This document shows positions 1 to 28,514 of a DNA stretch of 28,514 nucleotides, piece by piece. The notes beneath the pieces are model-generated. The model saw only the letters and a program-made list of their open reading frames with translations. It was not told the origin of the DNA and did not search any database. The first letter of the stretch is position 1. Each line of letters opens with the position of its first letter. This DNA is from Bdellovibrionales bacterium (GTDB lineage Bacteria; Bdellovibrionota; UBA1018; CAIMNF01), in contig JBEIJY010000031.1 of NCBI GenBank assembly GCA_040380025.1, positions 1-28,514 on the forward strand. The letters run 5' to 3'. Both the position numbers and the translations under genes were made by a program.

Positions 1-2
1 AT

Positions 3-119
3 TGCATCGAAGACTGGGAGCAAAAGCTTGAGTCGATTGTACAAGAACTATTGATCATCTTGAAGACGCAGGGTCAGATCATTAAAAGAGATTCTGAAAA
101 ATCGGGAGATGGTTCATGA
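3..119 (+). CDS. 3' end of a hypothetical protein of the integrated element (runs off the left edge)
   Basis: Frame 3 is open from the edge (CIEDWEQKLESIVQELLIILKTQG...DGS*). Its TGA overlaps the next ATG (ATGA, 116-119). Confidence 0.45.
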   Translation, partial: CIEDWEQKLESIVQELLIILKTQGQIIKRDSEKSGDGS

Positions 120-394
120 AAACTCACAGGAACTCACCCGAACACACGCAGTCGTCAGAAGGTAGTGAATCGTGCTACAACGAGGTTACCGACACATGCT
201 CTTTGACAACTGAATATGCTGATTTTTTTGATACCGAACAGGCCGCACAGTTCTTGGGGATATCCATTAAGACACTCCATAACTTGTGCAGCTCTGGCCA
301 AGTTCCCTATTATAAATTTGGCCGACGCAATCGGTATCGAAAAGACGAATTGAAGGCGCTTCTTCTGGCCGAACCCAGAGGAGGTCGCAAATGA
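116..394 (+). CDS. Helix-turn-helix (HTH_17/excisionase-like) DNA-binding protein
   Basis: FDTEQAAQFLGISIKTLHNLCSSGQVPYYKFGRRNRYRKDEL is a typical MerR-like Xis wHTH. ATGA overlap with the integrase. Confidence 0.85.
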   Translation: MKTHRNSPEHTQSSEGSESCYNEVTDTCSLTTEYADFFDTEQAAQFLGISIKTLHNLCSSGQVPYYKFGRRNRYRKDELKALLLAEPRGGRK

Positions 395-1530
395 AAAAAC
401 AAAGCCCCATACAGGGGATTAAACAAAAAGAAGACGGTACGTACTCGGTACAATACTCAGCAAGGCATCCGGTCACACGAATACCGAAAACGCTGAGGCG
501 AAAATGTACTGATAAAGGTGAACCAATTAGAACAATGGCCGAAGCTCAGAGAATCTATCGGCAGCTTGTGATTGAAGTGACAAAAGCTCTTGAGGGGGAA
601 GTTACTCCTACTTGGGGCGCACTTGTTGAAAGCTACTTAGCCGCTGCTCTTGAGCGTGGCAACACACCAAAGACGGTAGAAAACTACAAGCTTGGGTTAG
701 AAGCTCATACATTTGCAAAATGGAAAACACGCAAGGTTACTGAAATCACAACAGACGAAATCAGAAGTCTTGTAAAAGACGGGCTTGGAGATCGATCAGA
801 AGGGCAAAAGAAAAACATTCTTAAGTTCATCAAAGCGGTCTTTAAGTGTGGAGTCGAGTCTGGGGTTATCAATCGAGACCCAACACCAGATGTGAAGTTC
901 CGCAAAGGCGATAAGATTAAGGATTGTCTAACGGAACCTCAGATACGAGTTCTTCTTAACAAGGCAAAGACTCTAGGTATTGAGTGGTACCCGCATTGGG
1001 CGATGGCGCTCTATACGGGAATGCGCAACGGCGAGCTTTACGCCTTAACTTGGGACAAGGTGGATTTAGATCGCCGACTCATCAAAGTGGATTGTAGCTG
1101 GAACAATGTAGATGGTTTTAAGTCTACAAAGTCTGGCGATGATCGTATGGTCGAGATCGCCTCAGCTCTTGTGCCAGTATTGGCTGAGCTAAAACTGAAA
1201 CATAGCGACTCAATTTATGTTTTACCTAGGCTCACCAAATGGGATAAGGGCGAGCAAGCTAGAGAACTGAGAATGTTTTTAGTTTCTTGTGGTCTTCCTC
1301 AAGTGAGGTTCCATGACCTAAGAGCATCTTGGGCGACTGTCATGTTAGGGAAAGGCATCGAGCCTGCTAAAGTAATGATCATGGGCGGCTGGAAAGAAAT
1401 GAAAACCATGATGATTTACATGCGCAAGGCTGGGATCACTATCCAAGGGATCACCGACAACCTAGTGCTTCACAGCTCGAATTCGGAGCACGCGCAGGTA
1501 GTCAATTTAGGCAGCCGTCGTACTTCGTAG
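391..1530 (+). CDS. Tyrosine recombinase/phage-type integrase
   Basis: Catalytic set present: TGMRNGE (R), TKSG (K), FHDLR (HxxR), GW, MIY (Y). SAM-like core-binding region upstream. Confidence 0.95.
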   Translation: MKKQSPIQGIKQKEDGTYSVQYSARHPVTRIPKTLRRKCTDKGEPIRTMAEAQRIYRQLVIEVTKALEGEVTPTWGALVESYLAAALERGNTPKTVENYKLGLEAHTFAKWKTRKVTEITTDEIRSLVKDGLGDRSEGQKKNILKFIKAVFKCGVESGVINRDPTPDVKFRKGDKIKDCLTEPQIRVLLNKAKTLGIEWYPHWAMALYTGMRNGELYALTWDKVDLDRRLIKVDCSWNNVDGFKSTKSGDDRMVEIASALVPVLAELKLKHSDSIYVLPRLTKWDKGEQARELRMFLVSCGLPQVRFHDLRASWATVMLGKGIEPAKVMIMGGWKEMKTMMIYMRKAGITIQGITDNLVLHSSNSEHAQVVNLGSRRTS

Positions 1531-1573
1531 TATTCATGAATTGTGAGATGAATGAAATCGCAGAGTTAAATGC

Positions 1574-1592
1574 AGTCTCTTCGTCTCCACCA
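1574..1592 (+). other. Putative att site: duplicated 3' end of tRNA-Ala or tmRNA
   Basis: AGT-CTCTT-CGTCTCC-A-CCA parses as T-loop end, T-stem 3' strand, acceptor strand with U70, discriminator A73 and CCA. It lies just after the integrase stop and before a terminator. Confidence 0.7.
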
Positions 1593-1598
1593 AATTAC

Positions 1599-1628
1599 AA
1601 AAGCCCGGGCTTCGGCCTGGGCTTTTTT
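1599..1628 (+). terminator. Rho-independent terminator
   Basis: AAGCCCGGGC-TTCG-GCCTGGGCTT stem with a C(UUCG)G loop followed by a T run. The preceding A run suggests it may be bidirectional. Confidence 0.85.
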
Positions 1629-1696
1629 ATTGGGTCTTGTAATTACGGGAACTTAGCCGACAAGAGCCAGGGCGTGCACCGGGCTCACATCACTCT

Positions 1697-2020
1697 TGGA
1701 GTTGCCCCGTCAATACCGGACCATCTAGCCGGTTCGTTTTTGTTCCATCTCCCGCCTGAACTGCCTCGGGGATAGCATCTTGAGCCCCTTGTGGGGGGCA
1801 TTCTCGTTGTAATCTTCGAACCATTTCTCCAGTTGCCCCATCACGACCATTGCACTCGATAGATCCGCAGACCAGACATAGTCACGCTTGAAGGTCTTCA
1901 CGAAGGCTTCGGCCATGCCGTTTGATTCCGGGCTGTAGGAAGGTGTCGTACAGGACTCTAGATTCAATCTTCGAGCCGTTTCGACGGTCTCATTGGCAAT
2001 GTAGGCAGGACCGTCGGGAT
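1697..2020 (-). pseudogene. IS3-family (IS2-group-like) transposase C-terminal remnant with right inverted repeat
   Basis: DGPAYIANET...SPESNGMAEAFVKTFKRDYV...HKGLKMLSPRQF resembles the IS2 OrfB C-terminus. TGGAGTTGCCCC...CCGGAC at 1697 resembles an IS2-type end. The N-terminal part is absent. Confidence 0.8.
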
Positions 2021-2118
2021 TACCCCTAAAAACTGTGAAGTTTGATTGATGAGTCACTCCGCGTTATGACCTCTCCCCAAGAACACTGCCAGGCAAAAGC
2101 TTAGAGGCAACGCTTTAT

Positions 2119-2927
2119 TCAGGCCGCCTTCAACTGCATTTTTCTTCTCGCAAACTCCCTCGGAGTGATGTTTCCGATGGAGCTGTGAGGGCGATAATGA
2201 TTGTAATCTTCTCGCCACGCCTCAATTGAAGATTGTGCATCCCGGATCGAAAGAAAGCAATGCGTGTTCAGGCATTCATCCCGAAGCCTCCCATTGAAGC
2301 TCTCGATGTGCCCGTTTTCTGTGGGCTTTCCAGGACGGATAAAATGGATTTTGATTTCGTTGATGTAGGCCCATTGTTCGAGAGCCCGAGATGTGAACTC
2401 AGAACCGTTGTCGACGCAGATGATTTCCGGGAGGCCCCGTTCGTGCTTCAGGCGCTCAAGAGTTTCGACCTCCTGCTTTGAGGTCAGCCGATAATCAACC
2501 GGAATCGCCAAGGCTTCGCGACTCAACTGATCGACTATGGTCAACGCCCGAAACTTCCGACCATCGGCGAGCTGATCGTGCACGAAGTCCATCGACCAGA
2601 CCTCATTGATCCGTGTCGGCGTGGGCGGGGGCACCCGCAGGACCGCCCCGTGTTTTCGTTATAAATTCGATGCACTTTCTTTTTGTTCACTGACCAACCC
2701 TCCCGCCTTAACACCGTATGGATTCTCAGGTACCCGAACCTGGGACGATTTGCTGCAACCTCTTTTATTCGACCCTGAATCGCACGATCATCCCTTCGTT
2801 GGGGTTGGTAATCAAACGTCGATCGGTGAAGTTTTAAAAGCCCGCACAAGCGGCGAACCGAAACCCCGTACCGCGTCCCGAGGTCGCGCCCCAGTTCGCG
2901 GCGCTTGGCAGGCTTTAAAGCTTTTTT
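2119..2927 (-). pseudogene. IS3-family transposase OrfB (DDE), frameshifted by an internal deletion near 2659
   Basis: The HTH part (RFGYLRIHTVLRREGWSVNKKKVHRIY) and the DDE core ([25 protein letters not shown]) lie in different frames, and the usual linker after HRIY is missing. Confidence 0.85.
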
Positions 2928-3181
2928 GAGAGGACATCCTGAAGCATCTGCTTGTCGAGCATCAGATCCGCCACGATTCGTTTTAAGCGAGAGATCTCTT
3001 CCTCTTGTTGCTTGAGCTTTCTCAGCTCGGGAACTCCTATGCCAGCATACTTCTTCTTCCAGACATAAAATGTTTGCTCGGTGATTCCCAGGCTCCGAAT
3101 GAGCTCCTTAACGGGCTCACCAGCCTCCGCGCGCCGGAGCGCATGGGTGATTTCTTCTTCGGTAAAACGACTTCGTTTCAT
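2915..3181 (-). CDS. IS3-family transposase OrfA
   Basis: MKRSRFTEEEITHALRRAEAG...ITEQTFYVWKKKYAG...LKRIVADLMLDKQMLQDVLSKKL. AAGGAGG RBS before ATG 3181. Confidence 0.9.
   Translation of the reverse strand: MKRSRFTEEEITHALRRAEAGEPVKELIRSLGITEQTFYVWKKKYAGIGVPELRKLKQQEEEISRLKRIVADLMLDKQMLQDVLSKKL
2921..2927 (-). promoter_or_regulatory. Programmed -1 ribosomal frameshift site (A AAA AAG)
   Basis: The minus strand reads CTCTC-AAAAAAG-CTTTAA at the orfA end, which is canonical for the IS3 family. Confidence 0.8.
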
Positions 3182-3261
3182 AGGTCCTCCTTTTGTCAAA
3201 AAGAAGGCCGCCTGTCACGCTGCATCTAAACTGATGAATGGCCGTGTTTTATGGGAGGAGG

Positions 3262-4263
3262 TCAAACTTTTCCGAGAAGTTGATGCTTCATTCGATTCCC
3301 CCAAGTGGGTTTGTAGAGAAGCTTCACAGATTCCCTTTTGAAGCTGTATCCGGGAGAGTGATCGAGATCGCCGTGGCGGATGATTCTTTCCATGAGCGTG
3401 ATGTAGTCTTTGGCCATCCGCTCAAGGCTGAAGTGGTTCACAACTGATTCCCGACACGCAGACGGCAAAACCGTTCCGATTTTCCCCCAGGCGTCCAGAA
3501 GCTCCTGATAATTCGAGCAGACAAAGCCCGTTCCGGGTCTCACCAGTTCCGGCATGCAGCCGTTGGTCGAGGCGATCACGGGGGTTCCGCAGGCGAGAGA
3601 CTCCAGAGGCGCCACGGCGCAGGGCTCATCCCAGTTGGTGGGGTAGAGCAAGGCCTTCGCGCGAGCAAGGAGTTCAAGTTTGCCTTCTGACTCGCCAATC
3701 ATGCCTTTGTATTCGACATACTTCGAATTCCGCCCCTCTCCACCCATGACCACCAATTTGACCTTCAGGTCGTGGGCAAAATCGATGCAGGTCTTCAGGT
3801 TCTTGACCCGCCAGCTGGCCCGGGCAAGGAAAACAACGTATTCCTCTTTTTTTTCGACAAATGGGAATCTTCCCGCATCCACCCCATTGTAAACGAATAC
3901 CTTCGCGCCGTGAGAGCGTGCGTGGGATTCGCTCAAAAAATTGGTATTCGAAAAATATTTCTCATCCCGAGATCCATTCCCGTGAATGGTGATCAAAAAC
4001 GGGATCCGGGGGCGCTCATGGAGAGGTTCATGACTATGCAGAAAATCGATTCCTCCCGGCAGCCAGCTCTCAATCGGACGGAGCGCCAGATCTGGGGGAA
4101 CTGCGATTGTTTCGACACCGGCCATGGAGCTTCCCTTGGCGCACAAGAGCACCACCTCATGGCCCAGTTTTTGGTATTCGCTCACCAGGCTGACGACGAT
4201 TCGCTCGATTCCGCCGTATCGGGCAGGGGGGAGTATGGTGTTGTGAAGGAGTGCGATTCTCAT
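3262..4263 (-). CDS. Glycosyltransferase family 4 (GT-B)
   Basis: MRIALL...PPARYGGIERIV, VYNGVD, EPCAVAPLESLACGTPVIAS (Ex7E motif). Start set at MRIAL by family N-terminus. Confidence 0.9.
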   Translation of the reverse strand: MRIALLHNTILPPARYGGIERIVVSLVSEYQKLGHEVVLLCAKGSSMAGVETIAVPPDLALRPIESWLPGGIDFLHSHEPLHERPRIPFLITIHGNGSRDEKYFSNTNFLSESHARSHGAKVFVYNGVDAGRFPFVEKKEEYVVFLARASWRVKNLKTCIDFAHDLKVKLVVMGGEGRNSKYVEYKGMIGESEGKLELLARAKALLYPTNWDEPCAVAPLESLACGTPVIASTNGCMPELVRPGTGFVCSNYQELLDAWGKIGTVLPSACRESVVNHFSLERMAKDYITLMERIIRHGDLDHSPGYSFKRESVKLLYKPTWGNRMKHQLLGKV

Positions 4264-4412
4264 GAAGTCGAACATATCTTTGATTTTCGTCGGGGAGTAG
4301 TGTTTTTCGGTTCTCCACATCGTGGAGAGGGCGTCGAATTCAGGGGGTGAATGGAGGTGACGTTTTCATGACAGCTAGGTTGTTGAAATCATGGGTTGGT
4401 ACTTTGCGTTTA

Positions 4413-4625
4413 CTACGGATTGAGGTTCAAGAGACCCCATTGAGGAGTGCCTTCTTTAAGGGAAATCAAAAAGGCACGTTCTTCAGGTGTGAGGCCATTA
4501 CCCAGCTGAGTGATGATCTGGTCGCGGACCTTCAGTAGGTCGTCAAGTTTTACATCCTCAGCAGTCATGCCGAGGAATTCGTTTTTATAGGTCGCCTTGA
4601 TGTTTCTAAGTGTGGGGCTGACGAG
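4413..4625 (-). pseudogene. C-terminal fragment resembling AbiEii/AbiGii-family nucleotidyltransferase toxin
   Basis: Hand translation: LVSPTLRNIKATYKNEFLGMTAEDVKLDDLLKVRDQII...LTPEERAFLISLKEGTPQWGLLNLNP*. It resembles the 'EFxGMT...ERxFLxSLKxGxPxW' tail recalled for this family. AT-rich patch. Confidence 0.55.
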
Positions 4626-4659
4626 AGCGATACCCCGCTTCGGGTTTCGGGGTCTCCGA

Positions 4660-5050
4660 TTAGATCGCTCTCGGTTTCAGATCGCTCTTCAGATAAAGCG
4701 GGTGCTTGGGCTGACCCGAGAGGGACATTTCGAGACAATGTGGTTCTTTCAGCAGCTTGAGCACCTCGCTTCCCCGGTCGAAAAGCGTTCCATGATTGCC
4801 CCAGGCCGCAACCACGAGTGAGGCTTCCTCCTGGAGCTTCAAAAGGGAGCGGTTGTTCTCGGGACCCACAGGGTCGGGGCATTGACTCAGTTTCTGCGGA
4901 TCCGTGGCGCGATACGCGAAGAGGTTCGCCATCACCAAACCGCCGAAGCCCCAGGCCCGCGCGAAGTTCACGCATCGAGTGATGGTGGGATCATCGTTGG
5001 TCTCATCGGCGGTGGATGGATTCAGGTCGATGAACAGGACCAGAGGCCCC
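4660..5050 (-). pseudogene. DUF1643-family protein, probably N-terminally truncated
   Basis: VLFIDLNPSTADETNDDPTITRCVNFARAWGFGGLVMANLFAYRATDP...VVAAWGNHG...PKHPLY. There is no plausible start or N-terminal 'YRY' segment between it and the upstream stop at 5084. Confidence 0.7.
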
Positions 5051-5083
5051 CGAGGGGTCAGGGGCCCGAAAGCGGGCAAGCCC

Positions 5084-6568
5084 TCATCCCGAGCAGCACT
5101 TCTTGAATTTCTTGCCGCTCCCGCACGGACAGGGGTCGTTGCGACCGGTGCTGGAACGAACTGCATCGGCCTTGAGCAGTTCGGCGTGCTCGAAGAGTCT
5201 TTGGCGGATCGCCCCGACATCGCGGGCAAACCGCACATAATTCGAGTCCCAATACGCGAACACTTCATCAGCCTTCTGCCGGATCGCGGCCGCATCCGGA
5301 AGCGCCGGCTTACCGAGTTCGAAGCACTCCTCTTGAAACTTCGAGAGCTTCGCGACGAAAGCGTGATTGTTCAAGAATGATTCCTCGGGGGTTCCGGCCT
5401 GAATGAAAAGTCCGCCCAAAAAGCAGTTCAAGAAATCCGCGAGACGGAACACGAAGAGCCCGGGCTCCTTCATGACCGAGGCAAGAGGATGCCGGATCGG
5501 GAACAACTCGCTCATGTACCGGCTGTAAGAATCGTGAATCGAGAGGAGCTGTACCGCGAACAACACCCCCTGCCCCATCGATTCGGGCTCGATCGTTTCT
5601 CCGGTTTCGAGGTCGCTCAGAATGGAATTCAGGATTTCCATCGCCATCTCGTCCGGGTTCGGCGAAAGAACGGCTCCCAGAATGAACCCCTTGTGGCCCG
5701 AGAGGGGTCCCTGAACATTCATTCCCATGAACAGCAGGTCGAGCTCATGATCATCCAGCATACTGAGCCGACGATAGGCATCGTTCAGTTCACGGCTGGA
5801 TTTCTCGACCGGCGTCGGAAGAGGAGCCCCCCACTCCTCGGCAACATCCTCGAAGGTGAGAGCATCGGTATTCACACAGCGCTCGGAAAACGCGTTCAGA
5901 ATGAGGGTTCGCGTCTGCTCATCGCGCACCCCGAACTCGAGCAAATGACCGATGAGCACCGCATTGGTCGATCCCGCGTTCAGGCGATAATGGCAAAGCC
6001 GCTTTTGCAGTTTCGCGATCGTCAACTCCCGAAGGTGAACGATCTCGCGGTCCGGGTCTTCGGCGTGCTTCTCGAGCACCGTCCGCACCACGCCCGTCAA
6101 AAGATCGAGCAATTCGGCCTGATCGCGCCATGCGAGCCCGGTTTCGACCTCGCTCATGCAATACGGCACCACGGCCGGCCCGAACCCGGCAAGCACGGCC
6201 GGGATTTCCTCGTACTCCCAGCAGTGTTCCTCTTCGTCCTCGTCTTCGTACCCCGCACTGCCGTGCAAAAACCCGATCAAAACAGGAATCGAGGACGCAT
6301 CCCGAAGCTGTCCCAGCGCGCGCACGATCAGAACGGGCACGGGTTCGGCTTCCGGATCGAACCGGAACGTCCCCCGCGAAAGATCATCCTCGAGAATCTG
6401 ATGCAAGGCGGGCAGATCCTCGCGCGTGATTCCGGAGGCACGATAATCAAAATCGGGATCCAAAAGTGCTTTGTCCGAAAGCGCTTTCAGTTTCGACAGG
6501 ACTGTTCGGGAAGGAAGAGAGAGTTCCATAGGCCGGTGACGATAAAGCGGGATTCCGGATTTTTCCAT
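5084..6568 (-). CDS. SEC-C metal-binding motif protein with helical (HEAT/DUF1186-like) N-terminal region; start uncertain
   Basis: C-terminal [22 protein letters not shown]-like [20 protein letters not shown]. Confidence 0.8.
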
Positions 6569-6600
6569 GGGATTCGCGATCCCGGCCTTCGTTCCGACGA

Positions 6601-7362
6601 TCAAAAATGGACAACTCTCCGGAACCAGGAGCGAAGCGCCCGCAAAGCATACTTGAATTCCGTTTGGTTTCGATCGGATCGCATTCGATTCGCTGTGACC
6701 CAGTTGCTTTCTTCTTTGTTCTCGCCCTTCTGGATGAACACGAGATTGTGGTAGAAACTCATGGCCGTGATGTTGCGGTCGAAGTAGCCGGGCCGGTATG
6801 AGGGGCGGTCGATCTCCATGAAATTCAGGCAGTCCGTCAGCCCCTTGAAAAAATTCATCGCCGTCGCGGGATTTCCGAGATTGTGACTGTCGCCGCCATA
6901 CGCGTTCCAGTACGAAGTCTGGATGTCTTCGACGGCATAGATTCCGTCTTGCTTGAGGAGCGGAAACAGGATCCGGAACGTTTCGATGATGTGGGCATTG
7001 ATATGACTGCCGTCATCGACAATGAGGTCGATCGGACCGGTCTCCCGAACCACTCGCTCGAGGAACTCACGATCCACCTGGCTTCCCCGGAAAATCCGGA
7101 TTCGCTCCTCCTCGTGTGGCGTCTTGTCGTGGATGTCGATGCCGTAAATCCGGCCCCGCGGAAAGAACTCCTTCCACATCCGGAGCGACTCCCCTCCGGC
7201 CTCGGGATTCCCGTAGCCACCGACCCCGATCTCGAGCAGGACCACTTCCTGATCGCGAAGGTGCTGGAAGTGCCTCTCGTAGTGGGGCGTATAAAAGTGC
7301 AAACCCCATTTGTCAGTCTTGTGCTTCCGGGCAAGTTCGGTGAGGGACGGGCGCGGCTCCAT
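6601..7362 (-). CDS. Class I SAM-dependent methyltransferase, MycE/TylE-like sugar O-methyltransferase
   Basis: [70 protein letters not shown]. Confidence 0.88.
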
Positions 7363-7404
7363 GGGGGGATTCTAGCCAAAACAGCGAAGTTTCTCCAGAA
7401 CAAA

Positions 7405-8592
7405 TCAAATCCACTTGCCTTGATTCCGGGACCGATACCGAAGCATGCCCTTCCCCGCCACAGCCCCTTGCGTGACTGCGGCCTGAATCAAAAAGCCCCC
7501 CGTCGGTGCGGTCCAGTCAAGCATCTCGCCCCCAACAAACACGCCAGGAAAGCGCTTTAACGCGAGCTCATTCCCTGGTTCGGTCGAAACTTCGTCGAGA
7601 TCCACACCGCCCGTGCTCGAGATCGCCTCGACCAGGGGCCTTGCACGCAATAGCTCGATCGGAAACTCCTTGATCCGGGCAGTAAGAAGCTCAAGATCGC
7701 CTCGAATCGATTCGTCGGTGTGATGAAACAAAAGCGCAAATGAGGCCTCGCAAAGACCGAGCACTTTTTTTACCCTTCTGATCGGCGACAGATTCTCGCG
7801 AACCGATCGCAGGCGCGCAAGAATCTCGTCACGGCTCAGTTGGGGCTTCAAATCAAGAATCGCACTCCCCGCCTCGCCCAAAAAATACACGGGGGTTCCC
7901 TCGAGTCCGTATCGGGTCACAACAAGCTCTCCTGCCTTTTCGCCGTTTTTGTTTTTGAGGCGGATGTTCTTCAGGGGCTTTCCCTCGGCTTCTTGTAAAA
8001 ACTCCTCGCGCCAGGCCACCTCGTAGCCCGCATTGGCCGAGTAAAACGGCTTCACGCGCACGCCTGCGGCTTGCATAATCTTCGGCCACTTCGGCTCGGA
8101 GTCTTCCCAGCTTCCGCCGCCGAGAAACAATCCCGACACTTCGAACGAAGAAAGCTCCTCGAACCCGCTCCATTCGTGATTCGGGACAAACTGAACACCA
8201 AGATCGGTGAGACGGCTCCTCCAGGCGCGCAAAAGGCCCGAGGCTTTCATTTCTTTCACAAAGTAGCGGCTCGAGGTGCCGACAAAGGTTTCGAGGCCCA
8301 GGCTTTCGATGAAGCGGATCCAGTCGTCGGGCGAGAAGATCTCGAAGAACCGCCTCCAGATCGCACGATCAAAACCTCGGTAATGCGAGAGAAAGTCTTC
8401 GAGATCGGTCTTGTGGGAAACATTCAGGCCGGAGCTCCCGGCGATCAGGAGCTTGCGTCCGTAAGAGGGGCGCCTCTCGAACAGGGTGACCGGAACCCCG
8501 GCCTCTGCCAGCACGGTGGCGGCCATGAGGCCCGCCGGTCCGGAACCATAAATTGCGGCCCGAGGGGGTTCGGGATGAACTTTAGCGAACAT
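7405..8592 (-). CDS. HI0933/BaiN-like NAD(P)/FAD-dependent flavoprotein (TIGR03862-like)
   Basis: GSGPAGLMAA, GRKLLIAGSSGLNVSH, ETFVGTSSRYF, AISSTGGV, GEMLDWTAPTGGFLIQ. Confidence 0.92.
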   Translation of the reverse strand: MFAKVHPEPPRAAIYGSGPAGLMAATVLAEAGVPVTLFERRPSYGRKLLIAGSSGLNVSHKTDLEDFLSHYRGFDRAIWRRFFEIFSPDDWIRFIESLGLETFVGTSSRYFVKEMKASGLLRAWRSRLTDLGVQFVPNHEWSGFEELSSFEVSGLFLGGGSWEDSEPKWPKIMQAAGVRVKPFYSANAGYEVAWREEFLQEAEGKPLKNIRLKNKNGEKAGELVVTRYGLEGTPVYFLGEAGSAILDLKPQLSRDEILARLRSVRENLSPIRRVKKVLGLCEASFALLFHHTDESIRGDLELLTARIKEFPIELLRARPLVEAISSTGGVDLDEVSTEPGNELALKRFPGVFVGGEMLDWTAPTGGFLIQAAVTQGAVAGKGMLRYRSRNQGKWI

Positions 8593-8637
8593 GGAGTGGA
8601 AAATAGCACGAAGGGGCTTTTTCGCGCATTATTAATG

Positions 8638-8667
8638 TTGACAAAAATGATACACTTAAGTTATCAT
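8638..8667 (+). promoter_or_regulatory. Sigma70-type promoter with overlapping inverted repeat
   Basis: TTGACA(8638)-N18-TATCAT(8662), 7 nt before ATG 8675. ATGATA-N9-TATCAT dyad at 8647-8667. Confidence 0.65.
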
Positions 8668-8674
8668 ACGCGTC

Positions 8675-9199
8675 ATGAAAATCATTCAAGTACTCTGTTC
8701 ATTGTTGGCGTTTTTTTCGATTTCTTCAGCCGTAGCCTGTGGCGGGGGTTACGTGATTCTGAACAACGATACCGTTCTGATCTCGGAACAGGTCACTTCT
8801 GGAAAAGATCAAATCAGCGTTGAGGAACTGCAGGACCTTCTTAGCAAACAAAACGTTGCCATCGGACTCTCCGACAAGAAAAAAACAACCACCCACCGCA
8901 TCCTGAAAGTCGCAATTCAGTACACCTTCAAACCAAAAAATGCCCATGCGAACTGGAAGCCTGAAATCCTCTGGACCGACTATACGATTCAAACCCTGGT
9001 TCGCACCCCGGAAGCCGCTACGCTGAATCTCGCGGAGATCGAGACCATTCGCGTGAAGAGCAACGTGGAACAAGCTGCGGACGGAAGTATCGACCACTCA
9101 AAAGGTGTTTTGATCATTCTGGACGGAGCGAAGTCCAGCACCTATCACGAAGAATTCAGCACAGAACTTCATTCGAACATCAAAGTATTCGGCTGCTGA
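8675..9199 (+). CDS. Hypothetical secreted protein
   Basis: Signal peptide (MKIIQVLCSLLAFFSISSAVA), with its own promoter and terminator. Confidence 0.75.
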   Translation: MKIIQVLCSLLAFFSISSAVACGGGYVILNNDTVLISEQVTSGKDQISVEELQDLLSKQNVAIGLSDKKKTTTHRILKVAIQYTFKPKNAHANWKPEILWTDYTIQTLVRTPEAATLNLAEIETIRVKSNVEQAADGSIDHSKGVLIILDGAKSSTYHEEFSTELHSNIKVFGC

Positions 9200-9221
9200 T
9201 CAAAAAATCACTCAGAATATC

Positions 9222-9278
9222 AAGGGGCTGACTCGAGCCAAGATCGCAAGAGCGATCGGTCGAGTCGGCCCCTTTTTT
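9222..9278 (+). terminator. Long-stem Rho-independent terminator
   Basis: AAGGGGCTGACTCGA...GATCGC-AAGA-GCGATC...TCGAGTCGGCCCCTT followed by a T run. Confidence 0.8.
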
Positions 9279-9414
9279 ATTTTTACATAAACGCTATTTA
9301 CATCCCCCCACCCCTGCCGTATTGAGGGGGCGGGTCCGTACCATGCGGCGCCGGAGTTCTTCCGGGCGATTCCGGAGTGCCGCTGCATTGTGCCCGGAGG
9401 TTTGGGGAGTCAGT

Positions 9415-10587
9415 ATGAAGGTCTGGTTCGTTATTCTTCCGTTCATCGGTTTGAATGCATTCGCACAGAGCGATGTATCGATCGAAACCAGGGTCACTTA
9501 CGATCTTGCAAAACAAGAGCACAAAATCTGCGGAACGCTGGAGACCACGAACCAGCATCTGCGAAGCGATCAGTTCGGCGAGCTCACGGCGCGCGCCACA
9601 CTCACCACGAAGACCACCGTGTGGGTGGCCACCTATTCCGAAGAGGAGGTTCCGGCAAACGGGAAATCCCCGGCATGGGATGCATTTTACGGGGCATCGT
9701 CCCGCTCGGAGCGGATTTCGGCCCTGAAACGCGCCATCAAGGGGATTGGCGAGGCGACGGCTCCCCTGGTGGAACCGTACTTTTACGGCGAGGGGATCAA
9801 AAAGCCGAAATCGTGGAAGGAGTTCTCGGATCGCATCCGCCTCGCTGGTGCCGGAATCGAGTACAAAACCTGCAGTCAGAGCCAGGATGGTTGCATCCGG
9901 GCTTCGAGCTGGATCAGCAGGGTTTTGAACCAGTACGCCGAGGACAACCGCGAGAATCTGGGCTATTCCCGCAGCGTGGTCTCGGTGGCTCTGACCCCCC
10001 AAACCCGCGAGACCTCATCGCCGGTTCCGGGTCTGAACAAGAAATTCAGCTATGTGGTGCGGTTCGAGGGACTTGCACTTTTGCCAGACGAGTGTGAGGT
10101 CATCACAGTCAGCTACGACGGAATCAGCCTGAATGCGAAGGCCGCCACTGCGTACAATCACCTTGCCGTTTCGAAGGCCTCGGCCGAGAACTGGCGGGGC
10201 CGCGATGCGGTGATTCTTGTGAATTCGCAGGGACGCCGGCAAATCGGGCCGCCGAAGCTTGCGAATATCGCAAATCAGGGCTCAGGCTTCGTCGTGACCA
10301 AAAGTCCTCTGTGGGAGCGGTATTCGACGAATCGGGTGTTCGCATCCCAGTGCATCGCCACCGCGACCGGGACTGTAAGCGCCACCGAAAAGCGCGCATG
10401 GTATGATCATTCCCATGCCGAGAGCAAACAAGTCGGAACATGCTCGGTGACCTTGTCGTCGGATTGCTCTCCGCAATATTTTGATGTGAACCCGGTGGGA
10501 TTCAATCCTCAGACCGAGAAGCTCTCGTACTCCGGAGTGATCCGCTTCAATGCGACTTGTCCGTTCTTCAACACGAGCGAGTTTTAA
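9415..10587 (+). CDS. Hypothetical secreted, Cys-containing protein
   Basis: GGGGAG RBS, then MKVWFVILPFIGLNAFA signal peptide. No family recognised. Confidence 0.75.
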   Translation: MKVWFVILPFIGLNAFAQSDVSIETRVTYDLAKQEHKICGTLETTNQHLRSDQFGELTARATLTTKTTVWVATYSEEEVPANGKSPAWDAFYGASSRSERISALKRAIKGIGEATAPLVEPYFYGEGIKKPKSWKEFSDRIRLAGAGIEYKTCSQSQDGCIRASSWISRVLNQYAEDNRENLGYSRSVVSVALTPQTRETSSPVPGLNKKFSYVVRFEGLALLPDECEVITVSYDGISLNAKAATAYNHLAVSKASAENWRGRDAVILVNSQGRRQIGPPKLANIANQGSGFVVTKSPLWERYSTNRVFASQCIATATGTVSATEKRAWYDHSHAESKQVGTCSVTLSSDCSPQYFDVNPVGFNPQTEKLSYSGVIRFNATCPFFNTSEF

Positions 10588-10590
10588 AAA

Positions 10591-11733
10591 ATGAACCAAG
10601 GGTTTTTCAGGATCCCCGCGATGATTCTGGCGATCGCGGGGGTCCTCCCCTGTTCGAGCCCGTTTGTTCCGTCTGCGAAAGCGCAGGGATTCACCGAGAA
10701 TCTGTTGGGGTGCTCGGAGCCCGGGGTTCCGGGAATCAAGCGGTGCCTGAAGTATTTGATGTTTTATCATTGTGCTGAGATCGCAAGAAAACACTTTTAC
10801 AATCCGGTTCATGTGGGGCGCGGTGCGCTCTGCGATGGAGCCGTGTTGGACATAGTGGCCGAGCTCGACCCCGAGCAACTCAACCTGGGCGAAACGGATG
10901 AGTCCCGTCGAGGCCTGCGCGAGGTGGCATTCGCGTCGAGCATTGAACCTGCATTTTTGGACCCGAAGCTCGAGTCGGTGTTGGGCGCGCTTACGGAGGA
11001 GTTTTCGGAATCGTGCCGCTTTGATCTTTCGCGCTCGTTCTGGAGCACGCTTCTTTCGGCATACAGCCATGAAAAAGCCCTTTCGATGGCGGCAATCGCG
11101 TTCCAGTCGGTCTCGTTTTTTCAGAACGGCGGGGAAGACGCTCGGGATGGGGGCCTGATGCACCTCGAGAAGGTCTTGCAAGTCGCCCACGCAAAAGAAC
11201 TCGCAAGCCGGGCGGTTCCCGGCCAGCAAAACACGCTTAAGCAGGAATCCTCACAGCTCACCAAGAACGCCGGCCTTTACCACGCGCTTGCCAAGGAGTG
11301 GATCAACCGCAAGATCAAGGGGGGGCAGTGTTCGGCTTACTCGTTTTATCCGGATATTCCCCATGCAGGGGACCTGAACCCGACACTCCATCACTTTTAT
11401 GTTCCGGCCTATCTTGCGGCGAAACTGCGCGGCCGCGGGCAGAACCACAAGTGGTCGCTGTTTGCACCGTTCTTGATGAACACGCTTTGGGAATTCCGGA
11501 AGATCGACCGGAAGCTCGGACAGAATCGCTGGCCGTATCGCGCTCCCTCCCCGCCACGATCCGCCGAGGAAGCCGCGCGGGTCGAGATGAATTATCGCAA
11601 GATCTACACTGGGTACCTTGGTGCGATTTGGGGCATGGGGCTTCAGGCGCATGCGCTTTCGTACGCGGAATTCCGCGCCCGCTTCGGCACGGCGGATTTT
11701 TCGTTCATCTGGGACGGGAAGTATTTGCGGTGA
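10591..11733 (+). CDS. Hypothetical protein, probably exported
   Basis: Starts 3 nt after the previous stop; hydrophobic N-terminus ending AKA-Q. No family recognised. Confidence 0.7.
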   Translation: MNQGFFRIPAMILAIAGVLPCSSPFVPSAKAQGFTENLLGCSEPGVPGIKRCLKYLMFYHCAEIARKHFYNPVHVGRGALCDGAVLDIVAELDPEQLNLGETDESRRGLREVAFASSIEPAFLDPKLESVLGALTEEFSESCRFDLSRSFWSTLLSAYSHEKALSMAAIAFQSVSFFQNGGEDARDGGLMHLEKVLQVAHAKELASRAVPGQQNTLKQESSQLTKNAGLYHALAKEWINRKIKGGQCSAYSFYPDIPHAGDLNPTLHHFYVPAYLAAKLRGRGQNHKWSLFAPFLMNTLWEFRKIDRKLGQNRWPYRAPSPPRSAEEAARVEMNYRKIYTGYLGAIWGMGLQAHALSYAEFRARFGTADFSFIWDGKYLR

Positions 11734-11748
11734 TTCCGGGAGACATTC

Positions 11749-12945
11749 CTAGATGCCCAGCTCCACGTTAAAACGGGCAATCCACGCATCCTCGCTCAGG
11801 GACTGCCGGGTGAGATCACCCTGAAACTTGACCCGATGAGAATCAAGATAGTAATTCAATCCTGCCGTCGTCTGCGCCATGAGCATGTTTTTCGGATCGA
11901 TCCGGGACCGCCCGAGTGGGCTCACGCGAGCGAACCGTCCCACGACCTCAAGCCGGTCGCTTAAGAGATACCCGGACTGGGCCATCCACCCTGAGCCTTC
12001 GAACAAAGCCCGAGTCGCACCCAGTGCCCCGTTTGGGGAGCTCCGGTGCCCGAACTCGGCCTGGAACGACCATCCGCGGAATTTTGCGATCGCATCAAGA
12101 AGGGTCACCGTTTGATCGCTTCGTATGGGATCACCGGTGGCCGGATCGCCCGTGGTGGTATAAATCGCGCCGATGGTTCCGCCGGCGCGATTCGAGCGTA
12201 GAAACCGCGCAAGCGTGGCCCCTAGCCCGAGACGAAATGACGGATGCCTTCGAAGGTCGCCCTCGACATAATCTTCTCGTCCGAGAAACGCACCAAAAGG
12301 CAGAACTTCGACTCGTCCCACATAAGCGAGGCCGGAGTCAGAAGCAGAGCCTGCGTTGCGCCCCTCACCCGTAGAAACGGATGCACGGACATTCCACAGA
12401 TCACGACGATAAAGAGCCTGGATTCCGAAATCGCGATCGATATTGAACACCCGATTCATCAAAGAACGATCGGCGAACTGCAGATCGCCCGAGGAGATCA
12501 CCCTCTGCCGGTTGCCCGGAAGCTTTCCCTGTCCGAAGGACACCGAGAGGGTTTGATCGGAATCCTGAAGAATCGCATAGGCGAAATTCGCATCCCTCAG
12601 AACCCCAGGGAATTTGCTCTCATTCCAGTCGAGATCTTCACGACTGAACGACAACTGCAGCTGATACGTGAGGCGCGGGTTTCCTGCATGCCCGGTCAGA
12701 CGCAAGCGTGCCCGCCGGACCCAGGCACGAACCTCGCCCACATCGAGGTCGCTTCCCGACACACTCGAAACCTCCAGAAGGTTCTGCACGCGGAAGCGGA
12801 GCGCGGCTTTGTAGCGCGATTCGGGATGGGCGAAGACGATTCCCTCTTCGAATGAAAGTGGCTCGAAGGGCCCCGCGACATCGGCATGTGCGGCGATGGA
12901 AAAAAACGAAATCAAGAACGGAATGACATTCCGACCAACCTTCAC
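11749..12945 (-). CDS. Phosphate-selective porin (OprO/OprP family)
   Basis: GGGGGAG RBS plus GTG, signal peptide (AHA-D), VRRARLRLTG, GQGKLPGNRQRVISSGDLQFADRS, DRDFG, GLNYY, C-terminal beta-strand. Confidence 0.85.
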   Translation of the reverse strand: MKVGRNVIPFLISFFSIAAHADVAGPFEPLSFEEGIVFAHPESRYKAALRFRVQNLLEVSSVSGSDLDVGEVRAWVRRARLRLTGHAGNPRLTYQLQLSFSREDLDWNESKFPGVLRDANFAYAILQDSDQTLSVSFGQGKLPGNRQRVISSGDLQFADRSLMNRVFNIDRDFGIQALYRRDLWNVRASVSTGEGRNAGSASDSGLAYVGRVEVLPFGAFLGREDYVEGDLRRHPSFRLGLGATLARFLRSNRAGGTIGAIYTTTGDPATGDPIRSDQTVTLLDAIAKFRGWSFQAEFGHRSSPNGALGATRALFEGSGWMAQSGYLLSDRLEVVGRFARVSPLGRSRIDPKNMLMAQTTAGLNYYLDSHRVKFQGDLTRQSLSEDAWIARFNVELGI

Positions 12946-12985
12946 GGCAGTGACTCCCCCTATTTTTAAAATCCCCGAAACAATG

Positions 12986-13543
12986 CTAGTGCAGAAGATC
13001 GCGCTTCGGGCCGGGCTCTTCAGGAGCACCGGCGAGAAACGCTTCGTCGCCGACAAAGGTTCCCCGAACAAAGGCTGCGAAGTCAAGAGTCTCGCGGAAC
13101 AACACGGGAAGCGAGAACAGATCGAGTTCCTCGCAAACCCGGGCACTGTACAGGACCTGCACCGATCCGTCCGCACGAAGGCCCGTGCGGCATCGTTGAT
13201 TCCGTGCAAGATTCAAAAACAGGAGTGACTCAAGAACGCTTTGATTCCGGAGGCGCGGAACAAGAGTCCCGAGATGGACCCGGATCACAAAGAAAGGCTC
13301 GCTTAGGATCTCGGGCGTACATACGATCGAGGCCGACACCACGACTCCGCCCTCGGTCGAAAACTTGTACTCGACTCCGGTTTTTTTCGTGGTCCGGCAA
13401 TGGGCAGGATCAAGTCCCTGCTCCCGGAGGTGCGCCTCGATCGCCTGGATCACAGGCAAAATGGCATTCGCGATCGCGGGAACCAGATTTGCAAAAGGAT
13501 TTGGAGTGGACGCGGCTTTCCGGACGGAGTGATTCGACTTCAT
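12986..13543 (-). CDS. Hypothetical protein, possible YbjN/CesT (type III chaperone-like) fold
   Basis: GAGG RBS. Strand-helix 'LESLLFLNLA', then 'GLRADGSVQVLYS' and a terminal amphipathic helix, which resemble that fold. Confidence 0.55.
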   Translation of the reverse strand: MKSNHSVRKAASTPNPFANLVPAIANAILPVIQAIEAHLREQGLDPAHCRTTKKTGVEYKFSTEGGVVVSASIVCTPEILSEPFFVIRVHLGTLVPRLRNQSVLESLLFLNLARNQRCRTGLRADGSVQVLYSARVCEELDLFSLPVLFRETLDFAAFVRGTFVGDEAFLAGAPEEPGPKRDLLH

Positions 13544-13705
13544 TTTTTGCCTCCTTTGGCCGTATCAATCGGAGCACCGCGGGGGGGGGGGTCGAAATCC
13601 TCTCGGTTGCTGGAAGCGGAACGCTTCGCTCTGGATACAGGGTCGGGATATCAAAGCGGTGGGAGGGGGGCAAGGGGAAATTGCTAGAGATCCCCGGATC
13701 GAAGC

Positions 13706-14350
13706 TCAATAAACCTTAATCGTTACTCTTCTATTTTTGGCGCGGTTCTCAGGAATGGCATGCCCGGAATCATCACGATTCGGCGCCACGGGTTTCATTT
13801 CAGCAAATCCCTCGATGACAGTCCGAGAAAGCACCTCGGACGGAAGCCCGAGTACTCGTAACACCGAGTGGGCCCGCTTCGAGCTAAGCTCCCAGTTGTC
13901 CGAAACAATACCATTCTGCATCGGAGCGTCATCTGTGTGTCCCTGAATTGCAACACGATAGGGAACAGGAATGCCCGACAGCACCCGAGAAAGGTGACCT
14001 ATGATTCGAATCCCATCTTGATTCACCTCGAATTTGCCGCTCTCGAAAAGGAACTTTTCGCGGATGTCGATGTTGAGCTCTCCATTCTTGGCCTCGACGA
14101 GGATTTCCCGTTCCAACGCCATCTCGGAAAGTTCTTTCAGAATCCGATCCTTCAGCTCCCGGATTTCATTCACCTTCGGAGCCTCACCCCTGAGAGTGGC
14201 GGCCGCCTGGCGGTAATCCTCGGCGCTCAACTTCCCTGCCGAAAAGCTGAATAGAACGACGAAAAAAACGAAAAGAAGGATCATCAAATCGCTCAGGCTG
14301 ACCAGCCAGATGAACTCCCCTTCGCTGTGGTTCGCGCGCTTCTTTCTCAC
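13706..14350 (-). CDS. motB: MotB-like stator subunit (TM Asp plus OmpA-like peptidoglycan-binding domain)
   Basis: WLVSLSDLMILLFVFFVVL (conserved Asp), LFESG, GHTD, NWELSSKRA, NRRV. GTGA overlap with motA. Confidence 0.9.
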   Translation of the reverse strand: MRKKRANHSEGEFIWLVSLSDLMILLFVFFVVLFSFSAGKLSAEDYRQAAATLRGEAPKVNEIRELKDRILKELSEMALEREILVEAKNGELNIDIREKFLFESGKFEVNQDGIRIIGHLSRVLSGIPVPYRVAIQGHTDDAPMQNGIVSDNWELSSKRAHSVLRVLGLPSEVLSRTVIEGFAEMKPVAPNRDDSGHAIPENRAKNRRVTIKVY

Positions 14351-15105
14351 AGATGCCCGGTCTTTCCGGAGGACTCCGCGAAGTAGGCCATGGGCTTCCG
14401 TTCCTCAAGCAACTCCAGCCAATGCACGATCTGCTCGAAAGACGCGTTCTCAAGAATATTCATAGTCTGGATCTTCTGCTGAAGAGGAGTCCAAACAACC
14501 AGCGAAAAGAAAAGTCCGAAGAAGGTGGTCAGCAAGGCGACACTCATGCTTGCACCGATCTTGCTCGGGTCATCCAGACTCCCGAGCAGTTGAACCATTC
14601 CAAGAATGGTTCCGAGCATTCCCACCGAAGGAGCCATCCGTCCGCCGAGATTGAAGATCTCCTGAACTTGCTCGAGGCGCCACGAGCTGGTCTCGAATTC
14701 TTTTTTATGGAGCTGGAGAATGTCGGTCACGGGCATCCGGGAAGCAAGACGCTTCAAGGTGCGATGGAGTTCGGGCGAGACCGGTGTTTTCAGGACCTCT
14801 TCGATCGCTTGGGAACCCTCGGTATAGACTCTTGTTCCGAGTCGCGTGATGGCTTCGAAGTCCTCGAGATTACCCGCCCTTTTTGCCGCAACCGAACCCC
14901 GCAACGCAGTGATGAACGACCTGCGGATCGCGCGAAAATCATAAGAAAGAAATATGATCCCGAGCGGACCTACTCCTGTGAGCAACATGGCCGGCCAATG
15001 CAGAAGCTTCATTCCCAGAGTGGCGCTACCGGAGTGCTCGAACCGATACAGGAGAGCCATGCTTCCGATTGTAAGAAACGCTCCGACGACTTTTGATAGA
15101 ATCAC
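14347..15105 (-). CDS. motA: MotA-like stator subunit
   Basis: APSVGMLGTILGMVQLLGSLDDPSKIGASMSVALLTTFFG...TPL, four hydrophobic segments and a cytoplasmic loop. GTGA overlap with the upstream gene. Confidence 0.9.
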   Translation of the reverse strand: MILSKVVGAFLTIGSMALLYRFEHSGSATLGMKLLHWPAMLLTGVGPLGIIFLSYDFRAIRRSFITALRGSVAAKRAGNLEDFEAITRLGTRVYTEGSQAIEEVLKTPVSPELHRTLKRLASRMPVTDILQLHKKEFETSSWRLEQVQEIFNLGGRMAPSVGMLGTILGMVQLLGSLDDPSKIGASMSVALLTTFFGLFFSLVVWTPLQQKIQTMNILENASFEQIVHWLELLEERKPMAYFAESSGKTGHL

Positions 15106-16724
15106 GAAGCCACCTCACGGAATCTACCGAGAAGCTCTCTTGCGGAACTCTTGCGGTCCTCCTCGGGCAGATCGCCGAGAACCTGGATCTGACTCTCCAC
15201 CAGCGAACGGCGCTCCTCGGGCAGATTGGATAGAAGAACATTCAATGTATCGCCCGTGGTCGAAACCAGAGCTTTTGCGAGCCTCTCGTTATCAAACTGT
15301 TCCAAGACCTTCCGGATCCGTTCCTTCGGCAAACGAGCGACATCCTCGATTCCGAAGCTGAATTTTTTGAGCTTCTGATACAGCGCCGGCATGGAAGCCT
15401 CAAGATCCTTCAGCAAGACCTCCTGGGCGTCGGAGTTCATCAGAATCTCGGTCCAGAACCGGGCATCCGCCTGATTCAGGCTTCCGAGATCCTTCGGGAT
15501 GGTCCGGATCGAATCTCTCACTGAAGCCTCGATCTTCAGAATCTGCGAAACTTCCATATGTTTCGCCTCGATGGAGCGGGCCATGAGTTTCAAACGTTCC
15601 TCGGGAAGAATGGATTCCAGAACCCGTGCAACCGTGGATGCCTTCACAAATCGCAGAACCACAGCAGCGTCGAGCGGATCAAGGGTCCGGACAAGAGTGA
15701 TCATCTGATCATCACTCATGGATTTCAGAAACCCGAAAAACCGGTCGCTCTGCCAGGCCTCGAGCGCCACGAATTCATTGAAGCTCCGGATGAAGGATTG
15801 GATTTTCCTTCCCCGTTCCGAATCCGCCATGGACACCGGCGTCTCGGGGAATTCAAAATCAAGGCCGGTAACCAAGTTCCGGAATCCGGGTCCATCGAGG
15901 ATTCCGCACAGTTCCGATTTCTCCTCCTTGGAGAGATGGGCGAAGTAGCTCTTGAAATTTCCGGTATGGGTCAAGAACAGGGTCATCAAAGCGGCGCGGC
16001 GCTCGTGAAACGCGCTCGCATCGGCTTCGGTGGAAGCGGCATCGGCGCCGGGCACCGGCACTCCGGCAGAATGGATTCCAATCTCGCTTCTTTTCTGCTT
16101 GCTGCGAAAACTCCGCATGAGCAGGAAGCCCACACCAATGGCCAGAGCGGTGAGCAAGGCTGCGATGATTACGTTCAAGCTCCATGCCTCATCCGACTCC
16201 TGCTTTGACTCCCGCCTCATTGTCACCGGGGTCATCGTGAACTCGGCTTTCGGCCCGTAAACCGAGAGTCTGCGTACAATAAGCTCCTTGACCTGGTTCT
16301 TCAATGAATCGGGCAGGGTCTCATCGACCACCAAATTCACCCAGATCTTTCCGAGAACCTCTTTGTCCACATTCTTGAAGAACTGCCGAGTCGTCTCTCC
16401 CGGGGTGGTTGGCTCCTGTGTGGCCGCTTTCGGGAAATGATCGACCTGGAACCCGGGCATCTCCGGAAGGTCTTCCTCTTTCGACTCCGTCTTCGGGGGT
16501 TGGAGGCTAAGGAGCTCCCCCTCGGTGATTTTTTTCTCGGTCACGGTATCGACACGCGCGACCACCTGAAGAGAATACTCAGACCGATTGAGGATGCGAT
16601 TGACCACATCCACCAAATCCGCCTTGACCCGGTCTTCCAACGCAGAAAGATTCTCGGCCGGAACCGAAGTGGCAAGACCGATCATGCCCATAAGGAGGAC
16701 GAAATAAAACCTATGTATCTTCAT
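15102..16724 (-). CDS. FliF-C(RBM3)-like / transmembrane / FliG M+C-like fusion protein
   Basis: Signal peptide; LEDRVK...LQVVARVD...MPG...GKIWVNLVVD...QVKELI (FliF RBM3 pattern); TM helix; FFGFLKSMSDDQM...AVVL (FliG-M); FGIEDVARLPKERIRKVLEQFDNERLAKAL...LSNLPEER...LG (FliG-C). ATGA overlap at 16721-16724. Confidence 0.75.
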   Translation of the reverse strand: MKIHRFYFVLLMGMIGLATSVPAENLSALEDRVKADLVDVVNRILNRSEYSLQVVARVDTVTEKKITEGELLSLQPPKTESKEEDLPEMPGFQVDHFPKAATQEPTTPGETTRQFFKNVDKEVLGKIWVNLVVDETLPDSLKNQVKELIVRRLSVYGPKAEFTMTPVTMRRESKQESDEAWSLNVIIAALLTALAIGVGFLLMRSFRSKQKRSEIGIHSAGVPVPGADAASTEADASAFHERRAALMTLFLTHTGNFKSYFAHLSKEEKSELCGILDGPGFRNLVTGLDFEFPETPVSMADSERGRKIQSFIRSFNEFVALEAWQSDRFFGFLKSMSDDQMITLVRTLDPLDAAVVLRFVKASTVARVLESILPEERLKLMARSIEAKHMEVSQILKIEASVRDSIRTIPKDLGSLNQADARFWTEILMNSDAQEVLLKDLEASMPALYQKLKKFSFGIEDVARLPKERIRKVLEQFDNERLAKALVSTTGDTLNVLLSNLPEERRSLVESQIQVLGDLPEEDRKSSARELLGRFREVAS

Positions 16725-17347
16725 ACCGAACCACCTTCCATCAAAGCAGGCGCCTCGCGACGGGAGGGATCCAGAGAACGGGCCTTTTCCCATGCTTCCG
16801 CCGCCTCTTTTTCCCTGCCTTTCAGCTTGAGCAGACTGCCTTTCATCATCCAGGCCCGAACGGACTCGGGTTTCAGCTCAAGAGCATCATCCACCACCGC
16901 TTCCGACTCCGAAAACTTCCTTTGGTTGTACAATCGATTCGCCCGTGTCAGCGATCGCTCTACCTGACGGTCTACGGAACCGGCAGCCGTTTCATCGAAC
17001 TTCTCTTCGGACAGCGCGGGGGCCGGTACCGGCTCGGCGGATGCGGCGGATGGTGCCGCTGCACTTGATGCGGAGGGGGCGGCCGCAACCGGCGCTTCGG
17101 GCGGATTCACCGGGGTCGTATTCAATACCAGCTGAATCGGTGCCGGCTTCAGATCATCCAAAGGAATGGTGAACCGATACGACTTCAGCTTGGCGAATTC
17201 CTCACTCCCGACAAGCGTCTTGGTCCCGTAGGGAGTGTTCAGGATGAGAACGTTTTTTCCGCCGGTGGCTCGAAAAACCGGAGCTTCAGCCGCAAGAGCC
17301 CCGTTCACGATCACAAAAGAAACAGCAAGGATTCGAATGGAGTTCAT
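16721..17347 (-). CDS. Secreted tetratricopeptide-repeat protein
   Basis: Signal peptide, Ala/Pro-rich linker, TPR pair (ANRLYNQRKFSESEAVVDDALELKPESVRAWMMKGSLL...AWEKARSLDP). Confidence 0.85.
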   Translation of the reverse strand: MNSIRILAVSFVIVNGALAAEAPVFRATGGKNVLILNTPYGTKTLVGSEEFAKLKSYRFTIPLDDLKPAPIQLVLNTTPVNPPEAPVAAAPSASSAAAPSAASAEPVPAPALSEEKFDETAAGSVDRQVERSLTRANRLYNQRKFSESEAVVDDALELKPESVRAWMMKGSLLKLKGREKEAAEAWEKARSLDPSRREAPALMEGGSV

Positions 17348-17350
17348 GGA

Positions 17351-18313
17351 TTATTTCCCCAAAGAGAACCCGACACTGACGGTGCCGGCGATCATGGTGG
17401 TTGCGTCGGTCTCTCCGGATGTTGCCGGGATCAGACCAAGCAAACCGGCGTGGATGAATGAGAACGAACTCAAAAACACATAGTGACCGATCCCAAACAT
17501 GACCCCTTTGGAATCAGAGGAAAATCCGTATCCGGCATCGAAATGAGTGAGTCCGTAGATGCGACTCCCTTTGAACCGGTTCCGCAGGGCGATCGAAGGC
17601 ATGACATAGATGGGGTTGTTCCGCGTGAATCCGGAAAACCCTCCGATCACCAAACCGCCTTTTCCGGGAGCAATCTCTTCCATGATGGCAAGGTTGAAAT
17701 TAAGGGGAAACGACCCACCCTCGCCATCACCGTTCCCGGCGAATGAGAACGCCGCCCCGGTGCCGATCATGATTTGGGTGGCGGCATCCCGGAAGTCGAG
17801 ATTCGGAATCCGGAAACTTTCGGCCGCAATCATCTCGCCGTTGTTGGGTCCGATCAGGGTCGCCTGGGCCATGATCGAGAATGCGGTCCGATAGACAACA
17901 AGACTCAAAAACGACTCCGCCCCCGTTTTCTTTCCGAGCTCGATCAGCTCCTTTTGATCGGGAGCGCCCCGAGTCACTACGATCCGGTCGCCTTCGACTT
18001 GAACCCGCGGAGCAAGACATTCTTCGCAATGATAAACCTTGGTGGTTTTCCCCTCGGTGATTTCGTGGGTGAGATCCGCAAGGAGGATCGGCTTGAGATG
18101 CTCTTCGAGAGGGGCGGTCATGTCGATCGAGAAAACCGAGAGACTCGCCGGAGCTGGCTTAAGTTCATTGATCCATCGACCGACCTCCTGACCGAGATTC
18201 TTCATCGCCATGAACTCACCTTCGGTCGCCGCTTCGGCTCCAGCGCCGAAGGACAGTCCCGCTGCGGCCAACGCGAACATTCCAAAAAACTTCCACTGAG
18301 TGAACTTGTGCAT
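17351..18313 (-). CDS. Secreted protein: FlgO/CsgG/TolB-N-like domain with CxxC plus probable C-terminal beta-barrel
   Basis: Signal peptide (AEA-A); LIELGKKTGAESFLSLVV...AQATLIGPNNGEMIAAESF; C-terminal alternating Gly/aromatic strands ending VSVGFSLGK. Confidence 0.6.
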   Translation of the reverse strand: MHKFTQWKFFGMFALAAAGLSFGAGAEAATEGEFMAMKNLGQEVGRWINELKPAPASLSVFSIDMTAPLEEHLKPILLADLTHEITEGKTTKVYHCEECLAPRVQVEGDRIVVTRGAPDQKELIELGKKTGAESFLSLVVYRTAFSIMAQATLIGPNNGEMIAAESFRIPNLDFRDAATQIMIGTGAAFSFAGNGDGEGGSFPLNFNLAIMEEIAPGKGGLVIGGFSGFTRNNPIYVMPSIALRNRFKGSRIYGLTHFDAGYGFSSDSKGVMFGIGHYVFLSSFSFIHAGLLGLIPATSGETDATTMIAGTVSVGFSLGK

Positions 18314-18557
18314 ACGGATCCGATCTTTCTCTCGAAACAGTTGGGTGATATAAAATTCGTCGCGGATTTTAACATCGTCGACCTGTTTAATCAACTAAAT
18401 ATTGTTTGATACAGCTCGTGATTTATTTGATTTTAAATTCGCGATTGTTCTGTCTACCGCAAGCTTCTGTCAGCTGAGGTCACTGCAAAGAATATTTATT
18501 TCACCCTCTGGTTGCAGCGAACCAGCAAGCCTCGTACCTTCTTCCCCTGGAGCCCTC

Positions 18558-19163
18558 ATGCCGATTCAACGAAAAAAGTCTTTCCTGAAAAGCACGATCC
18601 TTCACGTCATTTTGATCGGCGCGGTCACGGTGATCCTCACCATCGGGGTGAAATCGCCCGAAACAATCGTCGAGGTGATCTCGCTCGAGAACATCTCGAT
18701 CTCTCGCGGCGTGAAAAAGGCGGTCCATACCGCCGTTCACGCCATCGGACTTCCGCACAAAGAGCCCGAGGCGGAGCACGAAGCGAGCGCCCCTTCGGTA
18801 GAAACCTCTTCGAACCCGAACCCATCACAAGAACAGTCATCCGCTGGGAGCGGAATCCCGGATTCGGTGCTTCAGCAGTACCTGGGCGAAATCCGACAGA
18901 GAATCGAATCGACCAAGCGCTATCCGAAAGATGCACGGATGAACGGACAAGAAGGGATTGTGGGGCTCAGGATTCGCATCGCTCCGGACGGCACCCTGCT
19001 TGAAGTCGAGGTGGAGTCGCCCGCGATGTTTCCTTCATTGAACCAAGCGGCCGTTTCGGCCGTAAAAGCGCATCAAAAATTCCCGGAGGCTCCGTCTTCG
19101 GGTAGTCCACGGACCGAGCCGATCACGCTTCATCTGCCGATCCGGTTCGTCCTCGCGCCCTGA
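18558..19163 (+). CDS. tonB: Energy transducer TonB
   Basis: TM SxxxH-type motif (STILHVIL), YPKDARMNGQEGIVGLRIRIAPDG, LNQAAVSAV, LPIRFVL. GGAG RBS. Confidence 0.88.
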   Translation: MPIQRKKSFLKSTILHVILIGAVTVILTIGVKSPETIVEVISLENISISRGVKKAVHTAVHAIGLPHKEPEAEHEASAPSVETSSNPNPSQEQSSAGSGIPDSVLQQYLGEIRQRIESTKRYPKDARMNGQEGIVGLRIRIAPDGTLLEVEVESPAMFPSLNQAAVSAVKAHQKFPEAPSSGSPRTEPITLHLPIRFVLAP

Positions 19164-19195
19164 GTTTTCGACCTGAAGATCGGCGTTAAAAAATC

Positions 19196-19216
19196 AAATG
19201 CAACTCCATTGCATTT
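19196..19216 (+). promoter_or_regulatory. Palindromic operator, Zur-like box
   Basis: AAATGCAA-CTCCA-TTGCATTT is a perfect 8-5-8 dyad directly upstream of a ZnuD-like receptor. Confidence 0.7.
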
Positions 19217-19233
19217 ATGATAGCGTCCGCCTC

Positions 19234-21243
19234 ATGACTTCCATCTTTGCTCTTTTTTTCGCGATTTTTGGATTTACTTCGTTTGCCTTCGGAGCGGATT
19301 CACCCGGTAGCGAATATCGCCTCCCCGAAATCAGCGTTCTGGGCGGTGCCATGGGCGGATCCGCCTTTGATGCGCTTCCCTCGGTATCGAAGACCGCGGG
19401 CCAGAAACTCGAAAAAAAGAAAAAATCCACCTTGGGAGAAACCCTCTCGAACGAAGCCGGCGTGAGTTCCACCTTCTTCGGGCCGAACTCCTCGCGCCCG
19501 GTGATCCGCGGTCTCGACGGCGATCGGATCCGGATTCTTGAAAACGGAATCGGACTACTCGACGCCTCGGGAGCAAGCCCCGATCATGCCGTGTCGATCG
19601 ACCCCTTGCTCATCGAATCGGTCGAGATTTTGCGCGGCCCCTCGGCCCTTTTGTACGGAAGCACCGCAACCGGCGGGGTGGTGAACATCAAAACCAATCG
19701 CATCGCCGAAACGCCACTTACCGAGGGCATTACAGAAGTCCGCGCGGGCGCCTCTTCGGTCGATGCGGGCCGGACGATCGGCGCACTCTCGCGCTATCGC
19801 CTCGGGGATTTCGTGCTTCATGTCGATGCTTCTTACCGCAAGTCAGACGATTACTCGGTGCCCGCATTCGCACGAACGGCCGCGGAGCGGGCAGAGAGCC
19901 CGCAGGACCCCGAGGAATTCAAAAGGGTCACCAACAGCGGCAACAAAGCCCTGCAAGGTGCAATCGGCGTGAGCCGCCCGTTTCGCGACGGACACATCGG
20001 GATGGCCGTATCGGGCTATCAATCGGAATACGGAACGGTTCAAGAAAAAGAAGTCACGATCGACATGGACCGCGTGCGGGTGGACGCCTCCGGGGAACTG
20101 AGGCGATTCGGGTTTTTGGATTCGATTCGCTTCAAATCTGCGTTCACCAAGTACGAACACACTGAACACGAAGGCGATGAAGTGGAAACGATTTTCGGAA
20201 ACCGCGGGATCGAATCGCGCGTCGATGCAAAAGTGGATTCGCTCTTTTTCGGGCTCCAGCATCAGTACTTCAAATTGAGCGCAAGCGGAAAAGGGGCATT
20301 TCTGCCGACCACGAGGAACTCTTCGCTCGGCGTGTTCGCCCTGAAAGAAGCGAAGTGGGGCCGATTCACTCCGAGCGCGGGAATCCGACTCGAATCGAAC
20401 GGTGTTGCCTCGGAACAATCGTCGAATGCGGATTTCAATCCGGCGGAGTCGAAGAACTTCTTTGCCCCGAGCGCTTCGCTCGGCGTGCAGTACCAGATTC
20501 CGAAGGCGGAGTCTTCGACCCAGGACTGGATTTTGGGACTTCATTCGACGTAGACGGAGCGGGCGCCGAATTATCAGGAACTTTTTGCGAAGGGAGCGCA
20601 CAAAGCGACCGGGATTTTTGAAAAGGGTGATCGCGGTTTCAAGACCGAGAAAAACATCGGGCTTGAACTTTCGGTGAAAACCAAAGGCCCCGCTCACTCG
20701 GGCCGATTCTCGACTTTCTTTCAGAATTACGCGAATTACATCGCGCTTTCGCCGACCGAGGAATTTAGTCTTGGCCTTCGAGAGCACCATTTCAATGCCG
20801 TCCGCGCGCACTGGTTTGGAGCCGAGCTCGAGTACCAGTACACCCTTCCCCAAAAGTTCCTTCACGGACTTTGGGACCTCGAGTTCAGGACCGATTGGGT
20901 TCGGGGCCTCGACCTGACCCGGAACGGAAACCTTCCGCGCGTGACTCCGGTTCGCGCCACGGTCGGGGTGAACTACCAGCATCGCTTGTTTCGCGCGGAC
21001 TTCGAGTTCCAGCGCGTGGAAGGGCAGGGCTTCACGGCCACGAACGAAAGGGCCACACCGGGATTCAACCTTTTGAATTTCGGCCTTGAGGCCCCTGTCA
21101 CCACCGGATTCGGGACCTTCAAAGCGATCTTTCGGGCATCGAACTTGCTTAATGTCGAAGCCCGGAACCATGTGTCCTTCTTGAAGGAAATCGCTCCCCT
21201 TCCCGGCAGAAACCTGTCGATCGGGATTCAGGCGGCAATCTGA
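19234..21243 (+). pseudogene. ZnuD-like TonB-dependent receptor interrupted by a single in-frame TAG (20551-20553)
   Basis: TLGETL, FGPNSSRPVIRG, ASPDHAV, EILRGPSALLYGS, YEHTEHEG. After the TAG the same frame continues TERAPNYQELFAKGAHKAT...NLLNVEARNHVSFLKEIAPLPGRN. Confidence 0.85.
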
Positions 21244-21432
21244 CATAAAACTCGAATCATTTAATTGTTAAGAAAAATTGCATTTTAAGCCCTGTTTTGA
21301 CGCGCTACAATATAAGGAGAAAGGAGCGCGTCGTCAGAGCTTTGTCCAAGGGCGCCAGGCGCCACCCCTTGCAGTCCATAAATACCGATCCTCTCAAGGG
21401 TTTTTCAGTTTCTGACGATCTGATGAGAAGCG

Positions 21433-24400
21433 ATGATCCGTTTGGTTCCTCTTCTCAGCACGATTGCTCGCCCGACACGCCACCTGACACCCGGTTCTCC
21501 GGGTCGCGGAGCTTCATGGCTGTCTATCCCTCTTTTTGTTCTTTCGCTCGCGGTGAGCTCGTGCAAACTCGAGAATCCATTTCAGAAGATCGACCCCGAC
21601 CTGAAGAGCCCACCCTCGGCGGACTCGAACTCCTCCATCACCTCCCCTGGCGCGACCGCGGTAATTCCGGACCACATTGAAATCGTGTCGGGGAATCTCC
21701 AGAGCGGGACAGTCGGAACGAGGCTCTCCCAACTGCTCCAATGGCGTGCGATCGACCAGAACGGGGACCCGATCGCAAACGCGAAATTCCGCGTGAGTGC
21801 GATTTCAACGGGGGGACGCACATCCACCACCTCGATGACCTCCGACTCGAACGGCCTCGTGCGTATGAGCTGGACTCTCGGTGGCTCGCCGGGATCGCAG
21901 ACATTGACGGTGACCGGAACCGACACCTATACGGGATCTCCGAAGATCCTCACCTTCACCGCAACCGCATCTGCGGGAAGTGCGGCGTTTTCGAATTCCT
22001 CGATCTCTGCAAGCGGCCCTGTGCTTGCGGATGGAGCCGACAGCAGCACCATCACCATCCAACTGAGAGACGCGTTCGGGAACGCCGTCGTCGGAGTCAC
22101 GCCCACCTTCTCGGCGACCAACACCAACAACGCGAACACCTATGGAGCCTGCAGTTCGACAAATTCGAGCGGTGTTTCGACCTGCTCGATGGCATCGGGA
22201 TTTGCGGAGTGGAAGGCGGTATCGCTCCGGTCGCCGATCACGAAGGCCGGAAACATCGTTCTGTTTTACCGGTACATCGGAACCAAGGCGAAGCTCGAGT
22301 TCTCGACCACCGCACCCTCCGCCACCACCGCCGGAGCGACGCTTTCGCAATCACCTACCGTGAGGATTCTGGATACCCGGGACCGGCTGGTCTCGGCGTC
22401 CGATTCGATCACGATCGGCATGTTTTCGGATGCCGCGTGCACCACTGCGATCACAACCACTCCCTCGGGTGAGCAGGCGCTCACCGGAACAAAGCAAAAA
22501 AATGCGACCGCAGGGGTCGCTGTGTTCAACAATCTTTCGATCAATCGGGCGGGGATGGTCTACCTGAAGGCCACCTCAGGGACTCTCTCTTCGCCATGCT
22601 CGAGTGCCATCTCGGTCGGAGCAGGAGCGGCATCTGCGAGCCAAAGCTCGGTGACTGTTTCTTCGGCGAGCGTGGCATCAGGATCATCAGTGACCGCAAC
22701 CCTGACCGCGAAGGATGCATTCGGAAACCCTAACCCCTCAGGAATTGCCGGCACGGGATCGATCGCGTTCACCTCGAGCATTGTGGGTGGAACCGGAACC
22801 TTCGGCGGGGTCAGCGATGCGGGATCGGGGATCTATACCGCGGACTTCACCGGTATACTCGCTGGCGTGGTCACGATCGGCGCGACGATATCTTCTGCAG
22901 CGGCTGGAACAAGCGCGAGCCTGACCGTGACGGCCGGAACTGCGACGAAACTCGCCTTCACCGCGGGTCCTTCGGGTGTGAACACCGAGGATTCGGTATT
23001 CACGAACCAGCCGGTGGTGACCGTGCAAGACGCGCAAGGAAACACGGTGACAGGATCCTCCGCTCCGGTGACTCTGGCCATCGGAAGCAATCCCGGATCA
23101 GCATCCCTCGCCGGCGCCATCACGGTTAACGCATCGAACGGAATTGCCACCTTCAGCGGCCTGTACCTCGACGAATCCGGAACCGGATACACGCTCACCG
23201 CAGCGAGCCCGGGGCTTACGAGCATTACGAGCGCAAGCTTTGATGTCGAGCCGAGCTCGGCTACGAATCTGGTGTTTTCGACCGAGCCCTCGACGACCGG
23301 AACCGCTGGCTCGACCTTTGGCATTCAGCCCGTGATTCGGGCGCATGACAACGATGGCGCCACCGTTACGACCTATACAGGAGCCATCACTCTTTCGGCC
23401 TACTCGGACGCATCGTGCACCACTGCAATCTCGAGTACGCCGAACGGAAGCACCCCTCTCGGTGGAACCCTGACCCTGAGTGCCATTGCGGGCGAAAGTA
23501 CATTTTCGGGCCTTTCGGCTCGAATTTCGGGAACAGTATACCTGAAGGCCTCTGCCTCAGGACTCTCGAGCGCCTGTTCGGGTGCGATCACTGTTGCACC
23601 GGGTACGTACTCTGCGGCGGAATCGATCGTGGAGCTCTCGGCAGGCACAGTCTCGTCGGGTTCTTCGGTTACCGCGACGCTCACCACCAAGGATGCCTAT
23701 GGGAATCTCGATCCTTCTGGCCTCCCTGCCTTGGGCTCGATCGCTTTCACCTCGAGCATTGTGGGTGGAACCGGCACCTTTGGCGCGGTCTCGGCGGCGG
23801 GATCTGGCGTGTACACCGCGGACTTCACCGGAGTGCTTGCAGGAGCGGTCACGATCGGTGCCACGATTTCGTCTGTCGCAGTCGGAACCAGCGCGAATCT
23901 TACGGTGAATCCCGGCCCCGCGACGAAACTTGCGTTCACGACCGAAGTTTCGAGCTCGAACACGGCAGGCGCCTCGTTCGGGATACAACCCGTTGTGACG
24001 GTGCAAGATGCGGCGGGGAACACCGTGACCAGCTCCGGTGCGAGCGTTGATCTTGTGATCGGATCGAACCCGGGGGCGGGCACGCTCTCGGGTACTGCGA
24101 CTGTGAGCGCAGTGAACGGTGTCGCAACTTTCTCTGGGCTTTCGATCAATAAAACCGGAACGGGCTACACGCTCATGGCTACCAGTGCTGGGCTCACCGA
24201 TGACACGAGCTCTGGATTCAATGTGATTTCGGGCGCTGCCACTACTCTGGCAATCACCACCCAGCCTTCTGGCTCGAACACTGCTGGTTCTGCTTTTGGT
24301 ACCCAGCCTGTGATCACGGTGTTGGATGCCGAAGGAAACACCGTGACGGGCTCCACTGCCCCTGTGACACTTACAATCGACACGAATCCAGGCTCAGGAA

Positions 24401-27400
24401 CACTCTCAGGCACCGCCACCGTGAACGCAGTGAACGGCGTGGCGACTTTCTCGGGGCTTTCGATCAACAAAACAGGCACAGGCTATACACTGCAGGCCTC
24501 AAGTACGGGGCTCACGGACGATACGAGCACGGCCTTTGATGTGGTTCCGGGGGCGGCGGCTTCGCTTGCCTTCACCACTGAACCCGCGAGCTCTGCCACC
24601 GCCGGTACTGCGATCTCGACCCAGCCGGTGGTGACCGTTCAAGATGCCCAAGGGAATATCGTCACGGGGTCTTCCGCGAGCATTGCACTCTCGGCCTTCT
24701 CGGATGCTTCGTGTACCACCGCGATCGCAACCACTCCGAATGGCTCCAACACCTTGGATGGAACCCTGAGTGTGAGTGCTTCATCGGGAGTGGCGAGCTT
24801 TTCGGATGTGACTGCAAACCGTGCCGGTCCCGTTTATCTTAAGGCCGTGGCGGCGGCCCTTGTGAGCGATTGCTCGAGTGCGGTCACAGTGGAACCGGGT
24901 GTTTACTCGGCATCGGAATCGAACCTTGCGCTTTCGGCGAGTACCGTTGCTTCAGGAAGCTCGGTTACCGCGACTCTTTCAGCCAAAGACCAATTCGGGA
25001 ACTCAAGTCCGTCGGGCTTGCCGGCGTTGGGTTCGATCGGAATGACCTCAAGCAGTGTCGGGGGTACGGGGACATTCAGCGCGATTTCGGATGCGGGATC
25101 GGGTGTCTATACAGCCCAGTTCACGGGGGTGGTTGTCGGAGCCGTCAGTATTGATGCGACGATCTCTTCGGCAGTGGCCGGGGCGAGCGTAAATCTCACG
25201 GTAACGCCGGGATCAGCGTCGAAGCTCACCTTCACGACGAGCCCCTCAAGCCCGAACACCGCCGGTGCACCATTCGGGACCCAGCCCGTGGTGACCGTGC
25301 AAGATGCGGAGGGGAACACCGTCACCGGATCAAATGCCTCGATCGCTCTTGCGATTGGCACGAACCCGGGCTCGGGCACGCTCTCGGGCACGGCTACTGT
25401 CAGTGCTGTGAACGGTGTGGCGACCTTCTCGGGACTCTCTCTGAACAAGGCTGGAACCGGTTACACCCTCACCGCTTCGAGTGCTGGTTTGACGAGCGAC
25501 ACGAGTGCTGCATTTGATGTCGTACCGGGAGCCCCAAGCAAGCTCACTTTCGTGACTGAACCTTCGAGCCCGAACACGGCAGGAGCAGACTTCTCTACCC
25601 AGCCCGTAGTGGCGGTGCAAGATGCCGAAGGGAACACCGTTACCGGCTCCACTGCTTCGATCACTCTGGCCATCGATACGAACCCGAGCTCTGGAACACT
25701 CTCGGGCACGGCGACCGTGAACGCAGTGAACGGTGTGGCCACCTTCTCGGGGCTTTCGATCAATAAATCCGGAACAGGATACACGCTCACTGTAACGAGT
25801 GCTGGCCTTACTGACGATACGAGCTCCGCGTTGGATGTGAATCCGGGCCCTGCCACCACTCTTGCCTTCACCACCGAACCCGCGAACTCTGCCACCGCCG
25901 GTGCCACTCTCTCGACTCAGCCCGTGGTGACCGTGCAAGATGCCGAAGGGAACACTGTCTCAGGCTCTTCTGCAAGCATCGCTCTATCGGCGTTTTCGGA
26001 CTCTTCGTGTACCACCGCCATTTCGACCACGCCCGATGGATCCACCACTTTGGGAGGAACCGTCATCCTGAACGCCTCATCTGGCGTGGCTGGTTTTGCA
26101 GGAATCTCGGCGAATCGCGCAGGAACCGTATACCTGAAAGCCGAGGCTTCGGGCCTTGCAACCGACTGTTCGAGTGCGATCTCGGTAACACCCGGCGCTT
26201 ATACCCTGAGCAACAGCGCGGTCACACTTTCTTCGAGTTCAGTGAACTCGGGCTCGTCCGTCACCGCAACCCTCACCGCCAAGGATGCCTATGGGAATCT
26301 CGATCCTTCTGGCCTCCCCGCCTTGGGCTCGATCGCGTTCACCTCGAGCATTGTGGGTGGAACCGGCACCTTCGGCGCGATCTCGGCGGCGGGTTCTGGC
26401 GTGTATACCGCCTCGTTCACGGGAGCAGTCGCTGGAGCGGTCACGATCGGTGCCACGATTTCCTCAAGTGCGGTTGCGACGAGCGCGAATCTTACGGTGA
26501 ATCCGGGTACCGCGACCAAACTCGCCTTCACGACCGAAGTTTCGAGCTCGAACACGGCCGGAGCCGCCTTCGCGACCCAGCCCGTGGTGACGGTGCAGGA
26601 TGCGGAAGGGAACACGGTGACCAGTTCCGGTGCGAGCGTTGATCTTGTGATCGGATCGAACCCGGGAACAGGAACTCTCTCGGGAACAAGCACCGTCAAT
26701 GCAGTGAACGGTGTCGCGACCTTCTCGGGGCTCTCGATCAATAAAACCGGAACGGGCTATACGCTCACCGCTGCTAGCGCGGGGCTCACAGACGATACGA
26801 GCTCTGCATTCGATGTGACTCCAGGCACTGCCACTACCCTTGCAATCACGACCCAACCTTCGAGCACGAATACAGCAGGAACGGCGTTCGCCACTCAGCC
26901 GGTGGTCACGGTATTGGATGCCGAAGGAAACACCGTGACGGGCTCCACTGCCCCTGTGACTCTCGCGATCGACACGAACCCGAGCGCTGGAACACTCTCG
27001 GGAACTGCCACAGTCAGCGCCGTAAACGGTGTTGCCACCTTCTCGGGCCTTTCGATCAACAAAACAGGCACGGGCTATACACTGAGATCCTCAAGTACGG
27101 GACTCACGGACGATACGAGCACGGCCTTTGATGTGGTTCCCGGTGCGGCAGTTTCTCTTGCCTTCACCACCGAACCCGCGAGCTCTGCGACTGCCGGAGC
27201 CTCTCTCTCGACCCAGCCCGTGGTGACCGTGATGGATGCGGGAGGAAACACCGTTTCAGGCTCCTCTGCAAACATTGAACTTTCGGCTTTCTCGGATGCT
27301 TCGTGCACCACTGCGATTGCGACCACTCCGAATGCCTCCAACACCCTGGACGGGACCCTCACCGTGAACGCGTCTTCGGGTGTGGCAACGTTCACCGGAA

Positions 27401-28514
27401 TCTCGGCGAATCGCGCAGGGTCAGTGTACCTGAAGGCTGTGAGCGCGAGTCTTGCCAGCGATTGCTCGAGTGCGATCACGGTCGCTCCGGGGGCATATGC
27501 CTTAAGCGACAGCGCGGTCACGCTTTCTGCAAGCACAGTCAACTCGGGCTCGTCCGTCACTGCGACCCTCACCACGAAAGATTCATATGGAAACGCAAAC
27601 CCATCCGGGCTTCCGGCCTTGGGCTCGATTGCCTTCACCTCGAGCATTGTTGGCGGAACCGGCTCTTTTGGCACGGTCTCGGCAACAGGCTCTGGCGTGT
27701 ACACCGCCTCGTTCACGGGAGCGGTCGCAGGAGCGGTCACGATCGGCGCTACGATTTCTTCGAGCGCGGTTGCAACGAGCGCGAATCTCACCGTGAACCC
27801 GGGTACCGCGGCTAAACTTGCCTTCACCACCCAGCCTTCGAGCACGAACACTGCAGGATCCACATTTGGAACCCAGCCGTTGGTCACAGTACAGGATGCC
27901 GAAGGAAACACCGTCACGAGTTCCACCGCCTCTGTGACGATCGCCATTGGCACGAATGCGGACTCGGGCACACTCTCGGGAACAGCAACCGTCAACGCAG
28001 TGAACGGCGTCGCGACCTTCTCGGACCTTTCGATCAATAAAACAGGCACTGGCTACACCCTCGCCGCCACAAGCTCAGGACTCACCGGAGCCACGAGCTC
28101 TTCGTTTGACGTAATTCCTGGCTCTGCTACGACCCTTGCAATCACGACCCAGCCTTCGAGCACGAATACAGCAGGAACGGCATTCGCGACCCAGCCGGTG
28201 GTCACAGTACAGGACGCCCAAGGAAACACAGTCACGAGTTCCACCGCCTCTGTGACCATCGCCATCGGCACCAATGCCGGCTCGGGCGCGCTTTCAGGAA
28301 CAGCAACCATCAGTGCCGTGAGTGGGGTCGCGACCTTCTCGGGCCTTTCGATCAATAAAACTGGCACCGGCTACACGCTCGCCGCCACAAGCTCAGGTCT
28401 CACCGGTGCAACCAGCTCGAGCTTCACCATTCAAGCCGGCGCGGCCTCCGCCCTTGCCTTCACGACCGAGCCGGGAAGCAATGCCACCGCCGGAGCCTCC
28501 CTCTCGACCCAGCC
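21433..28514 (+). CDS. Giant Ig-like/invasin-domain repeat surface lipoprotein (adhesin), >2360 aa, 3'-truncated by the window
   Basis: Frame 1 reads in-frame from ATG 21433 to the edge (spot-checked). Lipobox-like LAVSS-C (Cys at 21562), ADG...TITIQLRDAFGN, and repeated QPVVTVQDAxGN and GVATFSGLSINKTGTGYTL. Confidence 0.9.
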   Translation, partial: MIRLVPLLSTIARPTRHLTPGSPGRGASWLSIPLFVLSLAVSSCKLENPFQKIDPDLKSPPSADSNSSITSPGATAVIPDHIEIVSGNLQSGTVGTRLSQLLQWRAIDQNGDPIANAKFRVSAISTGGRTSTTSMTSDSNGLVRMSWTLGGSPGSQTLTVTGTDTYTGSPKILTFTATASAGSAAFSNSSISASGPVLADGADSSTITIQLRDAFGNAVVGVTPTFSATNTNNANTYGACSSTNSSGVSTCSMASGFAEWKAVSLRSPITKAGNIVLFYRYIGTKAKLEFSTTAPSATTAGATLSQSPTVRILDTRDRLVSASDSITIGMFSDAACTTAITTTPSGEQALTGTKQKNATAGVAVFNNLSINRAGMVYLKATSGTLSSPCSSAISVGAGAASASQSSVTVSSASVASGSSVTATLTAKDAFGNPNPSGIAGTGSIAFTSSIVGGTGTFGGVSDAGSGIYTADFTGILAGVVTIGATISSAAAGTSASLTVTAGTATKLAFTAGPSGVNTEDSVFTNQPVVTVQDAQGNTVTGSSAPVTLAIGSNPGSASLAGAITVNASNGIATFSGLYLDESGTGYTLTAASPGLTSITSASFDVEPSSATNLVFSTEPSTTGTAGSTFGIQPVIRAHDNDGATVTTYTGAITLSAYSDASCTTAISSTPNGSTPLGGTLTLSAIAGESTFSGLSARISGTVYLKASASGLSSACSGAITVAPGTYSAAESIVELSAGTVSSGSSVTATLTTKDAYGNLDPSGLPALGSIAFTSSIVGGTGTFGAVSAAGSGVYTADFTGVLAGAVTIGATISSVAVGTSANLTVNPGPATKLAFTTEVSSSNTAGASFGIQPVVTVQDAAGNTVTSSGASVDLVIGSNPGAGTLSGTATVSAVNGVATFSGLSINKTGTGYTLMATSAGLTDDTSSGFNVISGAATTLAITTQPSGSNTAGSAFGTQPVITVLDAEGNTVTGSTAPVTLTIDTNPGSGTLSGTATVNAVNGVATFSGLSINKTGTGYTLQASSTGLTDDTSTAFDVVPGAAASLAFTTEPASSATAGTAISTQPVVTVQDAQGNIVTGSSASIALSAFSDASCTTAIATTPNGSNTLDGTLSVSASSGVASFSDVTANRAGPVYLKAVAAALVSDCSSAVTVEPGVYSASESNLALSASTVASGSSVTATLSAKDQFGNSSPSGLPALGSIGMTSSSVGGTGTFSAISDAGSGVYTAQFTGVVVGAVSIDATISSAVAGASVNLTVTPGSASKLTFTTSPSSPNTAGAPFGTQPVVTVQDAEGNTVTGSNASIALAIGTNPGSGTLSGTATVSAVNGVATFSGLSLNKAGTGYTLTASSAGLTSDTSAAFDVVPGAPSKLTFVTEPSSPNTAGADFSTQPVVAVQDAEGNTVTGSTASITLAIDTNPSSGTLSGTATVNAVNGVATFSGLSINKSGTGYTLTVTSAGLTDDTSSALDVNPGPATTLAFTTEPANSATAGATLSTQPVVTVQDAEGNTVSGSSASIALSAFSDSSCTTAISTTPDGSTTLGGTVILNASSGVAGFAGISANRAGTVYLKAEASGLATDCSSAISVTPGAYTLSNSAVTLSSSSVNSGSSVTATLTAKDAYGNLDPSGLPALGSIAFTSSIVGGTGTFGAISAAGSGVYTASFTGAVAGAVTIGATISSSAVATSANLTVNPGTATKLAFTTEVSSSNTAGAAFATQPVVTVQDAEGNTVTSSGASVDLVIGSNPGTGTLSGTSTVNAVNGVATFSGLSINKTGTGYTLTAASAGLTDDTSSAFDVTPGTATTLAITTQPSSTNTAGTAFATQPVVTVLDAEGNTVTGSTAPVTLAIDTNPSAGTLSGTATVSAVNGVATFSGLSINKTGTGYTLRSSSTGLTDDTSTAFDVVPGAAVSLAFTTEPASSATAGASLSTQPVVTVMDAGGNTVSGSSANIELSAFSDASCTTAIATTPNASNTLDGTLTVNASSGVATFTGISANRAGSVYLKAVSASLASDCSSAITVAPGAYALSDSAVTLSASTVNSGSSVTATLTTKDSYGNANPSGLPALGSIAFTSSIVGGTGSFGTVSATGSGVYTASFTGAVAGAVTIGATISSSAVATSANLTVNPGTAAKLAFTTQPSSTNTAGSTFGTQPLVTVQDAEGNTVTSSTASVTIAIGTNADSGTLSGTATVNAVNGVATFSDLSINKTGTGYTLAATSSGLTGATSSSFDVIPGSATTLAITTQPSSTNTAGTAFATQPVVTVQDAQGNTVTSSTASVTIAIGTNAGSGALSGTATISAVSGVATFSGLSINKTGTGYTLAATSSGLTGATSSSFTIQAGAASALAFTTEPGSNATAGASLSTQ
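23265..28514 (+). repeat. Intragenic tandem repeat, 1296-bp (432-aa) unit, about 4 copies visible
   Basis: The SDxSCTT Cys codons lie at 23416, 24712, 26008 and 27304, exactly 1296 apart. Confidence 0.9.

Follow-up and report, generated by a model that had tools for sequence, protein, structure and literature searches.

The window examined here, a 28,514-nucleotide stretch of DNA from a flagellated Bdellovibrio-like bacterium of the Bdellovibrionales (G000), carries on its minus strand, between positions 13706 and 18313, five co-oriented and translationally coupled genes, g1 to g5. Starting from the ATG at 18313, g1 (18313..17351) encodes a 320-aa protein and is followed by g2 (17347..16721, 208 aa), g3 (16724..15102, 540 aa), g4 (15105..14347, 252 aa) and g5 (14350..13706, 214 aa). 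The ORF listing and the reverse-strand sequence agreed with the junctions given in the first-pass annotation: g1 and g2 are separated by a 3-nt gap (TAA-tcc-ATG), the TGA of g2 lies on the ATG of g3 in an ATGA overlap, and GTGA overlaps join g3 to g4 and g4 to g5. The same annotation had described the unit as stand-alone, with no export, rod, hook or switch genes. This holds for the surroundings, as flagellar Pfam families were detected in none of the 16 other window ORFs scanned and in none of 37 flanking ORFs of seven related loci, but not for the genome as a whole, since G000 elsewhere encodes FlhA, FliF, a canonical FliG and canonical MotAB. FliG_C matches in G000 numbered only four. Two weak promoter candidates lie upstream of g1 on the minus strand. 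One is a sigma-70-type candidate (TTGATT-17-TAAAAT with TG, 18366..18394), for which a consensus scan found four sites in the region against 2.1 expected; the other is a sigma-54-type -24/-12 candidate, AGGTACGAGGCTTGCT (18524..18539), about 226 nt upstream of g1, which agrees with the consensus at 10 of 12 positions, the window holding six such matches against 3.85 expected. G019 and G128 have better sigma-54 motifs (10-11 of 12) upstream of g1, in both cases beside a divergent sigma-54 activator gene.

An AF2 model (pLDDT 87.5), Foldseek, VIA-align and Pfam bore out, at the level of fold, the initial reading of the 540-aa g3 product (15102..16724, minus strand) as FliF-like plus FliG-like. 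A hydrophobic helix (residues 2-18) precedes a periplasmic domain (26-167), a TM helix (178-208) and a cytoplasmic FliG-like module (229-540), giving the arrangement FliF(RBM3/collar-like)-TM-FliG(N-M-C-like); a disordered loop (73-110) inside the periplasmic domain carries an invariant P-G-F motif. Pfam detected FliG_C (51.7 bits, cut-off 23.3) and MgtE_N (32.2 bits, cut-off 25.9), with FliG_M at 15.9 bits below its cut-off of 25. Foldseek matched g3 to full-length FliG (3hjl, E 2.6e-8), and VIA-align placed residues 264-540 on Salmonella FliG 5-317 with Z 11.2-12.9 over 259-270 residues. The g3 family, which has 67 representatives at E<=1e-30, yielded a profile that matched T. maritima FliG-MC (1lkv) with E 5e-26. 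FliF S-ring/RBM3 entries were also matched (Foldseek, E 7e-3 to 2e-2, prob 1.0), and residues 17-170 aligned with FliF 228-438 over 131-139 residues at Z 9.5-10.5. The next unrelated fold, OsmC/Ohr, scored lower (Z 8-8.7, about 85 residues aligned); SpoIIIAG was among the weaker fold matches of this domain. The likeness of g3 to FliF is one of modelled fold only; PF01514 or PF08345 was matched in none of 59 g3-family members, PF08345 detecting canonical FliF only (in 25 of 25 genomes), and hhalign of the g3 family against the FliF RBM3 profile gave 34 columns with E 0.0022 and a probability of 13%.

PF01618, NCBIfam, phmmer and phylogeny identified g4 (14347..15105, minus strand) as a MotA/PomA-type stator A subunit. 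MotA_ExbB (PF01618) scored 67.7 bits (cut-off 22.9), the solved MotA 9luc was matched over its full length by phmmer (E 1.6e-16), and the best NCBIfam match was PomA, at 70.2 bits far under its cut-off of 341, with TolQ and ExbB at 17.2 and 14.6. The B subunit, g5 (13706..14350, minus strand), is of the MotB type and contains a TM helix with the channel Asp, a plug (MotB_plug PF13677, 43.1 bits, cut-off 24) and an OmpA-like peptidoglycan-binding domain (PF00691, 45.8 bits, cut-off 27.2); its best NCBIfam match, MotD, reached 123 bits, under the cut-off of 283. The cassette proteins fall far short of every NCBIfam equivalog cut-off, and the canonical MotA of G000 alone passes one (TIGR03818, 342.9 bits vs 303.8). 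The ion-binding Asp and peptidoglycan-binding domain of MotB and the TM3/TM4 prolines of MotA were present as first annotated, with both the Asp (SLSDLM) and the prolines shared by the window and 9 of 9 aligned type-A orthologues; aligned MotB sequences of the A', B, C and flagellar kinds keep the Asp as well. In the MotA tree, the cassette MotA grouped with the MotA type and not with TolQ/ExbB (split support 100/99), and the cassette MotAs formed their own clade within the MotA-type group (96/95), separate from the canonical flagellar MotA of G000; clustering as an ordinary flagellar stator, which the first pass had wanted checked, was not seen. ZorA was not matched by g4, and ZorC/D were absent.

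Several residues of the flagellar rotor-stator interface are changed. In g3, LDPL stands where the canonical G000 FliG has the FliM-binding EHPQ, Pro takes the place of the torque-helix Arg (PVR) and Lys/Ser that of the FliG acidic pair (D288/289), and g4 has Y-T where the solved MotA has R-R, so that the R90-equivalent is missing. As neither EHPQ nor the MotA-R90/FliG-D288/289 charge pair is kept, these sequences suggest that the interface between g3 and its MotA may be private and switchless; loss of the classical charge pair could equally signal a weak or non-torque interaction.

The exported protein g1 (17351..18313, minus strand) contains a signal peptide, an N-terminal alpha/beta domain (about residues 31-170) with an invariant CxxC at C96/C99 and, in its AF2 model (pLDDT 79.8), an 8-stranded beta-barrel at the C-terminus (about 179-319). 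It was matched by no family of Pfam, NCBIfam or PADLOC. In Foldseek, the N-domain resembled LpoB-C (4q6z, TMt 0.71, rmsd 3.6 over 143 columns) as well as TolB-N, GNA1162 and PelC, and the barrel resembled OprF-N, OmpX, Ail, NspA, OmpW and OmpA (E 3e-4 to 1e-2, prob 1.0), in keeping with its original designation as an OM protein. Because the barrel ends in Gly-Lys/Arg instead of the usual aromatic residue, we infer an outer-membrane location from the fold alone. The exported TPR protein g2 (16721..17347, minus strand) matched Pfam TPR_16 (35.4 bits, cut-off 32.7) and TPR_2 above cut-off, and consists of a signal peptide, a conserved mini-domain of about 45 aa (TPYG), a Pro/Ala-rich spacer and a C-terminal TPR domain (RAWxMKGSL). 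In a 16-sequence alignment the spacer varied in length and the TPR motifs were invariant.

The same five genes occur in the same order in seven of eight related contig loci, the eighth being interrupted by a contig end, and again in G019, and the arrangement therefore exceeds chance; a divergent form is found in G281, and cassette identity to other Bdellovibrionota is 28-47%. Full-length g1 orthologues were found in 18 of 401 Bdellovibrionota genomes, with g2 directly after g1 in 17 of the 18 loci and the 18th interrupted by a contig end. The gene-neighbourhood survey proposed with the first-pass annotation thus confirmed a conserved cassette. No flagellum-less carrier was present among the 17 other cassette-bearing genomes searched: FlhA is encoded by 16, and the remaining one has flagellins and FliF. 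In G128, the reading frame of g1 is interrupted by a TAG, and g3 falls into two frames of 132 and 413 aa. Atlas look-alikes combining FliG_C with FliG_M, some with the FliF C-terminal family, were noted in several other phyla and are a lead only. Orthologues of g3 were found in none of 16 congeners, which carry instead two paralogous FliG-fusion/MotAB cassettes, types B and C (as in G001), neither of which was found in G000. Type B comprises a g1-like protein sharing the N-domain, a 250-aa protein, a 783-aa FliG fusion, MotA and MotB, and type C three unknown proteins, a 628-aa FliG fusion, MotA and MotB. Compared with g1-g5, both have longer fusions, other accessory genes and MotAs in a different clade (97/90). 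These paralogs show FliG-fusion/MotAB cassettes to be a diversifying family of devices.

With the flagellar motor's core (FliF MS-ring, FliG ring and MotA5B2/PomA5B2), the cassette has in common the FliG N-M-C fold, an RBM3/collar-like fold flanked on either side by a membrane helix, a MotA/PomA-type A subunit and a MotB that has the plug, the channel Asp and the OmpA-like domain. It differs in having FliF and FliG parts in one polypeptide, in the absence of RBM1 and RBM2 (the export-gate housing), of FlhA/FliPQR, rod, hook and filament and of FliM/FliN, in not keeping EHPQ, the R281/D288/D289-type charges and the MotA R90-equivalent, and in having an OM barrel protein and a TPR protein for partners. 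In Salmonella and Vibrio, engineered proteins in which FliF and FliG are covalently joined (PDB 8z4d/8z4g) reportedly still build rings. The fused chain 8z4d was matched by the g3 family profile (E 3.7e-14) and by fold (Z 9.6); unlike g3, these are laboratory constructs with full-length FliF (945-aa chain) within a complete flagellum. Other 5:2 ion-driven motors are said to be covered by Rieu 2022. Like the cassette, ExbBD-TonB, TolQR-TolA, AglRQS-Glt, GldLM and ZorAB combine an inner-membrane ion motor with a periplasm-spanning partner and an outer-membrane component, and TonB/TolA systems share the layout of g2 and the TolB-N-like domain of g1; in contrast to all of these, the A subunit of the cassette is of the flagellar MotA type, its B subunit is plugged, and the driven partner is a FliG module. 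The plug is given as typical of flagellar stators by Puente-Lelievre 2025 (PMC12505986). For Chlorobium, the FliF-FliG fusion mentioned in the first-pass annotation was not encountered in the literature; the natural fusion on record is that of the Chlamydiaceae (Bergeron 2016, PMC4768692). In that paper it is a protein of about 330 aa joining a shortened FliF to a FliG-like cytoplasmic domain, with RBM2, one RBM-like domain and the FliG middle domain only, and is discussed as a possible injectisome partner. It resembles g3 in its reduced periplasmic region, two TM helices, signal sequence and flagellum-less unit (PMC4768692). Compared by that description, g3 differs in its RBM3/collar-like part, its whole FliG N-M-C including the stator-binding C domain, and the dedicated MotAB that follows it.

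On balance, the evidence tips modestly towards g1-g5 encoding an export-less, proton-driven machine of the cell envelope, with rotor and stator, that derives from the flagellar basal body and to which we assign no output. Such a machine would be self-contained and ion-driven, dispensing with a type III export apparatus, with rod, hook and filament, and with a switch. In the inner membrane, g3 would form a ring by way of its FliF-RBM3/beta-collar-like periplasmic domain, with a ring of FliG modules built in on the cytoplasmic side. Dedicated MotA5B2-type units of g4 and g5, anchored to peptidoglycan and passing protons via the MotB Asp channel, would push the FliG C-terminal domain across a rewired interface private to the pair, and the absence of a FliM/FliN partner would leave the device without a switch. 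The periplasmic collar and the invariant P-G-F loop may engage g2, a protein reminiscent of TonB/TolA in its build. The latter may in turn make contact with g1, the barrel protein, at its TolB-N/LpoB-like domain, and by this route torque or tension would pass from the inner membrane through g2 and g1 to the outer membrane. Ring formation, rotation, the g1-g2-g3 contacts and an output are thus predicted features.

TPR proteins and OM-linked disks scaffold Campylobacter- and Vibrio-type motors, and g1-g5 might likewise be an accessory flagellar-motor module, in which g3 would assemble with or around the FliF/FliG rotor or form a second ring, g1 and g2 would be scaffolds in the periplasm or at the outer membrane, and MotAB would be extra stators for particular loads or ionic conditions. 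Every part is flagellar-type by fold or family, the other carriers are flagellated as described above, G000 has a full flagellar core, and the extra motAB sets that the first pass mentioned for Bdellovibrio are indeed in print, with three pairs reported for a single flagellum (Morehouse 2011, cited by PMC11323537 and PMC13689555). We nevertheless regard this as a rather doubtful reading. The patchiness of the cassette among flagellated relatives (g3 in 0 of 16 congeners, g1 in 18 of 401 phylum genomes) implies that the flagellum does not need it, and it never adjoins flagellar genes in the loci examined. The FliF-like ring domain and complete FliG module of g3, together with the missing EHPQ, torque-helix charges and MotA R90-equivalent, argue against g3 and its MotA combining with the canonical rotor and stator. 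In family f22, which has multiple FliG_C matches, 24 of 26 genomes lack a FliG fusion.

TonB, TolA, GltG/J and GldM are driven by their own 5:2 motors, and by analogy g3 might not rotate but serve as a low-order, membrane-anchored FliG-like adaptor driven by MotAB, performing linear or tension work on the g2-g1 link to the outer membrane. The TonB/TolA-like build of g2 (anchor domain, variable Pro/Ala-rich spacer, C-terminal binding domain), the TolB-N/LpoB-like domain of g1 and the lost charge pairs would fit, and ring formation by g3 is itself a prediction. This is improbable, however, given that the periplasmic domain specifically matches the ring-forming FliF RBM3/beta-collar (Z about 10 over about 135 residues), with long paired strands, a disordered tip loop and SpoIIIAG among its weaker matches, that the FliG module, known for its part in building rings, is kept in full (N-M-C), and that MotA is flagellar-type and MotB has a plug. 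It is very unlikely that g3 is a membrane-anchored FliG decoy parking or sequestering flagellar stators as a brake or clutch. A membrane-tethered FliG C-terminal domain could bind MotA, and the small FliG_C-only proteins common in the phylum could serve in a similar way, but the cassette encodes a divergent MotAB of its own in translational coupling with g3, the residues for binding canonical MotA are altered, and a decoy could do without a FliF-like ring domain, an OM barrel protein and a TPR protein. Hardly credible is a decaying, presently functionless remnant of a second flagellar system; the broken g1 and g3 frames of G128 and the patchy distribution point that way, against intact frames, constant order and tight overlaps across lineages at 28-47% identity, the invariant channel Asp, prolines, CxxC, P-G-F and TPR motifs, and the high confidence with which the g1 and g3 folds were predicted.

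A literature search found no publication describing the five-gene unit. As an export-less rotor-stator machine, it looks like an undescribed envelope motor assembled from flagellar motor parts.

The window carries five co-oriented genes on the minus strand, g1 to g5, whose junctions were as the first-pass annotation had described them: in the minus-strand sequence, a 3-nt gap is followed by overlaps of ATGA, GTGA and GTGA. g1 (18313..17351; 320 aa) was left unmatched by Pfam, NCBIfam and PADLOC, and g2 (17347..16721; 208 aa) matched TPR families above the Pfam cut-off. g3 (16724..15102; 540 aa) matched FliG_C (PF01706; 51.7 bits, cut-off 23.3) and MgtE_N (32.2 bits, also above the Pfam cut-off). 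g4 (15105..14347; 252 aa) matched MotA_ExbB (PF01618; 67.7 bits), and g5 (14350..13706; 214 aa) matched both MotB_plug (PF13677; 43.1 bits, cut-off 24) and OmpA (PF00691; 45.8 bits, cut-off 27.2). NCBIfam equivalog cut-offs were reached by none of the five products.

Relatives of g3 came from HMMER, run in full against 1.84 billion representatives: 564 proteins passed E ≤ 0.001, of which 67 also reached E ≤ 1e-30, and the majority of these 67 were 513–600 aa long and aligned along their length. Word-indexed protein searches returned only the query itself with the single protein and one ordinary FliG with a profile. The public name of one of ten family representatives is "hypothetical protein", and the other nine are nameless. 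An AlphaFold2 model of g3, built on an alignment of 59 family members (mean pLDDT 87.5), contained a hydrophobic helix (residues 2–18), a periplasmic domain (26–167), a TM helix (178–208), a short low-confidence linker and an all-helical module (229–540). FliG_C was matched by all 59 family members and FliG_M (PF14841), which scored 15.9 bits in g3, under its cut-off of 25, by 56 of the 59 at E ≤ 0.01; a sequence match to FliG_N (PF14842) was found in 9 of 59. The C-terminal domain fold aligned with that of FliG 1qc7 (Z 13.0; rmsd 1.8 over 85 residues) and the FliG-M fold with 4fq0 (Z 11.8; rmsd 1.9 over 79 residues), and model residues 264–540 superposed on residues 5–317 of Salmonella FliG (Z 11.2–12.9; 259–270 residues; VIA-align). 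Full-length FliG 3hjl ranked top for g3 in a Foldseek search of the PDB (E 2.6e-8; 334 columns), and the family profile matched T. maritima FliG-MC with an E-value of 5e-26. Against the equivalog model TIGR00207 (cut-off 226.7), g3 scored 50.8 bits and the canonical FliG of the same genome 328.1 bits. The cytoplasmic part of g3 is securely identified as a complete FliG-like module.

In the model, the periplasmic domain of g3 is arranged as alpha-beta-beta-(disordered 73–110)-beta-beta-alpha-beta, with two strands of 23–24 residues, and an RBM3 plus beta-collar fold lies between the two membrane helices (2–18 and 178–208). The disordered loop between the long strands contains a family-invariant G91-F92 and a nearly invariant P90. 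Residues 17–170 superposed on FliF 228–438, the RBM3/beta-collar region (Z 9.5–10.5; 131–139 residues; VIA-align); the next unrelated fold was OsmC/Ohr (Z 8–8.7; approximately 85 residues aligned). Foldseek returned many FliF S-ring/RBM3 entries (E 7e-3 to 2e-2; prob 1.0), with SpoIIIAG lower (E 0.25). The approximately 150 periplasmic residues were all RBM3-like in the model and the fold alignment, with RBM1 and RBM2 (SctJ-like) absent from g3. The hhalign match to a profile of 22 FliF RBM3 regions (34 columns, E 0.0022, probability 13%) was too weak for a claim of homology at the sequence level; it covered only the first helix and strand, in the expected register. The FliF families PF01514 and PF08345 were matched by none of the 59 family members at E ≤ 0.01, and PF08345 found a single place in each of 25 genomes, the canonical FliF in all 25, and never picked up the fusion. 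Since the FliF sequence evidence is weak and the likeness comes from the fold, we use the name "FliF-RBM3/collar-like", and the model suggests that g3 is such a domain fused to a complete FliG-like module. In the flagellum, FliF's C-terminal tail binds FliG-N. The g3 helices at 229–263, ahead of the FliG-N-like domain, may be equivalent to this tail site, judging from their position in the model.

For the stator, residues 11–227 of g4 aligned with the solved MotA 9luc (E 1.6e-16), and all ten PDB matches were MotA/PomA chains. g5 consists of a TM helix with the channel Asp, a plug and an OmpA-like peptidoglycan-binding domain. In the window-type cassettes (type A), the TM3 and TM4 prolines were kept in nine of nine MotAs and the channel Asp in nine of nine MotBs. 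The best equivalog-level matches lay below cut-off, that of g4 being PomA (NF006527; 70.2 bits vs 341) and that of g5 MotD (123.2 bits vs 283). A maximum-likelihood tree was computed from 27 MotA/TolQ-type proteins of genomes G000 (the window's own), G001 (a congener), G019, G145, G048 and G281, together with those of the related loci; three short matches on G281:C4 were left out, and duplicates of the loci L025/L032 were entered once. The TolQ/ExbB and MotA types were split with support of 100/99, and the cassette MotAs fell inside the MotA type, where they formed a clade of their own (96/95) on a long stem, including the divergent protein of G281. This clade was apart from the canonical flagellar MotA of G000, G001 and G019, and also from a clade (97/90) of the MotAs of two paralogous FliG-fusion cassettes, types B and C, of G001. 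The deep order of the tree is unsure because of long branches. The first-pass annotation had allowed that the stator might prove to be an ordinary flagellar one; in this tree, the window MotA was not grouped with the ordinary flagellar stator of its genome.

The residues expected at a rotor–stator interface were compared after the canonical FliG of the window's genome had been aligned to the g3 family, in a register that agreed with the HMMER alignment to T. maritima FliG. The EHPQR motif of FliG-M binds FliM. At this place, NEHPQT in the canonical FliG corresponded to TLDPLD in g3, and the family consensus retained only E and P. The conserved charged residues of the E. coli torque helix are R281, D288, D289 and R297. 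In g3, the torque-helix Arg of "PVR" was replaced by Pro, and the acidic pair that follows by Lys/Ser (Lys and a variable residue across the family); the distal Arg alone was retained (R536, nearly invariant). On the stator side, RREG..ALE of MotA 9luc corresponded to YTEG..AIE in g4, with the Tyr present in all nine type-A MotAs and the acidic position acidic in seven of them. According to this alignment, on which the E. coli numbering was mapped here, the R90 equivalent is absent from type-A MotAs and the E98 equivalent is mostly present. The E. coli MotA–FliG pairs R90–D289 and E98–R281 are given in excerpts of PMC7564593 and PMC12505986, the former also naming R281 and D289, and the EHPQR motif of FliG-M is named in an excerpt of PMC6290876. 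With both R90–D288/289 partners missing and a degenerate FliM site, the g3–g4 interface would appear from its residues to be private and switchless.

The two remaining genes encode putative exported partners. The g1 model (pLDDT 79.8, built on an 18-sequence alignment) showed a signal peptide, an alpha/beta domain at about residues 31–170 and eight long antiparallel strands at 179–319. With Foldseek, the N-domain matched LpoB-C (TMt 0.71–0.72), TolB-N, GNA1162 and PelC, and the C-domain matched the 8-stranded OM barrels OprF-N, OmpX, Ail, NspA, OmpW, OmpA and PagL. A CxxC pair was invariant in the alignment. The barrel ends in Gly-Lys/Arg, with no aromatic residue, and for this reason we treat an outer membrane location of g1 as a prediction from its fold. 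g2 comprises a signal peptide, a conserved mini-domain of approximately 45 residues with a TPYG motif, a spacer and a strongly conserved TPR domain. The spacer, rich in Pro, Ala and charged residues, ranged from approximately 20 to more than 100 residues across 16 orthologues; the layout resembles that of TonB/TolA. By sequence reading, a lipobox Cys was absent from both g1 and g2 of the window's genome.

The cassette proved to be conserved in other genomes. Searches of genome contigs with a 9-row alignment identified related loci in Bacteriovoracia, Pseudobdellovibrionaceae and Bdellovibrionales MAGs, and the five genes were present in order at seven of eight of them, the eighth ending at a contig edge. 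No flagellar family was detected in the 37 flanking ORFs of seven related loci. G019, which belongs to the same order but another family, carried the same five genes at 31–45% identity. Across the phylum, 401 genomes were sampled with a g1 profile, and 18 of them had full-length orthologues (E ≤ 7e-92), namely the window's genome, G019, G128 and 15 of the 34 genomes of family f18; g2 directly followed g1 in 17 of the 18 loci, and the 18th ended at a contig edge. A divergent five-gene version was present in G281, of family f22, in which 24 of 26 genomes were without a fusion and had only small FliG_C-only proteins. These stand-alone proteins are approximately 141–160 aa long in f22, occur as one to several per genome and did not adjoin motAB where seen.

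Among congeners, type A was not found in the 16 genomes searched, nor was a g3 orthologue, the best match (E 8.5e-12) covering the FliG region only. The congener G001 carried the two paralogous cassettes. Type B (L063, G001:C1:9000-25000) encodes a g1-like protein of 387 aa, a 250-aa protein, a FliG fusion of 783 aa, MotA and MotB, followed by an SLT-TPR protein. Type C (L064, G001:C1:226000-238280) encodes unknown proteins of 496, 317 and 343 aa, a FliG fusion of 628 aa, MotA and a 382-aa MotB, followed by a TPR protein. The g1 N-domain, which marks type B, had weak matches in another 71 genomes, most of them from the order to which the window belongs; FliG_C, g3 and g1 profile searches of the window's genome detected neither type B nor type C. 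ESM Atlas clusters of look-alikes (500–680 aa; FliG_C/FliG_M, some with the FliF C-terminal family in addition) came most commonly from Pseudomonadota, Balneolota, Elusimicrobiota, Bacteroidota and Bdellovibrionota, and we take those in other phyla as a lead only. G001 also has a separate unit (L087, G001:C14:29000-42000; minus strand, 906-5707) with a 270-aa MotA and a 326-aa MotB-plug protein in which a PDZ domain replaces the OmpA-like domain, after which come an unknown protein of 528 aa and a response-regulator-TPR protein. Here too, a MotA-type motor is used in an unusual way.

The 16 other ORFs of the window contained no flagellar family and include an integrase, a glycosyltransferase, a porin, a TonB-like protein, a split TonB-dependent receptor and a giant Ig-like repeat protein. 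A phage-type integrase (391-1530, plus strand) occupies the beginning of the window, where GC is low (0.45–0.49 in 1–2000 vs 0.53–0.61 elsewhere), and only one of five congeners had the flanking porin (11749-13209); the cassette region therefore looks variable. The TonB-dependent receptor was found in four of the five, the flanking genes being on different contigs. No clean insertion site was definable from synteny with these congeners, and the cassette may lie within an island. Downstream of motB by 162 nt, on the same strand, is a 185-aa ORF without a family (12986-13543, minus strand), which partly overlaps the porin ORF in its long N-terminal extension. The TonB-like gene (18402-19163) adjoins g1 divergently, an adjacency absent from the related loci examined. 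The receptor is split into frames of 451 aa (19198-20553, plus strand; Plug and barrel start) and 189 aa (20674-21243, plus strand; barrel end); its congener counterparts are single open frames of 655–733 aa with 58–61% identity, and the split may reflect a frameshift, pseudogenisation or an error in the assembly. The giant ORF (21433-28512, plus strand), open at the window end, encodes over 2360 aa in which Ig-like domains of the Invasin_D3/Big_1 type are repeated, and is probably a surface adhesin. A sigma-54 promoter upstream of g1 (18524-18539) is at most a weak candidate: it matched 10 of 12 positions (two mismatches), and such motifs were not enriched in the window (6 found, 3.85 expected). 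No sigma-54 activator gene adjoined g1 in the window. In G019 (L024:2084-3616) and G128 (L028:58-1578), a divergent sigma-54 activator gene lay upstream of g1, which was itself preceded by good -24/-12 motifs, matching 10 and 11 of 12 positions.

The presence of this cassette was confirmed, and the part assignments made in the first-pass annotation gained support from the FliG and FliF folds (Foldseek, VIA-align), the OM-type barrel fold and the MotA and MotB families. How the parts would work together is a plausible but unproven reading. In the version that we consider most likely, a g3 ring with built-in FliG would be driven by its own peptidoglycan-anchored MotAB; it would have neither switch nor export gate, and it would be coupled to the outer membrane via g2 and g1. 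More broadly, the cassettes could represent a further class of envelope machine driven by a 5:2 motor, in which a FliF-FliG ring without secretion apparatus or filament is turned by its own MotAB and passes torque or tension via a TonB-like TPR protein to an OM barrel protein, within a diversifying family (types A, A', B and C in Bdellovibrionota, look-alikes in other phyla). We put this forward tentatively, and somewhat doubt that it will hold in full.

The strongest rival reading gives the cassette an accessory role in the flagellar motor, and the gene content of the carriers bears on it. The cassette had been called stand-alone, which holds for its locus but not for its genome. G000 (2.35 Mb, 53 contigs, 98% complete) is flagellated by gene content, with FlhA (908.8 bits), one FliF, a canonical FliG and one canonical MotAB (TIGR03818, 342.9 bits, above cut-off); its other four MotA_ExbB matches were of the TolQ/ExbB type. 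It also has two FliG_C-only ORFs, of 183 aa (L065:5914-6465, on G000:C8) and 209 aa (L066:1044-1673, on G000:C20). FlhA was found in 16 of the 17 other type-A carriers. The 17th, G128, had no match to FlhA or canonical FliG, yet flagellins and FliF were present, and its cassette (L067/L028, on G128:C22) looks damaged: g1 contains a TAG in frame, and g3 is broken into frames of 132 and 413 aa; G128 was therefore rejected as a flagellum-less carrier. No flagellum-less genome was found among the type-A carriers examined (G000 and 17 others). Because every carrier examined was flagellated, the accessory role still stands beside the independent machine. Next in rank is a non-rotary use of the FliG module, in the manner of TonB, and we regard it as unlikely that the cassette is a decoy or a relic.

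The three motAB pairs of HD100 were reportedly the subject of work by Morehouse in 2011. Among described systems, the flagellar motor core is the closest; its domain-level features are present in the cassette, which differs in having no equivalog-level scores, EHPQR motif, torque-helix charges or RBM1/2, and in that FliF and FliG are not separate. The natural FliF-FliG fusion of Chlamydiaceae differs from g3 in domain content: as described in an excerpt of PMC4768692, it has approximately 330 aa, an RBM2-type periplasmic domain, the FliG middle domain only and no stator. By domain and tree, and below the equivalog score, g4 is a flagellar-type A subunit of the MotA/PomA kind ("FIT" of PMC12505986); excerpts of this MotAB survey separate flagellar from generic transporters and do not mention FliG fusions. 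Zorya and other defence systems were considered and rejected, since PADLOC matched only g5, to generic MotB-like ZorB models, with no match for g1–g4; of the Zorya components (ZorA, ZorB, ZorC/D), the ZorA-type A subunit and the ZorC/ZorD partners are absent from the cassette. The supplementary tables of PMC11323537 list BALO motAB clusters and may bear on which motAB pairs are counted as flagellar. The term "FliG" is absent from a 2026 Bdellovibrio review (PMC13689555). The literature searched did not describe any natural FliF-FliG fusion that has MotAB next to it. Each part is recognisable as a flagellar motor part, but the combination is one that this literature does not describe: a one-piece FliF-FliG rotor, a private stator and OM partners, without export gate, rod, hook, filament or switch.

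Should the cassette serve the flagellum as an accessory, fast-swimming predatory bacteria would have a motor embellishment of a new kind. If the cassette is independent, it would be a new member among the few ion-driven 5:2 rotary systems (flagellum, Ton, Tol, Agl/Glt, GldLM and Zorya) and a minimal, genetically compact rotor–stator pair for structural and biophysical work, opening to test the long-standing question of whether the torque-generating core of the flagellum functions without the type III secretion core. The flagellar rotor–stator core could then work as an independent module, which would bear directly on whether a motor could have existed apart from the export system in flagellar evolution.

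Follow-up and report, generated by a model that had tools for sequence, protein, structure and literature searches.

The RBM3 domain of FliF forms the S-ring and collar, and RBM1 and RBM2 surround the export gate. To our knowledge, every well-studied FliF/FliG/MotAB motor belongs to a flagellum, with a rotor built around a type III export gate. RBM3/collar regions alone have been solved as 33-mer rings (8ftf, 6sd1; PDB titles). FliF and FliG have been fused in the laboratory, in Salmonella and in Vibrio (PMC11481574, PMC10941966), and engineered Vibrio fusions assemble into S-rings (8z4d; PMC11481574). In the available parts of these sources, such constructs (8z4d/8z4g) contain full-length FliF with RBM1 and RBM2 and operate inside a flagellum. 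The protein described here likewise joins a ring-forming type of FliF part and FliG in one polypeptide, but is natural, lacks RBM1 and RBM2, and has its own stator and envelope partners. SpoIIIAG and the injectisome ring proteins, unlike this fusion, are neither joined to FliG nor paired with MotAB. A literature search turned up neither a natural FliF-FliG fusion nor the five-gene cassette that encodes it.

The cassette was found in a window of 28,514 nucleotides, the whole stretch of DNA analysed, from a Bdellovibrionales bacterium (contig JBEIJY010000031.1 of assembly GCA_040380025.1). The five-gene unit (18394..13706, minus strand, as are all features below) includes its own MotA/MotB ion motor and looks like an undescribed rotary machine assembled from flagellar motor parts. 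Its genes encode, in order, an envelope protein (17351..18394), a TPR protein (16721..17347), the FliF(RBM3/collar)-TM-FliG fusion (15102..16724), a MotA/PomA-type stator A subunit (14347..15105) and a MotB-type stator B subunit (13706..14350). The intergenic gaps are 3, 0, -4 and -4 bases: the TPR gene begins 3 bases after gene 1, its stop abuts the fusion ATG, and 4-base overlaps join the motA start to the fusion stop and the motB start to the motA stop. The fusion gene is translationally coupled to the flagellar-type MotA/MotB pair, with the TPR and envelope protein genes preceding it. The order TPR-fusion-MotA-MotB recurs in all eight related Bdellovibrionota loci, which were retrieved with an 8-sequence alignment; the first gene is present at the same position in seven, and the eighth locus ends there at a contig end. 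In what follows, residue counts for the stator and the first gene are out of nine, and those for the fusion family are out of 65 members. Flagellar genes do not adjoin the cassette in the window or in any of the eight related loci. Elsewhere in the genome, another contig (C1) carries canonical fliF-fliG and an E. coli-like motAB.

The fusion open reading frame spans 15102..16793; the ATG at 16724, abutting the TPR stop codon (16721-16723), gives a product of 540 aa. It consists of a signal peptide, a periplasmic domain of about 150 aa, one TM helix and a complete FliG-like cytoplasmic part. The sequence-only reading, made before any search, had proposed just such a natural RBM3-TM-FliG fusion, and the signal peptide, RBM3-pattern strands and helices, PG insertion, TM helix and RSFRSKQKR motif that it named were all found. 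A word-indexed homologue search returned the query alone, and an exhaustive search was needed: with HMMER, 67 cluster representatives were found at E<=1e-30, and among the best 150 homologues listed the top ones are full-length proteins of 513-600 aa. The cultured Pseudobacteriovorax antillogorgiicola has a distant family member (WP_143478117.1, 19% identical). Mean pLDDT is 87-88 in both AlphaFold models. Conservation and model confidence together rule out a chance open reading frame or pseudogene.

The putative signal peptide (aa 1-23; 16656..16724) has a hydrophobic stretch at aa 6-23 that ends in VPA and is followed by EN, where cleavage would be expected; the equivalent stretch in homologues ends in AxA-like motifs. 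Strongly hydrophobic 19-residue stretches (Kyte-Doolittle mean >1.6) are confined to aa 179-206, and a model helix at aa 179-210 covers this segment. Hydropathy, the model helix and alignment with FliF TM2 place the single TM helix at aa 181-204 (16113..16184), followed by RSFRSKQKR (aa 204-212).

The periplasmic domain (aa 24-170; 16215..16655) is predicted to combine an RBM3-like motif with a beta-collar-like hairpin. A helix (26-42) and a long strand with QVVARVD (50-72) lead into the tip loop (73-110), which holds an invariant P90-G91-F92; a long strand with KIWVNLVVD (111-134), a helix (139-159) and a strand (160-167) follow. This predicted alpha-beta-[long hairpin]-beta-alpha-beta fold, passing directly into a TM helix, is shared with FliF, and so is a conserved Pro-Gly at the tip loop of the hairpin. 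The fusion differs from FliF in its shorter tip loop and in a disordered linker of ~25 residues into FliG that replaces the long cytoplasmic tail. It also has a signal peptide in place of the N-terminal TM1, RBM1 and RBM2 (Pfam YscJ_FliF, PF01514). The proposed lack of RBM1 and RBM2 is borne out, since the signal peptide leads straight into RBM3 and the genome's only PF01514 match is the canonical fliF.

No Pfam family matches the periplasmic domain. YscJ_FliF_C (PF08345) has no match to the fusion at E<=1; the 65 members match 83 families in all, and the 25 commonest do not include it. The sole match to YscJ_FliF_C in a genome-wide scan is the canonical fliF. An HMM of the N-terminal part gave only chance-level matches among PDB sequences, with no FliF chain. 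Fold and profile-profile comparisons point to FliF. With the RBM3/collar model (pLDDT 87) as query, FliF RBM3/beta-collar structures rank first in two independent fold searches. Every one of the 18 Foldseek matches in the PDB at E<=0.001 is a FliF chain; MS-ring/RBM3 entries supply 17 and an integrative FliF-YlxF model the other, and SpoIIIAG comes next. FliF chains alone align over both core and long hairpin (128-132 residues, versus 65-91 in other rows). The TM-scores against FliF (TMq 0.37-0.45, rmsd 8-14 A) are modest, so the tilt between core and collar may differ from that in FliF or be mis-modelled in the monomer. Hhalign against 21 FliF sequences (Prob 90.6%, E 1.3e-6) gave one co-linear alignment of 177 columns across RBM3, collar and TM2 (FliF residues ~233-457), with the tip-loop PG motif in register; for two control profiles, E was 0.03 and 0.56. 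The RBM domains of SpoIIIAG and of PrgK/PrgH/CdsD/YscD score clearly below FliF and align with the core only. A profile check against YscJ_FliF_C and SpoIIIAG, suggested by the sequence-only reading, fails at the Pfam level and succeeds in hhalign with FliF, and its view of the domain as a ring-building motif is upheld as one of the FliF RBM3 and beta-collar type. By fold likeness, the fusion may assemble into a ring; FliF rings have about 33-34 subunits.

The cytoplasmic part (aa 229-540; 15105..16040) is a whole FliG, with N-like, M and C domains, and so more than the M and C segments previously proposed. A four-helix N-like domain (229-287) is followed by a long helix (301-327), the M domain (331-408) and the C domain (~434-539), and a KFSF hinge occupies the place of MFXF. 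Pfam FliG_C (PF01706) matches aa 440-539 (E 1.2e-13, 51.7 bits against a cut-off of 23.3). FliG_M alone stays below its cut-off (E 0.016, 15.9 versus 25), so that the proposed M segment lacks Pfam support in this protein and is seen instead in hhalign and Foldseek. Among the 65 family members, FliG_C is matched by 64, FliG_M by 60 and FliG_N by 18; family Pfam matches, hhalign and Foldseek agree on N and M domains in canonical order. A phmmer comparison with T. maritima FliG-MC gave E 4.7e-7. Hhalign against 13 canonical FliG sequences (Prob 98.3%, E 1.8e-14) spans 258 columns and covers FliG 65-324. FliG occupies Foldseek ranks 1-13, and the alignment with full-length FliG extends over 328-332 columns; the C domain superposes on FliG_C (1qc7_B; TMt 0.81, rmsd 1.8) and on stator-bound FliG_C (8ucs_H; TMt 0.79, rmsd 2.0). 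MgtE_N also matches (1.6e-7), but the Pfam cut-off and the 258 profile columns dispose of the concern that the C-terminal part is merely MgtE-N-like. The TIGR00207 equivalog cut-off is not reached (50.8 versus 226.7 bits).

The fusion thus resembles FliG in the order of its armadillo domains and in its hinge, and differs in being covalently membrane-anchored and in several functional positions. The columns of E. coli K264, R281, D288, D289 and R297 hold V, E, S, Q and P, so that the charged torque helix of FliG is not conserved. Across the family, D289 is replaced by Gln in 50/65 and D288 by Ser in 26/65, and the R281 column is Arg or Lys in 34/65; R505, in the column beside R281, is an invariant Arg. 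The FliM-binding motif EHPQR aligns with LDPLD and is degenerate in the family (E in 38 of 65, P in 40, Leu for Q128 in 28). In the FliG-part tree, E. coli FliG groups with the 13 canonical FliG of Bdellovibrionota (SH-aLRT 99), and all 32 fusions fall outside this group.

MotA (252 aa; Pfam MotA_ExbB, PF01618, 1.1e-18) has flagellar MotA/PomA as its best PDB matches, aligned across aa 11-227. It combines a MotA_ExbB channel domain, with equivalents of P173 and P222 kept in 9/9, with a flagellar-type cytoplasmic domain. MotB (214 aa) has a plug (MotB_plug, 3e-11), an OmpA-like peptidoglycan-binding domain (OmpA, 8.1e-12) and the channel Asp equivalent to E. coli D32 in 9/9. NCBIfam MotD/MotB models match it down to 1e-35, below their cut-offs; the pair misses all of the flagellar equivalog cut-offs (best 70.2 versus 341 for PomA and 123.2 versus 283 for MotD). 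Like MotAB and PomAB, the pair has a four-TM MotA with cytoplasmic domain and channel Pro residues, and a MotB with Asp, plug and OmpA-like anchor. It differs in a MotA residue at the rotor contact and in its location, away from the genome's flagellar motAB. The available parts of two reports pair stator R90 with rotor D288/D289 and E98 with R281 (PMC12505986; PMC7564593). In an alignment anchored on a conserved Gly and the HMMER alignment, the R90 column of the cassette MotA is Tyr in 9/9 and the E98 column is Glu or Asp in 7/9, with Glu in the window. As judged from these alignments, the stator-rotor contact residues are changed on both partners.

The first gene could encode 347 aa from a TTG; translation probably begins instead at the ATG at 18313, which gives 320 aa. 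The secreted product combines an alpha/beta domain at the N-terminus, containing an invariant CxxC (C87 and C90, 9/9 in alignment A7), with a Gly-rich C-terminal half that resembles a beta-barrel. It has no match in Pfam, NCBIfam or PDB sequences. ESM Atlas feature matches, taken as leads only, are 0.96-0.97 to clusters with LpoB/CsgG/TolB_N and 0.91 to OMP_b-brl. The TPR protein (208 aa, secreted; Pfam TPR_16 1.5e-8, TPR_2 3.2e-8) has a conserved domain at the N-terminus, joined by an Ala/Pro-rich linker to TPR repeats at the C-terminus. The TPR protein and the LpoB-like, barrel-like protein are the likely periplasmic and outer-membrane partners, and may serve as stator scaffold or as output.

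Strong matches to this fusion subtype (E<1e-20) were found in 19 of 401 sampled genomes of the phylum. FliF is present in 18 of these and FlhA in the nineteenth, so this subtype may not be independent of the flagellum. With FliF in 353 of the 401 genomes, co-occurrence with FliF is uninformative and was dropped as a measure. One genome (G103, 91% complete), in which searches for FliF, FlhA, FliP and flagellin all gave no match, carries a divergent relative of the cassette; that assembly comprises 380 contigs with 3% contamination, and the 12.6-kb contig bearing the cassette may have been mis-binned. The G103 cassette protein has no match in four further genomes of the same family. Another genome without FliF (G281) was rejected as flagellum-free, its FlhA being split over two contig ends.

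A second type of fusion cassette (type II, 577-642 aa) also occurs in Bdellovibrionota. It shares an RBM3-like N-terminal part (A5 profile), a FliG_MC-like end and adjoining genes for MotA/MotB-like proteins and a TPR lipoprotein. It differs in a FliG part only about 21-24% identical, a larger MotB (319-378 aa), another gene order and extra genes, including one for a 325-aa protein with an RBM3-like part only. In the type II loci examined, the fusion gene is adjoined by the MotA/MotB-like pair and not by flagellar genes.

We think it probable, with considerable room for doubt, that the five genes at 18394..13706 encode a self-contained rotor-stator machine derived from flagellar parts, with no type III export apparatus. 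The signal peptide would export the 540-aa protein, and its one TM helix would keep it anchored. The periplasmic RBM3/beta-collar domains would pack laterally into a large ring in the manner of FliF RBM3, with one covalently attached FliG under each ring subunit on the cytoplasmic face; rotor stoichiometry would thereby be fixed at 1:1. In co-translated units of the MotA5B2 type, MotB would provide the hold on peptidoglycan, and the conserved Asp and Pro residues the ion path; by pushing on the FliG C-domains, these units may make the ring rotate. Since the contact surface appears rebuilt on both partners, the stator should prefer the fusion rotor over the resident flagellar FliG. The degenerate FliM-binding motif leads us to expect no switch complex, and an export gate is probably absent from the machine. 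Its output may be surface movement, or a role in the envelope or in contact with prey. Against a stand-alone machine, the classical torque-helix charges are largely lost, and the FliG part might no longer receive torque.

The fusion could instead be an accessory of the ordinary flagellar motor, co-assembling with FliF through RBM3 (for example, filling S-ring positions that do not need RBM1/2 around the export gate) or forming an extra rotor ring. The adjacent MotAB would then be one of several alternative flagellar stators, and the TPR and outer-membrane proteins would be stator scaffolds, for which PflA/PflB and the basal disk of Campylobacter-type motors are the model for comparison. We consider this improbable, at perhaps one chance among several. 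The host genome is flagellated, all 19 strong-match genomes have FliF or FlhA, RBM3 homology would in principle permit mixed rings, and three motAB pairs of B. bacteriovorus are said, in the available part of one report, to power one flagellum (PMC13689555). The near ubiquity of FliF nevertheless makes its co-occurrence say little, and the cassette stands apart from flagellar genes in the window and the eight related loci. The contact residues have changed on MotA and on the FliG part, the FliM-binding motif is degenerate, the fusion FliG falls outside a canonical clan that includes E. coli, and the G103 relative occurs in a genome with no match to FliF, FlhA, FliP or flagellin. Replacement of most torque-helix charges (K264, D288, D289, R297) also suits a static membrane scaffold or regulator, whose FliG-like part binds or parks MotAB-type units or another partner, and whose RBM3-like domain merely oligomerises or docks periplasmic partners. 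Armadillo domains of the FliG/MgtE_N type occur in non-rotary proteins too, the MgtE_N match showing how close the folds are, and the five-gene unit encodes no possible axle or filament by Pfam and NCBIfam. Yet the stator keeps every ion-conduction residue tested, together with plug and peptidoglycan anchor, which would be costly for a non-motor role. The interface replacements are themselves conserved (Tyr 9/9, Gln 50/65, Arg505 invariant), which suggests a maintained contact, and the FliG_C fold superposes on the stator-bound form (8ucs_H). We give a static role little credence.

It is very improbable that the RBM3 likeness is convergent or generic, an alpha-beta-beta-alpha-beta domain unrelated to FliF (of the kind found in OsmC, CzrB-CTD or BON/OsmY-like proteins) on what would be a membrane-anchored FliG paralogue. 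The missing Pfam YscJ_FliF_C match and the failure of the N-terminal-part HMM to find FliF among PDB sequences would fit such an origin. They are countered by the alignment of core plus long hairpin in FliF chains only, by significant Foldseek matches that are FliF without exception, and by co-linear hhalign over RBM3, collar and TM2 far stronger than in the controls. As an extension of the self-contained machine, a bolder reading has a free-standing ion-driven envelope engine that never bears a filament or export gate, in which a FliF-RBM3/FliG ring turns within the inner membrane and transmits torque via the beta-collar to the TPR and outer-membrane partners; we regard it as a long shot. The fusion FliG branches outside the clan of E. 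coli and Bdellovibrionota FliG, and so could descend from a rotor-stator core that either predates the joining of rotor and type III export apparatus or existed alongside it.

The natural fusion retains only the S-ring/collar module of FliF, joined 1:1 to FliG, and is accompanied by a co-evolved stator of its own and by two envelope partners. The finding bears on the meaning of the multiple motAB pairs in Bdellovibrio-like genomes. If the self-contained machine rotates, it would be a minimal rotor-stator unit in which ring size control and torque could be studied without about 25 other flagellar proteins, and would offer a data point on the evolutionary order in which rotor, stator and export gate were joined. 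It would also test whether predatory Bdellovibrionota have re-used flagellar motor parts for another envelope task. Should the free-standing engine prove true, it would serve as a present-day model for the origin of the flagellar motor.

The fusion gene is a real, conserved gene. Its open frame spans 15102..16793 on the minus strand, and the ATG at 16724, which gives a 540-aa protein encoded at 15102..16724 as the sequence-only reading had it, abuts the stop codon of the upstream TPR gene (16721-16723). The orthologue in G019, another genome compared, starts at the equivalent place and overlaps its upstream gene by 4 bases. Searched exhaustively with HMMER, a set of 1.84 billion representatives yielded 564 hits at E<=1e-3, of which 95 reach <=1e-10 and 67 reach <=1e-30; the top of the best 150 matches listed is made up of full-length proteins, 513-600 aa long. 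Across 65 aligned relatives G91, F92, N479 and R505 are invariant, while conservation is 90% or higher at P90, W324, R536 and the FGFL (aa 330-333) within an FFGFL motif. The N-terminus, FYFVLLMGMIGLATSVPA, resembles a signal peptide and would presumably be cleaved. The sole strongly hydrophobic 19-residue stretches (hydropathy scan, mean above 1.6) fall within aa 179-206 and are followed by RSFRSKQKR, in agreement with the TM helix and basic stop-transfer proposed from the sequence.

In its periplasmic half the fusion protein carries the RBM3/collar module of FliF. Residues 24-180 match no Pfam or NCBIfam model. A structure model of aa 20-182, built with 67 homologues (pLDDT 87.4), has the order helix, 23-residue strand, 38-residue loop, 24-residue strand, helix, strand, forming an alpha-beta-beta-alpha-beta core whose strands 1 and 2 are prolonged into a long hairpin. 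The RBM3 assignment of the sequence-only reading is borne out by Foldseek against the PDB, where all 18 matches at E<=0.001 are FliF chains (E 9.5e-6 to 1.3e-4, probability 1.0), 17 from MS-ring, S-ring or RBM3/collar entries and one from an integrative FliF-YlxF model; SpoIIIAG comes next, at 2e-3. TM-scores to FliF are modest (TMq 0.37-0.45, rmsd 8-14 A), which we read as a differing tilt between hairpin and core in the monomer model. With hhalign the fusion family matches an alignment of 21 FliF proteins of the phylum (Prob 77.7%, E 1.9e-5), and its N-terminal part alone matches FliF at Prob 90.6% and E 1.3e-6 over 177 co-linear columns. Family positions 21-197 correspond to FliF 233-457, covering RBM3, the collar and the second TM helix, and the invariant PGF aligns with the conserved Pro-Gly loop of FliF; two control families compared with the N-terminal profile reached E 0.03 (over 12 columns) and E 0.56. 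Two results count against FliF identity: Pfam YscJ_FliF_C does not detect the periplasmic domain, and an HMM of the N-terminal part finds no FliF among PDB sequences. Set against the uniformly FliF structural matches and the profile alignments, a generic likeness to RBM3 is nevertheless highly improbable. RBM1 and RBM2 are missing, as had been proposed: the signal peptide runs directly into RBM3, and the sole PF01514 match in the genome is the ordinary fliF.

For the cytoplasmic half, the predicted FliG-C was recovered by Pfam FliG_C on aa 440-539 (E 1.2e-13, 51.7 bits versus a cut-off of 23.3), with MgtE_N also matching the protein, at 1.6e-7. The predicted FliG-M fared less evenly, since FliG_M scores only 0.016 in the window protein, below the cut-off, but matches 60 of the 65 relatives (FliG_C matches 64, MgtE_N 59 and FliG_N 18). 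Run against PDB sequences, phmmer pairs aa 330-536 with Thermotoga FliG across its middle and C-terminal domains (E 4.7e-7). When the family profile is compared with that of 13 canonical FliG from this phylum, the match has Prob 98.3% and E 1.8e-14 over 258 columns, spanning family positions 260-541 and FliG 65-324. In the full-length AlphaFold model (mean pLDDT 87.8) everything from aa 229 onwards is helical; the model's Foldseek ranks 1-13 are all FliG, with 328-332 aligned columns for full-length FliG chains. Its C-domain can be superposed on 1qc7_B, with TMt 0.81 and rmsd 1.8 A, and on a FliG_C in its stator-bound state, 8ucs_H, with TMt 0.79 and rmsd 2.0 A. What lies on the cytoplasmic side is therefore a complete FliG whose N-like domain is reduced, slightly more than the sequence-only reading had claimed. 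We hold the overall domain architecture to be very likely correct; everything past it is inference.

The fusion gene lies third in a five-gene unit on the minus strand, with spacings of 3, 0, -4 and -4 bases. It is preceded by genes for a secreted protein of 320-347 aa (17351-18394, probable start the ATG at 18313) and a secreted TPR protein of 208 aa (16721-17347), and followed by MotA (14347-15105; PF01618, 1.1e-18) and MotB (13706-14350; plug 3e-11, OmpA domain 8.1e-12). MotA finds its top PDB matches in flagellar MotA and PomA, which align along almost all of its length. Promoter-like sites 5' of the first gene on the minus strand are compatible with a single transcript and do not prove one. 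The first gene has no family match in Pfam, NCBIfam or PDB sequences; ESM Atlas places its product near LpoB/CsgG/TolB_N-like clusters (0.96-0.97) and outer-membrane beta-barrels (0.91), a likeness that serves as a lead only. A C-x-x-C in its N-terminal domain is invariant in 9/9 homologues. Outer-membrane barrels typically end with an aromatic residue; this protein ends instead with a conserved G-F-x-L-G-R/K.

The genes flanking the unit encode TonB, a split TonB-dependent receptor, a giant Ig-repeat protein, a porin and a 185-aa protein without known family. No homologues of them were found beside the cassette in related loci, and they have no evident link to it. TonB (18402-19163) lies just upstream of the receptor and is divergent from the cassette; the receptor is divided into plug and barrel start (19198-20553, plus strand) and barrel end (20674-21243, plus strand), which could reflect a frameshift, a pseudogene or an assembly error. 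The giant protein (21433-28512, plus strand) exceeds 2,360 aa, is still open where the window ends and has Ig-like domains of the Big_1 and Invasin_D3 types, and equal-size overlapping ORF pairs recurring about 2.6 kb apart (23415-24050/26007-26642 and 23697-24149/26289-26741) suggest a long internal tandem duplication. The porin ORF (11749-13209, minus strand, TTG start; Porin_O_P 1.7e-8) overlaps the 185-aa ORF (12986-13543, minus strand) by more than 200 bases, so its start is probably over-extended; the 185-aa ORF has no tblastn match among eight related loci. At the window start, a phage-type integrase (391-1530, plus strand) and a truncated rve transposase (2119-2634, minus strand) are what remains of a mobile element some 11 kb away from the cassette, with GC of 0.45-0.49 compared with 0.53-0.61 elsewhere.

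A pattern scan with one genome per species found eight related loci, all in MAGs of Bdellovibrionota type (labelled Bacteriovoracia, Pseudobdellovibrionaceae, Bdellovibrionales, or the older 'Deltaproteobacteria' or 'Pseudomonadota'). The order TPR-fusion-MotA-MotB is kept in all eight and the first gene in seven, the eighth locus ending at a contig edge. The N-terminal profile matches 69 of 401 sampled phylum genomes at E<=1e-3; strong matches (E<1e-20) occur in 19, 15 of them within one family (15 of its 34 genomes). No close orthologue was found in same-genus genomes, either in 16 searched with the full-length query or in 14 of the phylum sample. Weaker matches occur in 9 of these 14, at least seven being 618-664-aa proteins that also end in FliG_MC (type II). 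Among same-genus genomes sampled, the 540-aa subtype is confined to the window's own genome and several others have the longer type II; the closest orthologues of the 540-aa subtype belong to a different family of this order and to a remote one elsewhere in the phylum, a patchy distribution that could reflect transfer or repeated loss.

A different genus, with single-contig genomes of 3.4-4.2 Mb, also has type II fusions, there 579-585 aa long. At the three type II loci with enough flank the fusion adjoins genes for a MotA-like protein (270-293 aa), a MotB-like protein (319-378 aa) and a roughly 300-aa TPR lipoprotein; a fourth ends at a contig edge. Just before 577-627-aa type II fusions lies a gene for a 325-343-aa protein (L053 5348-6322, plus strand; L054 8466-9440, minus; L055 8805-9833, minus). 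In the single case compared (genome G002) this protein has the RBM3-like part only, its first ~190 residues resembling the fusion's own RBM3-like start (blastp 4e-8, 25% identity); it could be another ring builder, one that lacks FliG. A distant member of the window protein's family comes from a cultured organism, Pseudobacteriovorax antillogorgiicola ('hypothetical protein' at NCBI, 'FliG' in UniRef), and a more distant cluster contains one protein labelled Bacteroidota.

Stator and rotor residues were compared by aligning each part to E. coli references from NC_000913.3. In the nine cognate stators the ion path is kept throughout (MotB D32, MotA P173 and P222); the MotA R90 column is Tyr in 9/9 and the E98 column Glu/Asp in 7/9. 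Among the 65 fusion FliG parts D289 becomes Gln in 50, D288 Ser in 26 and R297 Pro in 31, and the K264 column is Ala/Ser/Leu; R281 is Arg/Lys in 34 and Glu in the window protein, next to the invariant R505. Given the MotA-FliG pairings R90-D288/D289 and E98-R281 described in the available text of PMC12505986 and PMC7564593, one classical salt bridge seems to have been swapped for a conserved Tyr/Gln pair and the other roughly kept, from which we infer co-evolution of a dedicated stator-rotor pair. Beside such a stator, a purely static scaffold is distinctly unlikely. The FliM-binding EHPQR motif reads LDPLD in the window protein, and neither fliM nor fliN lies within the five-gene unit. In a tree of the FliG parts built quickly by maximum likelihood (unrooted, 46 rows, with several long branches), E. 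coli FliG and the 13 canonical FliG of Bdellovibrionota share one clan (SH-aLRT 99) with all 32 fusion proteins outside, and the window protein lies in a 16-row clade (99); descent as a recent copy of the resident fliG is therefore rejected.

We consider a stand-alone rotor-stator machine the probable arrangement. RBM3/collar regions alone are solved as 33-mer rings in entries 8ftf and 6sd1, and engineered FliF-FliG fusions form S-rings according to the available text on 8z4d (PMC11481574), so a large ring is expected here also. The periplasmic domain would build it, each subunit holding one FliG beneath the membrane, and co-translated MotAB units anchored to peptidoglycan would turn it through ion flow. 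The unit contains no rod, hook or filament genes; without these, the switch-binding motif, or RBM1/2 for an export gate, the output must be something else, with the TPR and outer-membrane-like partners as the clearest candidates.

An accessory role in the flagellar motor is rather unlikely by comparison. The host genome (98% complete) does have an ordinary fliF-fliG pair and E. coli-like motAB on another contig, its flagellar MotA being 38% identical to that of E. coli. (Two small ORFs encoding little beyond FliG_C, PF01706, also occur there among unrelated metabolic genes, on contigs C8, ~32913-33461, and C20, 1044-1670, both plus strand, E 6.6e-22 and 1.8e-10.) Co-occurrence does not settle independence from the flagellum, because FliF is present in 353 of the 401 sampled genomes and in 18 of the 19 with strong matches, the 19th (G281) having FlhA split over contig ends. 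Modest evidence for independence comes from G103 (91% complete, 3% contamination, 380 contigs), whose divergent cassette has the order 369 aa-TPR-MotA-MotB-557-aa fusion (FliG_M 1.1e-8, FliG_C 2.8e-8); this genome and four others of its family have no match to FliF (two models), FlhA, FliP or flagellin. Mis-binning is possible, as the contig with this cassette is 12.6 kb long and belongs to a draft bin.

Full-text searches of the literature yielded only engineered FliF-FliG fusions and nothing on the cassette, which the available text of a 2025 survey of MotAB evolution (PMC12505986) does not mention. The parts are well known; their combination, a natural RBM3-only FliF-FliG protein with a co-diverged stator and envelope partners, is new relative to the literature searched and is of high interest for specialists in motors and flagellar evolution.
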